Source: Patescibacteria group bacterium
GTDB taxonomy: Bacteria; Patescibacteriota; UBA1384; XYA2-FULL-43-10; CAINNR01
Assembly (NCBI GenBank): GCA_041651295.1
Contig: JBAZJN010000001.1
Span: forward strand, 83,662-147,661
Direction: 5' to 3'
DNA length: 64,000 bases
In this document: positions 1-64,000 of the stretch, in pieces
Layout: the number at the start of each line of letters is the position of its first letter
Position numbering within the stretch: the first letter of the stretch is position 1
Position numbers and translations under genes: made by a program
Notes under the pieces: model-generated
What the model saw: the letters and a program-made list of their open reading frames with translations, nothing else
Database searches by the model: none
Told to the model about the DNA's origin: nothing

Positions 1-1
1 G

Positions 2-2338
2 TTTGCGGTTTTTTTTCATCAGTTTAAGAGCCCTCTAGTTTATACTCTGGCGTTGGCATCAATAATATCACTCGTATTCCGAGAATATTCCGATTTTTGG
101 ATCATACTTGCCGTGATTATTATTAACGCATTGATCGGGGCATATCAGGAATATCATGCTGAAAACACTTTTTTGGCATTAAAGAAGATGCTAAAACCAA
201 AAGCCTTGGCGATTAGGGACGGCAAGAGAAAAGAAATATTTGCTTTCGAATTGGTACCGGGGGATATCGTGGTTCTTTCAGCTGGTGATCAAGTTCCTGC
301 GGACGGCAAGCCCCTGGAAGTAACAAATCTCGTCGTTGATGAAAAAATCTTTACCGGCGAGGATGAACCGGTGACCAAGGAATTGGGAGAGAACTCCAAA
401 CTTTTAATGGGGACAAAAGTACTATCGGGTGTCGGAATAATGGAAGTTGTTGGGACAGGAAAAAATACCGAAATCGGGAAAATCAGCCATACACTATCGG
501 AGATTAAAAGAGATGCCACACCATTACAAAAACGCCTGGAGAAATTTGCCAAGAATCTGCTCATCATTATGGTTGTTGTCGCAACTATTATTTTTCTTCT
601 CGGATTGATCCGCGGTGAAGAAATCTGGACAATATTCCGTCTGGCATTAATTTTAGCGGTTGCTTCAATCCCTGAGGGAATACCAATTGCTACGACGGTA
701 ATTATGGCTTTGGGTATGAGACGGATATTAAAACGCAACGGTTTAGTAAAAAATCTGCTATCAGTTGAAACTCTGGGATCAACTTCTGTCATTTGTACTG
801 ACAAAACCGGCACGCTGACTGAGGGAGTAATGGAAGTAGTCCGCACAGACTTTATTGATGAAGAAAAGGCCCATTTATCTATGGTTCTGGCGAATCAGCA
901 GAAAGACGGTCTGGAGATAAGTCTTTGGGAATATGTCAAGACAAAAAGTCCGGTTAAACCCGAGAATCTGTTTGACAAACTGGAAAAAACTTTTGAAGAT
1001 CCGTTTGATAGCGTGAAAAAATACTCTATGGCCGTAGTTCAAAACGGAGATTCGGAAACCGGTTTTATTCTGGGCGCACCGGAGATAGTGCTGGAATACT
1101 GCAAAACCAGCGAAAAAGAAAGCGCAGATATTAGAGCCAAGATCCAAAGTTGGGCCAGAGAGGGACTCAAGGTCGTCGGTGCCGCATATAAGGATCAAGG
1201 CGAAATTAAAAAATTGACAGATTGGAAATGGTTGGGAATTTTAGGCATTGATGACCCGATTCGAGAGGAAGTAAAAGAAACATTAAGTTTGTGCCGTAAA
1301 GCCGGAATCGCAGTAAAAATAGTAACCGGAGATTATAAAGATACTGCAATTGAAGTCGGAAGAAAACTTGGATTTGAGTTTGAAGAAAAAAATGTAGCCG
1401 ACAATAAAGAGCTGGATGCTATGTCCTCGGATGAGCTTGCCAAGAATATCAATGATATTCACATATTTGCCCGAGTCACTCCGGACCAAAAATTAAAGAT
1501 TGTTGAGGCCTTGCAAAAAAATGGCGAAGTTGTAGCTATGACCGGTGACGGCGTAAATGATGTGCTGGCGTTAAAGAAAGCCAACATTGGAGTTGTTGTC
1601 GCAAACGCCACCGACGTGGCGAAAGAGGCTGCCGACTTAGTCCTGCTTGATAGCAATTTCAAAACTATTTATGCCGCTTGCGAAGAAGGCAGGACTATTC
1701 TCTCAAACATTAAAAAGGCTGTCGGATATGCCCTTTCTGATGCCTTTGTCGAGATGATAATTATCTTTTTGGCAGTTTTATTGAACTTTCCTGTTCCAAT
1801 TACTATTGTCATGATTCTCTGGATTAATCTGATTTGCGACGGCCCAAATGACATTTTGCTCGGATTCGAATCAAAGGAGGATGATATCATGGAAATCTCC
1901 CCGAAAGTAATTCAAAAAGAGAGTATTTTTGACCGGCTGATTCTGGCAATTACTGTTACGATCAGTTCCTCCGTGGGAATCCTATCATTAATATATTTCT
2001 GGTATATTCGTAACTCCGGTGGCGACCTAACGTTGGCTAGAACAATAGTATTTACTACAATTGCTCTCGCCAGTTTGGTTTATATTTTCAACTTCAAAAA
2101 TCTGCGAACACCTATCTGGAAAATCAAAAACTTTAGTCAAAATAAATATCTGTTTTGGGGAGTTTCTTCGGGGCTGGTTTTAATTCTGGCAGCAATTTAC
2201 TTGCCGGTTCTGCAAAATGCGTTGGGGACGACACCGCTAAAACTTGCCCATTGGATTCCGGCAATTTTCGTCGGCATAATTTCCGCTCTCTTGGTCGAAA
2301 TCTTAAAATTTTCGCATAAAAATCGCGCTGGTGTTTAG
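2..2338 (+). CDS. P-type cation-transporting ATPase (5' end outside window)
   Basis: Frame open from base 2; DKTGTLTEG phosphorylation motif, TGDGVNDVLALKKANIG hinge motif, several C-terminal TM helices. Confidence 0.92.
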   Translation, partial: FAVFFHQFKSPLVYTLALASIISLVFREYSDFWIILAVIIINALIGAYQEYHAENTFLALKKMLKPKALAIRDGKRKEIFAFELVPGDIVVLSAGDQVPADGKPLEVTNLVVDEKIFTGEDEPVTKELGENSKLLMGTKVLSGVGIMEVVGTGKNTEIGKISHTLSEIKRDATPLQKRLEKFAKNLLIIMVVVATIIFLLGLIRGEEIWTIFRLALILAVASIPEGIPIATTVIMALGMRRILKRNGLVKNLLSVETLGSTSVICTDKTGTLTEGVMEVVRTDFIDEEKAHLSMVLANQQKDGLEISLWEYVKTKSPVKPENLFDKLEKTFEDPFDSVKKYSMAVVQNGDSETGFILGAPEIVLEYCKTSEKESADIRAKIQSWAREGLKVVGAAYKDQGEIKKLTDWKWLGILGIDDPIREEVKETLSLCRKAGIAVKIVTGDYKDTAIEVGRKLGFEFEEKNVADNKELDAMSSDELAKNINDIHIFARVTPDQKLKIVEALQKNGEVVAMTGDGVNDVLALKKANIGVVVANATDVAKEAADLVLLDSNFKTIYAACEEGRTILSNIKKAVGYALSDAFVEMIIIFLAVLLNFPVPITIVMILWINLICDGPNDILLGFESKEDDIMEISPKVIQKESIFDRLILAITVTISSSVGILSLIYFWYIRNSGGDLTLARTIVFTTIALASLVYIFNFKNLRTPIWKIKNFSQNKYLFWGVSSGLVLILAAIYLPVLQNALGTTPLKLAHWIPAIFVGIISALLVEILKFSHKNRAGV

Positions 2339-2388
2339 AATTGTCAAATCTATATCAACCGTACTTTATTGAATAAATGGGAGGAAAA

Positions 2389-3639
2389 ATGAAAAAAATA
2401 GTATTGTTGTCTTTTGTGCTGTCGATGATTTGTGGCTTTTTATTATTCCCGACAACAAAGGCAGAAGCCGGGCTGAATACTACCACTATCAAAGCCAGCT
2501 ATCACAACTGGACCGACTCCGCTTACCCGACTTATGCCCACTACAACGGCCAACCGTACGTGAATGTTGGTTATTCGCCCGGACGAGCATTCCGTTCCTA
2601 TGTCTATTTTAACCTCTCGTCAATCCCAGCCGGATCCACAATCAATTCAGCATCTTTCAACATTTGGTTACAAAATGATTTTTTCCTTATCAATCCTATC
2701 GACCATACCGATTGCTATGGAATACCTTCTGTTCCCGTGCTTGTGGCTGGGCAAGTCTCGGAGTCGTGGAATAGCTCTATGAACTGGAATAATCAGCCAG
2801 GACATGTTGGTTACGCGACTTATGATTTAACACAATTTCCTTGCAACGATCAAGAACGGTTTTATTACATTGGTGTGACCCAAATTGTTAAGAATTGGGT
2901 CGAGAGTGGCCAAGCCAACAATGGATTTAATATTATTGGAACTGAGAGCGGCAGCTCGTGGAGCAGGCGTTTTGCTAGCAGCACTGGAGCAGAAGCGGAA
3001 AAACCGCAGCTTTATATTCAATATACGACTCCTGACGCACCGGCCGATCCTCCATCAGATGAAAGTCTGCCATCTGGAACAACAGGCGCAAACTCTACCA
3101 CCAATGGCAATGCGGCGGCGACCACACCAACAGTGAACCCAAACCTTAAGACTACTGATAGCTCAATTGCGACGCCAACACTAACCTATGTCACAGTTGG
3201 AAGTGCTAGATCAGAAGCGCCAGTTACAAGTGATTTACCGATAATTGTTGGAGATAGTTTAATCGTCGGTGGCAAAGCAACAAAAGGACTTACAATTTCT
3301 TTAGCAATCGGCGATAAAGTTTTTAGCGGTGTAGTTGATGATGCCGGTAATTGGGAAATTGTCGTTGATACCAGCGCTTTTGTGCCCGGCATAGTTAAGG
3401 CTAAAGCTCAAGCTCAAGATCTGAAAAAAAATAAAGGCAGTGCGGAGGCCGAGCTCTTTGGCTTGTCGGTGTCTGCCAAGACAGTGGTAGCAGAAACAAA
3501 GGAAGCAGCTAAAACAGAGACCAAGAAAATGGGCTGGAAAGACTGGCTTATTCTTGCCGGTCTTGTTTTAGGATTAATTCTTGCTGTACTAGCGCTGATT
3601 TTTCGCAAAAAGATATTTAAAATATTCCAAAAGCCCTAA
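2389..3639 (+). CDS. cell-surface protein, possible DNRLRE/CBM96-like domain, C-terminal TM anchor
   Basis: GGGAGG SD before ATG 2389; signal peptide MKKIVLLSFVLSMICGF; RSYVYFNLSSIPAGSTINSASFNIWL resembles DNRLRE-type domains; Thr/Pro linker; C-terminal TM helix. Confidence 0.6.
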   Translation: MKKIVLLSFVLSMICGFLLFPTTKAEAGLNTTTIKASYHNWTDSAYPTYAHYNGQPYVNVGYSPGRAFRSYVYFNLSSIPAGSTINSASFNIWLQNDFFLINPIDHTDCYGIPSVPVLVAGQVSESWNSSMNWNNQPGHVGYATYDLTQFPCNDQERFYYIGVTQIVKNWVESGQANNGFNIIGTESGSSWSRRFASSTGAEAEKPQLYIQYTTPDAPADPPSDESLPSGTTGANSTTNGNAAATTPTVNPNLKTTDSSIATPTLTYVTVGSARSEAPVTSDLPIIVGDSLIVGGKATKGLTISLAIGDKVFSGVVDDAGNWEIVVDTSAFVPGIVKAKAQAQDLKKNKGSAEAELFGLSVSAKTVVAETKEAAKTETKKMGWKDWLILAGLVLGLILAVLALIFRKKIFKIFQKP

Positions 3640-3729
3640 AATCAAGTCCAACAGTAGAAGTTTCAATTAGCTATAGTTTTTTATGCTAGAATATTGATAA
3701 ATAGATTCGAACTAATTTAGGAGGGGAAA

Positions 3730-4281
3730 ATGGAATTTGTAAATGATCCAAGAAAAGCAAAAATTGCGTTTGTGGTGGTTTTGTTGCTGGCAATCGTTTT
3801 CTTTTTGGCTAGTGGAGCTTTGGGTTATCTCTACTGGCACAAACTCGATGATCGCAATAATTTAGCTGCTTCAAAACAACAAGTTGAAGAAAGCTTGAGT
3901 GCAACACTGAAGACCGCTGAGAATAATTTGACCGCCGCCAATAAAGAGATCGCCGATTTGCAGGCGTCAACTGATTCATCTGGCCAAAGCATAAGTTCCC
4001 TGCAAAAACAAATTGCTGACTACAAAGCTGGTCTAGCAAAAATTACCGCTTATAAGGAGTTTTTGAAATATTACAATTCGGTTATCGAAACACATAATGG
4101 GTATACTGGCTGGACCGATGCTGAGTTTCAGGTTGGGAAGACTAAAGCCGAGGCAACCGGTGACGCCAGTTTCGTTTCAACGGTTAATTGGGCCTGGTAT
4201 GAAACCAGCGTTGATGTTGCAACTAGAATAATTAGAGTCAACAAAGAAATCGTTTCAGGAATTGAAAGTGGAATAAAATAG
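3730..4281 (+). CDS. membrane-anchored coiled-coil protein, unknown function
   Basis: AGGAGGGG SD; N-terminal TM helix then heptad-like region; no recognised motif. Confidence 0.6.
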   Translation: MEFVNDPRKAKIAFVVVLLLAIVFFLASGALGYLYWHKLDDRNNLAASKQQVEESLSATLKTAENNLTAANKEIADLQASTDSSGQSISSLQKQIADYKAGLAKITAYKEFLKYYNSVIETHNGYTGWTDAEFQVGKTKAEATGDASFVSTVNWAWYETSVDVATRIIRVNKEIVSGIESGIK

Positions 4282-4467
4282 TACTATTCAAACCTCAATA
4301 TCTACGGTCTCACCAACACCGGGTGGATTATCTTTTGGTCTAGCTTGGACTGGTTTAACATCTTCGATTGGCTCCATACTGTTAGGTATTGGCGGGTTTT
4401 TAGCTTACGATTGTCAAGTGATTGGATATCCACTACCGATCCAGCTGGTGAAATTTTTTCTGACACT

Positions 4468-5577
<1,110 letters not shown>

Positions 5578-5669
5578 TGGACTCCTTTGGAGTGAATTCA
5601 AAGATACAAGAAACAATTCACAAACTTTTTTGATTTCAAATTTGTTTGGAACTTGTATCTTGTTACTTG

Positions 5670-7397
5670 TTACTTTTCCTTCATAATAGCAGACTGAAGC
5701 TCTTTCATCAAGATTTTAAGTTTCTCTCTATTGCCATCGCTCTCAGCCTCAGCAATCTTTTTAGCGTAATCGTCTTTGATTTTTTCTTTCCTTTTGTCGG
5801 TAAAATCTCTAATTAAGGCATCAAATTCCCGCTCTAAAATCATCTCTTCCTGAAAATCCAAATCTTTTGTTGCCGAAATATCATATAGATCGAGCTTATT
5901 TTTCAAATCAACCGGCAGGTTTTTGATATCGAGGTTCTTTCTGATTGCTAAAAAAAGTTCACTAGTTGTCTGATCTTGAAACTCCGGGTTCAAACCCTGG
6001 GGGATTCTGGCTGACAATTTCGGCTGATGCCAGAGAAGACCTGCCAATTTCTGTTCCGAAGATAGATCTGCAATTTTTTGCTCGGAATAATCTTTCTGCT
6101 GGGCCGAGTTACTCTTTGTTTTGCCTAATTGTTCAGTAATAGTTTGTTCGGATAGTGCCAGTTTCTTAGCTAAATATTTTATATAATACTCTTTTTCAAT
6201 TTCATTGCTGGCAATTTTTATTACCGGCAAAATTTCTTTTGAAATTTTTTTCTTGGCTGAAACATCATCACCTAATTCCAAAATTAAGCCATCGATCCAC
6301 CATTGCAATCCTGGCTTGGCATTTTTGACCGCGATTTCAAAGTTTTTCGGATCAGATTTAATTGCCTCATCAGGGTCTTTAAAGCCGGTCAAAGTTAAAA
6401 CCTTGGCGTTGATATCATTCTGCAGCGATAACGTGATTGCTCTTTTTAGCGCAGTTTTGCCGGCAGTGTCTGAATCAAAGGCAAAAATAATATCGGGGCT
6501 ATACCGTGCAAGAATTGCCAGCTGATCCATAGTCAATGCTGTGCCGGAAACCGCAACAACATTGTGAAATCCTGCTTCGTGGGCGGCTATTACGTCCATC
6601 TGCCCCTCGACCATAATTGATTTTCCTTGAGATCGGATGTCAATTCGGGCGCGGTCTAAGCCATATATTGTTTTGCCTTTTGTGTAGATCGGTGATTCTG
6701 CACTATTAACATATTTGGCTGCTTTCGGATCATCTTCTAAAATCCGACCGGTGAAAGCAACTACCTGACCTGAAATATTATAGATCGGGAACATAATCCG
6801 TCCGCGGAAACGGTCCCAATATCTTCCCTTTTCGCCCAAAACCAATAGCCCGGCTTTAAATATTTCTTTTTCATTGAAACCTTTTACTGAAATAAACTTG
6901 ATTAAAAGATCCCAAGACCTAGGCGCATAACCCAAGTTCCAATTTTCAATTGTTTTTTCGTCAATTCCTCGATTTTTTAAATATTTCCTGGCATGTTCGG
7001 CTTTAGGGTGGTCGGTTAAAATTTTGTGATAAAGTTTGGAAGCTAGCTCGTTAATTTCGAAAATACGAGATTTCTCAGTTGGCGCGATGGTTTTACCGCT
7101 ATAAGTCAAATTCTCTTTATGTTTTAATTCAACCCCGACTTTTCCGGCCAGAAGTTTCAGGGAATCATAAAAATCCATCCCTTCAATTTCTTCAATGAAA
7201 GTAAAAGCATCGCCGCCCTTGCCACAGCCAAAACACTTAAAAGTCTGACGCTCGGCTGAAACCATAAAAGAAGGCGTTTTTTCATTGTGAAAAGGGCAAA
7301 GACCTTTATAGTTTACGCCGGCCTTCTTTAATGTCAGGTAACCGCCGATCAGATCGACGATATCAATCTTGTCTTTTATTTCTTCAACTTCGTTCAT
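5670..7397 (-). CDS. dnaG: DNA primase DnaG
   Basis: Zinc finger [39 protein letters not shown]; sits upstream of rpoD as in the classical operon. Confidence 0.93.
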
Positions 7398-7448
7398 CGT
7401 TTTGATAATACCATAATATTTACAAACAATGTCGAATAAATTCGAGAC

Positions 7449-7479
7449 AAAAAACGGCCCGCCACATCGGCGTTCCGTG
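7449..7479 (-). terminator. intrinsic terminator of GC-rich cassette A
   Basis: Imperfect GC hairpin ACGGCCCGCC/GGCGTTCCGT followed by a T-run on the minus strand. Confidence 0.45.
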
Positions 7480-7602
7480 CTCTTGGTTTTTCCAACCCCT
7501 CTCGCTTGTGTTACCTCTCCGGCGGTGGTGACGTGACCCCTGACAGTGCGTCAGCGACAGCCGACATCAAGTATTCGGCGGGCGGGATGCCGATCAGTCG
7601 AT

Positions 7603-7779
7603 TCACGGCTGTCCGTCGAAGTAGATGATGATGTTGTAGTCGCCGCTGACACGGAAGTAGCCGATATAGCGCGACGCAGCTGACTTCGACATCCAGACAA
7701 CCGCGCAATTCGGGTGTCGAGCGATGAAATCAGCTAGCTCTACCCCTGCAACCTCCGAAAAACCGCCCTTTGAACTCAT
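7603..7779 (-). CDS. orphan small protein, 58 aa (cassette A, third ORF)
   Basis: Hand-translated MSSKGGFSEVAGVELADFIARHPNCAVVWMSKSAASRYIGYFRVSGDYNIIIYFDGQP; GGGGTGA SD 4 nt before ATG; below the ORF-track size cutoff. Confidence 0.4.
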   Translation of the reverse strand: MSSKGGFSEVAGVELADFIARHPNCAVVWMSKSAASRYIGYFRVSGDYNIIIYFDGQP

Positions 7780-7783
7780 GTTG

Positions 7784-7972
7784 TCACCCCAGTTCGTGAG
7801 CCATCTGGCTCAATGCGTTGTTTAGCGCGTCACTGATGAATTGCTTCACCTCCGGCAAGAAGGCGACAACCAATGTGACGATGGCTAGGAATATCACAAG
7901 GCAACTGATCTCGATCCGCTCCTCTCCTCTATTCCGACTCGCAGTCTGGTTATCCGTTACACCGTCACGCAT
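7784..7972 (-). CDS. orphan small membrane protein, 62 aa (cassette A, second ORF)
   Basis: GGGAGG SD 8 nt before ATG 7972; TM helix ISCLVIFLAIVTLVVAFL; GC-rich. Confidence 0.45.
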   Translation of the reverse strand: MRDGVTDNQTASRNRGEERIEISCLVIFLAIVTLVVAFLPEVKQFISDALNNALSQMAHELG

Positions 7973-7985
7973 ACCAGGACCTCCC

Positions 7986-8114
7986 TCAAAAGATGTCGGG
8001 TATCCGGACATTGAAGTCGGAATCGAACCATCGGACTATGGTGCCTAACCCACAGCCGGACTTGGGCGGCTGCAGTTCGCGGCTCTGACCATTATCAGCC
8101 ATGGGAGACATCAT
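7986..8114 (-). CDS. possible 42-aa ORF (cassette A, first ORF)
   Basis: AAAGGGGA then ATGATG; MMSPMADNGQSRELQPPKSGCGLGTIVRWFDSDFNVRIPDIF; weak support. Confidence 0.25.
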   Translation of the reverse strand: MMSPMADNGQSRELQPPKSGCGLGTIVRWFDSDFNVRIPDIF

Positions 8115-8129
8115 CCCCTTTCTGCCGCA

Positions 8130-8158
8130 AGTATAGTACAATATGTTGTTTTTATCAA
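8130..8158 (-). promoter_or_regulatory. sigma70-type promoter of cassette A
   Basis: TTGATA-17-TATACT on the minus strand. Confidence 0.45.
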
Positions 8159-8207
8159 TACCCAACCGGTATTTATTGCCTTACCCGGTAAGACCTCATT
8201 GAAATAG

Positions 8208-8891
8208 TTATCTATCCGAACCGGTAGCCGGTAATACCTGAACGGCAGGTGTTGTCTGCGGTACCACCGGAGGATTTGAAACCAGCATACGCACTTGGGT
8301 CGTTGCCTGATAATCTGCATACGCTCGCGGAAACAATAACTTTTCCCACCAAGCGATAAAAATATCGGCTCCGGTAATAGTTACCGTAGCTAAAATTACA
8401 GTTTGATCAGCGGTTCCAGCGGCGATTCTGCCAGTCATCCCTCCGCTCTGAAAACCCGTCGCGTCAGTTGTGCCATTATCAACTCCATCAAGATAAAATG
8501 ACAAGGTTCCGGCATTCATATCAGGCAATCCGCTAAGTCCATAAAATAATATGGCATCGCCGTCTAAGTCATCTGTACTGCCAGAATCAAAAGCGCTGAG
8601 CGCATCCATGCCCGCCGGATTGGTGTAAACACCGGAATATGCAATATTTATCGCAGGGGTATCACCGGTATCCCAGGTTTTTAGGCGGAAATAAACTGTG
8701 TCTCCCGGCGAAACAGTCAGGGTTTGATTGCCAGAATCAGTTTCTGCCAGATAATTGACCCAAGTTGAGTTGTCTTTTGAAACTTCAAGCCGAGTCAACA
8801 ATGTAGCACCGCCGCTAATAAAACCAGCCGACGCAATACTCGGAAACACAGAGAAAACTACTGCCAATAATGCAATAACAACTTTTTTCAT
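8208..8891 (-). CDS. secreted protein, unknown function
   Basis: Signal peptide MKKVVIALLAVVFSVFPSIASA; beta-rich, Thr/Gly-rich body; no recognised motif. Confidence 0.6.
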   Translation of the reverse strand: MKKVVIALLAVVFSVFPSIASAGFISGGATLLTRLEVSKDNSTWVNYLAETDSGNQTLTVSPGDTVYFRLKTWDTGDTPAINIAYSGVYTNPAGMDALSAFDSGSTDDLDGDAILFYGLSGLPDMNAGTLSFYLDGVDNGTTDATGFQSGGMTGRIAAGTADQTVILATVTITGADIFIAWWEKLLFPRAYADYQATTQVRMLVSNPPVVPQTTPAVQVLPATGSDR

Positions 8892-9141
8892 TGTACCCCC
8901 AAATTAATGATTCTTACGAGTATTATATCATAATAACTAGAATCTTTTCTTGTCCCGTTTCACTACTTTAGCTAGGCTTTTTTCTGCTGCTTTATCAAGA
9001 TCAATTTTGTTCGAATTGGCAAAACAAATGAGCGTATAGAGAATATCACCGATTTCCAGTTCCAAATCTTGTTCGGCTTCACTGGATTTCTTTTTCTTCG
9101 GCCCCCAAATGTGATTAACCAGACGGGCAAACTCACCCGTC

Positions 9142-9399
9142 TCATTTCCCTGTTAAATACGACTTGAGCCGCTTGTACAAAAAAAGTTTACCATGATAAG
9201 TTTTAAGATATTTTTCACGTTTAAGAGCATCACTTCGATTTAAACACGCTTCAGAATAGATTAACTTGAGAGGTCGGCGATCCTTAGTTGAGTCAACTCG
9301 CCCTTTAGTATGTAGATCAAGTCGTGATTTCAAATTATTTGTATAACCTGTATAAAATTGACTATCTAGCTTTGATTGTAGAACATAAATATAGAACAT
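9142..9399 (-). CDS. GIY-YIG nuclease domain protein (85 aa)
   Basis: MFYIYVLQS..FYTGYTNNLKSRLDLH..REKYLK matches the GIY-YIG/URI pattern. Confidence 0.8.
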   Translation of the reverse strand: MFYIYVLQSKLDSQFYTGYTNNLKSRLDLHTKGRVDSTKDRRPLKLIYSEACLNRSDALKREKYLKTYHGKLFLYKRLKSYLTGK

Positions 9400-9427
9400 C
9401 TTTTTGAAATCATTTAACAGGGTGAAC
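9144..9427 (-). mobile_element. minimal GIY-YIG element bounded by 11-bp inverted repeats
   Basis: CCCTGTTAAAT (9148-9158) and ATTTAACAGGG (9412-9422) flank an insert of about 280 bp that carries only the GIY-YIG ORF. Confidence 0.5.
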
Positions 9428-9513
9428 CATTAGCCGGACCATCATTTCATGCGGAGTCCAATACTCCCATTTTTGTGCCTTCATCCATTTGTCGAGTTCT
9501 TTTTGCTGCTTGT

Positions 9514-10119
9514 TCATAGTTCTCCTAGAAAATTTACTAATCTCTTATAATTTTTGTAAATGTGTCCTTGACCACCTTTTTGTTCGAATAATTCGATAGT
9601 TTTTGCAGAATCATCAATTAATAAACTGCTCTCAATATTCGAGGCCAATTTCTCTAAAACAATGTCGAATAACATACCGTCTTCATCATCTTTGTTAAGT
9701 TTGTAATCTGCCGAATTTACAATTAAGTCAAACTTTTCATTCAATTTATAATTTGGAACAGTGATCTCTGAAAAAACATCCATGTTGCCAGTCACAATCG
9801 CAACTTTGCTGCCAGATTCTCGAAATGATTCTGCCAAATTGAGTAATCTTCGATCTAATTTCATCAATCGAACACTCTCTTTATATAATTCAGTAAGTGT
9901 TTTGATACCGATATTATTATTCTTAGCAATAAGCTGGTTTATATCCTTAGACGTAACTTCACCATGCATCCATTTATTAACTAATTCGTGATCGGCAAAG
10001 ATGTTTTTCTGTATCCAATCATAAACCTTCAGGTAATCCTGCAATAAAGTTTTTTCATAAAATCTGTCGTGGCAAAGCACACCATCAAAATCAAAAAGAA
10101 TAGTATCTATTTTTTCCAT
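9514..10119 (-). CDS. HAD-superfamily hydrolase
   Basis: ILFDFDGVL motif I and GNMD/DD motifs; stop overlaps the MazG start (ATGA). Confidence 0.75.
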   Translation of the reverse strand: MEKIDTILFDFDGVLCHDRFYEKTLLQDYLKVYDWIQKNIFADHELVNKWMHGEVTSKDINQLIAKNNNIGIKTLTELYKESVRLMKLDRRLLNLAESFRESGSKVAIVTGNMDVFSEITVPNYKLNEKFDLIVNSADYKLNKDDEDGMLFDIVLEKLASNIESSLLIDDSAKTIELFEQKGGQGHIYKNYKRLVNFLGEL

Positions 10120-10469
10120 TTAATATATTCAACTTTATTATCTGGATCCATTAAATCAAATTTAATAATTTTAACTTGTGTGTTTTCATCTACCTGGTCG
10201 CCATAATATCCGCGATAAGTTTTTAGCATTTCTTCTGGAGACGAATACGTTTCGTGAGTTTCAAAATCGTTGGGCTCAATTTCAGCAAAAGTTTTTTCTT
10301 TGATCTCAACAATCTTTGCCCCAGCAAATTGCTCACCCGACTCGGCGTTGGTAAATTCCAATTGATCGCCAACTAATAAATTCTTATCGTCAAAAAGTCG
10401 CCAAGTTGAGGTTTTCTCACCAGACAAAATTTTATCAACCAAGTTCGCCGCAAATTTTAGTTTTTTCAT
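10107..10469 (-). CDS. ASCH (PUA-like) domain protein
   Basis: N-terminal KILSGEKTSTWRL pattern typical of ASCH domains; overlaps both neighbours. Confidence 0.5.
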   Translation of the reverse strand: MKKLKFAANLVDKILSGEKTSTWRLFDDKNLLVGDQLEFTNAESGEQFAGAKIVEIKEKTFAEIEPNDFETHETYSSPEEMLKTYRGYYGDQVDENTQVKIIKFDLMDPDNKVEYIKWKK

Positions 10470-10963
10470 ATTTTCAATAAATAAAATTCCAACTCCGGAT
10501 GTAATTTATCGCCATCTTTAATCATTTTTTTCAATCGCGAGATCGAAAAATACTCGACTTTGTCCACATCTTCATTTTCTACTTCAATCGGATCTTTGTA
10601 AATCAATTTATAAAATCGGACAAATTTGTCAGTTTCTGCCGTCGAACTAAAATAGGGAAATTTTCCGATTTCGATTAGCCGGCCTTTGATACCTAGTTCT
10701 TCGGCTAGTTCCCGCCGTGCCGCTTGCAAATAATTCTCTCCAGCGAGAACATGACCGCCGGCCGCCGTGCTCCAGACGCCAGGGAGAAAATCAACTTTTT
10801 TCGATCGCAATTGCAATGCCATTTCGCCATTTTCGTTAAAAACCAAAACATGGACTATGCGATGACGAAGTTTTTCATCATAGATCTCACGTCGAGTCAC
10901 CGATTCCAAAACCCGATCTTTCTCGTCAACAACATCAATTAGTTCGTCTTTATTACTCATCAT
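10466..10963 (-). CDS. NUDIX hydrolase
   Basis: Nudix box GGHVLAGENYLQAARRELAEELGI. Confidence 0.85.
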   Translation of the reverse strand: MMSNKDELIDVVDEKDRVLESVTRREIYDEKLRHRIVHVLVFNENGEMALQLRSKKVDFLPGVWSTAAGGHVLAGENYLQAARRELAEELGIKGRLIEIGKFPYFSSTAETDKFVRFYKLIYKDPIEVENEDVDKVEYFSISRLKKMIKDGDKLHPELEFYLLKI

Positions 10964-10991
10964 TTACAAAAGTATCATATTTTGCTAGAAT
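10963..10991 (+). promoter_or_regulatory. promoter of cassette B
   Basis: TTTACA-17-TAGAAT with TG extension. Confidence 0.45.
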
Positions 10992-11026
10992 TTGCCCCAG
11001 ACTGAACTGAAAGCGAGGTGTTCGGC

Positions 11027-11590
11027 ATGCCGAACATTCGCCTAGCCGGGGCTGATGAAGCAAAAACCAAGGAAGTAGTTAAGATGCTACATCATCTGCC
11101 GGATGTAGTCATCGACAGGGTAGTTGTAACGCGTTATCTGCACCACCCGTGCATTAACAGGCCAATGGCTCAGATTGCCTGTAGCGACGAGGTGCCTCAG
11201 CGGCACCTCAAGCTGATCAGGCAGGCTGTGATGGTGGCTGGCGTCGAGATGCCACACAAGTGGCGTTATACGCCGCCGATGCCACTCTATCCTGCAACCG
11301 TTGCCTTCTGCTACGGACTTAGGGAAGAGCTGTGGAGTCTCTGCTTAACCGAGATCAGCGCTCTGCACTTTGAGCCAGTTCATGTCCCATCAGTCGTCTA
11401 CGACATGAACCTGAAATTCAGTCCATACGCCGAGGTCCGCGGCTTCTGGAGTCCTGAAGTGGCCAACGACATCTGCGTCGCCAGTGCCGCAGCCAAGCTC
11501 AAGAACTACATGGACGTCGAGATGTTCAGTGTCCGCGATGGTGAGATCAAGCTCAGTTTCTGGCTGAAGGGAGCGACAAGCTCACCATGA
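11027..11590 (+). CDS. orphan GC-rich protein, 187 aa (cassette B)
   Basis: AGGTG SD 7 nt before ATG 11027; visibly GC-rich; no recognised motif. Confidence 0.6.
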   Translation: MPNIRLAGADEAKTKEVVKMLHHLPDVVIDRVVVTRYLHHPCINRPMAQIACSDEVPQRHLKLIRQAVMVAGVEMPHKWRYTPPMPLYPATVAFCYGLREELWSLCLTEISALHFEPVHVPSVVYDMNLKFSPYAEVRGFWSPEVANDICVASAAAKLKNYMDVEMFSVRDGEIKLSFWLKGATSSP

Positions 11591-11606
11591 TACGACGAGA
11601 CCACAA

Positions 11607-11636
11607 ACGCCCCAGCGTACCGGGGCGTTATTTTTA
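11607..11636 (+). terminator. intrinsic terminator of cassette B
   Basis: ACGCCCC/GGGGCGT stem followed by a T-run. Confidence 0.7.
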
Positions 11637-11639
11637 TAT

Positions 11640-11704
11640 GTCATTCCCGCGAAAGTGGGAATCTACTAAACTATTCGTGGATCCCCGATCAGGTCGGGGA
11701 TGAC
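11640..11704. repeat. R1 nested-palindromic repeat, copy a
   Basis: GTCATTCCCGCGAAAGTGGGAATCTACTAAACTATTCGTGGATCCCCGATCAGGTCGGGGATGAC; supplies the last codons and stop of the 11689-12735 gene. Confidence 0.8.
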
Positions 11705-12735
11705 TTCGTCATTTCTTTTTTCGGCTCTGATTTATTTTCAACAGTTTTATCTGCTTCGGCTTCTTTTTTCTTCCGGTTTCTTCTGCGAATCAATACTATA
11801 ATCAGAATAATAACTCCGATCCAAAATAGCAACGAAAGTAATGGCCAAAGAATAATCATTATCGGGCTAGAAAAAACATTGGCCAAAAAACCTGCGATGC
11901 CACCGGAATCTTTATTTGCACCATAATCGGCAAGAATTGCGGCAATATCCGGTGTAAATGAGGATTTTGGCGTTGTCGTGGCCGTTCCCGTCGATTTGCT
12001 CGAACTGCCGCTGGTTCCCGATCCGCTGGATGAACTGCCACTTGAACCAGTCGTACCTGACCCACTACTAGATCCGCTACTGGCCACCGGATCGGTCGTT
12101 ATGGCACCAGCAGAACCGGCCGGATTTGTCGTTGAGCCACTATCTGGTGTGCCGGGATCAGCTGCCGAACCGTCGCTGCTTGGATTGTTCGGATCATAAT
12201 AACCATATGTCGCAAACCCATAATCGATAGAATTGAGCCGTGTCCCGTCAATCATTGCGTATCCGGGTGCATAGCATGATGTATTTGTTGTTGCCGACCA
12301 ATAAACCTGGGAGCCATTTTTCGGGACTAAGATAATTGCGTATTCTAATCCCGGATCAATATCTTGCGACGATTCTTCAATGTATTGCCAGTACTCATCA
12401 ATGCGGTTTTCCAAATCAACACTGTGTCTAGCAATCATCTGGTGCGGATTTGAATGCCAATTCCAAATTTGTGCTTCAATTCGAGGCGTTCCGGTTGGAT
12501 TTGTGCCCTTTATACGAACTGATACGGCATTTAGCCAGTTAAAACGAGGTACAAAAACCATCCCTGGTGTTTGGCTGGCCCAAGTGCTAACACCTGAATT
12601 TTGGACTCCATTAACACAGCCCTGATCTGGGTACGACGGGTCAATGGCCGCAACTTTTTCCGTCGCAAAAAATAGAAATGAGTACGCCATTAACAACATC
12701 CCGACAATCGAGATCAATCCAATAACATTTCGCAT
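11689..12735 (-). CDS. surface protein with Ser/Gly/Thr-rich linker and C-terminal TM anchor
   Basis: N-terminal signal anchor, globular domain, SSGSSSGSGTTGSSGSSS linker, TM helix, basic tail; C-terminus lies in repeat R1a. Confidence 0.6.
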   Translation of the reverse strand: MRNVIGLISIVGMLLMAYSFLFFATEKVAAIDPSYPDQGCVNGVQNSGVSTWASQTPGMVFVPRFNWLNAVSVRIKGTNPTGTPRIEAQIWNWHSNPHQMIARHSVDLENRIDEYWQYIEESSQDIDPGLEYAIILVPKNGSQVYWSATTNTSCYAPGYAMIDGTRLNSIDYGFATYGYYDPNNPSSDGSAADPGTPDSGSTTNPAGSAGAITTDPVASSGSSSGSGTTGSSGSSSSGSGTSGSSSKSTGTATTTPKSSFTPDIAAILADYGANKDSGGIAGFLANVFSSPIMIILWPLLSLLFWIGVIILIIVLIRRRNRKKKEAEADKTVENKSEPKKEMTKSSPT

Positions 12736-12782
12736 TTCCCCTGCCTTTTTAAATTTAATTTTTAATAAATTTTAGTAAAAAA

Positions 12783-13337
12783 TTATCGAACAATTCCGAT
12801 TCCCATATACCATTCTTGTGGTTTTTTGCAGACTGGGCAGGTGTCAGGAGCCGAAGTCCCTTTGTGGATGTAGCCGCAATTAAGGCATTTCCATTCGATT
12901 TCTTCATCCGTTTGGTAAAGTTTTCCTGCCTCCAACAAATCAGCCAAAATATTGTAACGCTCTTCATGTTTTTCTTCAACTTCGGCGATTTCTTTAAAGA
13001 GTTTTGCCGCAGCATCATCGCCCTCTTCTTCGGCTATTTTTTGGAAACCGGGATACATTTCGGTGTATTCAAATTTTTCTCCGGCGGCGGCATGACGGAG
13101 ATTTTCCAAAGTTTTGCCAACCGGATCAATTCCGTATGAATTTTCCATTTCAACTGTCGACTTGATATTTTCTAGTTCCTCTTCAGCATGAGCTCGCTCA
13201 TTTTCAGCAGTCTCTTCAAATACCCGGGCAATCCACTCAAATCCCTCTTTTCGCGCCTGTTTGGCAAAAAAAGTGTACTTATTTCTGGCCAATGATTCAC
13301 CAGAGATAGCTTTTAACAAATTTTTTTCTGTTTCCAT
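12783..13337 (-). CDS. rbr: rubrerythrin
   Basis: Ferritin-like EX2H pairs plus C-terminal rubredoxin-like CLNCG..CPVC; AAGGAG SD before METEKNLL start. Confidence 0.85.
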   Translation of the reverse strand: METEKNLLKAISGESLARNKYTFFAKQARKEGFEWIARVFEETAENERAHAEEELENIKSTVEMENSYGIDPVGKTLENLRHAAAGEKFEYTEMYPGFQKIAEEEGDDAAAKLFKEIAEVEEKHEERYNILADLLEAGKLYQTDEEIEWKCLNCGYIHKGTSAPDTCPVCKKPQEWYMGIGIVR

Positions 13338-13408
13338 AATTTCTCCTTTACCATTAATTAATATTTCTCTAATTTTACCCAATTTAACTCATTAAATAAA
13401 GATCAAGA

Positions 13409-13438
13409 TTGACTAAAACAAAGGCTAAGTTATATAAT
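13409..13438 (+). promoter_or_regulatory. promoter of cassette C1
   Basis: TTGACT-18-TATAAT. Confidence 0.5.
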
Positions 13439-13469
13439 CGCGTTAGGACATCTGGATTGGAGGTGCACA

Positions 13470-13925
13470 TTGTCACAATCGCTAAGGTTTGTTGCCGGCA
13501 GTTATGACGAGCAGACGATGTGTATCATCGCCGACGTCCTCGACCAAGGCGGATTTGACAGTTTGTCCGGGATGCTTGGCCACGTGGATCATGGCCGAGG
13601 TCGCTGGCAAACGGCGCTGTACATCCGTCGTCGTGACGGCAGGATCGCCGTGATCGGATATCAGACTATGAGAAAAATCATCCGATTGCTGAGGGAAATA
13701 CCGCTGACATTCGATCTGGTCGTATCATGTCGCGATCTCCAGGGCACGCTTGACTTCCACTGGGCTAACGACATGGAACCGTTCAAACCCCCGATTGGGG
13801 AGGCAGATGACCCATTCTGGGACAGAGGACAATCAACTGACAGAAAACTGACACCGGAGATGCTTTCGAGGATCGCTGATGCCAGACGGGCATCAGGTGA
13901 TGGAGACCTGAATCCAGACCTATAG
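13470..13925 (+). CDS. orphan GC-rich protein, 151 aa (cassette C1)
   Basis: GGAGGTG SD then TTG start; GC-rich; no recognised motif. Confidence 0.55.
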   Translation: MSQSLRFVAGSYDEQTMCIIADVLDQGGFDSLSGMLGHVDHGRGRWQTALYIRRRDGRIAVIGYQTMRKIIRLLREIPLTFDLVVSCRDLQGTLDFHWANDMEPFKPPIGEADDPFWDRGQSTDRKLTPEMLSRIADARRASGDGDLNPDL

Positions 13926-13928
13926 AAC

Positions 13929-13958
13929 CGCCCTCGCATACCGCGCGGGCATTTTTTT
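13929..13958 (+). terminator. intrinsic terminator of cassette C1
   Basis: GCCCTCGC/GCGCGGGC stem followed by T7. Confidence 0.65.
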
Positions 13959-13975
13959 AACAAATATTTTTTGGA

Positions 13976-14012
13976 TAAAAAAACGGAACTCAAGGGGGTC
14001 TCAAGAGTTCCG
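13976..14012 (-). terminator. intrinsic terminator of cassette C2
   Basis: CGGAACTC/GAGTTCCG stem with a T-run on the minus strand. Confidence 0.65.
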
Positions 14013-14025
14013 AAACGGCTGTGAG

Positions 14026-14214
14026 CTACTGCGGGTTAGCTGCCCGCTGCTCGTACGGAGCGATGCTCCCTGTCAGTCTGTTGCCGACGATCACGGACAC
14101 TATCCTGCCGCTAGTCTGACAGATAAGCGCTAGCGGTTCGAACAGAAGTCCTTGTTCGGCCGGCAATGAAGCCGGTGTGCAACAGCACACCGTGATCACT
14201 GCGAGTAGCAGCAA
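14026..14214 (-). CDS. orphan small secreted or lipoprotein-like protein, 62 aa (cassette C2)
   Basis: GGGAGGTG SD 7 nt before TTG; hydrophobic N-terminus MLLLAVITVCCC. Confidence 0.45.
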   Translation of the reverse strand: MLLLAVITVCCCTPASLPAEQGLLFEPLALICQTSGRIVSVIVGNRLTGSIAPYEQRAANPQ

Positions 14215-14304
14215 AGCGTTTCACCTCCCTCCCGCGGGCCGTCGCAGCAAGATTCGCCCGGGTCTTGACCGGATTCTTCTCACTCGACTCCCTGCGACTT
14301 TTTG

Positions 14305-14333
14305 ATATTAGCATATACCTTATTTTTTTGCAA
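14305..14333 (-). promoter_or_regulatory. promoter of cassette C2
   Basis: TTGCAA-17-TAATAT on the minus strand. Confidence 0.45.
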
Positions 14334-14387
14334 ACAAGAAAATCCCCATGGATTTCTGAGCTCAAATATGATAAATTAAATTAGCAA

Positions 14388-14645
14388 ATGAAATATTTTG
14401 TTTACATGATTGAAAATGCCAAAAGCAGACATTACATCGGCATTACCACCGATCCAAAGAGAAGGCTGGCAGAACACAACAATAGCGGTGCTAAATCAAC
14501 CAAACCATTTGGTCCATGGAAATTAATATACTCTGAGGAATTCGAAAACCGATCCGAGGCTTGCAAAAGAGAGTGGCATTTGAAAAATTCCGTTGGCAAA
14601 AAAGAAAAGTCTGAGATAATTGAAAAATTTGGAAATACCAACTAA
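14388..14645 (+). CDS. GIY-YIG nuclease domain protein (85 aa)
   Basis: KYFVYMIEN..HYIGITTDPKRRLAEHN..REWHLK matches the GIY-YIG pattern. Confidence 0.8.
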   Translation: MKYFVYMIENAKSRHYIGITTDPKRRLAEHNNSGAKSTKPFGPWKLIYSEEFENRSEACKREWHLKNSVGKKEKSEIIEKFGNTN

Positions 14646-14692
14646 ACGACTAGATTGAAATATTAATTTATACTCGCTACAATAGCGTGTAT

Positions 14693-15115
14693 ATGGACAA
14701 AAAAGAGTTAACAATTTTGGGTTCCGCCCTTTACGCATGCGAAGGCACAAAAGCACGGAGAGATTATCGAACAAAAAACGGATTCATACGATCCATTGAA
14801 CTGACAAATTCTGATCCAAAAATTGTTTCTGCTTTTTCCAAATTCCTGAAAGAAATATTGAAAGTAGATTGGGATAGAGTCAGAGGACAGCTTTTTCTCT
14901 ACCCGGATTTGAAAGAGCCAGATTTGAAAAAATTCTGGTCAGAAAAATCAGGAATTTCGCAAAACAATTTTCAAAAAAGTATCATTCTTAACGCAAAAAC
15001 TGGAAAATTTAAGGCAAATCCCAATGGGACATTTAAAATTAGGTACAGTTGCAAATCTGACTTCATAAAACTTGAAAAGATTATTGATGAAATGTGGTCG
15101 GGTATAAAATTGTAG
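14693..15115 (+). CDS. hypothetical protein, possibly a LAGLIDADG-like endonuclease
   Basis: ILGSALYACEGTK loosely resembles a LAGLIDADG motif; TTGAAA-17-TACAAT ends 10 nt before the ATG. Confidence 0.35.
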   Translation: MDKKELTILGSALYACEGTKARRDYRTKNGFIRSIELTNSDPKIVSAFSKFLKEILKVDWDRVRGQLFLYPDLKEPDLKKFWSEKSGISQNNFQKSIILNAKTGKFKANPNGTFKIRYSCKSDFIKLEKIIDEMWSGIKL

Positions 15116-15123
15116 TATCATTT

Positions 15124-15214
15124 GGTGGGATCGCATAGTTGGTCTAGTGCGCACGATTGGAAATCGTGTAGGGTCGCAAGATTCTCGAGGGTTCGAATCC
15201 CTCTCCCACCGCCA
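15124..15214 (+). tRNA. tRNA-Ser (anticodon GGA), CCA encoded
   Basis: Acceptor GGTGGGA/TCCCACC, anticodon stem CACGA/TCGTG with loop TTGGAAA, long variable arm, T-arm GAGGG-TTCGAAT-CCCTC, 3' GCCA. Confidence 0.9.
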
Positions 15215-15236
15215 TTGAAGAATAAATAAACATCAT

Positions 15237-15830
15237 ATGAAAAAAACTATAGCTTACGTAATATCGGGGATAATTCTCACAATATTTTCAGGCGCATTAT
15301 ATGATTTCGTTGTAAAACCTAACATATTTATGTTAGCTAAATGTTTAGTCAATTATGTTAATAGCTTCAATGACGAAACATATCTAATAATTGCGAAATC
15401 TTTCCACGAACAGTCGGCTAGTTCTCTTTGGATTACAACATTAATATCTTTAGCTTGGTTACTTTTGTGGCTTTCGATAGTACTTATTATTACTGGATAT
15501 TTCCGGCATTCAAAGTCACCAAATCGGATTTTAAAATATGTTGAATCAGTTCCAACAACAAAACTACGCTGGATAATGTTTGTTCTAAGTTGTCTCTTAT
15601 TTGCAATTTCCTTATTCGGTGCAGCACAGCACCAGTACATTAACGATGCAATAACTTATTATCAGCAACTCAGAGCTATAGATGCTCCATTTATCTCCGA
15701 AATTCAATTGAAAGAATATGACTCAAAATTTGCTCAAATCAAGAACAAATCGGATTATATTATAATAATTAATTCGCTTGAAGAGATCTCAGACACCAAC
15801 AAACAGACTCATCCAATTTTCCAACCATAA
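15237..15830 (+). CDS. membrane protein, unknown function
   Basis: Three or four TM helices; AT-rich like the backbone. Confidence 0.55.
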   Translation: MKKTIAYVISGIILTIFSGALYDFVVKPNIFMLAKCLVNYVNSFNDETYLIIAKSFHEQSASSLWITTLISLAWLLLWLSIVLIITGYFRHSKSPNRILKYVESVPTTKLRWIMFVLSCLLFAISLFGAAQHQYINDAITYYQQLRAIDAPFISEIQLKEYDSKFAQIKNKSDYIIIINSLEEISDTNKQTHPIFQP

Positions 15831-15863
15831 TTTATGGTAGAATAATATCAATCTTTTGCCATT

Positions 15864-15894
15864 AAAAAAACCGCTCATTTTCAGCGGATTTTTT
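15864..15894. terminator. bidirectional terminator
   Basis: A-run, CCGCT..AGCGG hairpin, T-run. Confidence 0.6.
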
Positions 15895-15898
15895 AATT

Positions 15899-15962
15899 AT
15901 CATCCCTAAAAAGTCGGGAAATTACTAAACTATTTTTGGATCCCCGCCTTCGCGAGGACGAC
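15899..15962. repeat. R1 repeat, degenerate copy b
   Basis: ATCATCCCTAAAAAGTCGGGAAATTACTAAACTATTTTTGGATCCCCGCCTTCGCGAGGACGAC. Confidence 0.6.
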
Positions 15963-15966
15963 CGCT

Positions 15967-18321
15967 TTAGCGGTCTATAATATTCTGCATCATTAAGCGT
16001 TTTTCGACAGAGGCGATGATTTTGCGGGTTTGGATTGCAACGTCTGGTGTGACCGAAACCGAAGTTGCTCCGTTTCTAACCATCAGCTCGGTAAATTCAG
16101 GATAAATTGATGGTGCCTGGCCACAAACTGACACAGTCACATTATGTTGCCGGCAAGTCTTAATTACATATTCAACCGAAAGCGAAATCGCTTCGTCCCT
16201 TTCATCAAATGATTTGGCCAAATTTTGATTATCACGATCACAGCCTAAAGTTAATTGCGTTAAATCATTGGTTCCTAAGGAAACTCCGTCGATGCCGACC
16301 GAGATAAATTTCTCAAGCAAAATCACATTTGATGGAACTTCAACCATCATCCAAAGCTTAAAATCGGGACCGCGATACAAACCTGCCGCCTCCACCAATT
16401 CCTTAACTTTTTGCATTTCTGAAACCGTACGGACAAATGGAATCATTAGGTGCAAATTCACTAAGTCCATCTTATTACGAACGATTTTCAACGCTTCAAG
16501 TTCGAGGTTAAATACATCCGGATTGGTGATATAACGTAGGGCGCCGCGCATACCGATCATTGGGTTGTCTTCCTCGCCTTCGTATTTGTCGCCGCCTTTT
16601 AGTCCTCGATATTCGTTGGTTTTGAAGTCAGTTGTTCGATAAATAACCGGTCTGGGCGCAAATGCTCCGGCAATAGTGCCTATCCCCTGAGCTAATTTTG
16701 TGGTAAACTCTTCGCCCCTACCGGATTCAATCATCGCCCGAGGGTGTTCCCCGATTCCAGCCATCATAAACTCGGCTCGGAGCAGCCCGACGCCATCCAC
16801 AGGCAACGCAGCAAACTCCGCGGCTTTTTCCGGCTCGGCCAAATTCAAATAAACCTTTGTTCCGGTTATTGGGATCTCTTCTGTCAGAGCCAATCCGCCG
16901 ACGGATTGTGATTTTGTCTCAATTCTCCGCGGATCGGCAGCCGATAATTTTACGGCTCCTTTATAAACAACACCTTTTGCGCCGTCAACAGTTACGACTT
17001 GACCGGTTTTTAATTTGGCTGTAGCCGTTCCCGTTCCAACAACACAGGGAATGCCAAGTTCGCGAGAGACTATTGCCGCATGACAAGTCCGGCCGCCGGT
17101 ATCAGTGATAATCCCTTTTGCCCTTTTCATCGCCGGAACAAAATCTGGGGTTGTCATTTCAGTAACCAAAATATCACCCTCTTGAATCAGATCGTTTTGT
17201 TCTCGACTGTGAATAATTTTTACCGGGCCAACCGCCGAGCCAAGTGAGGCAGCGGCACCGTGCAGAATAACTTCGGCCTGGTTTTTTTCAATAGATCCTG
17301 CGTCTCCCTGAACTTGTGACTTTCGACTTTCAACTTTCGACTTATCTAGTGTTGTTATTGGCCGTGACTGTACCATGTATATTTTATTACCGGCAATAGC
17401 AAACTCAGTATCTTGTGGTGAATTGTAATGTTCTTCAATTTTCTTACCAAGTTTAGCCAACTCTATGACTTGAGCATCAGTAATTTTTTGATCTTTTCTA
17501 TCAGCCATTGGAACTGCGACGTGTTTGTCTCCGCCACCTGCTGCTCGAATTATCTGCCAAGGTTGGCTATTAACCTCTTTAGCGACAATTGCTTCTGTTG
17601 TTTTATCAACAATGTAGCGATCTGGAGTGACTGAGCCTGAAACGATTGCCTCACCTAAACCAAAACCAGCCTCAATAATAATTTTGTTTGTGTCACCAGT
17701 GACAGGATCAACAGTGAACATAATACCGGATTTTTCTGATTGAACCATTATTTGGACCGGGACAGCCAAGCCAACTTTCATTTGATCATATTTATTGATT
17801 GCTCGATAATAAATTGCTCTAGCTTCAAAAAGTGATGCGTAGCATTTCTGCAGGGCAGCAACTACTTCAGCTGGTCCCTTAGTGTTTAAAAATGTCGCTT
17901 GCTGACCAGCAAAAGAATCATCTGCGCCATCTTCAGCAGTCGCTGACGAACGAACAGCAACTTCAACATCACCAAGTTCTCGATAATTTTTTTCAACTTC
18001 TAAAGCGATCTCTGCTGGCATTTTAGCCGAAAGGATATGACGCTTAATTACATTTGATAGTGAATTTAGTTTTTTTGAATCTTCCGGGTTAATGCCTCTT
18101 AATGCCTGTGCAATTGCAGGGCCAATCCCAGTTTTTTCCAAAAAGTAATTATATCCATCGACTGTAACAATAAAGCCATTGGGGACAGGAAAACCACCAC
18201 GAGTTAACTCACCTAAATTCGCACCTTTACCGCCGACAGTAGCTGTATCATCTTTACCAACATCTTTGAACCAGAGAACAAATGGTTTGTGATTTATCTT
18301 CTTTGCTATAATTCCCTCCAA
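15967..18321 (-). CDS. ppsA: phosphoenolpyruvate synthase (pyruvate, water dikinase)
   Basis: N-terminal PPDK_N-like domain, phosphohistidine motif GGRTCHAAIVSRELGIPCVVG, C-terminal PEP-utilising TIM barrel. Confidence 0.9.
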   Translation of the reverse strand: MEGIIAKKINHKPFVLWFKDVGKDDTATVGGKGANLGELTRGGFPVPNGFIVTVDGYNYFLEKTGIGPAIAQALRGINPEDSKKLNSLSNVIKRHILSAKMPAEIALEVEKNYRELGDVEVAVRSSATAEDGADDSFAGQQATFLNTKGPAEVVAALQKCYASLFEARAIYYRAINKYDQMKVGLAVPVQIMVQSEKSGIMFTVDPVTGDTNKIIIEAGFGLGEAIVSGSVTPDRYIVDKTTEAIVAKEVNSQPWQIIRAAGGGDKHVAVPMADRKDQKITDAQVIELAKLGKKIEEHYNSPQDTEFAIAGNKIYMVQSRPITTLDKSKVESRKSQVQGDAGSIEKNQAEVILHGAAASLGSAVGPVKIIHSREQNDLIQEGDILVTEMTTPDFVPAMKRAKGIITDTGGRTCHAAIVSRELGIPCVVGTGTATAKLKTGQVVTVDGAKGVVYKGAVKLSAADPRRIETKSQSVGGLALTEEIPITGTKVYLNLAEPEKAAEFAALPVDGVGLLRAEFMMAGIGEHPRAMIESGRGEEFTTKLAQGIGTIAGAFAPRPVIYRTTDFKTNEYRGLKGGDKYEGEEDNPMIGMRGALRYITNPDVFNLELEALKIVRNKMDLVNLHLMIPFVRTVSEMQKVKELVEAAGLYRGPDFKLWMMVEVPSNVILLEKFISVGIDGVSLGTNDLTQLTLGCDRDNQNLAKSFDERDEAISLSVEYVIKTCRQHNVTVSVCGQAPSIYPEFTELMVRNGATSVSVTPDVAIQTRKIIASVEKRLMMQNIIDR
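17318..17343. repeat. in-frame ACTTTCGACTTT-type repeat inside ppsA
   Basis: GACTTTCGACTTTCAACTTTCGACTT encodes KSKVESRKS in an interdomain linker; related motifs at 30029-30051 and 35869-35902. Confidence 0.5.
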
Positions 18322-18329
18322 AAAAATGT

Positions 18330-18599
18330 TTATTTTGCCAAAAGCCCTAACTTACGCTCAACAATTCGCAGTCGATGATCAATCTGATCGGTTCTGGTCA
18401 TAAAAGCTCTGTTAATATCAGCCAGATCAGAAATTTCCCGATTAATATTTTTCTCAACAGTTTTAAATCTCTCACCCATTTCATTCATTATCTGCTGCTT
18501 TGTATTATCAATTTTATCCGACAGATTTTTGGTAACATCATCGGTCGAAAATTCAACTATTTGTTTGATTTGCTTTAAATCATCTTTAGTTAAAGCCAT
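18330..18599 (-). CDS. small coiled-coil protein, unknown function
   Basis: 89-aa ORF, charged heptad-like sequence. Confidence 0.5.
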   Translation of the reverse strand: MALTKDDLKQIKQIVEFSTDDVTKNLSDKIDNTKQQIMNEMGERFKTVEKNINREISDLADINRAFMTRTDQIDHRLRIVERKLGLLAK

Positions 18600-18628
18600 T
18601 CTAGCTCCTTAGAACCATTTTACACCGA

Positions 18629-19078
18629 TTACAATTTTTCAGCAATTACTTCGCGGACTTTTTCCCACTCAAATCCGCGCGATAGTAAATGGCGGGTTAA
18701 CTTTTCATAAAGTTTTTCTTTGGAAATTTCTTTGTTTTTCGCCAACCAACGTTCTACTAATTCGACAATTTCTGATGTTTCGTCGATGTTTTCCGCTAGT
18801 GTTTTTTCAATTATTTCTTTTGAGATTTTTTTTGCCATCAATTTTTGCTGGAGATAATACCTGCCAACCGGTTTGACTGATTTCTTAAATCTAACAAAAT
18901 TTTCCGCAAACCTTTGGTCATTTAAAAATTCCTTAGAAATTAGAAATTCGAGAATATTAGAAATTTCCTCATCAGAAAACTCCTTCCGCCGAAGCTTTTC
19001 TTCCATCTCGCCGATTGAGCGATCGCGTAACTCGAGAAGATAGAACGCATATTCGAGTGGCTTGAGTTTCTGTTTCAT
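18629..19078 (-). CDS. recX: RecX-like regulatory protein
   Basis: Three-helix-repeat pattern (YAFYLL..R..S..E), size, and position near recA. Confidence 0.7.
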   Translation of the reverse strand: MKQKLKPLEYAFYLLELRDRSIGEMEEKLRRKEFSDEEISNILEFLISKEFLNDQRFAENFVRFKKSVKPVGRYYLQQKLMAKKISKEIIEKTLAENIDETSEIVELVERWLAKNKEISKEKLYEKLTRHLLSRGFEWEKVREVIAEKL

Positions 19079-19152
19079 AAGAAAATTATATCACTTCAGT
19101 TTTGTTATTACTTCTGATATCTTGTAAACAGGGTTAAGGAGGCGATATCAAC

Positions 19153-19251
19153 ATGGCGAAATACATTTGTCCAATATGCCATCATGGTTATCTGGTTTCA
19201 GACCATCCCAAAGGTTGTCCGTACTGTGGATACAAAGCATTCCGGCGCTAA
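19153..19251 (+). CDS. 32-aa zinc-ribbon mini-protein
   Basis: AAGGAGG SD; MAKYICPICHHGYLVSDHPKGCPYCGYKAFRR with CPxC..CPxC; followed by a terminator. Confidence 0.5.
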   Translation: MAKYICPICHHGYLVSDHPKGCPYCGYKAFRR

Positions 19252-19268
19252 AAGCGCCGGCTTTTTTT
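19242..19268 (+). terminator. intrinsic terminator
   Basis: CCGGCGCT/AGCGCCGG stem followed by T7. Confidence 0.7.
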
Positions 19269-19307
19269 ATTTGTTTAGAAATTAGGTCAATTAGAAATTT
19301 TGCCGAA

Positions 19308-20354
19308 TTATTCCTCTTTATACTTCTCTGTGATTTTGGCTTTAATTTCGGCGGTGATTCCCGGGTGTTCTTTCAGAAATGCTCTGGCGCCTTCTTTGCC
19401 TTGGCCGATTTTTTCGCCGTTGTATGAAAGCCAGGCTCCAGCTTTTTCGATGATATCTTCAGCGACGCCCAAGTCAATGACTTCACCTTCAACATCAATT
19501 CCTTGACCGAACATAATATCAAACTCAGCCGTTTTAAATGGTGGCGCAACCTTATTTTTTACAACCTTCACTCCGACGTGGTTGCCAACATTTTCCTCGC
19601 CCTTTTTGAGTGTTGCTTTGCGACGGATTTCCAGGCGAACTGAGGCATAAAATTTCAAGGCATTTCCGCCTGTAGTTGTTTCAGGATTACCAAACATGAC
19701 TCCGATTTTCATCCGGATTTGATTGATAAAAATGACCATGGTTTTTGATTTTGAAATTACACCGGTTAGCTTTCGAAGCGCCTGTGACATTAATCTGGCC
19801 TGAACCCCCATCATCGAATCGCCCATTTCGCCTTCAATTTCCGCTCGTGGGACTAACGCAGCAACCGAATCGATAACAATGACGTCCACGGCGTTTGATC
19901 GGACTAATGTTTCACAAATCTCCAGCGCTTGTTCGCCAGTATCCGGCTGTGATATCAAAAGATCATCTAAATTGACACCAATTCTTTTGGCGTACTCGGG
20001 ATCGAAAGCATGCTCGGCGTCAATAAATGCCGCTAATCCACCGGTTTTCTGTGCTTCAGCCACAGTATGAATTGCCAAAGTAGTTTTGCCGGAAGCTTCG
20101 GGACCGTAGATTTCGATTACCCGGCCACGCGGTAATCCGCCAACACCAAGAGCCAAGTCTAGTGCAAAAGAACCAGTTGAAATCACTGCAACATCAAGTT
20201 TGGTGTCGGCACCGTACTTCATAATTGAACCTTTGCCAAACTGTTTTTCGATTGAGGCCAAAGCAACATCAAGTGCCTGATTTTTGGCACTTCGAATATT
20301 ATCCTTCTCAATTTTAGTTTTTGTTTCAATTTTTTCGGCTGTTTTTTTTGCCAT
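19308..20354 (-). CDS. recA: recombinase RecA
   Basis: Walker [10 protein letters not shown]; classic RecA core conserved throughout. Confidence 0.95.
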
Positions 20355-20369
20355 GAAACTCCTAAATTA

Positions 20370-21065
20370 TTACTTCATTTCCGCAGTTTTAATTTTTCTT
20401 TCAATGATAATTACTTTGCTTGATTCTTTATTGGTTTTACCAATGGCGGTGATCATTATTGTATTAATTCCATTTTGGAGTGTGATCTCTTTCTTGAAAC
20501 TACCGTCTTCATTTGTTGCTACTTTCTCTTTGTTAACCAAAAGAGTTGCACTGGCATCTGTGGCCCCGGAAACTAAAACGCTTTCCGTTTCAACAACCAT
20601 ATCTTTATTAGGCGACGTCACAACCAGTTTCGGCACCGAGGCAAAACTGACAACTTGAAGTATGATATATAAAATGGCAGCACAACAAAAAAGAACACCA
20701 AACGAAAGAGCAATTATTTTGGGCGTGATAATAAAAACTCTATTACTTTTAACTTTCTTTTGTGAAAAATCATCATCTTCAGTATTTTTTTTAATCGCTC
20801 GCTGTTGTCTGTATAAATTAAAAATATTATCCGGATTTAAGCCAAGGTAATTGGCGTAGGTAATAATAAAGCCCTTAACATAAATATCATTAGGCAAGAG
20901 ATCAAAATCTTCATTTTCCAAAGCCTCTAAATATTTCGCGCGGACTTTAGTTTGAAGCTCAGCCTCAATCAGATCGATGCCCTTTCTTTTGCGGGCTCGC
21001 TTTAATTTTTCCCCTAGAGTATGGACTGTTCGAATTTTTCTCAGAGTAAATCCTGCTGCTACCAT
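20370..21065 (-). CDS. RodZ-like HTH membrane protein
   Basis: N-terminal HTH (LGEKLKRARKRKGIDLIEAELQTKVRAKYLEALE), central TM helix, C-terminal extracellular domain. Confidence 0.5.
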   Translation of the reverse strand: MVAAGFTLRKIRTVHTLGEKLKRARKRKGIDLIEAELQTKVRAKYLEALENEDFDLLPNDIYVKGFIITYANYLGLNPDNIFNLYRQQRAIKKNTEDDDFSQKKVKSNRVFIITPKIIALSFGVLFCCAAILYIILQVVSFASVPKLVVTSPNKDMVVETESVLVSGATDASATLLVNKEKVATNEDGSFKKEITLQNGINTIMITAIGKTNKESSKVIIIERKIKTAEMK

Positions 21066-21099
21066 ATCAATAATTTAAAATTTTAAATTCTAAATTTCC

Positions 21100-23307
21100 C
21101 TAGTAGTCTTGCGGATAATTGCCACCGCTAGTTTGATCTGTACTTATAAGAATGTCTCTCGGTTTGGCACCGTTAGCCGGACCGACAACACCTTCCTGTT
21201 CCATTAAGTCCAAAAGTCTCGCCGCCCTAGCATAGCCAACTCGAAGACGACGTTGCAAGAGCGAAGCCGATGCCTGGCCTGAATTTGTCACTACAGCAAC
21301 TGCTTCGTCATAAAGATCGTCGTCAATCGATCCTCCGGAATCACGACCTCCGACAGCCTTTTGCGGGCGATATGACAAAATTGATTCGTCATACTCCGCC
21401 TCACCCTGCTTTTTCAGGAATGTGACTAATTCGTTAATTTCTTTATCTGAAACGAAACAACCCTGAACACGTTTGGGTTTGGACAAACCATTTCCGATAA
21501 ACAACATGTCTCCGTTGCCCAACAACTTCTCGGCACCTGACATATCCAAAATCGTTCTCGAGTCAATTTGAGACGCAGTAGCAAAAGCAATTCGAGAAGT
21601 AATGTTGGCTTTAATCAAACCGGTAAGAACATCAACTGATGGTCTCTGAGTCGCAACGATTAAATGGATTCCGGTTGCCCGAGCCATTTGAGCGATTCGA
21701 ACAATAGAAGCCTCGACTTCATTTGCCGAAACCGCCATTAAATCCGCTAACTCATCGATAATAATAACAATGTACGGTAATTTGCCTTCCGATCCGGGCG
21801 ATTCGTTATAAGCGATAATATTTCTTTTGCCCAAATCGGAGAACATTTTATAGCGCCGTTCCATTTCATAAACAGTCCATTTTAGAGCCGAAACAGTCTT
21901 ATCGACTTCGGTAACAACCGGCGCAAAGAGATGTGGAATTCCATTGTAGTTGGTCATCTCAACACGCTTCGGATCGATAAGAATTAGCCGCAAATCTTCC
22001 GGCGAATTATGGAAGAGTAATGTAACGATGATTGAGTTAATACAAACTGACTTTCCCGAACCGGTGGCACCGGCAACCATCATATGAGGCATTTTTTCCA
22101 AATCAATTGCAATCGGACCACCGGCAACATCACGGCCAAGAGCAATTGCCAATTTCGATTTTTCAGCCTTAAATTGTTGTGAGGCCATAACTTCTTTAAG
22201 CGTCACTTTGGCGGCAACTAAATTTGGCACTTCAATGCCAACAGCTGATTTTCCGGGGATTGGAGCCTCGACGCGGAGACTTTTGGCCGCAAGAGCCAGG
22301 GCGATATCATTGTTTCTGGTAGTAATTTGATTTAGTTTAACCCCTTCGTTCGGCCGCAGTGTGTATTGGGTTACGGTTGGACCAACATTTACATCCTGCA
22401 TCTTAACTTCAATGCCAAAACTCTGAAAACATTTTTTAATTGTTTCGACATTTTTTCCAATATCACCGGACTTAGCCACGTCATTAGATTCATGTAAGAT
22501 ATCGTACGTCGGAAATTCCCAAACTCTTCCCTTGTCGGTCTTAACCGTCGGCCTTGGCGCAGCCTCGATAACCGGAGCTTTCGGCATCTCTTCGATTTTC
22601 GGCCGTGATAGAAAACCAAATCCGGAAAAAAGACGGCTGAAAAAACTTGGCTTTTCCGGTTGTAATTCCTCCTCTTTACCTTGACGATGAACCCTAACAC
22701 CCGATTCGACCGGTTCGTCCCCGGCCTCTTTGGCTGCCTTTAAGCCGAAAAGCTTGGAAAGCGACAGGTTGAAAGTAATCATCACAGCGGCAAAGGTAAC
22801 CGCCACAACAACGATAAACGCCGGGAAGGTACCGAGCGAGCCGCGAAGCGGGTTTGATATTAGAAATCCGAAAATGCCGCCACCTTCACCGTTCATTGCT
22901 GCCGATCTGGCGTCGCCAACCGGGATAAATAAATGGATCAATGCCGGAAAAAATGCGAAAAATAATATTATTCCGACAAATTTTGCCAACTTCACGCCAC
23001 CCTTCGGTGGGAACAGGATAATCACACCCAACCAAAAAACTGCAATCGGCAACAAATAGCCGACAATCGTACCGAAAAGTTTGTAGTCGATAATTTTAAG
23101 ATATTCGCCTAAAGCGCCGGCAGCACTAAAAATACCTAAAAACATAATAATGGCAAAAATTATCAAGAAGACAGCAAAGATTTCTCTCCAGGTATCGGAT
23201 CCTAAGCCTAACGTCCAGTCAAAGACAAAATTGCCCCATTCATCTTCCTTCTGCCACCAAAGAGGCTTAGTTTGTTTATGTTTTGGATATTTTCGTTTAC
23301 GTCCCAC
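21100..23307 (-). CDS. ftsK: DNA translocase FtsK/SpoIIIE
   Basis: N-terminal TM helices, Walker A GATGSGKS, C-terminal gamma wHTH domain. Confidence 0.92.
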   Translation of the reverse strand: MGRKRKYPKHKQTKPLWWQKEDEWGNFVFDWTLGLGSDTWREIFAVFLIIFAIIMFLGIFSAAGALGEYLKIIDYKLFGTIVGYLLPIAVFWLGVIILFPPKGGVKLAKFVGIILFFAFFPALIHLFIPVGDARSAAMNGEGGGIFGFLISNPLRGSLGTFPAFIVVVAVTFAAVMITFNLSLSKLFGLKAAKEAGDEPVESGVRVHRQGKEEELQPEKPSFFSRLFSGFGFLSRPKIEEMPKAPVIEAAPRPTVKTDKGRVWEFPTYDILHESNDVAKSGDIGKNVETIKKCFQSFGIEVKMQDVNVGPTVTQYTLRPNEGVKLNQITTRNNDIALALAAKSLRVEAPIPGKSAVGIEVPNLVAAKVTLKEVMASQQFKAEKSKLAIALGRDVAGGPIAIDLEKMPHMMVAGATGSGKSVCINSIIVTLLFHNSPEDLRLILIDPKRVEMTNYNGIPHLFAPVVTEVDKTVSALKWTVYEMERRYKMFSDLGKRNIIAYNESPGSEGKLPYIVIIIDELADLMAVSANEVEASIVRIAQMARATGIHLIVATQRPSVDVLTGLIKANITSRIAFATASQIDSRTILDMSGAEKLLGNGDMLFIGNGLSKPKRVQGCFVSDKEINELVTFLKKQGEAEYDESILSYRPQKAVGGRDSGGSIDDDLYDEAVAVVTNSGQASASLLQRRLRVGYARAARLLDLMEQEGVVGPANGAKPRDILISTDQTSGGNYPQDY

Positions 23308-23372
23308 GATCCCTCCAACAAAAATAATTAGACTCGAAACAGAGTTTGATACTATTGTATCATAAAATATTC

Positions 23373-23401
23373 TTTACAAGAAACAACTTATTTGGTAAAA
23401 T
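23373..23401 (+). promoter_or_regulatory. promoter of cassette D
   Basis: TTTACA-17-TAAAAT. Confidence 0.45.
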
Positions 23402-23438
23402 CATTGCGGAAACAACCCGACAGGAGGCAATCAGAACT

Positions 23439-23753
23439 ATGGGGAGTTGGCTTCTAATTGCGGCAATGAATGCTCGTGCTGGCGTGTGGCCCGGAGACGA
23501 GAACGATCCGATGCGGAAACCACCACGCCGTCACAAACGGAAAAAGAAGTTCACGGAAGCCGATCTCGTTGATGGCATCGTGATGGAAGACAACGAGATC
23601 ACCGACAACGAGATTATCACCGCGTGCATGCGGGACGACAGGTTCAACCACACCGCCGAAGAGTGGCTTCAGATCATTCGGGACTGGCGCGAAGAATACT
23701 CCAGGGTCATCGCCTCAATCGGAGCGTCCCTCGACGCAATGTCAACGACGTAA
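23439..23753 (+). CDS. orphan GC-rich protein, 104 aa (cassette D)
   Basis: CAGGAGG SD 11 nt before ATG 23439; basic patch RKPPRRHKRKKKF; no recognised motif. Confidence 0.5.
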   Translation: MGSWLLIAAMNARAGVWPGDENDPMRKPPRRHKRKKKFTEADLVDGIVMEDNEITDNEIITACMRDDRFNHTAEEWLQIIRDWREEYSRVIASIGASLDAMSTT

Positions 23754-23781
23754 GCAGCCAGCTTTATGTCAGAACACCAAA

Positions 23782-23818
23782 AGCGACCGCAGCATCTCAG
23801 CCACGGTCGCTCTTTTTT
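23782..23818 (+). terminator. intrinsic terminator of cassette D
   Basis: AGCGACCG/CGGTCGCT stem followed by a T-run. Confidence 0.65.
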
Positions 23819-23828
23819 ATTTTTAATC

Positions 23829-23933
23829 GTCATTTCGACATCACAAAGTGACGAGAAATATACAACTTATTTTTTAAAACAATAATCGGTAGATTTCTCG
23901 CCTTGCCTAAAATCGGCAATGGCTCGAAATGAC
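23829..23933. repeat. R2 nested-palindromic repeat, copy a
   Basis: Terminal inverted repeats GTCATTTCGA..TCGAAATGAC with inner CGAGAAAT/ATTTCTCG pair. Confidence 0.7.
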
Positions 23934-23941
23934 AGATTTTT

Positions 23942-25774
23942 TTACACTTCAATAACTACCGGTATCACCATCGGTCTTCGCTCGGTTTCTTTATATAGAA
24001 AGTCGCCAAGTTCTTCTCGAAGTTTGGTTTTGATTAGATTCCAATCACCGCGGGCTTTCTGGCCTGTCGCTGCGTGTTTGGCAAACAATCGTTTAATCTC
24101 AGCCCGGGCTTTATGAACGAGATTTTCGTTTTCTCTCATGTAAATAAATCCGCGGGAGATGATATCAGGCGATGTGACAATTTGGCCGGTTTCATGCGAA
24201 ACAGTAACAATAACAACGAAGATTCCATCTTCTGCCATGGCTTTGCGGTCGCGAAGGACAATGTTGCCAACGTCACCGATTCCGAGTCCATCAACCATAA
24301 CGTATGATGCCGGAACACGTTTGTTGGTTAAAGTGCCTTTGCCGCCTTCAAATTCGATAATCTGACCATTGTCTGAAACTAGAACATTATCTTCCGGAAT
24401 ACCAACATCTTCAGCCAATCCGGCGTGGACCATCAATTTATGGCGCTCGCCATGGATTGGAATAAAATATTTTGGTTTGATAAGACCGATCATTAGCTTT
24501 AAGTCCTCTTGATAAGCATGGCCGGATGTGTGAACATCAAACATTTTCTGATAGATAACTCTGGCACCTTCGCGATAAAGGTTATCCATAACTTCTGAAA
24601 CCGATCTTTCATTTCCCGGAATTGGAGAAGATGAAAGAATAACAGTATCACCTTTTTTGATCTTGATTTGGCGGTGTTCGCCGGAGGCAATCCTGGTTAG
24701 GGCCGAACGTTCCTCACCTTGTGAACCGGTACAAACGATCGTAACTCTATTATCAGGATATTTTCCAATCTCACCAACGTCTATCATTGTGTCTTGCGGA
24801 ATATTTAATGCCTTAATTGAAGAAGCGACCTCAACATTAGCCAGCATTGAACGGCCGGAAAAGGCAACTTTTCGGCCAAGCCGGTGTGATACATTTAAGA
24901 TTTGTTGAATACGAGAGATCAACGAGGCAAAAGTTGCCATGATAATACGGCCTCTGGCATTTTCAACTAATTTAAAAAGTGAATCCTCAACCTCTTTTTC
25001 AGAAATTGTATGACCCGGCTTTTCGGCATTGGTCGAATCGGAAAATAGCGCCAAAACGCCTTGGCCTCCAAGTTGAGCTAACTTTGAAAAGTCAGTCGGC
25101 TTGCCATCGGCGGGGGTATGATCAAATTTCCAGTCGGTCGCGTATACCAAAATGCCTTCGGGCGTGGTAATTGAGAGCCCAAAGCTATCAGGGATATTAT
25201 GATTAAGCCTAAAAGTTTCAATTTTGAAAGTTCCAAGTTGAAGTATTTCCTCGCCTGGGATTATTGTTGAGATCTTTACCCTGTTTTCCATCCCAAACTC
25301 TTCAAGTCTCTTTTTAATCAGTCCGACTGTCATTGGGGCGGAATAAATTATCGGGCTGCCAAGCTTATCATATAGATAAGGAATGGCACCGGTATGATCC
25401 AAGTGTCCGTGAGTGATTATCAGTCCACGGATCTTATTTTTGTTCTCGGCCAAATAAGACACATCGGGAATAACATAATCGATTCCCGGCATATCTTCAT
25501 TCGGGAACATTAAGCCGGCATCAATTATGATAATGTCATTACCATATTCAATTGCCGTCATGTTTTTACCAACCTCTTCAAGACCACCCATCGGAATAAA
25601 CCGGAGGGCTGGCTTCTTCAAAAAGTTGCCGGGTTGTACTTGCGATCTTTGTGGAGTTCCACCAATATTTGGCGTTAAGTTGCCAAAAGTTTTTGATAGG
25701 TCGCGTTTTTGCGGAGTTCGTGATCGATTTGACGATCTTTCTCTTCCGCGGTTAGTTTTCTGTTCTGTAATCAT
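23942..25774 (-). CDS. rnj: ribonuclease J
   Basis: Metallo-beta-lactamase HGHLDH motif plus beta-CASP and C-terminal domains; AAGGAG SD before MITEQ start. Confidence 0.9.
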   Translation of the reverse strand: MITEQKTNRGRERSSNRSRTPQKRDLSKTFGNLTPNIGGTPQRSQVQPGNFLKKPALRFIPMGGLEEVGKNMTAIEYGNDIIIIDAGLMFPNEDMPGIDYVIPDVSYLAENKNKIRGLIITHGHLDHTGAIPYLYDKLGSPIIYSAPMTVGLIKKRLEEFGMENRVKISTIIPGEEILQLGTFKIETFRLNHNIPDSFGLSITTPEGILVYATDWKFDHTPADGKPTDFSKLAQLGGQGVLALFSDSTNAEKPGHTISEKEVEDSLFKLVENARGRIIMATFASLISRIQQILNVSHRLGRKVAFSGRSMLANVEVASSIKALNIPQDTMIDVGEIGKYPDNRVTIVCTGSQGEERSALTRIASGEHRQIKIKKGDTVILSSSPIPGNERSVSEVMDNLYREGARVIYQKMFDVHTSGHAYQEDLKLMIGLIKPKYFIPIHGERHKLMVHAGLAEDVGIPEDNVLVSDNGQIIEFEGGKGTLTNKRVPASYVMVDGLGIGDVGNIVLRDRKAMAEDGIFVVIVTVSHETGQIVTSPDIISRGFIYMRENENLVHKARAEIKRLFAKHAATGQKARGDWNLIKTKLREELGDFLYKETERRPMVIPVVIEV

Positions 25775-25792
25775 TTTCTCCTTTGTCACCAT

Positions 25793-25892
25793 AAATGGAT
25801 AACTAATTTTTCTAATGACCAATAACTAATGATTCAAATATTTTAGTTCTATTCGTTATTAGTCATTCGGACATTCGTCATTCATTCTTGGC
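25793..25892. repeat. R3 intergenic repeat, copy a
   Basis: GGATAACTAAT..TAATGACCAATAAC..ATTCGGACATTCGTCATTCATTCTTG fills the whole udg-rnj spacer. Confidence 0.7.
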
Positions 25893-26543
25893 TTATAATA
25901 ATTTTTCTTGTTTAATAATTGTTTTTTTATTCTTCTCATTTTCCGCTTTAACCTTTTCGATGGCTGCCGGCAATTTGCCGAAATCATCCAAAAGAGTCTG
26001 CCGCATGCTGCCATTATGTAAGGCAGCCGCAGGATGATATAGCGGAAAGAAGTAAATTCCACTGGGATCTTCCGTAAGGTGACCCAGTGGGCGACGGTAC
26101 AATTTCGCTCTCAACTTTGAGATACCGCCAAGCCCGGGAAGATACGTTTCTGTGGAGTGCCGACCTAGTGTCACGACAATTTGCGGACTAACAACTAAAA
26201 GCTGTTCTTCTAAGTACTCTCGGCAAGCAGATTTCTCTTCCGGAAGTGGATCTCGATTATTCGGCGGGCGGCATTTCAAAGTGTTGGCGATATAGACGTC
26301 CGCACGAGATAACGATATTGAATCGAGTAATTGATCAAGAAACTTTCCAGCTGGGCCGCAAAACGGCCGGCCAACTTTATCCTCCTGTAGTCCTGGAGCC
26401 TCGCCTATAAACATTATTTCGGCATTTGGATTTCCTTCACCAGGCACGATATTTGATCGTGAGTTAAATAGAGGACATTTTTGGCACTTTGCGATCTTTT
26501 CTTCAATCGCAACAAGCTTTTGTTTCTTTTCGCTTAAGTCCAT
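25893..26543 (-). CDS. uracil-DNA glycosylase, family 4
   Basis: GEGNPNAEIMFIGEAPG motif, Cys cluster CQKCPL, HPAAALH-like C-terminal motif. Confidence 0.88.
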   Translation of the reverse strand: MDLSEKKQKLVAIEEKIAKCQKCPLFNSRSNIVPGEGNPNAEIMFIGEAPGLQEDKVGRPFCGPAGKFLDQLLDSISLSRADVYIANTLKCRPPNNRDPLPEEKSACREYLEEQLLVVSPQIVVTLGRHSTETYLPGLGGISKLRAKLYRRPLGHLTEDPSGIYFFPLYHPAAALHNGSMRQTLLDDFGKLPAAIEKVKAENEKNKKTIIKQEKLL

Positions 26544-26585
26544 GAAAAAATAAAATAAAATTAGTTCTCAGACAATTTGAAGTAA

Positions 26586-26625
26586 CCCGCCTGTAGAAGC
26601 TGTTGCTTCAGCAACTGCGGGCAGG
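26586..26625. repeat. CCCGCCTG..TGCGGGCAGG palindromic repeat
   Basis: Same ends as the inverted copy at 32830-32867. Confidence 0.4.
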
Positions 26626-26671
26626 AAATAGATCAAACCTAACGATTCGTACACTAAGTGTAGCATACAGA

Positions 26672-26700
26672 TTGACATTTGTCAATAGTTTTGATAATAT
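26672..26700 (+). promoter_or_regulatory. promoter of cassette E
   Basis: TTGACA-17-TAATAT. Confidence 0.5.
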
Positions 26701-26735
26701 CTCGTCATTGGACGAACAACAAGGAGATGGTAATC

Positions 26736-27128
26736 ATGCCGTGCGTCCCCCAAGGGAATGCAACTCAACACCAGAGCGCTATCATTGGAACTATCGTCGT
26801 CCTGACCATCCTCGTCATCGCCTGGATCCTCCTGTCTACTGCTCAAGGCATTGGCGCCAAAAATGCCAAGAAGGATGCTACCGCGCTGGTGCTCGCAAAC
26901 CAATTGCGACAACTGCCAGTGCAACAACAAGTTGCTGCGATCAACCAGTCGGATGAGCTCGCTCGCGTCGCCGAGCAGCTCGGCGATGGCTATGTCGTCA
27001 ACAACAAGGCCAGCTATGTCAATTCGGTCTGGGTGGCCAACAAGCAGGGACGGTTTTTCCAGACCCTATGGGTGACTCAAGTCACCGACCGAGGCCAGGA
27101 GACCCATAAGTACAAACTAGTCCATTGA
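26736..27128 (+). CDS. orphan GC-rich membrane-anchored protein, 130 aa (cassette E)
   Basis: AAGGAG SD 9 nt before ATG 26736; single TM helix IIGTIVVLTILVIAWILL. Confidence 0.55.
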   Translation: MPCVPQGNATQHQSAIIGTIVVLTILVIAWILLSTAQGIGAKNAKKDATALVLANQLRQLPVQQQVAAINQSDELARVAEQLGDGYVVNNKASYVNSVWVANKQGRFFQTLWVTQVTDRGQETHKYKLVH

Positions 27129-27150
27129 GCCTCTGGGCTAGCAGACTCAA

Positions 27151-27179
27151 ACGGCGGAAGCAATCCGCCGCGTTTTTTA
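27151..27179 (+). terminator. intrinsic terminator of cassette E
   Basis: CGGCGGA/TCCGCCG stem followed by T6. Confidence 0.7.
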
Positions 27180-27210
27180 TTTTGACACACTTACAAATGA
27201 ATTTATTTAC

Positions 27211-27248
27211 CTACATAAAAAGTGAACGATCGTTCACTTTTTATGTAG
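27211..27248. repeat. 38-bp perfect palindrome
   Basis: CTACATAAAAAGTGAACGATCGTTCACTTTTTATGTAG, followed by T5. Confidence 0.85.
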
Positions 27249-27259
27249 TTTTTCAGTAT

Positions 27260-27299
27260 AAAAAAACCACTTTTGATGTGGTCGCCAGTGGTTTTTTTT
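27260..27299. terminator. bidirectional terminator (pnp side)
   Basis: A-run, ACCACT..AGTGGT hairpin, T8. Confidence 0.55.
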
Positions 27300-27354
27300 G
27301 TCATTTTGAGGCGGCAGCCAAAGAATCCAGATTCTTTGCTCTCGCTCAGGATGA
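27300..27354. repeat. R2-like repeat, copy b
   Basis: GTCATTTTGAGG..CAAAGAATCCAGATTCTTTG..CTCAGGATGA; imperfect outer inverted repeat plus an inner hairpin. Confidence 0.55.
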
Positions 27355-27357
27355 TAT

Positions 27358-29502
27358 TTATTCAGCTCGTTTCATGAAATCTTTTGTTGAGAGTGCAACC
27401 CGACCCTTTTCCCTATCAACATCAACAACTTTGGCTTTGATGACCTGTCCGACCTTGAGATATTTTTCAATGTCTTCGACGCGTTCCGGTGCAATTTGCG
27501 AAATGTGAATCATACCATCTTGACGCGGTGTGATAGCAACGATGGCACCTACTTGTTTGCCAGTCATTCTGTCGCGTTTGATCTCAATAACTTCGCCTTC
27601 AATGATCTCGCCAACTTCGATTTCTCGTGTTAGTGATTCAACAATTGCAATGGCCTTTTTACCCATTTCCGAGTCTGTTGAACCGATCATCACCGTGCCG
27701 TCGTCCTCAATATCAATAGAAGTAACTTCTTTTCCTCCACAATCTTCAATGATCTTGCGGATAATTTTTCCGCCCGGCCCGATAAGTTCGCCAATTTTCT
27801 CAGGATTGATGTGAATGGCTTTGATCACCGGGGCATATTCAGACAGTTCTTTTCTTGGCTCGGCTATTACCTCGTTCATTGCCTCAAGGATTTCTAACCG
27901 GCCAACGCGGGCCTGCTTGAATGTTTGAACAATAATTTCATCGGTTAAGCCTTCGATTTTGGTATCCATTTGAATTGCGGTGATTCCATCTTTTGTCCCG
28001 GCAATTTTGAAATCCATGTCTCCAGCAAAATCCTCAAGTCCCTGAAGATCGGTTAAAACCTTGAAGTTTGAGACATCATTTTTGTCGGTGATTAATCCCA
28101 TGGCAATTCCAGCAACCGGTTTTTTGATTGGCACGCCCGCATCCATTAAGGCTAGGGTCGAGCCGCAGGTGGCTGCCATCGAAGACGAGCCGTTTGAGGT
28201 CAATATTTCAGTAACCAGTCTGATTGTATACGGAAATTCCTCGGTTGTTGGAATCATTCTGACTAATGCTTTTTCCGCCAAGTATCCATGTCCGATTGCC
28301 CTGCGGCTAACGCCGCGCATCGGCGCAACTTCGCCAGTAGAAAATGGCGGAAAATTGTAGTGGTGCATAAACTTCTTGGTAGTCTCGGTTTCCATGGTAT
28401 CAATAAACTGCTCCATGCCTGGGGAAGCAAGTGTTGCAACTGTTAATGCCTGAGTCTGACCACGAGTGAATAATCCTGAGCCATGAGTCCGCGGCAAAAC
28501 TCCAATTTCAATATCAATTGGTCTGACTTCCTCAATGCCTCGACCATCGGGGCGAACACCATCTTTGAGTATTGCTTCCCGGATTTCTTTCTCGACTAAT
28601 TTACTAAAGGCGGATTTTAGCTCAACTTGCTTGTAATTTCCTTCAAGAGTTTTCAATACCTCTTCTTCGAACTCTTTAAGCTGCTCTTCCCTTTTAATTT
28701 TGTCTAATTCTCTAACGGCCTCTTTTAGTTTTTCGCCGATAATTTTTGAAACCTCGCCGTGAATTTCCTGGTCTTCAATTAGTTCGACACCAGATTCCTC
28801 TTCAACATGTTCTTTTTTGATTTTTGCTTGAATCTCAAGAAGTGGGAGAATCGATTTCTTGGCCAAAGTGATAGCTTCAATAACTTTCGCTTCCGGAACC
28901 TCACTGGCCTCAGCCTCAATCATCATTACCCTGTCTTTTGTAGAAGCAATTGTTAAGTTTAATTCTGACTTTTCGACTTGATCAATGGTTGGATTGGCAA
29001 CTAATTCCCCATCAACTAACGCTATCTTTACTGCGCCAATCGGACCGAGAAATGGCGCCTTGGTCTGCATTAATGCAGTCGAGGCAGCAACCATCCCCAA
29101 AATATCGGGATCATTCTCTCCGTCATATGATAGAACCGTGATAATAATCTGGACATCATTGCGATAATTCTTGGGAAATAACGGCCGGATCGGACGATCG
29201 ATCATCCGGCAAGCAAGGATGGCTGCATCGGACGGTCTGCCTTCTCTTTTGATAAATCTTGAACCGGAAATTTTACCTGCAGCATAAAATCGCTCCTCGT
29301 AATCAACCAGGAGCGGGAAAAAATCAACACCTTCGCGGATTTCATCAGAAACAACAGCGGTTGCCAAAACCACAGTTCCACCGCAGGTCGCTTTTATTGA
29401 TCCCTGCGCTAAAAGCGCCAATTTACCGGTTTCCAGAACCAATTCCCGGCCGCCAAAATCGACCTTGTAGGTCTTTTCTTCTAGTCCCAGTTTCTTAACC
29501 AT
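27358..29502 (-). CDS. pnp: polynucleotide phosphorylase
   Basis: Two RNase PH domains, then KH and S1 domains; start taken at MVKKLGLEEK. Confidence 0.93.
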   Translation of the reverse strand: MVKKLGLEEKTYKVDFGGRELVLETGKLALLAQGSIKATCGGTVVLATAVVSDEIREGVDFFPLLVDYEERFYAAGKISGSRFIKREGRPSDAAILACRMIDRPIRPLFPKNYRNDVQIIITVLSYDGENDPDILGMVAASTALMQTKAPFLGPIGAVKIALVDGELVANPTIDQVEKSELNLTIASTKDRVMMIEAEASEVPEAKVIEAITLAKKSILPLLEIQAKIKKEHVEEESGVELIEDQEIHGEVSKIIGEKLKEAVRELDKIKREEQLKEFEEEVLKTLEGNYKQVELKSAFSKLVEKEIREAILKDGVRPDGRGIEEVRPIDIEIGVLPRTHGSGLFTRGQTQALTVATLASPGMEQFIDTMETETTKKFMHHYNFPPFSTGEVAPMRGVSRRAIGHGYLAEKALVRMIPTTEEFPYTIRLVTEILTSNGSSSMAATCGSTLALMDAGVPIKKPVAGIAMGLITDKNDVSNFKVLTDLQGLEDFAGDMDFKIAGTKDGITAIQMDTKIEGLTDEIIVQTFKQARVGRLEILEAMNEVIAEPRKELSEYAPVIKAIHINPEKIGELIGPGGKIIRKIIEDCGGKEVTSIDIEDDGTVMIGSTDSEMGKKAIAIVESLTREIEVGEIIEGEVIEIKRDRMTGKQVGAIVAITPRQDGMIHISQIAPERVEDIEKYLKVGQVIKAKVVDVDREKGRVALSTKDFMKRAE

Positions 29503-29705
29503 AAGAATCCCTTCTAGAGAGCGTTCGAGGGAAAAAATCACATTGTTAAATTGTTGCGCTCGCTTCGCTCTCTCGTTGTTTTATTGTTCCTGAGCAATTG
29601 AGCAATACAGCAATATAGCAATTTGATTTCTTCGGTCTCGATGATCTCTCTAATTTCCGCCGTAGACCCAAAGGGTCCACTTTGTGACGGAGTTAATATT
29701 TTAAA

Positions 29706-30005
29706 TTACTTCCTAAGCTTCAAATCGGTAATTATGCCGGCATAAGATTTTTCGTTGCTTTTCTTCAAATAGTTTAAAAGTCTTCGGCGCTTGCCAACCA
29801 TTTTTAAAAGTCCAGCTCTGGAATCAAAATCATGCTTGTGCCCCTTCAAATGCTTGGTCAATTCAGCAATTTTTTTTGTTATCACAATAATTTGAACCTC
29901 TGTTGATCCTGTGTCGGTTTCGTGTGTTTGATATTTTGACAAAAGATCACCAGACTTTGCTGGTGTAACTTTTTTAACAACTTTTTTAGTTTCTTTTTCT
30001 ACCAT
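29706..30005 (-). CDS. rpsO: 30S ribosomal protein S15 (short N-terminal extension)
   Basis: TGSTEVQIIVITKKIAELTKHLKGHKHDFDSRAGLLKMVGKRRRLLNYL. Confidence 0.9.
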   Translation of the reverse strand: MVEKETKKVVKKVTPAKSGDLLSKYQTHETDTGSTEVQIIVITKKIAELTKHLKGHKHDFDSRAGLLKMVGKRRRLLNYLKKSNEKSYAGIITDLKLRK

Positions 30006-30081
30006 AGCTACTTTGATTTTTAGCTTTAGAGACTTTTGACTTTATGAACTTATTTGATTGTAACAAACCCTGAGGAAAAAA

Positions 30082-31242
30082 TCAACCTTTTGGTGCTGCT
30101 TTAGGCTGGCCCTTTTGAAAATCACGGATTTTACCGACAATTTTTTCCGTGGTATTGGCCGGGTCATCTCTGGATACAGCAAAGCCGGCAGCCATCGCGT
30201 GGCCGCCGCCGCCAAACAGTTTGGCGATATTAGAGACATCATATCCCCTTTCAACCGATCGGAGTGATCCGTGTAAACCATCAGATTTTTCGGTCAAAAG
30301 CATAACAAAATCGACACCTGTAGTAGTTTTCAAAAGCTCATCAATTACTCCGTCAGCATCAGTTTCGGTAGATTGGGTAACTACAAAATCTGATTTTTCA
30401 ATTTGCGACCAGACAAAACGATAATTCATCTCGTCCCTGATATTCGAAAGAACCCGACCCCAGAGACGAAGGGTGGAAAGAGTCCTGGTTTTGTAAATTT
30501 TCTTGATAATCTCCTGTTGGTCAGCATTGGCGGCGACTAATTGAGCAGCTACGGTTAATGATTTTGGGGTTGTATTTTGGTTTTGAAATGAGTTGGTGTC
30601 AGTGATTATTCCTGTTAACAGGGCGGTAGCAGTCTCCGGTGACAAAAGTGATGTGTCTTTCGCAAGCGCTTCAAATAGCGAGACTAATATCTCTGCGGTT
30701 GAAGTTGCAGTTAAATCTACTAAGTTAATTTTGCCAAAGTGATCATTGCCGGCGTGATGATCAATATTAATGATAGGGGTCTCATAAAAAAGATCTGAGT
30801 TTTGGTGGTACGGTTCGCCCAAACGATCGAGGTCTTGGCAATCGAGAACAATAATTAGGTCAAACTTGAACTTTCCGCCCGGAAAACTAACCATCTCTTG
30901 GCTGAACTCACCCGATTTCGGCGTGACGATAAAATTAATGTGCCCGTCTTCTACTTTATATAGAAATTTCTCAGCCGGAACTTGGCTAACGTCTAGAGAG
31001 ATAACAAAATCCCGTCTGCCTGTTAGATCCTTAGAGACCTTATCTGTCGGTAGAAATGAAAAAACCTGCGAGATACTGCCAGCAGCCACCGGATGGGGAG
31101 TCTTGCCGATTTTTGCCAAAGCTATCGACATGGCTATTAGGGAACCAATAGCATCCCCATCTGGATCTTTATGGGTCAATATCAAAATATTTCCGGCCCC
31201 TTTTATCGCCTCGACAATTTGTTGTTTTGGTGAAAGTTCCAT
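30082..31242 (-). CDS. DHH/DHHA1 phosphoesterase (NrnA-like)
   Basis: DPDGDAIGS, NIDHHAGN and GGGGHAMAAG motifs. Confidence 0.8.
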   Translation of the reverse strand: MELSPKQQIVEAIKGAGNILILTHKDPDGDAIGSLIAMSIALAKIGKTPHPVAAGSISQVFSFLPTDKVSKDLTGRRDFVISLDVSQVPAEKFLYKVEDGHINFIVTPKSGEFSQEMVSFPGGKFKFDLIIVLDCQDLDRLGEPYHQNSDLFYETPIINIDHHAGNDHFGKINLVDLTATSTAEILVSLFEALAKDTSLLSPETATALLTGIITDTNSFQNQNTTPKSLTVAAQLVAANADQQEIIKKIYKTRTLSTLRLWGRVLSNIRDEMNYRFVWSQIEKSDFVVTQSTETDADGVIDELLKTTTGVDFVMLLTEKSDGLHGSLRSVERGYDVSNIAKLFGGGGHAMAAGFAVSRDDPANTTEKIVGKIRDFQKGQPKAAPKG

Positions 31243-31247
31243 AACAC

Positions 31248-31340
31248 AAATGGATAACTAATATTCTAATGGCTAATAACGAATCATACGAATTTGTTTT
31301 ATTAGTTATTGGTTATTCGGTAATTCGTTATCCATTCTTG
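31248..31340. repeat. R3 intergenic repeat, copy b
   Basis: GGATAACTAATATTCTAATGGCTAATAACGAAT..ATTCGGTAATTCGTTATCCATTCTTG. Confidence 0.7.
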
Positions 31341-31383
31341 ATGTGACACTTCAATATATCGGATCATCCTTTCGTTGTCAACA

Positions 31384-31412
31384 TTGACTTTAACCTGCTT
31401 TCCTGCTTAAAT
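31384..31412 (+). promoter_or_regulatory. promoter of cassette F
   Basis: TTGACT-17-TTAAAT. Confidence 0.4.
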
Positions 31413-31443
31413 ACAATCAGTTTCCAGAAATGAGGGAACCATC

Positions 31444-31539
31444 ATGAAGTTGTTGAAGGGTTTTCTAGATGCGGTACTTCTGTCGATTATCCTCATCGTC
31501 GGCTACGTTTTCGGTCTTGAATACGACAACGATGACTGA
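31444..31539 (+). CDS. 31-aa hydrophobic peptide (cassette F)
   Basis: GAGGGA SD 6 nt before ATG; MKLLKGFLDAVLLSIILIVGYVFGLEYDNDD. Confidence 0.4.
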   Translation: MKLLKGFLDAVLLSIILIVGYVFGLEYDNDD

Positions 31540-31615
31540 AGATAGTCACTCGCCGCGACATCCTCTATATGACCCGACTCGACGAAGGTGCTGACCACTA
31601 AGGTCTGGTGCACAA

Positions 31616-31638
31616 CCCGCACTCTGCGGGCTTTTTTT
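31616..31638 (+). terminator. intrinsic terminator of cassette F
   Basis: CCCGC/GCGGG stem followed by T7. Confidence 0.6.
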
Positions 31639-31805
31639 ATCTCGGCAGGAAATGCCTCGATCCCTACATAATTACTAATCGGAACTAAATTACCAATAAT
31701 ACCAACAGGACTTCACAAACCGGTAAATTTCTGTTACACTACAAAAAGTAATTCAGTAATTTTAAATTTTGATTTTTAAACTTTAAATTTGAGCGAAAGC
31801 GAATC

Positions 31806-32117
31806 ATGCCAATTACAAAATCAGCTAAAAAAGCACTTCGGGTTGACCGAACTAAAAAAGAAACTAACGACCTTACCAGAAATAAGGTTAAATCTGCCGT
31901 CAAAGCGGCCAGGTTGGCCATTTCTGCCGGAGACAAGGACGTCAGCGAGAAACTAAACGCTGCCTATCGAGAACTCGATATCGCATCCAAGAAAAACGTT
32001 ATTCATAAAAACCGTGCCGCTAGACTAAAATCACGTTTAACTAAAAAACTGGCAAAGAACGGACCAGAAAAAACCGAGGCCAAACCAGCTAAAAAAGCGA
32101 CTACCAAGAAAAAATAG
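31806..32117 (+). CDS. rpsT: 30S ribosomal protein S20
   Basis: MPITKSAKKALRVDRTKKETN..; size and basic composition fit. Confidence 0.88.
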   Translation: MPITKSAKKALRVDRTKKETNDLTRNKVKSAVKAARLAISAGDKDVSEKLNAAYRELDIASKKNVIHKNRAARLKSRLTKKLAKNGPEKTEAKPAKKATTKKK

Positions 32118-32119
32118 CC

Positions 32120-32178
32120 GTCGTTCCCGCGCAGGCGGGAATCTACTATTAGTGGATCCCCACTTTCGTGGGGATGAC
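32120..32178. repeat. R1 repeat, copy c
   Basis: GTCGTTCCCGCGCAGGCGGGAATCTACTATTAGTGGATCCCCACTTTCGTGGGGATGAC. Confidence 0.8.
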
Positions 32179-32181
32179 AAT

Positions 32182-32221
32182 AAAAAACTGCCTTGATACA
32201 AACTATTGTGGCAGTTTTTTT
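32182..32221. terminator. bidirectional terminator between rpsT and lepB
   Basis: A-run, CTGCC..GGCAG hairpin, T7. Confidence 0.6.
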
Positions 32222-32229
32222 ATTGTCAG

Positions 32230-32814
32230 CTATTTGATGTTATAAGTCGGCGTCGGCACACTATAAAGCTTCGGTATTAGTATCCAGGAAGTCTTGCCGA
32301 CTATGAATCTCTGCTCAACAGGACCAAAATATCTGGAATCATTGGAATTGGGCCGATTGTCACCCATGAGAAAATATTCGTCTGATTTGAGCGTCCAGTC
32401 GCCCCCCTGCTCAGTTTGCAGCCCTCTTGGAAGATATCCTTCTATCAGTTTTCTATTATTTATAAAAATCGAACCGTTTTTGATTTCCAATTTTTCACCG
32501 GGAAGCGCAATGACTCTTTTAACATACCTTTTATGCTCCGGGTCCCCAGGGTAATTTACTACTACTACATCACCTCTTTGTGGATCAGACATTTTATAAA
32601 CAATTTTATTTAAAAATCCAAGTTCCCCGGTGGCGAAGGTTGGATCCATTGAAGCTCCGTCAACAAAAAATATTGTCGCAACAAAAAAATGAATTAATGA
32701 GATTGCGATAATCAACAAAATTATCCATTTGGCGAAGTCGAATAGGAACCCGCCACCATAAACAACCCTGCCGATGAATGTTTCTTTCAAAAACATAATG
32801 TCCAATACTCCCAA
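32230..32814 (-). CDS. lepB: signal peptidase I
   Basis: GASMDPTF (catalytic Ser), KRVIALPGE (catalytic Lys), GDNRPNSNDSRYFG. Confidence 0.9.
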   Translation of the reverse strand: MGVLDIMFLKETFIGRVVYGGGFLFDFAKWIILLIIAISLIHFFVATIFFVDGASMDPTFATGELGFLNKIVYKMSDPQRGDVVVVNYPGDPEHKRYVKRVIALPGEKLEIKNGSIFINNRKLIEGYLPRGLQTEQGGDWTLKSDEYFLMGDNRPNSNDSRYFGPVEQRFIVGKTSWILIPKLYSVPTPTYNIK

Positions 32815-32829
32815 ATTGATCTAATTACT

Positions 32830-32867
32830 CCCTGCCCGCATTGCTACGCAAAACGTTTGCAGGCGGG
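32830..32867. repeat. CCCGCCTG..TGCGGGCAGG palindromic repeat (inverted copy)
   Basis: Its reverse complement has the same ends as 26586-26625. Confidence 0.4.
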
Positions 32868-32873
32868 AAAAAA

Positions 32874-32940
32874 ATATCAAATGTCTAATTTCTAAATTGT
32901 TTAGGTTAATTAGATTGAATTAGAAATTAGGTCAATTTTA
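32874..32940. repeat. R4 AT-rich intergenic repeat, copy
   Basis: ATGTCTAATTTCTAAATTGTTTAGGTTAATTAG..AATTAGGTCAATTT. Confidence 0.6.
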
Positions 32941-34425
32941 TTTATACCCCGGCTCTCTGATTGAAGCTAAATTTTGACCGATGTAGCCGATTATTGGAAA
33001 AAGCGATAAGCAAAAATCTTGAAGGCCAAGTCCTTGAGTTTCGGTGATAAACCAATCCGGCATATTAAATTCTTCATCTGTAAATCTTCTTGCCCATAGT
33101 GCTTCACAACGAAAAATAATTGCATACGGCAGATATTCAACGAACTTTTGGTAATTTTTGGCATCGTACGGCAAAGGCTCATGGTTGGAAAGGTATTTTT
33201 TGAACGCCAGCCAGTTGGTTAAAGCCTGACGCCCCGGAGCGGTACGGATTGGCATCTTGCTGCCAACGATTATAATTACAAGCGAGGCAACCATCATTCC
33301 AACCCAGAAAAATGTAGCATACGGAACAGTCGGGAAAAATTTATAACTTAAAAAGAAACAGGCAAGGCCGAAGAAAAATAGTAAAGTCCCAAAAAACTGA
33401 TACTTGCGGTGCATACTGGCCGGATTCTCTTTAAAATATCCCAGCCTTGTAGCTAAGGCGTAAATGTCACGAGTGAAAAGAGACATTTTATGGCTGTAAA
33501 CATGATTGGTGAAGCGTTCGGAAATTATATCTTCCGTGGCGATTGAATTATCGCGGAAAATTTTCGATAACAAAATTTTTTCAAAGGACAAGAGCTGACC
33601 GGAAAAAATTCTTTTGCCAAAGGAGAAACCCCGATCACGATCGATAATGAAAATATATTTCCTTAAGGATAAATCGATCAGAGTTGCAGCAATCTCTCTT
33701 GGACCGATATTTTGATTGACCAGAACTCCAACAACGGCAGGTGGCAATGCCATTGGCGGCGCATTAACGGCTCTGTCCGGCTGAGTAATTTTTTGCACCC
33801 GCTGTTGGAGTGAGATCAGCATAAACATATAAATCAAAGTTAGTAGCGGGATTGCAATCGCAACAAAGACCCAGACTTGTCCACCGGCGGATGAGAGCAA
33901 AAATAGCAGATTGTCATAAAAAGGCAGTTTGATGACACCTTTTGGTATTTCAGCGACAACAGTGATTGTCGCAGTATCGCTGATGCCGTTGGCTTCGTAA
34001 ATGATTGTTCTGTCACTATCTGCCGTTGCTGTTGCTGAATCAACCCCGTGAATGGCTAAAATTTGCGGATTGGAACTTTTTGCCACCGCTTCAGGCAAAG
34101 TTAGATTTATCGTTAGATTATCAAGAAAAATTCCGTTTTTATCATAAACGATCAACCGCAGATCATCATAATTTTTCTGCGGCTGGATTTTTGAGGCGAT
34201 CCTTTTGTCGTTTTTATAGACGCTGCCGTCTTCTTTAACTTCAAGATTTATTGTTGAAGTAGTAACGATGTTTCCCAAATCTCCATCGGCGACGTCGGCA
34301 GAATATCTAACACCCTGAATGATTCGTAAGCTAACGAAAGCAACTAAAAAAAACACGCTGAAGAATATTAGCTTCCGCCAATTGATCTCTATTAGACGAT
34401 TTTTGTTCTCTTTTTTCCTCTCCAT
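32938..34425 (-). CDS. DUF2207-like membrane protein
   Basis: N-terminal TM helix, extracellular domain, then a cluster of TM helices; the family call is tentative. Confidence 0.45.
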   Translation of the reverse strand: MERKKENKNRLIEINWRKLIFFSVFFLVAFVSLRIIQGVRYSADVADGDLGNIVTTSTINLEVKEDGSVYKNDKRIASKIQPQKNYDDLRLIVYDKNGIFLDNLTINLTLPEAVAKSSNPQILAIHGVDSATATADSDRTIIYEANGISDTATITVVAEIPKGVIKLPFYDNLLFLLSSAGGQVWVFVAIAIPLLTLIYMFMLISLQQRVQKITQPDRAVNAPPMALPPAVVGVLVNQNIGPREIAATLIDLSLRKYIFIIDRDRGFSFGKRIFSGQLLSFEKILLSKIFRDNSIATEDIISERFTNHVYSHKMSLFTRDIYALATRLGYFKENPASMHRKYQFFGTLLFFFGLACFFLSYKFFPTVPYATFFWVGMMVASLVIIIVGSKMPIRTAPGRQALTNWLAFKKYLSNHEPLPYDAKNYQKFVEYLPYAIIFRCEALWARRFTDEEFNMPDWFITETQGLGLQDFCLSLFPIIGYIGQNLASIREPGYK

Positions 34426-34575
34426 TCCCCTCCACTCGCCAGAATGGCGAGAATTTTCAATTTAAAATTTTTCCCTGCGGGACCTAAACGGCAATTTAAA
34501 ATAAATGATTTAATTTTTCAAGCATTAAATTTATTTTAAATTTGAGTTTTTAAATTTTAAATTATCTCTATTATA

Positions 34576-35529
34576 CTACATTGTTAAGTCGGCTAACAAT
34601 TTTTCCAAAGCTAATCTTGGTTCGATTTTTCCGGTTTTGATATCAATATCGGTTTGCTGCAGCCGCAAGTAAATTCTTTTAAGCAACGGGAGATCAAAAT
34701 TATTTAGTACTCGGATAGTTTTCCCGACAACGAACGGATGAAGTTCTGCTTCCTTGGCAATCTGGTTTCTCCCAGTCCCGCGGACTATTAAATCTTCCAC
34801 AATGAGCATATTTCTGAATTGATAGACGATCATCGACAGAATATAATTCTCATTTCTGCCGCCCAAAAGTAAGTTCTGTAAATATTTCAATGCCAGCTTG
34901 CCGTTTCTGCCGCCTAGCGCGTCGATGAAGTCAAATATATTTTGATCATGCTCGGTTTCTACCATTTCATCAATATCGGCCTCGGAAATCTGCGTTTGGT
35001 TTTTGGCCAACCGGAAGAGATCAAGTTTTTCAAGCTCGTTAATTAACCGCCATGAGTTGTTACCGGCTGTAACAATTAATTTCTTGATTGCCGGCATAGC
35101 AATCGGAATATTTTTATTTTTAGCTTCCTCTGCTAACCATTTTTCCAACTCATAACCTTTTCTCAAGAGAAAATTTACGATTAGCTTTTCTTTTAATAGT
35201 TTCTTATACAAACCGGACGTTTTTTTGACCTCGCCGTCTTCCTTCAAAATTATTTCCGAAGTATCGGGGAATTTGCCCATATTATTTTCAATGTACTCTT
35301 TGAGTTTTTCATCTCCGTCACGAAATAAATTGCTGATGATTATTAATCGTTTGGGCGCTAAAAATGGAACAGCTGTAACGCTTCTAATCAATTTGTCATA
35401 AGACAATGTTTCCGAATCAAATTTAACAATGTTCATGTCGCCGAAATTGGCGATGGAAAAATCCGCCTCAAGTTTTTTTAAGGAATGGCTTAAGGAATAT
35501 GTGTCTTCGCCGTAGAATAGTTTAATCAT
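34576..35529 (-). CDS. holA: DNA polymerase III delta subunit
   Basis: MIKLFYGEDTYSL start, AAA-like clamp-loader fold pattern, size about 317 aa. Confidence 0.75.
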   Translation of the reverse strand: MIKLFYGEDTYSLSHSLKKLEADFSIANFGDMNIVKFDSETLSYDKLIRSVTAVPFLAPKRLIIISNLFRDGDEKLKEYIENNMGKFPDTSEIILKEDGEVKKTSGLYKKLLKEKLIVNFLLRKGYELEKWLAEEAKNKNIPIAMPAIKKLIVTAGNNSWRLINELEKLDLFRLAKNQTQISEADIDEMVETEHDQNIFDFIDALGGRNGKLALKYLQNLLLGGRNENYILSMIVYQFRNMLIVEDLIVRGTGRNQIAKEAELHPFVVGKTIRVLNNFDLPLLKRIYLRLQQTDIDIKTGKIEPRLALEKLLADLTM

Positions 35530-35530
35530 C

Positions 35531-35559
35531 TTGAAATTTTCCGCTATTACTGTTAACAT
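35531..35559 (+). promoter_or_regulatory. possible promoter of cassette G
   Basis: TTGAAA-17-TAACAT (alternative -10 TAATAT at 35562-35567). Confidence 0.35.
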
Positions 35560-35590
35560 TCTAATATTACAGTCTGCGAGGAGGTGCCAG

Positions 35591-35815
35591 ATGCCATTGC
35601 GAGAAGCCTTGTTGCTGATTTGCCCAATCTTCCTTCTGCCTCCTTCGGCATCTCAATCTCTCGATCTTCGTCCAATGCAGTCGACTCAGATGGTCGACGC
35701 AGACTGCCTTGCCCAACTTGCTTGGCGTTATCGGGCAGAGAACCCAAACCAACCGATTGAAGCTTTTATCGCTTCACATCAATACTACCTTGTCCCATGG
35801 GACATATGTGACTAA
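35591..35815 (+). CDS. orphan small secreted protein, 74 aa (cassette G)
   Basis: GGAGGTG SD 5 nt before ATG; signal-like MPLREALLLICPIFLLPPSASQ. Confidence 0.5.
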   Translation: MPLREALLLICPIFLLPPSASQSLDLRPMQSTQMVDADCLAQLAWRYRAENPNQPIEAFIASHQYYLVPWDICD

Positions 35816-35843
35816 CCCCTGCTTCTCGCCGGGGTCTTTTTTT
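35815..35843 (+). terminator. intrinsic terminator of cassette G
   Basis: ACCCC/GGGGT stem followed by T7. Confidence 0.6.
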
Positions 35844-35880
35844 AATTGCGAAGCGATTAACCCTCCGCAAACTTTCGACT

Positions 35881-37170
35881 TTATAAACTTTTGACTTTCG
35901 CCTTGATCACATTCCTCTTCGCTTCGTCCCAATTATTACCGATGCCAACTTCAACTTCAACCGGCACGCAAAGCTTGACCTCATTTTCCATTACTGATCG
36001 CATTGTTTCCGCAACTTTTGCGGATTGTTTTTCCGGCACTTCAACAATTAATTCGTCGTGGACCGTTAAAAGCATTTTAGCTGACTTCGGTAGTTTTGAT
36101 GATAATTTTATCATCGCCAGTTTCAAAACTTCCGCCGCCGTACCCTGAACCGGAGTGTTAATTGCCATTCTCTGGGCCGACTCATAAACATTTCTATTTG
36201 ATGATTTTATATCCGGAAGTTCTCGGCGGAAACCGAAAAGTGTTTCGACATATCCATGTTTTTTAGCCATAGCAATTTGTTCTTCACAATATCTTTTAAT
36301 GCCTTCGTGCACCTTGAAGTAACGCATAATGTATTCGGCGGCTTTTGATTGCGGGATTCCCAAAGCTTGTGACAAACCATACGGACTTATTCCGTATAGA
36401 ACACCAAAATTTACTGTTTTCGCCAGTCGGCGTTGATCATGAGTAACTTTACCGACAGGAACATCAAAGAGTTCTGAGGCCGTGCGTGAGTGAATATCAA
36501 CACCTGAATCAAAAGCGTCTATCATCGCTTTGTCCGCAGCCAAGCAAGCCACGACCCGTAGTTCTATTTGGGAATAGTCAGCAGAGACTAGCTTGTTTCC
36601 CGGCTCAGCAATAAAGGCTTTGCGAATTTCCGGACCAAAATCTCCACGAATCGGAATATTCTGCAAATTTGGGTTAGATGATGTTAAACGCGAAGTTCTT
36701 GTGTCTTCGCCAAAAGTTGTGTGCAGGCGGGAGTTTTCATCAACTAATTTCGGTAGCGGCTCTAGGTAAGTTGATATTAATTTTGACAGCTCACGATACT
36801 CGAGAATTTTATCAACAATTTTATGTTCTCCGCGAAGTTTCATAAGTTCTGCCGCACCGGTAGAGATACCGGATTTATTGCGTTTAATGTCAACTGTCGG
36901 TAATTTTAGCTTTTTAAATAGAATGTCCGATAATTGTGACGGAGAAGAAACATTAAACTCTTTCCCTGCTAGTTTCTGGATTTCCGATTCTAACTTCTTA
37001 CTTCTTGACCCCAACTTCTTTTGAAGTCGAGACAGCAATTCTATATCTAATTTTATTCCGTTCTTCTCCATTGTCCGCAAAACCGGCGAAACTTCACGGT
37101 CAATATCGCTCCACTTTTTGCGAGGAATTTTGCAACCTAATTTTTCAGCTTTTTTGATGATATTCTTCAT
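35881..37170 (-). CDS. polA: family A DNA polymerase, polymerase domain only
   Basis: Motif A SADYSQIELRV, motif B RRLAKTVNFGVLYG, motif C TVHDE; begins at the thumb region with no 3'-5' exo-like domain. Confidence 0.9.
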   Translation of the reverse strand: MKNIIKKAEKLGCKIPRKKWSDIDREVSPVLRTMEKNGIKLDIELLSRLQKKLGSRSKKLESEIQKLAGKEFNVSSPSQLSDILFKKLKLPTVDIKRNKSGISTGAAELMKLRGEHKIVDKILEYRELSKLISTYLEPLPKLVDENSRLHTTFGEDTRTSRLTSSNPNLQNIPIRGDFGPEIRKAFIAEPGNKLVSADYSQIELRVVACLAADKAMIDAFDSGVDIHSRTASELFDVPVGKVTHDQRRLAKTVNFGVLYGISPYGLSQALGIPQSKAAEYIMRYFKVHEGIKRYCEEQIAMAKKHGYVETLFGFRRELPDIKSSNRNVYESAQRMAINTPVQGTAAEVLKLAMIKLSSKLPKSAKMLLTVHDELIVEVPEKQSAKVAETMRSVMENEVKLCVPVEVEVGIGNNWDEAKRNVIKAKVKSL

Positions 37171-37176
37171 TTCAAT

Positions 37177-37268
37177 AATAGATAACTAATGTTCTAATGA
37201 CTGATAACGAATAGGACAAATGTGTTTTATTGGTTATTTGTTATTCGGTAATTCGTCATCCGTTCTTG
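37177..37268. repeat. R3 intergenic repeat, copy c
   Basis: AGATAACTAATGTTCTAATGACTGATAACGAAT..ATTCGGTAATTCGTCATCCGTTCTTG fills the exo-pol spacer. Confidence 0.7.
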
Positions 37269-38366
37269 TTATAGTAATTTTAATTGTTCGTCTTTCGCGC
37301 TTTGCGCGTCTCGCGAAGTATTATTGCCCAGCGGAGCCTCGGCGGAGTTGGGAGCTACTTGAGATTCACCGCTGGCATCGAAACGTCTCAGTAATGAGTT
37401 AAATCCTAACTCTTCAAATAAATCTTTCAATTTACTTCGATCATACTCGCCCCATTTACAATCTTCAATGCAAAAATCAATTGGAACATCCCTGTGGATC
37501 GTAGCTAATTTTTGCGACATAAAAGCTTGAGTTTGGTTTTCAATTAACAATGTTAGTATTCTTCGACTAATATTCAACTCTTTTGCAGTTTCATCTAGTT
37601 TTCCATTGTTGAATTGCCCCATTGTTGAATTGTTTAGGTCAGCGATAGAACAATTTAGCAATTTAGCAATTTTTTCATACAGCTTCTCCAGTGTATCAAA
37701 CCGCTGTATCAAATCTGTTGCTGTTTTAATACCAACTCCCGGTACACCCGGAATATTGTCAGATGGATCACCGGCTAAAGCCTTAAGATCAATAAAATCC
37801 GATGGATCTAAATTATACTCCCGTTTTATTGCTTCGTGATCGACAATCTGAAGTTGCGATAAACCTTTTTTGAGCGAATAAACAAAAACTTTGCCGTTAA
37901 CCAACTGAAAAATGTCCTTGTCGCCAGAAACTACATATATTTCAATGTCGGTTGATTTCAGCTTCTCGACGACGGTACCAATACAGTCGTCAGCTTCGAA
38001 ACCTTCTTTTTCATAAATTGGAATTTCCATCGCTTCGACAACCTCTTTGACTCTGGGGATTTGATCATAAAGTTCTTGATCGGCCTTAACCCGCGTTGCT
38101 TTGTATTCTTTGAAATGCTCGTGGCGAAAAGTTGGCCCGGCGAGATCAAATGAAGCGGCAATATATTTTGGTTTTAGGTCTTCCAAAACCTTAATGATCG
38201 TAGTCATAAAGCCGTAAATTGCATTGGTTAGCTCACCACGGCGCGTCGACATGTTTTTTGGCAGCGCATGATACGCCCGATGGATGATTGCATTGCCATC
38301 AATCAAAACCAAAACCTCCGGTTTTGTCCCGAGCCTGTTGAGGGATCTACTCCTTACATTTTCCAT
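37269..38366 (-). CDS. 5'-3' exonuclease (FEN-like, PolA N-terminal domain as a separate gene)
   Basis: PIN-like LIDGNAIIHRAYHA, H3TH ALAGDPSDNIPGVPGVGIKTA; carries an extra repeat-derived insert and a C-terminal tail. Confidence 0.88.
   Translation of the reverse strand: MENVRSRSLNRLGTKPEVLVLIDGNAIIHRAYHALPKNMSTRRGELTNAIYGFMTTIIKVLEDLKPKYIAASFDLAGPTFRHEHFKEYKATRVKADQELYDQIPRVKEVVEAMEIPIYEKEGFEADDCIGTVVEKLKSTDIEIYVVSGDKDIFQLVNGKVFVYSLKKGLSQLQIVDHEAIKREYNLDPSDFIDLKALAGDPSDNIPGVPGVGIKTATDLIQRFDTLEKLYEKIAKLLNCSIADLNNSTMGQFNNGKLDETAKELNISRRILTLLIENQTQAFMSQKLATIHRDVPIDFCIEDCKWGEYDRSKLKDLFEELGFNSLLRRFDASGESQVAPNSAEAPLGNNTSRDAQSAKDEQLKLL
37602..37670. repeat. in-frame low-complexity repeat inside the exonuclease gene
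   Basis: CCATTGTTGAATTG twice plus CAATTTAGCAATTTAGCAATT encode KIAKLLNCSIADLNNSTMGQFNNG; related to CAATTGAGCAAT..AGCAAT at about 29590-29625. Confidence 0.5.
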
Positions 38367-38408
38367 AGGCTTATAATAGCACTTTTTGTCCAGATTAGAG
38401 CTATGTAA

Positions 38409-38437
38409 TTGTCAAATTATTATGATTGTGCTAGTAT
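38409..38437 (+). promoter_or_regulatory. promoter of cassette H1
   Basis: TTGTCA-17-TAGTAT; GTGCTAGTATAAA is identical to the -10 region at 63681-63693. Confidence 0.45.
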
Positions 38438-38456
38438 AAAGTCGATCTGAAAGGAG

Positions 38457-39041
38457 TTGGGGCTAATATTAGAACACGTTACGAGCGTTTTCAGAACACT
38501 TCAGGCGCGTCTACTAACAGCACGACCCAACTTGCCAAAGTTCCAGCCGATCGAGTCACTCGCCGGCCATCTGCAGAGCCTGACAGCCCAGGCGATTGAG
38601 AGACACGGCAGGCTTCTGGCCGTCAAAACCGAAGCTGAATTCCAGGCTGGCCTGCTTAGCTTTAAGAAACCCTGCGTTCTGGAAATCGCTTGTCTCCGGC
38701 GGGACCGGATAGTCCAGCCACTCTCTGTTATGGATCGACACCAGACCAATCAGCTTGTCTCATTTTCCGGCCATCGCGACTTCTGCAACGGCTGGGAAAG
38801 GTCCCTACTCAAACTGGAAAACGGCACCGAGGCCCTACATGTGATACTGGGCGGAATCGGCAACGCCAGGAGCACTATTGGCCGAGAACTGCACCAGTTT
38901 GCTTGGAAGACAGAGATTGCTGGTGAGTCTTGCTGTGAGTGGCTACACCATCGCCGCGGGTTGGTTGCCTATACCGATGCCGTTGGCAGCACCTGCACGC
39001 TAGAACTACACTTCTTCGTTTCACAGGGGAGCACGTCCTAG
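38457..39041 (+). CDS. orphan GC-rich protein, about 194 aa (cassette H1); start uncertain
   Basis: AAGGAG directly abuts TTG 38457, so the true start is unclear; no recognised motif. Confidence 0.5.
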   Translation: MGLILEHVTSVFRTLQARLLTARPNLPKFQPIESLAGHLQSLTAQAIERHGRLLAVKTEAEFQAGLLSFKKPCVLEIACLRRDRIVQPLSVMDRHQTNQLVSFSGHRDFCNGWERSLLKLENGTEALHVILGGIGNARSTIGRELHQFAWKTEIAGESCCEWLHHRRGLVAYTDAVGSTCTLELHFFVSQGSTS

Positions 39042-39042
39042 G

Positions 39043-39069
39043 CGGTTCGACAAGAACCGTCATTTTTTT
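39043..39069 (+). terminator. intrinsic terminator of cassette H1
   Basis: CGGTTC/GAACCG stem followed by T7. Confidence 0.6.
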
Positions 39070-39073
39070 GCAA

Positions 39074-39121
39074 GAAAAAAACCTGCCCGCAATGCCATGA
39101 AGCAAAACGATGGCAGGCAGG
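39074..39121 (-). terminator. intrinsic terminator of cassette H2
   Basis: CCTGCCTGCCAT..ATGGCA..GGGCAGG long hairpin with T-run on the minus strand. Confidence 0.6.
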
Positions 39122-39319
39122 CCGCCAGTACGGCGGCGGTGATGCGGTACGACGTTGCGACTCAGCCAGACAGTGGTCTGCGCGACTTCGGTTTGCCGCC
39201 GAGAATAGAAGACCCGTCTCCATGGACACGGTCTCCTGTGGTCCCGGATCTGGGCGCCGGCGGGTGCGGCGAGTGAGGGGCGCGGATTTCCGACGAGGAC
39301 GATGTGTCTCGCTGCATCG

Positions 39320-39436
39320 CTACCATACCGCCTTTATGGCCCAGCCAACCAACAGGCCGGCGACTAATAGTAGAAGCAGAGGGATGCTTCCATGGGCCTC
39401 CAACCCATGGATGCGACCGGGATTGTGCGTTGGCAT
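39320..39436 (-). CDS. 38-aa hydrophobic peptide (cassette H2)
   Basis: CAGGAGG SD 6 nt before ATG 39436; MPTHNPGRIHGLEAHGSIPLLLLLVAGLLVGWAIKAVW. Confidence 0.4.
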   Translation of the reverse strand: MPTHNPGRIHGLEAHGSIPLLLLLVAGLLVGWAIKAVW

Positions 39437-39470
39437 CAGCGACCTCCTGACCAAAACTGAAAGCAAAAAT

Positions 39471-39499
39471 ACTATACAATTTTGAAACATAAAAATCAA
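39471..39499 (-). promoter_or_regulatory. promoter of cassette H2
   Basis: TTGATT-17-TATAGT on the minus strand. Confidence 0.45.
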
Positions 39500-39579
39500 T
39501 CCTTCGACTCGCTCTGCTCGTTCAAGACAAGCTCCCGGCTTTAATAAGGATTGATTTTTCAGATATTAGATATCAGATA

Positions 39580-41286
39580 TTATTTTTTAGATCTTAAGAG
39601 TCCGCCCCACTCAACCAATGTGAACCCAACTCTTTGATATTTCGGCAGAATCTGTGAAGTGATTGTTTCTTTCGAATCCAAGCCTTGAAAATCTAGAAAT
39701 ACGCGAATTGATGAATCCGGTTTTGGTGATACGGCAATTGGCGCCAGTTCATCCATCTCCTCCGTCCCAAACCAAGTCAAACGAACAAATGGGCTTGCCG
39801 GCATTTTTGGCAACCAGAACTCCTTGAAATCGGCGATTTCTTTATTGTTCAACCCCATATATTTAAGCTGATTTGTAATAACTTCCGCAACCCGGAAAGT
39901 TTCGACAACCGTTCCCGAAGTTACTGCCGGATATTTACCCCAGCCGGTTCCTTCCCAGTAAAGCGAGTCGTAAATTTGACCGCCCAAAGTCAGTTTCCCC
40001 GACGGTGAAGCACTAACTTTCCAACCACCGTTATATGCCGGCTCGGATATTCGGATATCGGCTCCGACTTTAACGCTGACTTCGGTATTTTTCTCCGGAT
40101 ACAGGTAAATTACCGGTTTGCCACACTCAACCGCCGGCGCGTATTTATCGTTCATATAAATAGTCCAATTGTCATAGCCATCTTGGAGAACAAGTACACC
40201 CAAGTCAGCCATCATTGCAGCTTGTGTAACTTTTGATCCCATTTCATCCATTTTGTAGACGGCGTAGGCAAAGTTGGCTAATGGCGAAGCTGCATCAACT
40301 GTATAGATTTTCTTTCCTGATGCCGAAGCCACTTCGGTTTTGGTGCTGAGCGCAGTCTGGTCAATAATTAACGGGAATGATCCGCCACCACCACCGCAAC
40401 CGGAAGTTTTGATTTGCGAATATTTGTAGCTGGCACCAAGCGCATTGCTCCAGGTGACACTGAAAGTTCCGTCATCGTTTCTGTAAGTCGGGGTTGGCGA
40501 ATAAATAATTCTGGCTCCGTCGTTTCGCAGAACGTAATATTGGGCGACTTTGGCATCGCCAGCGGAGAGCTCAATATCCGAGCCTTTCAAAAGGTATAAA
40601 TCTCCCCATTTTGTTTCTCCCAATTTCGATCCGGCAGTAGTAGCATCGGCAAACGACTTCTCACGTGAAGATGTAGCTGAGAGAGTCAACTTTGTCGTTC
40701 CGATGGTGATCGTTTTATCTAGTTGTAATGATTTGATAACAAAAGTCGCATCTGATTCCGAATTTGTTCGCGAGTAATAATTGCCGTCTCCGCCGACAGC
40801 GTCAGAGTTTTCAGGCAAAAAGTAATAAACTCCGCCCTTTTTCAAGAAGTGATGAAAATCATAATAAGTTCCCATTGTTTCGACTTCGGCCATGGCGAAA
40901 ATGATCTCGTCGCCGCTGGTTGTCGTCGCAACTTTATAGTAGGTTGTGCTGACGTAACCGGGAAATGCGTCATCAGTCGATCCGGAACCCTTTTTAAACA
41001 ATCCCAAATCCGCCAATTTCTCCCTGGGCGCTATCCAGGCAATACCTTCATCTTTAATTTTTGTACTAGTGACACTACCGTCAGAACTCGTTGTTGCCGC
41101 ACTCTCGTCGGCTTTCTTTTCTTCCTCTTTTGCCGGCCAAAACTTGTCTTTTATGGTGCCTCGATAAGCATAGGCCGAAACCCCGCCACCGACAACGACT
41201 GCAGTAATCACAATCCAAAGCCAAGTTAGGTTTTTCTTCTTTTTCACTGGCAAAACGATTTGTTCAGACTTTTCTTCTCCCTCCAT
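39580..41286 (-). CDS. large secreted or membrane-anchored protein, unknown function
   Basis: N-terminal TM anchor WLWIVITAVVVGGGVSAYAY; 568 aa; no recognised motif. Confidence 0.6.
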   Translation of the reverse strand: MEGEEKSEQIVLPVKKKKNLTWLWIVITAVVVGGGVSAYAYRGTIKDKFWPAKEEEKKADESAATTSSDGSVTSTKIKDEGIAWIAPREKLADLGLFKKGSGSTDDAFPGYVSTTYYKVATTTSGDEIIFAMAEVETMGTYYDFHHFLKKGGVYYFLPENSDAVGGDGNYYSRTNSESDATFVIKSLQLDKTITIGTTKLTLSATSSREKSFADATTAGSKLGETKWGDLYLLKGSDIELSAGDAKVAQYYVLRNDGARIIYSPTPTYRNDDGTFSVTWSNALGASYKYSQIKTSGCGGGGGSFPLIIDQTALSTKTEVASASGKKIYTVDAASPLANFAYAVYKMDEMGSKVTQAAMMADLGVLVLQDGYDNWTIYMNDKYAPAVECGKPVIYLYPEKNTEVSVKVGADIRISEPAYNGGWKVSASPSGKLTLGGQIYDSLYWEGTGWGKYPAVTSGTVVETFRVAEVITNQLKYMGLNNKEIADFKEFWLPKMPASPFVRLTWFGTEEMDELAPIAVSPKPDSSIRVFLDFQGLDSKETITSQILPKYQRVGFTLVEWGGLLRSKK

Positions 41287-41298
41287 AGAACCTCCCCT

Positions 41299-41378
41299 CT
41301 CAAAATGATTAAACCAGAATGACTAACGTCGAATAAATTCTCAAATGCATCAATTCGTCATTCCTCATTCGGATTTCT
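41299..41378. repeat. R3 intergenic repeat, degenerate copy d
   Basis: AGAATGACTAACGTCGAATAA..CAATTCGTCATTCCTCATTCGGATTTCTT. Confidence 0.4.
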
Positions 41379-41381
41379 TAA

Positions 41382-43094
41382 TTATTTTATTAACTCAATT
41401 GTATCACTACTTAACTTCTTAAATCCAATTTCGCTGTTAATATCGAGTACAGATTTAATTTTACTGGCTTTCTCGGCTCCCCTCATCAGTTGCGGTTTGA
41501 CCTTAATTTCCTTCGTCGGTAAAAATGTTAAAGTAATTTTTTCCTTTGTGATCGTGCCGGCGAGAATTAATCCTTGCTGAGTTTCTTCGGAAAAGAATTG
41601 GTCAAAGACAAAATTGCCCAGCGAATAGACCACTGGTTTGCCATCGATTATCTCAAAATCCTGCGTTACATGCGGATGAGATCCGACAATCAGGTTGGCG
41701 CCGGCAGCGATCCACTCTTTCGCCATTTGTCTTTGTGATGCCGAATGTTTTGGCGCATACTCCGTTCCCCAGTGTGGATAGACGATGACAAATTGTCCAG
41801 CGGCCTTTTCTGCTTTGATTTTTGCCTCGAGAGCTGCCTGATCAAAATTTTCCAATGTCATTATCCCGATAATTGTCATCGGGACTTCACCGGCTATTCG
41901 AAGAACTGACGCTTCGGAATAACCTGTGGGCAGACCAAAGTATTTGATACCGGATTGATCGAGCATCTTCTTGGTTGAGACAAAACCGCTGGCTCCGGCG
42001 TTATTTGTGTGATTGTTGGCAAGTGATACCGCGCCTACATTTATATACTTTAGGATTGATGGAATTTCCGGTTGAAAATTAAATACCATCGAACCGGTTT
42101 CAATCCCTGGAATTGATTTTTCGGATACTGGTCCTTCAAGATTTAGAACCGGAGCATCAACTCCGCGAAAAACTCTAGTGCCAAAATTATCAAAAAGTGA
42201 TTTAAAACCGGCTGTTTTGGACCGCTGCCAAACATTTCGGTCAAACATGGCATCGCCGGCGATAACAAATGAAGACGATGGTTGTGACAACGTTTGCGAT
42301 TGCTTGTCAGAATAATATCCCAAAACTACACTTGTCGTTTCGGCATCATCATTTTTCGCCTCGGCACCCGAGTTACCATTATAGAAAAGATTGAAATTTT
42401 TTGCGCTTCTTTTATCGGCAATTCTGGCGGCCAAATATAGTGCTTGCGGCGAGTCTGTCTCAGCTTGCCAAATTTTATCAAAATCCAGGCCGGATAACGC
42501 CTGAATAGAATATTGGTCGTGAATTTTTGCCAGAGCGTTCGGCTGGTAATGAGAAAAATCAACCGAAGCAATTATTTGGCAATCGTTGCAGTTATCATTT
42601 AGCCAATCAGCCAGCTTGTCGACTTCCGCCCTGCTTGTACCGTCTTTAATAATTATCGGTAAAAAATTCTTGCTTATGTTCGTTGTTACATCAGCAAGGA
42701 CGTTTGTAATGCCATGCTCTTTTTCAAACGATGCTTCGTCCAAACCGGCGATTTTTGAATCTGCAAGTTGATTTACCAAAGCTTCAACCGGTGTAGCCTC
42801 ACCTCCGGCTAGTTTCCAAGTCTTTTTTGTCGTTGTGATATTACTCGCTCCGGCATTAAAATGGTCGACGGAAACTACGACTGCAGTTTCCGGCGAATAT
42901 TTTTTTCCAACATCCGCAAGAAGCTCTTTTCTCTTTTCGGAAAAATCATCGAAATGCGGAACGACTACCACCGGAATAAATTCTTGGTTAGCGCTTTTGT
43001 TGCCTGCCGGCGCAATTGCCGGTAATTTGGAAAAATACCAGTAGGTTCCGGCTACCAGGATGATTGAAGTGATGATAAGTATTGCTTTTTTCAT
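41382..43094 (-). CDS. CapA-family (PGA_cap, metallophosphatase-like) protein with an extra N-terminal domain
   Basis: C-terminal half has NLEGPV, LANNHTNNAG, HWGTEY, GSHPHV, YSLGNFVFDQ; N-terminal signal anchor. Confidence 0.7.
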   Translation of the reverse strand: MKKAILIITSIILVAGTYWYFSKLPAIAPAGNKSANQEFIPVVVVPHFDDFSEKRKELLADVGKKYSPETAVVVSVDHFNAGASNITTTKKTWKLAGGEATPVEALVNQLADSKIAGLDEASFEKEHGITNVLADVTTNISKNFLPIIIKDGTSRAEVDKLADWLNDNCNDCQIIASVDFSHYQPNALAKIHDQYSIQALSGLDFDKIWQAETDSPQALYLAARIADKRSAKNFNLFYNGNSGAEAKNDDAETTSVVLGYYSDKQSQTLSQPSSSFVIAGDAMFDRNVWQRSKTAGFKSLFDNFGTRVFRGVDAPVLNLEGPVSEKSIPGIETGSMVFNFQPEIPSILKYINVGAVSLANNHTNNAGASGFVSTKKMLDQSGIKYFGLPTGYSEASVLRIAGEVPMTIIGIMTLENFDQAALEAKIKAEKAAGQFVIVYPHWGTEYAPKHSASQRQMAKEWIAAGANLIVGSHPHVTQDFEIIDGKPVVYSLGNFVFDQFFSEETQQGLILAGTITKEKITLTFLPTKEIKVKPQLMRGAEKASKIKSVLDINSEIGFKKLSSDTIELIK

Positions 43095-43097
43095 AAT

Positions 43098-43129
43098 GTC
43101 ATCCTCGGGCTTGACCCGGGGATCCCGAC
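43098..43129 (-). repeat. R1 half-element, copy e
   Basis: Reverse complement GTCGGGATCCCCGGGTCAAGCCCGAGGATGAC matches the second half of the ychF copy; encodes the DedA C-terminus SGSPGQARG-stop. Confidence 0.65.
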
Positions 43130-43803
43130 CTCTTAGATTTTCTGACTTCCTTAATTATTTTTACCGCAATTACGACTGCCAAAAGTGCGATAACCAACCA
43201 CCTGGCAGTCAGAATCTCGACAACCCCGTCAGAGCTATAGTACATTAATACGCCCCAAAATGTTGCCCAGACAATGTTGGCGGCAACAGATTGAATCATA
43301 AACGGCGTAAATGGCAGTTTTAAAATGCCAAAAGCGGTCGAAGTAAGCGCCCCGAGGTTGGGGTGAGTATATGAGATCCATATCCACCAGCTGCCACGCC
43401 GCTCGACTTGTTTTTTAGTCTTCTCCAAAGCCTCACCCATGCCGAATTTGATGAATAACTTATGCCAGCCGGCGTGGCCGATCCAGTAATTGAGTGCATA
43501 AGTAAAACAAAATGATAAGGCGGTCAAAAATATGACGGCGTAAATATTGAGCGACCCTTGTCTGGAAAATGCTGCTGCCAGCAGGATAATTGATGACCCG
43601 GGAAAATAAATGTTGATAAGCGGGATCGATTCGATAATGGCCGAAATGACTAAAACCGGATAGCCATATAGTGCAAAATAATATTTTAAACCCTCCAGCA
43701 AGGCGTCCGGAGTCGGAAAAAAAATCGAGGCAATAATAAAAAAGACGACTAGGGTGGCCAACAAAATTAGCGGAATCGCCAGAGCTTTGACAATTCTTTT
43801 CAT
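43099..43803 (-). CDS. DedA/SNARE-associated family membrane protein
   Basis: Typical DedA N-terminal pattern (YGYPVLVISAIIESIPL..FPGSS) and 4-5 TM helices. Confidence 0.7.
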   Translation of the reverse strand: MKRIVKALAIPLILLATLVVFFIIASIFFPTPDALLEGLKYYFALYGYPVLVISAIIESIPLINIYFPGSSIILLAAAFSRQGSLNIYAVIFLTALSFCFTYALNYWIGHAGWHKLFIKFGMGEALEKTKKQVERRGSWWIWISYTHPNLGALTSTAFGILKLPFTPFMIQSVAANIVWATFWGVLMYYSSDGVVEILTARWLVIALLAVVIAVKIIKEVRKSKRSGSPGQARG

Positions 43804-43832
43804 AATTTCATTTTAGCGCTTTTGAGCAGAAT

Positions 43833-43864
43833 AAAAAATCCCGACCTCAGACTTCGAGGACGGG
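43833..43864 (-). terminator. intrinsic terminator of the thyA-like/tmk operon
   Basis: CCCGACCTC/GAGGACGGG stem with T-run on the minus strand. Confidence 0.6.
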
Positions 43865-43871
43865 AACGGAT

Positions 43872-44501
43872 CTAGCTTTCGTGGATCAGGCAAGCGACGG
43901 CACGCCAGGCTTGTGCTCGCACTTCCTCGATCGGAAGCAGAGCGTCAACCATGATCTTCTTGCTATCATGTTTCCCGAAGAGATCGAGGAAACCGTCTCG
44001 GACACGCCGATGGTAGTCGAGACTCTTCATCTCGATGCGGTCGCTCGTGTCGCGACCGCGAGATTGAAACAACTCCTCCGGCGGGCCATCCAACAAGATG
44101 AGCAGGTCGGGCTCAAGTCCGCAAGTCGCATAGTCGGTCATAGCGACTGCCAGATCAAGCGGCGCCTCGCCAGCATAGCACTGGTAGGCGTAGGTCGAGT
44201 ACTTGTAGCGGTCGGAAACGACATACCGGCCAAGGGTCAGAGCCGGCACAATGACATCTTCGCAGTGATGCGCACGATCGGCCAGAAAGAGTAGCAATTC
44301 CGACTTGGCTGACAGATCGTACTCTGTGCTCTTGAGTAGCCGGCGAACCTCTTGGCCAAAATCGGTCCCGCCCGGTTCCAGTGTCAGCGTCACTTCAAGA
44401 CTGCTAGTCTGGCTGATCAGGTCGGCAATCGCCATACAAAGCGTTGATTTGCCAGTGCCCTCACAGCCCTCGACCACGATGAACTTGCCAGGATACGACA
44501 C
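43872..44501 (-). CDS. tmk: thymidylate (dTMP) kinase, GC-rich
   Basis: P-loop FIVVEGCEGTGKST, DRY-like SDRYKYSTYAYQ; 3 nt downstream of the thyA-like gene. Confidence 0.85.
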   Translation of the reverse strand: MSYPGKFIVVEGCEGTGKSTLCMAIADLISQTSSLEVTLTLEPGGTDFGQEVRRLLKSTEYDLSAKSELLLFLADRAHHCEDVIVPALTLGRYVVSDRYKYSTYAYQCYAGEAPLDLAVAMTDYATCGLEPDLLILLDGPPEELFQSRGRDTSDRIEMKSLDYHRRVRDGFLDLFGKHDSKKIMVDALLPIEEVRAQAWRAVACLIHES

Positions 44502-44504
44502 GGG

Positions 44505-45335
44505 CTACTCACCGCCTTTCTGCCGCTCCCTCTCCAGGGCCGCGGCGATCTTGGCGCGGGCCTCGTCGATCAGGATCTGCACGTCCGGCGTGCGATAGGT
44601 GCGCTGCTCAAAGGTGCGGCTCTCGACGCTACCGAGGAAGCCCTTGAACTCGTCGAAGTACGATCCGTAGATGTGGAAGCTGTCCGCTACATGGTTGTAC
44701 TGCCCCGGGACAATGGTGCGACCGAGGGTCTCACTCAGACGCTCGGCCACGGCACGCTGCAGGTCGGTGAAGGCGTACATGTTCATGAACGCCGCCTTGT
44801 AGGCATCGTTGGAGCGCATGTGGGCGGCGAGCAGGAGGCGGTCGTCGAAGATGCGGAACCACAGGCGCTGCAGGCAGGCGCAGTGTTCGCAGTCGGGATC
44901 TTCCCAGGGCTTCCAGAGCACGCACTGGGCGCGCCGGGTGTGCGGGGCGGCGCTGAGGGCGCGGACAACGTAGTCGATCTGATCGACCGGCTCTGCCAGG
45001 CCCGGGATCCGATAGCTGCGGATGCGTTCGTGGTAGGAATACTGCCACTTGCCTTCATCCGGGGCGATCCAGTGATCATGGATCCCATCCACGACCTCCT
45101 GCCGGTAGACCTCGAGGTCGTCGAAACCTCCGGGCATGGCGCGATGGATGCGAGGCTCGGCGAAGGGATCCTCCACCGCCAGGAACAGGGACACGTCGCG
45201 GCTCTCGGGGTCCCCGGGCTTGTCATACTGGGTGGCGATGCGGGCGCCGCGCTCCCAGGTCTCCAGCACTGCGCGTTCCCAGCCTTTAGCCAGACCCTCG
45301 GCGACAACGTGTACGACAGGCAAACTTAGTTCCAC
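44505..45335 (-). CDS. thymidylate synthase ThyA-family protein (divergent, archaeal-like), GC-rich
   Basis: HTRRA, CEHCACLQRLWFRI (Cys nucleophile region), RSNDAYKAAFMNMYAF, ADSFHIYG; AGGTG SD 9 nt before GTG 45335. Confidence 0.75.
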   Translation of the reverse strand: MELSLPVVHVVAEGLAKGWERAVLETWERGARIATQYDKPGDPESRDVSLFLAVEDPFAEPRIHRAMPGGFDDLEVYRQEVVDGIHDHWIAPDEGKWQYSYHERIRSYRIPGLAEPVDQIDYVVRALSAAPHTRRAQCVLWKPWEDPDCEHCACLQRLWFRIFDDRLLLAAHMRSNDAYKAAFMNMYAFTDLQRAVAERLSETLGRTIVPGQYNHVADSFHIYGSYFDEFKGFLGSVESRTFEQRTYRTPDVQILIDEARAKIAAALERERQKGGE

Positions 45336-45444
45336 AGTAACCAACACCTTTCATCAGTGATGTGCGACTGACCCTCCTTCGCCTACGGCTACGGAAGGGT
45401 TTGTTGCCATCGGCAACAAAAAAAGGGTCTAGCCCTCCGACTAC

Positions 45445-45473
45445 ATTATACATAGATTGTGTTACCTGTCCAA
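45445..45473 (-). promoter_or_regulatory. promoter of the thyA-like/tmk operon
   Basis: TTGGAC-17-TATAAT on the minus strand, about 100 nt upstream of the start. Confidence 0.5.
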
Positions 45474-45543
45474 GAAGAATATTTTTCAGGTTTTCCACAA
45501 CCCAAAGTTGTTGTTGTCTGAAACAATAAAAACAGAAAAGATT

Positions 45544-45570
45544 AAAAAAACCCACGGGTGTCCCGCAGGT
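45544..45570 (-). terminator. intrinsic terminator of the ankyrin gene
   Basis: CCTGCGGG..CCCGTGGG hairpin (with G-U pairs) followed by T7 on the minus strand. Confidence 0.5.
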
Positions 45571-45587
45571 CAGCTACAGATCGGTGT

Positions 45588-46118
45588 TTAGGCCGGCAAG
45601 GCCAGACAGCGACGCTTGATCGGTTCACACCAGTGTTCAGTTTGTGGCTGTAGAACCTTGGTCAAATCCGATGGGCGATCGCCTTTTGCGTTCGGAGTGT
45701 TACGAACACCTCCGCGGTGGAGCGGGTTCCACATAGCGGTGTGATACGACAGCCAAACGCAGTCGATCTGTACAACTATGTGAAGGATTGTGTTGCCCTC
45801 ATTGTCACCAATGTCCATTCTGGCTCCGTGATCGAGTAGTTCACGTATCAGGCCAGACTCCATCCACCAGTTCGTCCGAATGTTATTGCCAGTCGGATCA
45901 AAGGCGAGGTGCATCGGAGTTCGTCCCATATTGTCCTGGGCGTTGGCATCAGCCCCAGCTTCCAGCAGGTCATGGGTAATTCTGGTGTGAAAGCCATCAA
46001 CCGAGTGATGAAGCGGCGTCATGCCGTTCTCGTCTCGATCATTAACTTGGTGAATGAACTCGGCAACAGCCTTGCGGCTGCCAGCATGCACAGCTTCAAA
46101 GATGTTTGTTGGTTTCAC
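45588..46118 (-). CDS. ankyrin-repeat protein
   Basis: Repeats NGMTPLHHSV, MGRTPMHLAF, EGNTILHIVV; GGAGGTG SD 6 nt before GTG 46118. Confidence 0.8.
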   Translation of the reverse strand: MKPTNIFEAVHAGSRKAVAEFIHQVNDRDENGMTPLHHSVDGFHTRITHDLLEAGADANAQDNMGRTPMHLAFDPTGNNIRTNWWMESGLIRELLDHGARMDIGDNEGNTILHIVVQIDCVWLSYHTAMWNPLHRGGVRNTPNAKGDRPSDLTKVLQPQTEHWCEPIKRRCLALPA

Positions 46119-46195
46119 GGAAAACACCTCCGCAAGTATACTATCATATTCTTTACTTTCAAACTCGTCTTTTAAGCTTGTTACAAAATACCAAA

Positions 46196-46266
46196 AAGTG
46201 TTACAAAAATGATAGATTTGTAACACATATTGACAAAAGTGTTACAAAAATGATAGATTTGTAACA
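46196..46266 (+). promoter_or_regulatory. tandem 30-bp palindromic operators overlapping the fic promoter
   Basis: AAGTGTTACAAAAATGATAGATTTGTAACA at 46196-46225 and 46237-46266, each holding TGTTACAAA-N9-TTTGTAACA; TTGACA 46230-46235 and ATAGAT 46253-46258. Confidence 0.65.
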
Positions 46267-47330
46267 TGAAGGCATTTCATCCAAACAAATTGCCTCAGAA
46301 ATTCGATTATTCTATTTTTGCCCGAGAATTATCAAGGGCATCTTTTGAAATAGGAAAACTTGATATTCAGAAAAAATTACCTAATCCACAATTACTGATT
46401 GCTCCTTTAACTCTTAAAGAGGCAACGACCAGTTCGAAAATTGAGGGTACAAGAAGTACTGTATCTGATGTAGCAAGACTCGAGGCTGGCATTGAAACAA
46501 AATATGCTGATACAAAAGAGGTGCTAAATTATCGCAGAGCAATGCTTTGGGCAATTAAATCATTTTCTGAAAAACGACCCCTGAGTCTAGCTTTTATGAA
46601 AGAATTGCACGATATCCTGCTCGACAAAACACGGGGTTACACGAAAAAAGGCAAATTTAGAACCGAACAAGTTTTTATTGGTGATCTAGGGGTTGATATT
46701 TCAAAAGCAACCTATATTCCCCCTGAACCAATTTTTATTCAAGACTATATGGAAAATCTAGAAAAATATATTATTAAAACAAGGGATGACAATCTGGTGA
46801 AGGCAGCAATCATTCACTATCAATTCGAGGCCATTCATCCCTTCTCAGATGGTAACGGCAGAATCGGTCGGCTGTTGATACCTTTGTTTCTGTTTCAGAA
46901 AAACACTCTGTTTCAGCCAATTTTATATTTAAGTGGATATTTTGACGAAAATCGCACAGAATATCTTAAAGCCCTCCACAGGGTAGACACCACGCGGAAT
47001 TATGAAGGATGGGTTAAATTTTTTCTCAGGGCTGTCGCAAAACAATCCAAAGAAACGATCAAATTGGTCAATCAAATTGATGCTTTGCTCACCAAGGTTG
47101 ATCAAAAAACAGATACGATTTCATCTTCTTACACAAGGAAATTTACTAATTTTATTTTTACACGGCCAATTTTCACCAGCAAAGATGTCGTCAAGTCGCT
47201 AAAAGTCGACAGAATGACAGCTTCAAGATTAATTAAAAAATATCACTCACTTAAAATTGTAAAATTAGTCAAATCAAATTCACCCAAAAAAAATATATAT
47301 GTCTTTGATGAATTACTTGTTTTACTATAA
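46266..47330 (+). CDS. Fic family protein (class II, N-terminal inhibitory motif)
   Basis: Fic motif HPFSDGNGRIGR; SSKIEG matches the (S/T)xxxE(G/N) inhibitory helix; C-terminal wHTH-like region. Confidence 0.88.
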   Translation: MKAFHPNKLPQKFDYSIFARELSRASFEIGKLDIQKKLPNPQLLIAPLTLKEATTSSKIEGTRSTVSDVARLEAGIETKYADTKEVLNYRRAMLWAIKSFSEKRPLSLAFMKELHDILLDKTRGYTKKGKFRTEQVFIGDLGVDISKATYIPPEPIFIQDYMENLEKYIIKTRDDNLVKAAIIHYQFEAIHPFSDGNGRIGRLLIPLFLFQKNTLFQPILYLSGYFDENRTEYLKALHRVDTTRNYEGWVKFFLRAVAKQSKETIKLVNQIDALLTKVDQKTDTISSSYTRKFTNFIFTRPIFTSKDVVKSLKVDRMTASRLIKKYHSLKIVKLVKSNSPKKNIYVFDELLVLL

Positions 47331-47351
47331 TAATGAAAATAAAAGGAAGTT

Positions 47352-48464
47352 ATGGGATTAAAAATCGGAATTGTCGGACTACCAAATGTCGGCAAATCAA
47401 CATTGTTCAACGCCTTGGTTAAAGGTTCAAAAGCAGAAGCGGCAAATTACCCCTTCTGCACCATTGAGCCCAATGTTGGTATTGTCGAAGTTCCAGATGA
47501 GCGACTGAAACCACTATCCGATGTTTCCAAATCGAAAAAAATCGTTCCGACAGTTGTTGAATTTGTCGATATTGCCGGTTTGGTTCGAGGCGCATCAAAA
47601 GGCGAAGGCCTGGGTAATCAATTCCTTTCACACATCCGTGAATGTGATGCCATTGCTATGGTTGTCCGTTTTTTCAAAGACGAAAATGTAACTCACGTTG
47701 CCGGAAAATTGGATCCGAAAGATGACATCGCTACCATCGAGACCGAATTACAGTTAGCCGATATTGTAACCGTTGAAAAACGCCAATATAACTTGGATCG
47801 CGACATAAAAGGCGGATCAAAAGATGCCAAGACGGAAAAAGAGGCACTTGATAAAATTGCTAAAAAAATCACCGACGGCAAGAACGCCAGAGAAGCTGAT
47901 TTGAACGATGACGAACTAAAACTGGTTAAGTCGCTGGCACTAATGACAATGAAGCCGATTCTCTATATTGCCAACTGCTCAGAGGATCAGTTACTTCGTC
48001 ATTCCCGCGAAGGTGGGAATCTACTATTTGTGGATCCCCGGGTCAAGCCCGAGGACGACAAAGTCGAATATATTCCGATTTCAGCAAAAATTGAAAGCGA
48101 ATTGAACGAACTAAACGAGGTCGAAAAGCAGGAATACCTCGAGTCTCTCGGCATTGCCGATACCGGCATCAATCGGTTGATAAAAGAAGCCTACAAAGCG
48201 CTGAATCTAATCACCTATTTCACCTCAGGCGAGCCGGAAACCAGAGCTTGGACGGTTCGAAACGGGGCCAAGGCCCCGGAAGCTGCCGGGGTAATTCATA
48301 CCGATTTCGAACGGGGATTTATCGCCGCTGAAGTGGTTTCTTGGCAGGATCTATATGCTCAAGGTGGCTGGGCCGGTGCCAGGTCTCATGGGTTGGTAAA
48401 AACCGAAGGTAAAAATTACCTGGTCAAAGATGGTGATGTAATGCTATTTAAGTTTAACGTTTAG
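47352..48464 (+). CDS. ychF: ribosome-binding ATPase YchF
   Basis: GIVGLPNVGKSTLFNAL G1 motif, TGS-like C-terminal domain; contains in-frame repeat R1d. Confidence 0.92.
   Translation: MGLKIGIVGLPNVGKSTLFNALVKGSKAEAANYPFCTIEPNVGIVEVPDERLKPLSDVSKSKKIVPTVVEFVDIAGLVRGASKGEGLGNQFLSHIRECDAIAMVVRFFKDENVTHVAGKLDPKDDIATIETELQLADIVTVEKRQYNLDRDIKGGSKDAKTEKEALDKIAKKITDGKNAREADLNDDELKLVKSLALMTMKPILYIANCSEDQLLRHSREGGNLLFVDPRVKPEDDKVEYIPISAKIESELNELNEVEKQEYLESLGIADTGINRLIKEAYKALNLITYFTSGEPETRAWTVRNGAKAPEAAGVIHTDFERGFIAAEVVSWQDLYAQGGWAGARSHGLVKTEGKNYLVKDGDVMLFKFNV
47998..48059. repeat. R1 repeat, copy d, in frame inside ychF
   Basis: GTCATTCCCGCGAAGGTGGGAATCTACTATTTGTGGATCCCCGGGTCAAGCCCGAGGACGAC is translated as RHSREGGNLLFVDPRVKPEDD. 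Confidence 0.8.
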
Positions 48465-48517
48465 ACCTAATAAAAAAATCCGTCTGTTAATTCTGAGACG
48501 GATTTTTTTGATTATAG

Positions 48518-49261
48518 CTAGATTGTAACGCCACGCATCCAGCGGTTAAGCCATCCAAACAAACTGAAACCTGAGGTCAAATCGTTAAGTTGATCCTGCA
48601 GACTTGTCTGTAAATTCAGTAAAGCACTAATTTGATTCGAGAGCTCTGTTTTGTCACCTTCGTTATTTATTTGACTGGCAATTTGCGCTAGCTCTCTAAT
48701 TTGTTCTCTATTTTGTTCCATCATCCCCTGAATATCTTTTATCGCAGAGTAATTGGCTCCTACAAAGAAATGAGCGAAGGCCGATCTTTGTTGAATTTTA
48801 TCAAGGTCTTGATTAATCTTATCCTGATTTTGTGATTGATTCCTGGCAATCTCTCGAATTTGATCTCCTATACCGGGATCGCTTATTCTATCTGCCGCTC
48901 GGACTAAAGCCTCAGCCACTATGGCAACAATACTCATATGAGATTGGGCTTGTTCGCTACGCGGTGAATATTGCGGCTTCACTTCATTGATTTTTTCCTG
49001 AAGTTCGGTTGAAGTCTGAGTTTGAATTTGGCTGTCCTCTCCCTGGTTTTGAGTCTGAGTCTGAGTCTGGACTTCATTTCCGGCAGTTGAAGAACTCGAT
49101 CCACTACTCGAATTCCCGGATGATGAATTGCCGTTAACGGCTTGGGAATTGTCTGACGCCGCGCTAGCGTTGCCATTGCCATTCCCATTGGCAGCGAAAG
49201 TTATTACGGGAACCATGACTGCCGCCAACATCAATGCAAACGGTGCCTTAATTTTTTTCAT
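48518..49261 (-). CDS. secreted coiled-coil protein, unknown function
   Basis: Signal peptide MKKIKAPFALMLAAVMVPVITFA, then low-complexity GN/SS/QT repeats and a helical C-terminal half. Confidence 0.6.
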   Translation of the reverse strand: MKKIKAPFALMLAAVMVPVITFAANGNGNGNASAASDNSQAVNGNSSSGNSSSGSSSSTAGNEVQTQTQTQNQGEDSQIQTQTSTELQEKINEVKPQYSPRSEQAQSHMSIVAIVAEALVRAADRISDPGIGDQIREIARNQSQNQDKINQDLDKIQQRSAFAHFFVGANYSAIKDIQGMMEQNREQIRELAQIASQINNEGDKTELSNQISALLNLQTSLQDQLNDLTSGFSLFGWLNRWMRGVTI

Positions 49262-49550
49262 TTTCCTCCTTTTCTAAATTTATTTTAATAGCATGCCCTT
49301 CAATTATGGCAATTGATATTTTTTTGTTAGCAGAGTCAAGAATTCGCTGGAAAGTACTCTGTGAAATACCCATTCTTTCTGCTGAAGATGTTTGATCTAG
49401 TCCTTCTATATTCTTGAGTCTTAATGCCTCAACTTCATCATACTCCAATACAACTTGCTTTAATAACCTCATCGGAATCCCCTGAGGTTTAAAATAGGTT
49501 ACGCTTGGGGAAAAATTAGTTTTACGAAATTTTCTTGGTCTCATATGCAT
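49248..49550 (-). CDS. DUF134 (UPF0251) DNA-binding protein
   Basis: RPRKFRK..YFKPQGIP..EYDEVEALRLKNIEGLDQTSSAERMGISQSTFQRIL. Confidence 0.75.
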   Translation of the reverse strand: MHMRPRKFRKTNFSPSVTYFKPQGIPMRLLKQVVLEYDEVEALRLKNIEGLDQTSSAERMGISQSTFQRILDSANKKISIAIIEGHAIKINLEKEENEKN

Positions 49551-49611
49551 ATATATTCTATCACAACAGGAAGAATCCGCACTGCTGGTTCGGATTCTTC
49601 CGTTTATGCAC

Positions 49612-49824
49612 CTATTTCTCTAAGGCTTCAATCTCTTTCTCAACGTTTGCAACATTATCTTGCATTAGCGCTTTGCGATTTTTAAGGACCTGAAGCTTAG
49701 TGTCCTTCGGTAAGTCGGTTGCAACCGTTCGGGAAGCCCAAGCGCACCCCAAACCTTTCCCACAAGGACCCAAACCGCGACCAACACCACCGCTAGCTGG
49801 TCCATTTCCGTTAAAATTTGGCAT
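49612..49824 (-). CDS. DUF5320-like small protein
   Basis: Gly-rich N-terminus MPNFNGNGPASGGVGRGLGPCGKG plus C-terminal coiled coil; usual partner of DUF134; AGGAGGTG SD. Confidence 0.6.
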   Translation of the reverse strand: MPNFNGNGPASGGVGRGLGPCGKGLGCAWASRTVATDLPKDTKLQVLKNRKALMQDNVANVEKEIEALEK

Positions 49825-50211
49825 GATGTTCACCTCCTTTTAAGCATGATTAATGATCATATTACGAATATATACCCATAATAATTACTTGTCAAGTATT
49901 TAATTTTTTTATCTGGCAGTATTGCAATAATGAGTCTTTCATGGTACTCTTTTGCCGAGCCGCAAGTACCTACACAAGGAGCTGTGACCATGACAACCCT
50001 CGAGGTTGTTGGACTTATTTTGTTAAATGCGCCCTGAGCGCACGATCTAATTGCGCAGCAATGCAATCGTATTTAACAGGATGAATTGACATAATTAACC
50101 TCATTTGCTAAAGTAATCATACAAATTACAAACATTCCCCCGCTTGGGGGCTTCGCCCAAACTCAAGGGATTAACGAAGGCCATAATAATATAATTAGAA
50201 AAGGATTTTTT

Positions 50212-50985
50212 ATGCGTGAGTACGAACTTACTTACTTGGTTTCGGATGATGTTCCTGAAATAGAATTAAAAAAAGTTACCGACAAAGTTGCCGGAATGAT
50301 TACAAGTGACGGCGGAAAAGTTACCAAAGAAGAATCTTGGGGCCGACGCAAACTGGCCTATCCTATTGGTAAACAAACTTTTGCTACCTATATTACAGTT
50401 TGGTTTGAAACCGAAGCCGATAAAATTGCCCCACTAGATCACGAGCTTCGTGTTTATCCGCAAGTTATCCGCCATCTGGCCACTCTCAAAGTTCAAAAAA
50501 GCGAAGAGATTAAAGTTACCAAAGAAGATATCGTTGATACCTCCGAAGTTGAAGGTGTAATCGGAGAAAAAAGTTTTGAGGTCGTCGAGGGTGAAACCGA
50601 AGCCTCAAAAGATCTGATGGCAGTTAGAGAGACATCTGAAGACGATACGGAAGACAAAGCCGATCAGGCAGAGGAAATTATCGACGAAACTGTCAAAGAA
50701 GATAAACTAGAAGTTAAAACTGAAGATGTTATAGCTCAGGATAAGCCAAAACGCACCAGAAAAACCAAGATAGTGGCAGAGGAAGAAATCAAGGAACCAG
50801 TATCAGAGCCGAAAATCGACCTGCCCGCAAGTGCTGAAGCACAGCTGATGCAGGCGGGAGCTAAAGTGAAGAAAACTAAAAAACCGGCAGTTGAAAAACA
50901 ACCGGAAGAGCCAAAAGAGGAAGAAGCCGAAAGGATCAAGAAACTTGACGAGAAATTGGACGAACTCCTAAAAGATGACCTGTAA
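50212..50985 (+). CDS. rpsF: 30S ribosomal protein S6 with a long charged C-terminal extension
   Basis: MREYELTYLV..WGRRKLAYPI core of about 95 aa, then about 160 aa of E/K/D-rich tail. Confidence 0.88.
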   Translation: MREYELTYLVSDDVPEIELKKVTDKVAGMITSDGGKVTKEESWGRRKLAYPIGKQTFATYITVWFETEADKIAPLDHELRVYPQVIRHLATLKVQKSEEIKVTKEDIVDTSEVEGVIGEKSFEVVEGETEASKDLMAVRETSEDDTEDKADQAEEIIDETVKEDKLEVKTEDVIAQDKPKRTRKTKIVAEEEIKEPVSEPKIDLPASAEAQLMQAGAKVKKTKKPAVEKQPEEPKEEEAERIKKLDEKLDELLKDDL

Positions 50986-51116
50986 ATTCGTCTAGTGGAA
51001 GTTAGTACACGGATCTGCCACACGGATAGACACTGATAATACAAATGATACAATTGAGGAAATTAGTAAGTTCGTTAAGTTCGTAATTTCGTAGGAGATT
51101 GCGACGAAGGAGCAAC

Positions 51117-51566
51117 ATGTTTTCACTAAATCGAGCAATGGTCATTGGCAACGCAACAAAAGACCCCGAGATGCGGTACACTCCAAACGGACAACCGGTC
51201 ACTTCATTCTCAGTCGCAACCAACAGACGCTGGACGAATAAAGAATCCGGCGAAACTCAGGAACAAGTTGAATTTCATGAAATTGTTGTCTGGGGAAAAA
51301 TGGCAGAAAATGTTAGCCAATTCGTCAAAAAAGGCGCACCGGTTTACGTTGAAGGCCGGTTGCAAACCAGGTCTTGGGAAGGTCAAGATGGCGCAAAGAG
51401 GCAAAAAACCGAAATTGTCGCCGAAAATGTTATCGCCCTCGGACGAAAGGGTGAGAGCACACCGCGAGCCGCCGCAAACGAAAATCCGGTAGAAAAAATT
51501 TCAGCCAAAAATGATTCAACCAAAGAAGATACGGAGGAGATCGACATTAACGAAATTCCATTTTAA
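51117..51566 (+). CDS. ssb: single-stranded DNA-binding protein
   Basis: OB fold LNRAMVIGNATKDPEMRYTPNG..; acidic tail ending DINEIPF; GAAGGAG SD. Confidence 0.9.
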   Translation: MFSLNRAMVIGNATKDPEMRYTPNGQPVTSFSVATNRRWTNKESGETQEQVEFHEIVVWGKMAENVSQFVKKGAPVYVEGRLQTRSWEGQDGAKRQKTEIVAENVIALGRKGESTPRAAANENPVEKISAKNDSTKEDTEEIDINEIPF

Positions 51567-51666
51567 ATATAACTACTAATATACTAATCTCTCGAATATT
51601 CGAATAAGAAATTCCTGACCCATTAATATATTAGCTAAATTCGTAAATTAGTAGTAAAGGATTTAC

Positions 51667-51888
51667 ATGCAAGAAGGATTCCACAATCGAAAGAAGTGCT
51701 ATTTCTGCAAAAATAAAGTTGTAGAAGTTGACTATAAAGACTCATCGACGCTGTCGCGCTATCTTAATCGTTGGTCAAAAATCGACCCAGCCAGTCGAAC
51801 CGGAGTTTGCGCTAAGCACCAACGCCAGCTCTCGACCGCAATCAAAAGAGCAAGACACCTTTCGTTGTTACCTTTTATTACCCGATAA
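51667..51888 (+). CDS. rpsR: 30S ribosomal protein S18
   Basis: CYFC..VDYKD..LSRYL..KI..RTGVCAKHQRQLSTAIKRARHLSLLPF. Confidence 0.9.
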   Translation: MQEGFHNRKKCYFCKNKVVEVDYKDSSTLSRYLNRWSKIDPASRTGVCAKHQRQLSTAIKRARHLSLLPFITR

Positions 51889-52448
51889 TGCTTTCTATCA
51901 CAGATCTAAAAGTTGGGACAAAAGTTATTATTGATGGTGACCCATACACCGTTACTTTTTCGCAACACTCGAAACAGGGACGTGGCGGGGCCGTAATGCG
52001 GACAAAACTGAAAAATCTTATCACCGGCGGAGTTATTGATAAAACTTTTCAGGGTTCTGACAAAATTGATGCAGCCGAATTATCCCATAAGTCGGCACAA
52101 TATCTTTATGCCGACAATGAAAATGCGTTTTTTATGGACAACACCTCCTACGAGCAGTTTGAACTTCCTGCAGCATCAATCACAAACGAATTAAAATACC
52201 TGGCAGAAAACTCTCCGGTCGAAATTCAATATTTCAAAGATAAGCCGATCAGTATTGATCTGCCGATTAAGATGACTTTTGAGGTCACGGATGCGCCTCC
52301 GGGAGTCAGAGGAAACAGTGCAGGCACGGTAACTAAGCTGGTGACAATTAATACCGGAGGGCAAGTTGCAGTTCCCTTGTTTATAAAAGCCGGTGACAAA
52401 ATTGTCATTGATACACGTTCTAATTCTTACATCGAACGGGCAAATTAA
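51888..52448 (+). CDS. efp: elongation factor P (Arg32 type)
   Basis: Three-domain EF-P; loop SKQGRGGAV has Arg (codon 51981-51983) where E. coli EF-P has Lys34. Confidence 0.9.
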   Translation: MLSITDLKVGTKVIIDGDPYTVTFSQHSKQGRGGAVMRTKLKNLITGGVIDKTFQGSDKIDAAELSHKSAQYLYADNENAFFMDNTSYEQFELPAASITNELKYLAENSPVEIQYFKDKPISIDLPIKMTFEVTDAPPGVRGNSAGTVTKLVTINTGGQVAVPLFIKAGDKIVIDTRSNSYIERAN

Positions 52449-52590
52449 ATCAAATTACTCTAATTTCTAATTCATTCTAATTGATCTAAACAATTTTAAA
52501 GCTCTTAATGTCTGACTTAACTAATTAGTCATTGGATATTTTTTAGGTTAATTAGGTCAATTTGAGAGTATTAGATATTTTTTGCTATAA
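52449..52590. repeat. R4 AT-rich intergenic repeat block
   Basis: TCTAATTTCTAATT..TTAGGTTAATTAGGTCAATTTGAGAGTATTAGATATT. Confidence 0.6.
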
Positions 52591-52597
52591 TATGATT

Positions 52598-53110
52598 ATG
52601 CTAATTGAGTTTTCAAAACTCGATAATTTGCCGGTTTTTGAACTCGAAACTCAGACTCGGGTTGGCCAATTCGCTGATTTTTTCATTGATGAAGACGAAT
52701 ATATAGTGGAAGCAGCGATTGTTTCAGCCGGAGGACTAATTAAAAAACAAAAGTTTGTTTCAGCCAAAGAAATATCAGAATTATCAAAAGAAGCTTTGAT
52801 TGTTGACCAGGCTGATAGTCTTGTTGAACCAAAAGAGATGGTCAGATTTCAGAAGAAACTAAAGAAAAGGGCAAAAATAATCGGTGAAAAAGTTTATACA
52901 AAAAAGGGAGAATATCTGGGTAATGTATACGACTACGTCCTGGAAAATACGACTCTGAGCATCGTAAGAATTTATTTAAAAAAAATGTTTGACCAAAGAA
53001 TTATTCATTCTTCGGCAATAGTTAAAATTGAACAACATAAAATTACCGTTAAAGATAACTTTGAGATGGTAAAGCCGGAAGTTTTGCCGGCTCATGCCAA
53101 GTTAGCTTAA
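52598..53110 (+). CDS. PRC-barrel domain protein
   Basis: Two PRC-like segments (LPVFELETQTRVGQ.., KVYTKKGEYLGNVYDY..); TGCTATAAT ends 6 nt before ATG 52598, so possibly leaderless. Confidence 0.6.
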   Translation: MLIEFSKLDNLPVFELETQTRVGQFADFFIDEDEYIVEAAIVSAGGLIKKQKFVSAKEISELSKEALIVDQADSLVEPKEMVRFQKKLKKRAKIIGEKVYTKKGEYLGNVYDYVLENTTLSIVRIYLKKMFDQRIIHSSAIVKIEQHKITVKDNFEMVKPEVLPAHAKLA

Positions 53111-53117
53111 TGTTTTC

Positions 53118-53203
53118 GTCATTGCGAGAAGCGATAGAGACGAAGCCTTCGAAGTGGCCCTGTGGGCAATCTGGATTGCCGCGCCCGACGGGCTCGCAAT
53201 GAC
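53118..53203. repeat. R2 repeat, copy c (left flank of cassette block I)
   Basis: Perfect 11-bp terminal inverted repeats GTCATTGCGAG..CTCGCAATGAC. Confidence 0.75.
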
Positions 53204-53212
53204 AATGCACTC

Positions 53213-53245
53213 AAAAAAAGCGGCGATGACCCATAGGTCTCGCCG
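53213..53245 (-). terminator. intrinsic terminator of cassette I2
   Basis: CGGCGA/TCGCCG stem with T-run on the minus strand. Confidence 0.6.
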
Positions 53246-53269
53246 TACTCTCCCCCTATGACTTGGTCG

Positions 53270-53551
53270 TTACTTGACCAGGCTGTTGTTGTTCACGTCA
53301 GTGACCTCGCTGAACTGGCCGGCCAGCAAACCGAATGAGCTCTCGGACTGGCCCTCCCTCAGAGTTGCGAAGCCGATCAGACCACGAGGTTGACCGTCAT
53401 CCGACTTGCGCCGGAAAATCCGACCATTCTCGACTACGATCTTTCCGTCCTTCACCTTGATGCCTTCCGGTAGCTTCGGAGTCGCGCCAGAAGCCAGCTT
53501 GATGACATACGAACCATGGTGGTAGATGTCATATTCCATCTTCCTGGACAT
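53270..53551 (-). CDS. orphan GC-rich protein, 93 aa (cassette I2)
   Basis: GGGAGG SD 9 nt before ATG 53551; no recognised motif. Confidence 0.55.
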   Translation of the reverse strand: MSRKMEYDIYHHGSYVIKLASGATPKLPEGIKVKDGKIVVENGRIFRRKSDDGQPRGLIGFATLREGQSESSFGLLAGQFSEVTDVNNNSLVK

Positions 53552-53586
53552 GTTTCTCTGCCTCCCTCGATTAGTGCTCCAAAACA

Positions 53587-53615
53587 TATATATCACAAAA
53601 AAACTCGGATAACAA
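53587..53615 (-). promoter_or_regulatory. promoter of cassette I2
   Basis: TTGTTA-17-TATATA on the minus strand, right after the I1 terminator hairpin CGGAGC/GCTCCG. Confidence 0.45.
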
Positions 53616-53628
53616 AAAAACGGAGCGA

Positions 53629-54240
53629 CTAGGCTCCGCCGGACTCGCCGGATTCATAGAATACTTCCCCTTCGCGATACCCCCAGTTATGCAGTTCAAG
53701 GCGCAGCAGGTCAGACTTCTGGATCATGACAGCGCAGTTCATGCCCTTGTAGCTGCGTCTGACAGACCGCAGCAAGATCAGGCCGTGGTATGGCCAGATC
53801 GCGCCGTCTTCGACCGTCAACACGTTGTCGGAGATGTCGACGCACGGCGGAATGTTCATGAAGTTCGTACCGGGGCGGAAGTGGGCCCTGTAACCACCAA
53901 TGAAGCTCTCGGGCTGGTTTGACCATCCATATTCCGCATACTCCCGAACCGCCTGGCCTCGATAGACATGATTGACCCAGACTGGGCTGCCGTCAAACTC
54001 GCTGACGGTCGCGACGCGCCGGATGTCGATGCCGCCAAACATGTACGGCTGGAACAGCATGATGTCAGCGCAGTCGTAGTGATACAACAAACAGTTCGGA
54101 AGCTCAACCTCAGTGTCGGAGATCCAGCGACCGTTTTTGACATTCGGACGAGGGATCCCGTCAATGATCTGTAGCCGGAAGTTGCCTTCCTTGGTAAAAG
54201 TCAGACCGGGGTTGCGGAAGAACTCTTCTGTGGCTTCCAT
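53629..54240 (-). CDS. orphan GC-rich protein, 203 aa (cassette I1)
   Basis: GGAGG SD 6 nt before ATG 54240; no recognised motif. Confidence 0.6.
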   Translation of the reverse strand: MEATEEFFRNPGLTFTKEGNFRLQIIDGIPRPNVKNGRWISDTEVELPNCLLYHYDCADIMLFQPYMFGGIDIRRVATVSEFDGSPVWVNHVYRGQAVREYAEYGWSNQPESFIGGYRAHFRPGTNFMNIPPCVDISDNVLTVEDGAIWPYHGLILLRSVRRSYKGMNCAVMIQKSDLLRLELHNWGYREGEVFYESGESGGA

Positions 54241-54269
54241 GCAATGCCTCCGTAGATTCGACGCTCTTG

Positions 54270-54298
54270 AGATTATCACGTTTTTGGACTTTCGTCAA
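54270..54298 (-). promoter_or_regulatory. promoter of cassette I1
   Basis: TTGACG-17-TAATCT on the minus strand. Confidence 0.45.
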
Positions 54299-54300
54299 TC

Positions 54301-54336
54301 AAAAAATCCCCTTTGATTTCTCGCTGGGGATTTTTT
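54301..54336. terminator. bidirectional terminator
   Basis: A6, TCCCC..GGGGA hairpin, T6. Confidence 0.55.
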
Positions 54337-54341
54337 GTATT

Positions 54342-54408
54342 GTCATTGTGAGCCATTGCTATGCAAGGCATGGCTAGATTGCTTCGTCACTTCGCTCCTC
54401 GCAATGAC
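54342..54408. repeat. R2 repeat, copy d (right flank of cassette block I)
   Basis: GTCATTGTGAG..CTCGCAATGAC, termini match 10 of 11. Confidence 0.7.
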
Positions 54409-54422
54409 GAAACGAGAAGAAA

Positions 54423-56180
<1,758 letters not shown>

Positions 56181-56182
56181 GC

Positions 56183-56458
56183 TCACAAAATTCCCAGTAT
56201 TTCCTCTTCTTTGACCACTTTATAATCTTTACCGTCAATTTTTACTTCCTCGCCGGCATATTTGCCATATAGAACTTTGTCGCCGACTTTAACTGAAAAT
56301 TTATAATCTTTACCTTCAACCAAACCTGATCCGACGGAAACAACTTTTCCCTCACTTCGCTCCTCTTTGGCGCTATCCGGTAAAATTATTCCGGCTTTTG
56401 TTACTTCTTGCGCTTCTAAAGGTTCAATTAGCACTCGATTCCCCAGGGGTTTGAACAT
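56183..56458 (-). CDS. groS: co-chaperonin GroES
   Basis: MFKPLGNRVLIEP..GIILPDSAKE..GKVVSVG; AAGGAG SD. Confidence 0.94.
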   Translation of the reverse strand: MFKPLGNRVLIEPLEAQEVTKAGIILPDSAKEERSEGKVVSVGSGLVEGKDYKFSVKVGDKVLYGKYAGEEVKIDGKDYKVVKEEEILGIL

Positions 56459-56593
56459 GACACTCCTTTCAATCGCAATTTCCAAACTCCAATTTCCAAA
56501 TCACAAACATGTTTTTTAATTTAACTATTTGAGATTTGTTTGAAATTTGCTTCTTGTGATTTGTGATTTGTTTTATATGTTTCTGCAAAAATT

Positions 56594-56623
56594 ATTGTAA
56601 AGCAAACTTTACATCTATGTCAA
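56594..56623 (-). promoter_or_regulatory. candidate groESL promoter with a palindrome in the spacer
   Basis: TTGACA-18-TACAAT on the minus strand; TGTAAAG-N4-CTTTACA at 56596-56613. Confidence 0.4.
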
Positions 56624-56635
56624 CCCCACACCTTT

Positions 56636-56691
56636 GTCATTCCGAACTTGTTTCGGAATCTGACGAGATCCTGAAATGAATTCAGGATGAC
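56636..56691. repeat. R2-like double-hairpin repeat, copy e
   Basis: GTCATTCCGAACTTGTTTCGGAATCTGAC..ATCCTGAAATGAATTCAGGATGAC. Confidence 0.6.
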
Positions 56692-56746
56692 ATAAAAAAT
56701 GAGGAATTCCTCCTCGCTTCTGATCCAATCGTATCTAATTTTTTCC

Positions 56747-56783
56747 AAAAAAACAAGGGCTCGCCTACTGGCTTGCCCTCTTG
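56747..56783 (-). terminator. intrinsic terminator of cassette J
   Basis: AAGGGC..GCCCT hairpin with T-run on the minus strand. Confidence 0.5.
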
Positions 56784-56805
56784 GACCCTGTTGGGAGGTG
56801 ACCGA

Positions 56806-57294
56806 TTAGGTCACCATTGATCGCGGGCTCGTTACGAAGTCGTACGCTCGACGCCGGGTGTCATCAGGCAGAGACATGTAGTTACCCAGTTCACAGATCA
56901 GCCCGGGATCTCTTAAGCTGCAACTGAATTGTCGGGCCAGATCGATAGTCCCTTCCGGACCATCAATCGATGGAGTAATGTATTCCACGCAGTCAGGATG
57001 TTTGAACCAAACCCTATGCGTCCCGTAGATCATCCAGTTCCGCAGCTCCATGCTAGCGCCCGGATATACCAGCTTCCCATTGCGACCGTTGAGCGGCCAA
57101 CCGTAGATGCCGACACCGAGACGAGTGGCAGCTATCACCATCATATCATGCAGCAGGTCATCGGTCAGGTTCAACTCGCGGGAAAGATCGCGAACCTCAC
57201 GCTCGGTTCGGCATTCGGGGTGATTCACGAACTGCTGCAGCACAAACGCGATGACATCTAGCGCCAGAAAAGCAGACTTGATTTGCCCACTCAT
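56806..57294 (-). CDS. orphan GC-rich protein, 162 aa (cassette J)
   Basis: GTGAGGTG SD 6 nt before ATG 57294; no recognised motif. Confidence 0.55.
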   Translation of the reverse strand: MSGQIKSAFLALDVIAFVLQQFVNHPECRTEREVRDLSRELNLTDDLLHDMMVIAATRLGVGIYGWPLNGRNGKLVYPGASMELRNWMIYGTHRVWFKHPDCVEYITPSIDGPEGTIDLARQFSCSLRDPGLICELGNYMSLPDDTRRRAYDFVTSPRSMVT

Positions 57295-57322
57295 AGCTTT
57301 CACCTCACGGGTTTCTGCTTCC

Positions 57323-57351
57323 AAAATATCTAATTGATAAAATTTAGTCAA
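57323..57351 (-). promoter_or_regulatory. possible promoter of cassette J
   Basis: TTGACT-17-TATTTT on the minus strand. Confidence 0.35.
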
Positions 57352-57469
57352 TCAAAAATCCCCCTGTCTTTACAAATGGCAGCGCGGAAGGGGGGACCGT
57401 GCTGCCATCTTTAATTTACTAAACCAGAGTGCTTTTGTCAAACTGAGCAATAAAAACAAATGGTAAATT

Positions 57470-57535
57470 TAACAATTTATTAATTGGATATTTTTTAGAA
57501 ATTAGTAATTAGGTTAATTAGAAATTGATTTTACT
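57470..57535. repeat. R4 AT-rich intergenic repeat, copy
   Basis: GGATATTTTTTAGAAATTAGTAATTAGGTTAATTAGAAATTG. Confidence 0.5.
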
Positions 57536-58187
57536 TGAACTCTCTTCCCCACAACCGTAAGTCATTATCGGAAATGTAGATTCCCGTGGCCGTCGGAAGT
57601 TTATCCAAACCTTTGTTGATTTTTTTCTTTTGCCAATCCGCAAACTTTTTTTCACATAGGTCTCCGAAGCCGCCGGAAAATACCAGCTCCCAAAACATCC
57701 TACCTATTGAATAGATAATCAAACGATCGAGGGGAAAATCGCGTCTCATAATTTCAAATTGATGGAGATTCCTAACCTCCGGATTGAATTTGCGCATCCA
57801 AAAATTTTGGCGAAGTAATCGCTCATGTTCCCCGCCCCGATCCCAGATTTTGATTGCATAGCGGTTGGCTAACGCATTCGGCCGGTCCTGCGGAAAAATG
57901 TTTAGGCTATCGGAGGTTAAATAATAGTTTAAGCAAAATTGACCGGCAGCAATTTCTGCAAATGGTTTTCTTCGATGGCCGGTGAAGTTGGTAATTAAAG
58001 TTGTGAAAAGGCGGGCAGTATAGAGTCGTTTTGGCGTAGTGATAATTAAAAGATCAATATCACTTTTTTTGCCAGCGCCACCAAAGCTCATTGAGCCATT
58101 AACAATAACCGCCCGAACAAACGGCGCAAGCTGTAGAATGTAACCCAGTCCGCGCAACCGCCTAATTCTTTTTTCGAAATAGTTCAT
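57531..58187 (-). CDS. nucleotidyltransferase-fold protein
   Basis: GSMSFGGAGKKSDIDLLIIT (G-S..DxD pattern); start taken at MNYFEKR. Confidence 0.6.
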   Translation of the reverse strand: MNYFEKRIRRLRGLGYILQLAPFVRAVIVNGSMSFGGAGKKSDIDLLIITTPKRLYTARLFTTLITNFTGHRRKPFAEIAAGQFCLNYYLTSDSLNIFPQDRPNALANRYAIKIWDRGGEHERLLRQNFWMRKFNPEVRNLHQFEIMRRDFPLDRLIIYSIGRMFWELVFSGGFGDLCEKKFADWQKKKINKGLDKLPTATGIYISDNDLRLWGREFK

Positions 58188-58208
58188 TGCCAAAACTCTA
58201 GCACAGAA

Positions 58209-58237
58209 TTGCAAATTTTTTAAATTTCTGTTATTAT
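58209..58237 (+). promoter_or_regulatory. promoter of cassette K1
   Basis: TTGCAA-17-TATTAT. Confidence 0.45.
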
Positions 58238-58273
58238 TCTGTTCATCATATTCCGATTCTGAGGAGGCTCGAT

Positions 58274-58420
58274 GTGGGTTTGAATCTTACAGTTTTAGAT
58301 GGACAAAGGCGTTCTGATCACCGTTTCGCCTCCCGATTCCTGTTCTGGAGCATCATCGTCGTTATCACTATAGTCTGCTTCGTTATACTGCACTACGCAG
58401 GGGGAGATCCGTCCGGGTGA
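58274..58420 (+). CDS. 48-aa hydrophobic peptide (cassette K1)
   Basis: GGAGG SD 6 nt before GTG; ..RFLFWSIIVVITIVCFVILHYAGGDPSG. Confidence 0.4.
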   Translation: MGLNLTVLDGQRRSDHRFASRFLFWSIIVVITIVCFVILHYAGGDPSG

Positions 58421-58440
58421 ACACTTCACCCGTTTTTTAT
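58415..58440 (+). terminator. intrinsic terminator of cassette K1
   Basis: GGGTGAA/TTCACCC stem followed by T6. Confidence 0.65.
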
Positions 58441-58468
58441 TGACAAATTTAGATTTATGTGATATTAT
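58440..58468 (+). promoter_or_regulatory. promoter of cassette K2
   Basis: TTGACA-17-TATTAT. Confidence 0.5.
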
Positions 58469-58512
58469 CTTAGAATTTCCGCCGCGGATATCCTACGCCA
58501 AGAGGTGCTGTG

Positions 58513-59136
58513 ATGAAAAGTAAGTTGAGTAGTTTCCTGACCGGGCTTGGCGTTGTAGCCCTGGTCATCGTGATTGTTGGCAGTATGGGGTATGCAGTGC
58601 TCTTCGCGCCCGACTATCACGATGACCCCGAGTACCAGGCCAACCAACCCGACCCGCTCCAGGCCGATACCGAGACGCAGACCTACCGCGAGCAATTGTC
58701 CCGTCAGGATGAGATGGATCGCTGGGCCAGCGAGAATCACGTGGAGACTGAGATCTGGGGCAAGACCCAATCCCCGGACAAAAGGTGGACGGCGTGGAAC
58801 GTGAGCATCACAAACTTCGAGGGCTACGCCCAGGTCGGGATCCCTCGCACCGAGATCCACATCAAGTCATCCGATGGCACCGAGCACCAGCTCGATGAGG
58901 CTAACGAGGCCGGCCGCCTTCCATGGCTGTCGGAGCCGGTTTTCTCAGCAGACAGCAAAAGGGTCGCCGTGTTCGAGCGCGACGAGCTCGGCACCGGCCG
59001 AATCCTCATCTGGACGCTGGAAACCGGCGAGCTCAAGGTCGTCAGCCCGAATCGCGGCGACCTCGAGCGAATCTACAGCGACAAGGAAGGGGTCTTCCAT
59101 ATAGGCCCCGAAAAGCACGACTACTCCACCGATTAG
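58513..59136 (+). CDS. orphan GC-rich membrane-anchored protein, 207 aa (cassette K2)
   Basis: AGAGGTG SD; N-terminal TM helix FLTGLGVVALVIVIVGSMGYAVLF; beta-rich ectodomain. Confidence 0.6.
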   Translation: MKSKLSSFLTGLGVVALVIVIVGSMGYAVLFAPDYHDDPEYQANQPDPLQADTETQTYREQLSRQDEMDRWASENHVETEIWGKTQSPDKRWTAWNVSITNFEGYAQVGIPRTEIHIKSSDGTEHQLDEANEAGRLPWLSEPVFSADSKRVAVFERDELGTGRILIWTLETGELKVVSPNRGDLERIYSDKEGVFHIGPEKHDYSTD

Positions 59137-59157
59137 GGGTGGAATGAAGAACTGGAA

Positions 59158-59195
59158 GCGGGCGTGGCCGATACTGGCCCCGCCCGATTTTTTTA
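59158..59195 (+). terminator. intrinsic terminator of cassette K2
   Basis: GCGGGCG..CGCCCG stem followed by T7. Confidence 0.65.
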
Positions 59196-59196
59196 T

Positions 59197-59225
59197 TTGA
59201 CAATGCGAAAAGCGAATGATATATA
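59197..59225 (+). promoter_or_regulatory. promoter of the candidate ncRNA unit K3
   Basis: TTGACA-17-TATATA. Confidence 0.5.
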
Positions 59226-59231
59226 TTACTT

Positions 59232-59622
59232 ACGTAGCTGACGTGTGGTCAATACCGTTAAGACTATGTGCCCAGCCGCAAAACCTACCGGCCCACGTGA
59301 GCCGGAACAAATAGGTATTCCCATTTAGGGTGTGTACAGCCCAAGTGGGTCCCGGCCTAGGGTTCTAGTCACCAGCATCCATGCTGGTTCGGCGATCTCA
59401 TCAGCTGCTACTGACTTGTCTCGCGCCCGATGTGCAGGTCAAAAGACCACCGTTGTTGGCAGACGTGCCGGTGATACCGGAACTTCGCCCCGGTCGGTCT
59501 GCACGCGGTCACCGCGAGCAAGCACTCATTGTGGCGTCCCGCCACAAACATACCGTTGAGTCGTTGTTTCACACTCATCACGGATCACTCCGACACCCCT
59601 CCGGGTTGTCGGAGCTTTTTTA
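59232..59622 (+). ncRNA. candidate structured non-coding RNA of about 390 nt (unknown family)
   Basis: Lies between a consensus promoter and the CTCCGAC/GTCGGAG+T6 terminator. No SD-preceded ORF. Many GC hairpins plus long-range CTCGCG/CGCGAG and GTGCAG/CTGCAC pairings. Confidence 0.4.
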
Positions 59623-59640
59623 TTTAGAGCATAAATATTC

Positions 59641-61581
59641 TCAGGTAGTGGGTGCCGGTGCTGTTTCAGGAGCAGGCGCTGGCACAGCAGGTCCGACTTG
59701 CCAGATCTCCGGCAAAGCAACATATTTTGATAGAAAATCAATTTCCTGCATAATTTGACCGTCTCTTGAAACTTTATAATGAAACTTGGCAGATGCGCCC
59801 TGATGAGATTTTGATATTAAATTTCTGGTCCCGACCGGTAGCGCCGGATCAACATTTTCCACCGGAGCCGGTGGTTCAACATAGTCGTAACCGGTTGCCG
59901 ACCCGATCTCAATCACCCGGCTGTCTTTTGTGCCATAAAATTCAAATGTTATCTTCGTGCCAACAATTCTAGCTTGAACAAAAATATGACTCGAATAGTT
60001 GTTTTTAAACTTAAAATCCGGCGCCGGGTCAAAGATTGTCGCGTCCATGCCGATTGGCGGTTCATAATATGAAACTCGATATGAATGATTGCGTCGTTCG
60101 GTTATTTGCATTCCGGCGTTCAACGCAGCTCGAAATAGCGTAGTCGAGACCTGACAAAGGCCGCCGCCGTAATCCGGAACGGTTTTATTGTTTTTAATCA
60201 CCAATTCAGGCAAGTACCCTGTTGAAGCATCAATCTTGCCCAGCTTCTTTAATGTCGAGAACTCTTCACCCGGTTTAATTAGCGAACCGGAAATCGCGTT
60301 AGCACCAACATTGATATTGTGAATTCGATTTGCTGGCGATTTTACAAAATTGGTCGTGCCCGATGCCACCAATTCAGTTAAGCCATACGACGCAAGCTTG
60401 GCCGAATCGATATCGGGGGCGATCGCTGCAACTTTTAAGGTCACTGTTTTGGGATCTACAGTCGAATTTTCAGCAAAACGGGCTAAAAGCGCATTTTCAA
60501 TATCAATTTTTGTCTGACTTTGGTTTAGTGACGCACCGTTTTTCGAGTCGGAAGAAACAATGACCTTGCCATCAGAAACAGCCAAAATCGCATTTCCAGC
60601 CGTCTTATCAATCTGACTGGCCAGCGCCGAGACCTGCTTCAGAGTTTTTTCCGCAATAATATAAATTTCCATCTGCTTTTTCTTCGGTCGCGAACCAATA
60701 AGTCCGGCGATTGTATCGACATCCAGCGCAAAGTTTTGATTGCTGTATGTAATATTTAGGTCGCCAGCCGCAAGAATTTTGTTAGCATTACTGAGCCCTG
60801 TTTTGGCGTTTTCTTCTGTAATTTGCGGTTTAAAAATGTCCGATTTAAAGGAAATTTCTTTATTGTTTAAATCCGAGATATTAGATTTTAGATTTGAGAT
60901 TATTTCCTCCTGATCAATTCTCTTCCCCTCTTGTCGCTCCGTTTTAAGCTCAAATTCCCCAATGCCATTGTAGACCAAAGAGTAATCTTTCTCAGGAACA
61001 TCAACCTCAGCGGCAATATCAGAGATTTTTTTTGACAGGGCTTCTTCGTTCAAAGTAAAAGCAGCATCAACCTGATATTTTGTAAATAAAGTTTTTAGTT
61101 GCTGATAGAAGCTCCTAAAGATGTTACCAGACCGGCCGACGGCATAGATATCTTTGGCAGTTTTATCCAAATCGTAGGCCAAGCCAATATCGGCGGGCAC
61201 GAATTTATAAACTTTTTCATCACCTGAGCCTGGTTGGTACCTTAGAACAATTTCCTTTTTTTGAAACTCATCAGTTTTTGGTTTTAAAATCGGCGCAATC
61301 TCGTCTTTAGATTTTCCGGCAAGTTTAGTATCCCCGACATAAACGTTGCGATATGTAGTTTTGGCATAAGTTACAGAATATACGCCGAGAGTAATCAAGA
61401 ACAGCACCAACAAAAAGCCGATTCCGATAACCGGCCATTTTATTTTTTTCCATAGCTGAATGCGCTGGCGAAACTCTCGTATCCTCTCTCGCGCCTTGCC
61501 GACCGAAATCTTTTTCTTTTCTTTCGGCGAATTTTCACTTTTCGAGGTTTCAGCCATTTTTAACTTTTTGTTCTTAACCAC
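59641..61581 (-). CDS. VanW family protein
   Basis: YGGGLCQVSTTLFRAALNAGM..ERRNHSY VanW core; N-terminal TM helix; Pro/Ala-rich C-terminal tail. Confidence 0.85.
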   Translation of the reverse strand: MVKNKKLKMAETSKSENSPKEKKKISVGKARERIREFRQRIQLWKKIKWPVIGIGFLLVLFLITLGVYSVTYAKTTYRNVYVGDTKLAGKSKDEIAPILKPKTDEFQKKEIVLRYQPGSGDEKVYKFVPADIGLAYDLDKTAKDIYAVGRSGNIFRSFYQQLKTLFTKYQVDAAFTLNEEALSKKISDIAAEVDVPEKDYSLVYNGIGEFELKTERQEGKRIDQEEIISNLKSNISDLNNKEISFKSDIFKPQITEENAKTGLSNANKILAAGDLNITYSNQNFALDVDTIAGLIGSRPKKKQMEIYIIAEKTLKQVSALASQIDKTAGNAILAVSDGKVIVSSDSKNGASLNQSQTKIDIENALLARFAENSTVDPKTVTLKVAAIAPDIDSAKLASYGLTELVASGTTNFVKSPANRIHNINVGANAISGSLIKPGEEFSTLKKLGKIDASTGYLPELVIKNNKTVPDYGGGLCQVSTTLFRAALNAGMQITERRNHSYRVSYYEPPIGMDATIFDPAPDFKFKNNYSSHIFVQARIVGTKITFEFYGTKDSRVIEIGSATGYDYVEPPAPVENVDPALPVGTRNLISKSHQGASAKFHYKVSRDGQIMQEIDFLSKYVALPEIWQVGPAVPAPAPETAPAPTT

Positions 61582-61633
61582 AAGTCAATAATATAGATAT
61601 ACGTTGGAGTTTTCAAGAGCGAATGCCAAACCA

Positions 61634-61662
61634 TTGACAAACTACGATTGATATGCTATAAT
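61634..61662 (+). promoter_or_regulatory. promoter of the candidate sRNA unit L
   Basis: TTGACA-17-TATAAT (perfect consensus). Confidence 0.55.
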
Positions 61663-61668
61663 GCTTGT

Positions 61669-61792
61669 TGTCATTCAGTTGACATATTAAACAAGAAGGA
61701 GGTGCCTTTTACCCGGCAATTACGCTGGCAGGAGGGCACCCGTGCATCCGCCTTAAATCTGGTCGTGGCCGTTGGCCGCGGCCACTTTTTTT
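61669..61792 (+). ncRNA. candidate small RNA of about 125 nt (unknown family)
   Basis: GGTGCC..GGCACC stem, then GTGGCCG/CGGCCAC+T7 terminator; no start codon at a usable distance from AAGGAGG; no downstream same-strand gene. Confidence 0.35.
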
Positions 61793-61897
61793 ATTCCAAG
61801 ATAGCGACACGGCTTCAAGCCGTGGATGAAGCGATCTAATAGACCGGCCGAAGGCCATACAAAGCGGAACAGTACCACGGGCTATGCCCGTGAGTAT

Positions 61898-62029
61898 CTA
61901 TTTCGAGCTCAAAATCCGGTTCAATAAATCTATTTGAGACTTCTCATCCAACACAACTCCGGACTCTAAAAGCCGCTTGAATTCATCAGCCAAGTCCGTT
62001 TTTTCTTCATTAGACTGTTTTTCGTCCAT
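61898..62029 (-). CDS. possible 43-aa ORF overlapping the end of the membrane-protein gene
   Basis: Hand-translated MDEKQSNEEKTDLADEFKRLLESGVVLDEKSQIDLLNRILSSK; no clear SD. Confidence 0.2.
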   Translation of the reverse strand: MDEKQSNEEKTDLADEFKRLLESGVVLDEKSQIDLLNRILSSK

Positions 62030-63560
62030 AAAATTTATTTAGAACCAGATAAATCGCAATCAGGACGAGAACAATTCCGGCAATGATGGCGCGAACAGTG
62101 ATGTTGTAAGGATTTTCGATCAGTGCCGAAGCCAGAACCGACAGAACCACTGCTAAAAACACTTCTTCGTCGGCAGTTCTGGTCAAAAGATTAACTAATA
62201 TCGCTCCGGCAAGCGCACCGGCAAGATAAACCGGCCCCAACGTCACCCCAGTTACAAGAACGATCAGCACCACAGCTGACACTTTGAGCAGGTTATTTTT
62301 GAACACCTCCAAATTTGAGAGATACGTCAGAGTTCCACCAAGAATTAAACCGGCAATAATTTTCTGATTTCCTAAATCAAGACTGTACTTTTTCATTTGA
62401 GCAACGAAATAAGTTAAAAATCCAAGCGCCAAAAGCGAAACTAAGGTGGCAACAAAACTTCCTGTTCTAATCTCTGGAACCCTTTCGGCAGTTAAAACCG
62501 ACGGTGCTTCGCTCAGTTCGGCAGTTAAAGCGATGGTTTCAGCATTTTTCATAATCCCGGAATAACTGGCGAAAATGGCTGCAATTACGGCTGATGCCGA
62601 AAATCCGACCAGCAAAAAGACCATACCAACCGTTCCGAAGAAATAATTAGAAGCTAAAAGCAGAAGCCCGACCGATATTGCCGGGATGATTTTGTTGACC
62701 TTATGAAAAGTTAAATTGAGAATGCTAAAAACATATCCGATTGCCAAAGAGGCGGAAACCAATATCAGATTATAGCTTACACCGAAGAAATGCTTCTGAA
62801 CAGAATAATAGAAAACCACCAACAAAAAGAGCGTAAATAAGCAAAGCCCGTAAAATATTGCCGAGCTCTTGATAAATTTTTTGGCTAAAACCGATGTCAG
62901 TACGGCAGAAAGCGCGGCAAAAACAATTGTGGTTGCAGAAATTCCGGCTGCGAACAGCTTATAGTTGGCGGCATTTTGTAAATAACTACCAAAAACGGCG
63001 AAAGACAGAGATATGGTCGCAACAACCAAAAGCGCGTATTTGGACTTGCCGCGCGGCCAAAATATCGAAGTGATTATTAAAGCCAAAACCAGTGAAAGCA
63101 GCGTCGCCGTGGTCGAGAAGAGATATTGGATGCCAAGGCCAAAGACGATCGCGACAGCTGTTATTAATATTGATCTAAAAACACTTGCAGAGTAGATAGA
63201 CCGGAAAACTGTTTTTTGCCCGCTTCGAGAGAGCTCCACTGCCCGAGCTCCGGAATTAACCGCAAGATTAGTCTGATAATAATCGAGAAGTGGAAAAATT
63301 ACGGCTGCAGCCAGGAAAACCGCCGCGCTCTGCCAGCCGAGAGCATAGAGGATCGCGACTAATAGTACAACTGCAACCATTGAATAGTTCTTGAGAGCCA
63401 GTTTATAATCCGATCTCGTTTCCTTCAAAACAGCTTTGTGGGCGTCGGAGATCTTTTTTGAGCTGGTTTTTACCTGCCTTTGCCGCAGAGAAAATATTAG
63501 AGAAATGATGATAGCCAGAGCCGAGATGGAGAAAATTCCATAGAGGACAAGCTTTTCCAT
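62010..63560 (-). CDS. polytopic membrane protein (about 14 TM helices), unknown function
   Basis: 516 aa, hydrophobic throughout; no transporter signature I can name. Confidence 0.65.
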   Translation of the reverse strand: MEKLVLYGIFSISALAIIISLIFSLRQRQVKTSSKKISDAHKAVLKETRSDYKLALKNYSMVAVVLLVAILYALGWQSAAVFLAAAVIFPLLDYYQTNLAVNSGARAVELSRSGQKTVFRSIYSASVFRSILITAVAIVFGLGIQYLFSTTATLLSLVLALIITSIFWPRGKSKYALLVVATISLSFAVFGSYLQNAANYKLFAAGISATTIVFAALSAVLTSVLAKKFIKSSAIFYGLCLFTLFLLVVFYYSVQKHFFGVSYNLILVSASLAIGYVFSILNLTFHKVNKIIPAISVGLLLLASNYFFGTVGMVFLLVGFSASAVIAAIFASYSGIMKNAETIALTAELSEAPSVLTAERVPEIRTGSFVATLVSLLALGFLTYFVAQMKKYSLDLGNQKIIAGLILGGTLTYLSNLEVFKNNLLKVSAVVLIVLVTGVTLGPVYLAGALAGAILVNLLTRTADEEVFLAVVLSVLASALIENPYNITVRAIIAGIVLVLIAIYLVLNKFYGRKTV

Positions 63561-63660
63561 AGAATCCTTTCGTTATTACTTTATCTAAAGCTAGGCTAGC
63601 AGAAAAAAACAAGCTCAGCAATAGGCGTTTCAGGCTTCAGAACGAAATCTGATTTTATCA

Positions 63661-63689
63661 TTGACAAACAAGCTCAAGTGTGCTAGTAT
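63661..63689 (+). promoter_or_regulatory. promoter of cassette M
   Basis: TTGACA-17-TAGTAT. Confidence 0.5.
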
Positions 63690-63782
63690 AAATCGTTACG
63701 TCGTAGGACATTTGGCATGATTCACGCTTTGCCATATTGAGCGGTGGTGCGTGCCAGCCAATACACCAAGGAGATAACCCGG

Positions 63783-63926
63783 ATGACCAAGACATCGACG
63801 TTAAGGGTCGGCCAGTTCGTGCTGGCCGAAATCATGGAAGGCTTTCCGGTCGACGTTTACGAGGGCGAGACACTCGTGATCGCCGAACCAGTCGCCAGCC
63901 GCTTGCTGAACCGCCTTCGCCTGTAG
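63783..63926 (+). CDS. orphan GC-rich small protein, 47 aa (cassette M)
   Basis: AAGGAG SD 9 nt before ATG 63783; MTKTSTLRVGQFVLAEIMEGFPVDVYEGETLVIAEPVASRLLNRLRL. Confidence 0.45.
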   Translation: MTKTSTLRVGQFVLAEIMEGFPVDVYEGETLVIAEPVASRLLNRLRL

Positions 63927-64000
63927 TTCACGCCAGAAGTCAGTCTGTCTCTCCTCCCATGAGCGAGAGGCATACAACTTCCGGAAATGCCGCGAATCTT

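Follow-up and report, generated by a model that had tools for sequence, protein, structure and literature searches.

Rickettsia is the textbook example of an oddity in which palindromic repeats invade essential genes in frame. The Rickettsia palindromic elements (RPE), represented here by RPE-6 and RPE-4, are short palindromes of small genomes that lie both between genes and in frame within housekeeping genes, including those for tRNA-related enzymes. In R. felis, 85 of 728 palindromic elements are within open reading frames (PMC1166351). RPE-6 and RPE-4 are classed as CGTC-1 and CGTC-4 REPs, respectively (PMC3733652). The CGTC-1 family takes in both RPE-6 of R. conorii and the dRS3 repeats of Neisseria (Di Nocera et al. 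2013, PMC3733652), and its intragenic dimers encode 20-30 amino acids. The CGTC-tagged REPs were reported in 2013 without a dedicated enzyme (PMC3733652).

In Neisseria, the NTS motif was defined by Chenal et al. 2025 (PMC11893778), and an NTS-ssnA-NTS architecture is described in the same paper. The Ssn family (CDD cd10448) consists of single-domain GIY-YIG nucleases of about 100 aa. Ssn enzymes are ssDNA nucleases that modulate transformation and are not known as transposases (PMC11893778). The paper describes intergenic NTS clusters and their effect on transformation; in-frame coding copies and Patescibacteria are not mentioned in it.

Two further groups share features with the repeat described here, called R1. 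Bacterial MITEs (Correia, Nezha and the Coxiella QMITEs; PMC5896051) are also short and non-autonomous with inverted ends, and they can overlap open reading frames and add peptides. The REP/BIME elements are short hairpins, often in inverted dimers, that flank a single gene and are occasionally intragenic. Unlike R1, they carry a GTAG tag and are associated with a tyrosine HUH (RAYT, Y1) transposase.

The R1 repeat family and its hairpin-flanked cassette

The window is a 64,000-nucleotide stretch of a 1.26-Mb Candidatus Berkelbacteria genome (G000), from a bacterium of groundwater type within the Patescibacteria. R1 consists of two hairpins in the layout CGTCATTCCCG..CGGGAATC-spacer-GGATCCCC..GGGGAYGAC, is 59-67 bp long and has inverted ends (GTCAT...ATGAC). 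An nhmmer profile search of the whole genome recovers about 22 loci (about 16 full and 6 half copies), with matches reaching E 1e-19. The spacer CTACTATTAGTGG is common to about 16 doublets. The 24-nt first hairpin has three matches in the window and none in 100 shuffles. In the family alignment, 99.3% of hairpin 1 cells are paired, with compensatory changes at four of the eight pairs, and none of 500 shuffles matches this. Pair counts are quoted for hairpin 1 only; those for hairpin 2 cannot be relied on, since its inner stem is of variable length and is misaligned by MAFFT.

Within the window, an earlier note made from the sequence described three intergenic copies as nearly identical to the copy in ychF. 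Two of these plainly belong to the family (E 1e-15 to 1e-17) and are not near-identical. They are the full copies at 11640..11704 (+ strand, 65 nt, spacer 5 nt longer, E 9.7e-16) and 32120..32178 (+ strand, 59 nt, right after a stop codon, E 8.2e-18), both with a spacer length and a hairpin 2 inner stem unlike those of the ychF copy. The third, at 15899..15962 (+ strand), belongs to the family and is degenerate, with 74% identity and E 3.9e-07 over model positions 13-59. A half copy missing from that list, a solo hairpin-2 unit at 43098..43125 on the - strand, agrees with hairpin 2 of the ychF copy at 27 of 28 positions.

Hairpin 1 fits the CGTC-1 REP family, including RPE-6, so the parallel with Rickettsia palindromic elements that the earlier note had drawn holds beyond analogy. 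The R1 unit ATTCCCGC-GAAG-GYGGGAAT has an 8-bp stem starting with AT and a 4-nt loop, as CGTC-1 requires. The tag is CGTC in the ychF copy (47997-48000) and YGTC in other R1 copies, which is within the reported variation of the tag (TGTC and CCTC; PMC3733652). The tail, CTA, is one base off the 3-nt CGTC-1 consensus CCA. As in CGTC-1 dimers, the units are paired in opposite orientation with a conserved spacer, and in both R1 and RPE the dimers encode 20-30 aa. Like RPE, R1 is found in frame in unrelated genes and is absent from their orthologs (ychF, mnmA with two copies, and metG). The two differ in host, alphaproteobacterial for RPE and berkelbacterial for R1, and in number, with hundreds of RPE copies against about 22 of R1. 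R1 is also unlike RPE in having a gene-carrying parent cassette within the same genome, and it is known here from DNA alone.

The agreement with NTS/dRS3 and Ssn-related motifs is similarly close. The sequence CGTCATTCCCGCGAAGGTGGGAATCTAC of the ychF copy matches the NTS motif CGTCATTCCCGCGMAVGCGGGAATCYRG at 26 of 28 positions, and the ychF copy of a second lineage (L031) matches it at 27. Many exact 24-nt NTS cores are present across the order. NTS-like units occur in 34 of its 44 genomes (control hits, 0), at 0 to 80 copies per genome, and the exact hairpin 2 27-mer of the ychF copy occurs in 15 of the 44. R1 shares with these motifs a distribution across phyla and a hairpin-gene-hairpin arrangement around a GIY-YIG gene of about 95 codons. 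It is unlike NTS in that its units and a conserved spacer make up a doublet of fixed form, 60 nt long.

The arrangement is clearest at C3:79617-79958, where hairpin 1, a 94-aa Ssn-like GIY-YIG gene and hairpin 2 follow one another. The gene sits in the R1 spacer, and the nhmmer R1 model splits around it at position 27/28. This matches the NTS-ssnA-NTS architecture of Neisseria (PMC11893778). The 94-aa protein of C3:79703-79924 is assigned to PF01541 with 61.8 bits and is 60-68% identical to proteobacterial GIY-YIG proteins of about 100 aa, which are also hairpin-flanked; searches of NCBIfam and PDB returned no specific match. Four further GIY-YIG genes of the ~95-aa class are present in the genome, each with its own GTCAT-tagged hairpin pair. 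In the cassette at C3:4179-4484, which has its GIY-YIG protein at C3:4179-4400, the 3' unit is the hairpin 2 27-mer of the ychF copy with GAT for GAC. A GIY-YIG cassette that splits MazG in the window (about 9120-9440) was considered as an R1 relative and rejected, because it lacks ends of the R1 type and so represents another element.

Because R1 hairpins flank the 94-aa gene, R1 is best read as the gene-less form of this cassette. The best explanation of the 63 nt in ychF, with a probability of roughly 80%, is a doublet of two hairpins without a gene, from the CGTC-tagged REP / NTS-like "Ssn-related motif" repeats; at full length, such a repeat is the hairpin-GIY-YIG gene-hairpin cassette in the same genome. 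By analogy with the described architecture, an Ssn-like GIY-YIG nuclease would spread or homogenise the R1 hairpins. No direct repeat is present around any of six full R1 copies. Classical cut-and-paste transposition is therefore unsupported for R1, and at 59-67 bp without a target-site duplication R1 falls outside the MITEs, which are 100-400 bp long and have such duplications.

Besides ychF, in-frame R1 copies are found in mnmA (two copies), metG, queH, a membrane protein gene and a glycosyltransferase (GT2) gene. The mnmA and metG insertions are confirmed against orthologs, and the other three are placed by position in the open reading frame only. The GT2 gene was set aside as a clean host; it has a TAA at an expected conserved Tyr, 31 codons downstream of the element. 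The in-gene copies preserve the reading frame and are free of stop codons.

The in-frame copy in the G4-G5 linker of YchF

The conserved ATPase gene ychF (47352..48464, + strand) is a single long open reading frame of 370 aa, intact apart from the insert. It is assigned by Pfam (MMR_HSR1, 6.6e-24; YchF-GTPase_C, 3.5e-36), and a PDB search with the product matches YchF structures at 1.4e-116. The product keeps G1 (GLPNVGKST), G3 (DIAGL), G4 (NCSE), G5 (SAK) and the C-terminal YchF-GTPase_C domain. Its AlphaFold model has a pTM of 0.81 and TM scores of 0.77-0.84 to YchF structures.

The 62-nt repeat is present at 47998-48059 exactly as the earlier note quoted it, and, as also claimed there, it is in frame. 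With the preceding C (47997), which belongs to the CGTC tag, the element (47997..48059, + strand) is 63 nt long and makes up 21 codons, residues 216-236 (RHSREGGNLLFVDPRVKPEDD). The ychF reading frame continues through it because the copy is 63 nt long without an in-frame stop codon, and the sequence spanning the insert is ...CSEDQLLRHSREGGNLLFVDPR.... The hairpin 1 core (48001..48020, + strand), ATTCCCGC-GAAG-GTGGGAAT, is of dRS3/NTS type, with an 8-bp stem, a 4-nt loop and one G.T pair. The hairpin 2 unit (48033..48059, + strand), GATCCCCGGGTCAAGCCCGAGGACGAC, is in inverted orientation with its GAC tag outward. The predicted RNA fold of the element has an energy of -30.5 kcal/mol (z -3.0).

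The G4 motif, N208-C-S-E211 (47973..47984, + strand), aligns to NVNE of 1JAL, and N208 and E211 are invariant among 107 YchF sequences. Four residues (D212-L215) separate it from the insert. The G5 motif, S244-A245-K246 (48081..48089, + strand), is downstream of the insert, and A245 is invariant in the same 107 sequences. The coiled-coil insert of YchF corresponds to helices 122-174, and the chain is back in the G domain before the R1 site. Placement of the repeat between the G domain and the helical insert, as first proposed, was thus wrong; R1 is within the G4-G5 linker, past the coiled-coil insert. In the model, beta5 (203-208) and beta6 (240-243) bracket the insert, and the R1 copy lies in the short linker between beta5 (G4, NCSE) and beta6 (G5, SAK). 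From its modelled location, the insert may form a surface loop; it begins four residues past G4, and its pLDDT is about 60-82, compared with 85-95 for its surroundings. The ychF copy is predicted to be translated as a 21-residue, low-confidence, partly helical surface loop, one that is probably tolerated rather than useful.

In YchF orthologs of 352 aa from the same family, the linker has 11 residues (e.g. DQLRSFEDDKF), compared with 29 in G000. Two related genomes that lack NTS-like repeats altogether, G001 and G008, carry the short linker (L008, L009). Because these linkers are short, the same 21 residues are not found in repeat-free orthologs, a finding that the earlier note had named as one that would speak against insertion. 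The 21 residues are an insertion relative to the 352-aa orthologs; measured against the shortest orthologs, the protein gains a net 18 aa and not 21. The flanks differ too, with QL-L[21 aa]K-VE-Y in G000 and QL-RSFEDD-K-F in the shortest orthologs, and the nearest R1-free alleles carry different flanking residues. An exact empty site, QLL followed directly by KVEY, is found in none of the sampled orthologs. Given this and the net gain of 18 aa, the original insertion is not reconstructable base by base. The alignments nevertheless identify R1 within ychF as an insertion into a linker that is cut to about 11 residues in this bacterial family.

The same linker is filled elsewhere. At least eight other hairpin-type peptides occupy it in other lineages, and hairpin elements are confirmed there at the DNA level for L027 and L030. 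AT-rich fillers are likewise found in the G4-G5 linker of other lineages. Judged from these sequences, the linker is a permissive site that many element subfamilies have reached independently.

Conservation of the element and exchange of ychF alleles

The nucleotide sequence and hairpins of R1 are preserved much more strongly than the codons around them. Between G000 and L031, third-position identity in ychF is 86% within the element, against 45% elsewhere in the gene, and no other 21-codon window equals the element. In metG, the corresponding values are 75% and 50%. Conservation within the ychF element is equal at all three codon positions. The two copies have five differences, three of them non-synonymous, and two form both sides of one stem pair; hairpin 2 has one pair changed from A-T to G-C. 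The metG hairpin 2 of another genome (G003) is 28/28 identical to the ychF hairpin 2 of G000.

The ychF R1 allele is also present in a sister strain (99%), and a diverged allele (P0004) is found on 22 contigs from several samples. The allele occurs in three non-sister lineages. The three R1-bearing YchF proteins do not group together in the tree; instead, 99% bootstrap support joins each of them to an empty sister, which rejects a single, ancient, vertically inherited insertion as the sole history. Three independent insertions are judged unlikely because the junctions and flanks (QLL and KV(E/D)(Y/F)) are shared and are unlike those of the empty sisters. Recent transfer of a large ychF segment among the three is rejected because identity is raised only in the element and in about 10 codons on each side of it. 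Two near-identical strains, L031 with R1 and L039 without it, match at about 100% across 2.1 kb apart from one central tract of roughly 360-400 nt at about 63-79% identity, which swaps filled and empty ychF alleles. Related lineages thus pass the ychF R1 allele to one another through homologous recombination over a few hundred bases.

Good preservation of R1 may reflect recognition of its sequence or structure by a cognate single-strand nuclease, or repeated copying from other genomic copies. A reading that overlaps with the best explanation, and that is possible without being probable, is that the hairpin in ychF is kept for a role at the DNA level, as an Ssn target that modulates recombination or transformation, with the peptide as a tolerated by-product. 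The third-position identities, the recurrence of the exact hairpin 2 27-mer and the recombination tract that spans the element in L031 and L039 are all consistent with such a role. So is the modulation of transformation by NTS and Ssn; Chenal et al. also recount in-silico work in which dRS3-adjacent genes are more diverse (PMC11893778). However, most close relatives lack the element at the ychF site, copy number varies from 0 to 80 per genome in the order, and the ends of the tract are not at the element. Gene conversion or re-insertion could equally conserve the sequence.

Co-option of the R1 peptide, by which it would replace an alpha4 helix lost between G4 and G5 and benefit YchF, is improbable. 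The canonical YchF linker (1JAL) has about 23 residues, between the family minimum of 11 and the 29 of the R1 allele, a modelled helix (211-220) runs into the insert, and the peptide is 81-86% conserved between lineages. This conservation follows from that of the nucleotides, equal at all three codon positions, and three of the five differences from L031 are non-synonymous, two of the five forming one stem pair. Unrelated elements and AT-rich fillers also use the same linker elsewhere, and the pLDDT of the insert is low, about 60.

Origin of R1 and its meaning for Patescibacteria

Still less likely is mobilisation of R1, as a REP, by a Y1 transposase of IS200/IS605 type (RAYT) and not by a GIY-YIG nuclease. 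Two Y1_Tnp genes are present in G000, the sister-strain contig has one 2 kb upstream of ychF, and RAYTs are established partners of GTAG-tagged REPs (PMC3733652). The R1 tag is CGTC, not GTAG, and no transposase association is reported for CGTC REPs (Di Nocera et al. 2013, PMC3733652). Both Y1_Tnp genes have their own, unrelated flanking hairpins with no R1 unit nearby, and the R1 hairpins flank a GIY-YIG gene instead. Membership of R1 in the REPtrons (REPs with a RAYT) was rejected on the tag and on these hairpins. Removal of the 63 nt after transcription or translation, in the manner of an intron or intein, is very improbable: the RNA folds stably, but inteins and group I or II introns are far larger than 63 nt, the element showed neither Rfam-type nor splicing features, and the in-gene copies hold frame and avoid stops, which would be needless if they were excised. 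Although linker length varies in all YchF proteins, a native segment or an assembly or annotation artefact with chance intergenic "copies" can be dismissed on the shuffles, on the profile E values down to 1e-19 and on the presence of the allele in independent assemblies and its absence from close orthologs.

The gene-less doublet of a hairpin-flanked GIY-YIG cassette is therefore the preferred reading. Tentatively, and with a much lower probability, the hairpin doublets may be non-autonomous partners of an undescribed mobile system driven by an Ssn-type GIY-YIG nuclease, with in-gene copies repeatedly re-cut and re-copied ("re-homing"). If this is true, re-homing would keep R1 copies near-identical even between lineages with saturated synonymous sites. 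Variants of hairpin 2 would be exchanged among loci, as in metG of G003 and ychF of G000, and short recombination tracts would be started by the same process. Such a system would act as a general source of loop insertions and allele exchange for the housekeeping proteins of Patescibacteria.

In-frame palindromic repeats in protein genes are already known from Rickettsia; the lineage and the link to a nuclease cassette are new. The same repeat superfamily invades genes in frame in the ultra-small Patescibacteria, and a single genome links a repeat without a gene to a hairpin-flanked, Ssn-like GIY-YIG cassette. The G4-G5 linker of YchF provides a tractable case, in which many subfamilies occupy one loop and recombination exchanges alleles with and without an insert. 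Repeats of R1 type explain recurrent peptides in Patescibacteria proteins, RHSREGGN, VIPAKAGI and DSRLRGND among them. Length variation in such proteins is often repeat-derived, and their annotation calls for corresponding caution.

The R1 copy in the ychF reading frame

The palindromic repeat R1 is confirmed in the sequence at 47998-48059, where the earlier note had quoted its 62 nt. Together with the preceding C these nucleotides form 21 codons, putatively translated as RHSREGGNLLFVDPRVKPEDD, inside a 370-aa ORF at 47352-48464 (+), the sole long one in the region. This ORF is YchF: it carries the Pfam domains MMR_HSR1 and YchF-GTPase_C, matches H. influenzae YchF (PDB 1JAL) at 1.4e-116, and its AlphaFold model (pTM 0.81) aligns with YchF structures at TM 0.77-0.84. 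A ychF gene is present in 41 of 41 related genomes.

In 352-aa orthologs of the same family, the segment from the G4 (NCSE) to the G5 (SAK) GTPase motif reads NCSE(E/D)QL-RSFEDD-K(F/Y)IPISAK. In the source genome, G000, it reads NCSEDQL-L[21 aa]K-VE-YIPISAK. N208 and E211 of G4 (N-x-x-E) and A245 of G5 are invariant. The linker between the motifs has 29 residues in G000 and 11 in 20 of the 114 metagenomic YchF homologs in which it can be delimited. Two related genomes, G001 and G008, contain zero units resembling the Neisseria Transformation Sequence (NTS) genome-wide, and their YchF linker is the 11-residue form. R1-free genomes therefore carry the short linker rather than the same 21 residues, and R1 is an insertion. 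In-gene copies of R1 keep the frame only if the C of the CGTC tag is included. In ychF, a hairpin doublet of the CGTC-1/NTS type has been inserted in frame.

The earlier note was mistaken in placing the insert between the G domain and the helical insert. The coiled-coil insert comprises helices 122-174, and R1 lies beyond them, in the G-domain segment that links beta5 (203-208) to beta6 (240-243). AlphaFold confidence is 60-82 in the insert and 85-95 in its surroundings. Canonical YchF has approximately 23 residues in this linker (1JAL alignment); by our reading, they form alpha4 of the Ras-like fold, a helix lost in this YchF family.

Repeat family and copies in the genome

R1 consists of two hairpin units, inverted relative to each other with their GTC tags outward, and has the consensus GTCATTCCCGCGAAGGCGGGAATC-TACTATTAGTG-GATCCCCG(n5-9)CGGGGATGAC. 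Most copies are 59, 62 or 65 nt long. For the ychF copy, folding predicts both hairpins (DNA -14 kcal/mol; RNA -30.5 kcal/mol, z -3.0). In an alignment of 17 copies, 99.3% of the hairpin-1 cells are paired, with two-sided changes in 4 of 8 pairs, a result matched by 0 of 500 shuffles. In hairpin 2, the outer stem is kept and the inner stem and loop vary among copies. No target-site duplication was seen at six full R1 copies. A link to Y1_Tnp was rejected, as both Y1_Tnp genes of G000 have unrelated ends.

The ychF copy agrees with the NTS motif, CGTCATTCCCGCGMAVGCGGGAATCYRG (Chenal et al. 2025, PMC11893778), at 26 of 28 positions; the copy in the metagenomic allele L031 agrees at 27. According to Di Nocera et al. 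2013 (PMC3733652), CGTC-tagged REPs have 8-9-bp stems starting A-T, 4-5-nt loops and a 3-nt tail, and occur mostly as inverted dimers; Neisseria dRS3 and R. conorii RPE-6 are equated there with CGTC-1. R1 has these features save one base of the tail. The Rickettsia parallel drawn in the earlier note thus amounts to homology between members of one repeat superfamily. In-frame palindromic repeats are known from Rickettsia and other Proteobacteria (PMC3733652, PMC1166351); a literature search found nothing on such inserts in Patescibacteria. Within one order (44 genomes), NTS-like units number 0 to 80 per genome, and two-mismatch variants mostly show compensatory stem changes (e.g., CCTGCG..GCAGG, CCCGTG..ACGGG).

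The first hairpin has 3 matches in the window and 0 in shuffles, and chance is excluded. Searching the genome (1.26 Mb, 42% GC) with a profile made from six copies yields approximately 16 full-length and 6 half copies; the genome belongs to Candidatus Berkelbacteria (Patescibacteria) by the source names of close homologs. About 7 of the 22 loci are intragenic. Ortholog alignment confirms two in-frame copies in mnmA (C19:151-1350 (-); residues 136 and 344) and one in metG (C19:6761-8257 (-); residue 246). By ORF position, a queH-like gene and an O-antigen-ligase-like membrane protein gene each contain an in-frame half unit. A GT2 glycosyltransferase gene (C1:155205-155891) contains one in-frame R1; 31 codons downstream, TAA replaces the conserved Tyr of its FMY-ED-DLC motif, and the gene may be a pseudogene or contain a sequencing error.

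A second, unlike repeat-like insert, HPELDSESRGIPKRVRND, is found at residue 388 of metG. Orthologs of mnmA and metG carry other elements or Lys/Ser-rich low-complexity fillers at the same sites. Upstream of tsf, rplJ and mreB, R1 ends 1-6 codons before the start (C4:34328-34387, C15:25003-25064 and C7:11275-11305, respectively), which suggests that 5' leaders are a favoured location. A solo hairpin-2 unit at 43098-43125 (-) forms the last 9 codons (SGSPGQARG) and TGA of a DedA-like ORF (43099-43803 (-)); its end lies 5 nt upstream of the start codon (ATG) of ORF 41382-43094 (-).

History of the filled allele

The same R1 with the same junctions (CTTC/GTCAT ... GAYGAC/AAAGT) occurs in ychF of a sister strain (protein 99% identical) and of the metagenomic lineages P0004 (82%; 22 contigs from several samples) and P0002 (85%; with a 21-nt partial duplication). 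In the YchF tree, computed with the linker masked, the three R1-bearing lineages do not form a clade: two of them pair with empty sister lineages, P0004 with P0036 (support 99/97) and P0002 with P0012 (99/91). Independent insertions are unlikely, because all R1 alleles share the flanks QLL and KV(E/D)(Y/F), which differ from those of the empty sisters.

The P0004 and P0036 alleles (L031 and L039) are approximately 100% identical over 2.1 kb, save for a stretch of about 360-400 nt in the middle that includes the linker and is roughly 63-79% identical. This tract is an allele swap by homologous recombination. The P0036 tract is nearest to its sister lineage P0025 and the P0004 tract to the subclade with G000 and P0002, which weakly suggests that the R1 allele is the imported one. 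Inside the same tract, the R1-free L039 has another 18-aa hairpin-like insert, VPTIQPSADVGIPTASVG, in the coiled-coil/helical domain. The sister-strain contig joins DnaB, a Y1_Tnp gene, Ank, Fic and YchF; G000 has a DnaB piece at C1:160.2-160.8 kb, where a 606-nt Y1_Tnp segment is missing. The difference stems from a rearrangement or from a join made in assembly.

In other lineages, the linker contains other hairpin-type peptides (e.g., VISTEVEKS..RQARDD, GHSEQSEES..VAQDD, VIPGLTRNL..VTGRDD, VIANAMKQS..GLAMT, CHSERSEES..ANAQDD, MSFLRKQES..QVRDD, VIPAKAGIQ..GPEDD). The DNA of two linkers (L027, L030) contains GTCAT...ATGAC hairpin doublets of other subfamilies, and that of two more (L010, L020) contains AT-rich palindromes. 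The YchF G4-G5 linker is a permissive hot spot for hairpin elements.

GIY-YIG cassettes and conservation of R1 DNA

G000 contains eleven small GIY-YIG genes. Five belong to a class of approximately 95 aa; the other six are shorter (72-89 aa), and some of these adjoin tRNA genes. A twelfth, larger GIY-YIG gene with a 468-aa open frame is uvrC-like. GIY-YIG genes in the window lie at 9187-9399 (-) and 14391-14600 (+). At C3:79617-79958, a 94-aa GIY-YIG gene sits exactly in the R1 spacer, with hairpin 1 (profile positions 1-27) on one side and hairpin 2 (28-59) on the other. R1 thus corresponds to this cassette without its gene. The other four members of the ~95-aa class are bracketed, each by a GTCAT-tagged hairpin pair of its own, and one of these genes (C19:4644-4865) contains a TGA within its frame. 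The cassette at C3:4179-4484 has as its 3' unit the same hairpin-2 variant as ychF. The 94-aa protein, a candidate member of cd10448, is 60-68% identical to GIY-YIG proteins of approximately 100 aa encoded in Alpha- and Gammaproteobacteria by genes that are also flanked by hairpins. The hairpin-gene-hairpin architecture is that of Neisseria NTS-ssnA-NTS, which has been likened to insertion sequences (Chenal et al. 2025, PMC11893778). The putative GIY-YIG nuclease may spread or homogenise the R1 hairpins.

Comparison of G000 with L031 gives 86% identity at third codon positions in R1 and 45% in the gene. No other 21-codon window reaches the R1 value, and the raised identity is limited to R1 and about 10 codons on either side. 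Three of the five differences in R1 change the amino acid, and two of these three are both sides of one stem pair, changed from A-T to G-C. The metG genes of G000 and the related genome G003 (proteins 78% identical) have R1 at the same site, with 75% third-position identity in R1 versus 50% elsewhere in the gene. Their hairpin-2 variants are unlike; that of G003 metG is identical to hairpin 2 of G000 ychF (28/28). Among the 44 genomes of the order, 15 contain the ychF hairpin-2 27-mer, exactly or with at most 1 mismatch. This conservation shows that R1 is constrained or renewed at the DNA level, apart from its coding; nuclease recognition, gene conversion among copies or horizontal spread may be responsible.

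Follow-up and report, generated by a model that had tools for sequence, protein, structure and literature searches.

A candidate strain-specific, non-coding transcription unit in a variable islet beside a VanW gene of a Patescibacteria genome

Introduction

Can a compact, GC-rich stretch of DNA with its own promoter and terminator and no credible gene be taken as the locus of a new class of structured RNA? The question is raised by positions 59197-59622 on the + strand of the window, as we call the whole 64-kb stretch analysed here, part of a MAG of a Berkelbacteria-like member of the Patescibacteria. Sequence inspection delimits at this place a self-contained, predicted promoter-to-terminator unit of about 390 nt, which a preliminary description made from the sequence had presented as a candidate novel structured RNA. 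Part of that description stands: the unit is a self-contained + strand unit, it is non-coding, and it belongs to no known family. The part that is not supported is the conserved structured RNA. At a probability of roughly 60%, the unit is best read as an evolutionarily young, strain-specific orphan transcript of the sRNA kind, lying in a flexible islet next to a VanW gene.

Signals and limits of the unit

The coordinates of the unit, its parts and its neighbours are collected in Table 1. The spacer of the promoter ends in a TG at 59217-18, giving an extended -10 element, and transcription would begin near 59232. Sites of the form TTGACA-N17-TATANW occur four times in the 64-kb window against 0.10 expected, so that the motif picked out by the preliminary description is indeed above chance. 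The terminator it named is likewise present and is recovered independently by a consensus terminator scan. Its three hairpins (59371-59388, 59468-59480 and 59531-59545) and its two long-range pairings (59420-25 with 59513-18, and 59432-37 with 59499-504) also lie where it had placed them, and all of them recur in the minimum free energy (MFE) structure.

On the left, the unit is bounded by the intrinsic terminator of the orphan gene ORF208; on the right, the convergent VanW gene has its stop codon 19 nt beyond the unit. The body has a GC content of 0.57 against 0.43 for the genome. Because the window sequence is identical (100%) in three independent assemblies, the region is not an assembly artefact. 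The strain occurs in SRR8542065 and ERZ27247363. Taken together, the signals are those by which an sRNA gene is recognised, namely a sigma-70-type promoter of its own directly after an upstream terminator, a Rho-independent terminator at the 3' end, and no conserved open reading frame. From these signals we infer promoter activity at 59197-59225, transcription of the unit, the ends of its transcript and any function that it may have.

Table 1. Features of the unit and of its immediate surroundings, in window coordinates
Feature	Position	Strand	Description
ORF208, orphan membrane-anchored protein	58510-59136	+	GC 0.60; own promoter (58440-58468) and terminator
Intrinsic terminator of ORF208, left edge of the unit	59160-59194	+	GGGCGTGGCC-GATACT-GGCCCCGCCC, then T7
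Promoter and GC-rich body of ~300 nt, strain-specific	59195-59525	+	GC 0.57
Sigma-70-type promoter (predicted)	59197-59225	+	-35 TTGACA (59197-59202), 17-nt spacer, -10 TATATA (59220-59225)
Body domain 1	59234-59408	+	Multibranched, closed by GUAGCUGA/UCAGCUGC, includes hairpin 59371-59388; single-sequence prediction
Body domain 2	59412-59524	+	~100 nt, closed by CUCGCG/CGCGAG and GUGCAG/CUGCAC; apical hairpin CCGGUGAUACCGG
Conserved 3' block, VanW 3' flank	59526-59640		95.6% identical in L075; two hairpins and terminator
Hairpin 3	59529-59547	+	UUGUGGCG-UCC-CGCCACAA; loop gains one A in L075
Hairpin 4	59553-59583	+	Predicted on both strands; on the - strand followed by UAUGUUUGU
Intrinsic terminator of the unit	59588-59621	+	11-bp interrupted stem, loop CUCC, then C and U6; arms CTCCGAC (59588-59594) and GTCGGAG (59608-59614), T6 at 59616-59621
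VanW-like protein with PG_binding_4 domain	59641-61581	-	PF04294 (2.4e-44) and PF12229; convergent, 3' end abuts the unit

A composite of two segments

The VanW gene served as a synteny anchor for locating related loci, 65 of them in GTDB genomes, which were inspected beside VanW, and 43 in metagenomes. Among all these, a single metagenome locus, L075 (Ga0172381_10012704), shares sequence with the unit, and only over 59526-59646. L075 represents a sister strain: its VanW protein is 95% identical in amino acids, and the nucleotide identity is 93.5% over 59526-61740 and 95.9% over 61907-64000. Within the unit the alignment begins only at 59526 and covers the 3' block at 95.6% identity, with four substitutions and a 1-nt insertion in the loop of hairpin 3. 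Upstream of 59526 nothing can be aligned, and 59195-59525 has no counterpart in L075.

On the far side, L075 matches the window up to the T-run of the ORF208 terminator and diverges beyond it. Between that terminator and the shared block, L075 carries 2.3 kb that comprise, besides pyrG and its terminator, an AT-rich spacer, a TTGACA hexamer and a stretch of about 300 nt that is unrelated and has a GC content of 0.56; the scan finds a perfect -35 and no acceptable -10 before this stretch. Since the flanks are 93-96% identical and the bodies cannot be aligned, the body must have been replaced or inserted, which is neither divergence by point mutation nor conservation. The unit is thus a composite of two parts with different histories.

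The five differences between the two strains in the 3' block are changes in loops, bulges or unpaired positions plus one uncompensated change in a pair. The terminator of the unit is conserved, its bulged U being replaced by C, and the pair change is a U-to-C substitution in hairpin 4. On the - strand, hairpin 4 together with the tract UAUGUUUGU may form the terminator of the VanW mRNA, which would then end near 59545.

The upstream neighbour ORF208 (protein WC451_00710 at NCBI) has one distant homologue only, P0002 in the Berkelbacteria locus L066, where 80 nt separate it from VanW and no 390-nt unit lies between. The high GC content of ORF208 and its position adjoining VanW are both kept in this distant relative. 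As a separate observation, the 3' end of ORF208 (window 58510-59136 against L075 7719-7949) has only 84% nucleotide identity, and the genes that flank the ORF208 region (VanW and an H+-PPase-like gene) are 93-96% identical to L075. Either ORF208 is a fast-evolving gene, or it is part of a recombined tract adjoining the replaced segment.

The VanW site in other relatives

The site beside VanW holds different contents in different relatives. In L079, the terminator of pyrG is followed by TTGACA, an unrelated stretch of about 420 nt with a GC content of 0.57, a strong terminator and the VanW stop codon; as in L075, the -35 is perfect and the scan finds no acceptable -10. L002 has TTGACA-16-TATATA, about 140 nt and a terminator. 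The stretches of L075 and L079 are therefore less sure as candidate transcription units than those of the window and L002. L003 and L080 carry a small membrane-peptide gene at the site, L001 and L076 a 72-aa ORF and AT-rich DNA, and in L077/78 only 67 nt lie between VanW and the neighbouring gene.

The non-coding stretches show no mutual resemblance by blastn or tblastx. Smith-Waterman comparison of the three stretches with the window body, judged against shuffles, reveals no resemblance either, and a multiple alignment of all four yields nothing past promoter hexamers and T-runs. Two short words are exceptions: CCCATTTAGGGT is common to the bodies of the window and L075 (p~0.003 against shuffles) and occurs nowhere else in 117 loci, and GTCTGCACGC is common to the window body and L002 (p~0.01 against shuffles). 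We cannot say whether these words are functional motifs, recombination footprints or luck. Across three lineages, a stretch of 300-400 nt with a GC content of about 0.57 occupies the same site in a small genome of 0.43 GC, a persistence that hints at maintenance rather than junk and, like the two shared words, counts against a young orphan transcript.

Wider searches add no relative of the body. No homologue of 59195-59525 appears in 12 GTDB relatives, the 43 metagenome loci, phage and plasmid records or IMG/VR. A distant-mode blastn search against phages and plasmids finds nothing, three 18-mers of the unit give only chance matches in IMG/VR, and one exact 20-mer scanned in the metagenome collection finds nothing, including the unit's own sequence; as the metagenome and IMG/VR scans used exact words, they are shallow for diverged DNA. 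The metagenome search that the preliminary description had recommended for homologues thus comes back empty for the body, both in the VanW-anchored loci and for the 20-mer. With no homologues there is no alignment in which to seek covariation, so that absent covariation, which that description had named as an outcome that would speak against its proposal, is effectively what is found.

Fold signal, part by part

Folded as an RNA of 393 nt, the whole unit reaches -159.1 kcal/mol, compared with -128.4 +/- 5.4 kcal/mol for dinucleotide shuffles (z -5.65), and the opposite strand has a z of -3.70. As controls, 66 windows of 390 nt were taken from the 64-kb window. Just one of them has a lower z than the unit, 46000-46389, the site of a perfect 32-nt repeat, and for GC-rich coding DNA the controls give values between +0.9 and -3.7.

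This signal is unevenly distributed. It is strongest in the 3' block (59526-59622), at z -6.06 on the + strand and -5.01 on the - strand, and a good part of the whole-unit value comes from the three hairpins of the VanW flank. The body as a whole (59230-59525) has z -3.76 (+) and -2.15 (-), which puts it at the extreme edge of the range of GC-rich coding DNA and not clearly beyond it. Within the body, domain 1 (59232-59410) folds at -70.7 kcal/mol with z -4.10, and domain 2 (59411-59525) at -49.4 kcal/mol with z -2.68 (+) and -1.90 (-). The GC-rich stretches of L075 and L079 have z values of -2.39 and -2.23.

Two of these results count against the reading as a young orphan transcript. Domain 1 by itself is unusually stable, and the + strand of the body folds better than the - strand, as would be expected were the transcribed strand selected for structure. 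The proposal of a novel structured RNA with a conserved fold is nonetheless not supported, on other grounds: the body is missing from L075, no homologues of it were found in the collections searched, and the best-folding part is the terminator block of the VanW flank. On this pattern of presence and absence, the sequence comparisons do not support a conserved new RNA class.

Known RNA families and repeat systems

Rfam 15, run over the whole window at gathering thresholds, reports only a tRNA-Ser at 15124. At E<=10 over 58200-59800 it gives two chance-level matches, both outside the unit, and it finds nothing in L075 or in the loci of 13 relatives. ARAGORN detects no tmRNA in the window. The Rfam scan proposed in the preliminary description therefore matches the unit to no family and, with ARAGORN, bears out its remark that signatures of RNase P, tmRNA, SRP and 6S RNA are absent.

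No repeats occur in 59150-59660. A CRISPR or TIGR array is rejected, as internal repeats are lacking there, and so are a template/variable repeat pair of a diversity-generating retroelement (DGR) and a retron, which have neither a repeat partner in the window nor internal repeats. A search for paralogues or antisense targets of the unit within the 64-kb window gives only chance-level matches.

Alternative readings of the unit

The two + strand reading frames listed in the preliminary description, 59332-59559 (ORF75, 75 aa) and 59381-59758 (ORF125, 125 aa), exist as it described them. Both lack a Shine-Dalgarno (SD) sequence, and ORF125 continues past the terminator into sequence antisense to VanW. 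None of the unit's ORFs contains a Pfam domain, nor do five stop-masked frames. Among 5.8 billion proteins, the sole match of ORF125 is to itself, and ORF75 has no match in 1.84 billion representatives. A codon model gives negative scores to all six frames of the unit. In L075, the frame of ORF125 is lost upstream of the hairpin-3 loop, and the starts of both ORFs fall in the segment that L075 does not have. The earlier judgement that the unit contains no credible ORF is borne out by this lack of SD sequences, homologues, Pfam domains and positive codon scores, and the frameshift or absence of the candidate ORFs in L075 removes the coding readings.

A decayed gene is a different matter. The unit could be a transcribed pseudogene, the remains of a GC-rich orphan protein cassette of the ORF208 type in which promoter and terminator survived and the frame was destroyed. 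We regard this as unlikely, although several features point that way. The GC content resembles that of the genome's GC-rich orphan genes (0.52-0.65), small orphan genes turn over highly at this site, and the + strand frame of ORF125 is interrupted by just two stops (both TAG) over about 187 codons and comes nearest to zero in codon score. Furthermore, the GC of the unit is periodic over three bases (chi-square 9.07, p=0.011), to a degree that lies inside the coding-window range, and it is this periodicity, not fully explained, that keeps a pseudogene origin in consideration. Against it, no frame has any protein or Pfam similarity, and tblastx of the unit finds nothing in the relatives' loci or in the rest of the window. 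The promoter is not followed by an SD sequence or start codon, the codon scores are negative throughout, and the open frame passes through the terminator. The translated composition, rich in R, H, P, L, S and C and poor in D, E and K, also looks non-coding. Recoding of TAG was considered and rejected; the neighbouring ORF208 itself ends in TAG.

A functional, very fast-evolving class of structured RNA, of which the stretches in the window, L075, L079 and L002 would be orthologous members, is distinctly improbable. In its favour, the stretches share a syntenic position and a GC content of 0.56-0.57 against 0.43 in three lineages, with sizes of 390-420 nt in those three and about 140 nt in L002. 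The window and L075 stretches have a 12-mer hairpin motif, CCCAUUUAGGGU, that is unique to them, L002 has a similar -10 region and predicted transcript start (TATATATTAMTYACGT), and the z values of the whole unit and of domain 1 also speak for it. However, between flanks of such high identity the body has been replaced rather than point-mutated, and the four stretches yield no common alignment or structure. Those of L075 and L079 fold only moderately and have no good -10, and several relatives carry nothing at the site. More doubtful still is the specific form of this idea, that the four stretches are one RNA gene family whose position, GC-richness and length of about 400 nt (in three of the four) are maintained, with a sequence turning over, or being swapped by recombination, faster than in any known structured RNA. 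Were it true, function would not reside in the primary sequence but in the fold, the composition or convergent transcription as such.

A small protein gene is barely credible: the - strand ORF57 (57 aa, 59408-59581), which would be co-transcribed with VanW, does have an SD-like GGAG at a proper distance, six nt ahead of its GTG, and GC values by codon position (0.59/0.45/0.72) like those of this genome's GC-rich genes, and ORF125 is called as a gene in one assembly. That GGAG, however, is buried in the terminator stem, and the codon score of ORF57 (-0.5) is as low as in the lowest-scoring true genes (mean +11). ORF57 has no word in common with any protein; in L075 the 1-nt loop indel shifts its frame, leaving 18 codons, and the two substitutions in the part that both strains share each alter the amino acid. 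Homologues are lacking for all three ORFs, and ORF75 and ORF125 have the defects already given.

A probable young orphan transcript in a flexible islet

The reading as a young, strain-specific orphan transcript accounts for the two parts of the unit separately. The 3' block (59526-59640) would be a convergent terminator block inherited together with VanW. It would stop the + strand unit at 59621 and, through hairpin 4 and the U-rich tract on the - strand, probably also the VanW mRNA. The promoter and body (59195-59525) would be a strain-specific cassette in an islet that has VanW on one side and the nucleotidyltransferase gene (in relatives, pyrG) on the other. In this islet, self-contained + strand cassettes, each consisting of an upstream terminator and then its own promoter and terminator, would be gained, lost and reshuffled among close relatives. 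The two stable domains predicted for the body find no evolutionary test in any visible genome.

Any function of the unit would most likely be lineage-specific. The 3' portion of about 75 nt would be complementary to the putative VanW 3' UTR ending near 59545, and this makes a cis-antisense or convergent-transcription effect on VanW the most concrete possibility.

If the reading as a young orphan transcript is right, it advises caution with low-GC genomes, in which a GC-rich promoter-to-terminator island with a striking z can be a strain-specific orphan, and its fold signal can stem largely from the terminator block of a neighbouring gene. It also suggests that, small as CPR genomes are, strains with 93-96% identity can exchange self-contained cassettes, coding or non-coding, at a short intergenic islet. 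New small RNAs and small proteins would arise in islets of this type.

Other features of the window

Tight junctions, in which a hairpin and a T-run are followed by TTGACA(A), delimit modules of the window at 58433-58445 and 59188-59202. Similar T-run/TTGACA(A) junctions lie in L066 (~1740-1765), L079 (~3400-3420) and L002 (~2170-2195). Across the window, the pattern T5-N0-8-TTGACA marks 5 distinct sites, with 10 overlapping matches in all where 1.5 would be expected. That these shared junctions of about 15 nt provide short homologies for cassette reshuffling is speculation.

A second ORF-less promoter-to-terminator unit on the + strand lies at 61634-61793, between VanW and the upstream genes for 43-aa and 516-aa proteins. 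It consists of TTGACA-17-TATAAT (61634-61662), about 130 nt and the terminator GTGGCCGTTGGCCGCGGCCAC followed by T7. In a comparison with L075 2784-3300 (-), conservation extends over the promoter and ~65 nt beyond it, a part that includes AAGGAGGUGCC paired with GGCACC and, in both strains, a second AGGAGG with a 4-codon mini-ORF after it. Beyond this part, the window has about 90 nt, and L075 about 420 nt of GC-rich sequence with another terminator. The fold z for window 61600-61989 (+) is -4.49.

A conserved small membrane peptide of about 45-48 aa, with the pattern xLNLxVxDGxxR ahead of a hydrophobic helix, is encoded at 58274-58420 (+) in the window, 5942-6088 (-) in L003 and ~2220-2360 (-) in L002. 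Its gene has its own promoter (58209-58237) and terminator (58414-58432) in the window, and in all three loci it is divergent from a nucleotidyltransferase-like gene.

Many short ORFs with a GC content of 0.52-0.65 (GC3 up to 0.83) stand among the housekeeping genes of this 0.43-GC genome, for example at 11018-11590, 13470-13925, 26679-27128, 38457-39041, 43872-45347, 53270-54279, 56806-57351 and 58510-59136. The segment 7398-8207, 810 nt long with a GC content of 0.52, has no ORF of at least 90 aa and apparently contains several small ORFs on the - strand; its fold z, from +0.01 to -1.4, is unremarkable.

Repeats occur elsewhere in the window. At 46194-46266, the perfect 32-nt direct repeat AAAAGTGTTACAAAAATGATAGATTTGTAACA is present in two copies at a spacing of 41, each copy palindromic, between the divergent genes 45588-46226 (-) and 46266-47330 (+). 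This region has the most negative control z (-6.4), and the repeat is probably an operator pair. AT-rich intergenic repeats with words like TTAGAAATTAGGTCAATT, direct and inverted, are found at 19275-19299, 32869-32944, 52446-52598, 56083-56170 and 57469-57526. A second intergenic family has a GC-rich palindromic core (…GTCATCC…GGGGATCC… / …GGATCCCCG…) and lies at 11631-11687, 15890-15946, 32149-32187, 43097-43139 and 48018-48060, resembling REP-like or terminator-associated elements.

Comparison with known systems

The large structured RNAs OLE, GOLLD, ROOL, HEARO and raiA, all in Rfam, came to light in screens that set GC content against the length of intergenic regions. The unit is like them in being a GC-rich island of several hundred nucleotides in a lower-GC genome, with a multi-domain predicted fold and a very negative z. 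Unlike the unit, which has no Rfam match or found homologue and whose body is replaced in L075, they have many homologues and covariation.

The 3' block in turn resembles convergent or bidirectional terminator blocks of the excludon-like, cis-antisense kind: 59526-59640 lies between convergent units, is inherited with VanW and folds into strong hairpins whichever strand is read (z -6.1 and -5.0). It differs in that the overlap is predicted from sequence signals and that the - strand has no canonical U-tract after the main hairpin.

The site as a whole compares well with flexible genomic islets. The flanks are the same (VanW on one side, the nucleotidyltransferase gene or pyrG on the other), the content varies by relative, and each module has its own terminator-promoter junction. 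Here, in contrast to such islets, some of the cassettes are non-coding, and no integrase, attC-like sites or repeats are present.

A further parallel is with lineage-specific, "young" or orphan sRNA genes, which have a sigma-70 promoter at one end and a Rho-independent terminator at the other; the concept comes from the literature on the origin and turnover of enterobacterial sRNAs. Like these, the unit is a free-standing intergenic element with its own promoter, an intrinsic terminator and no ORF, and its distribution is confined to one strain, in a variable region adjoining orphan genes. At about 390 nt it is long for such a gene and far more GC-rich than its genome, and we know of no Hfq or ProQ context in Patescibacteria. 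Although no described family takes it in, the unit is of a known kind, that of lineage-specific, free-standing non-coding units.
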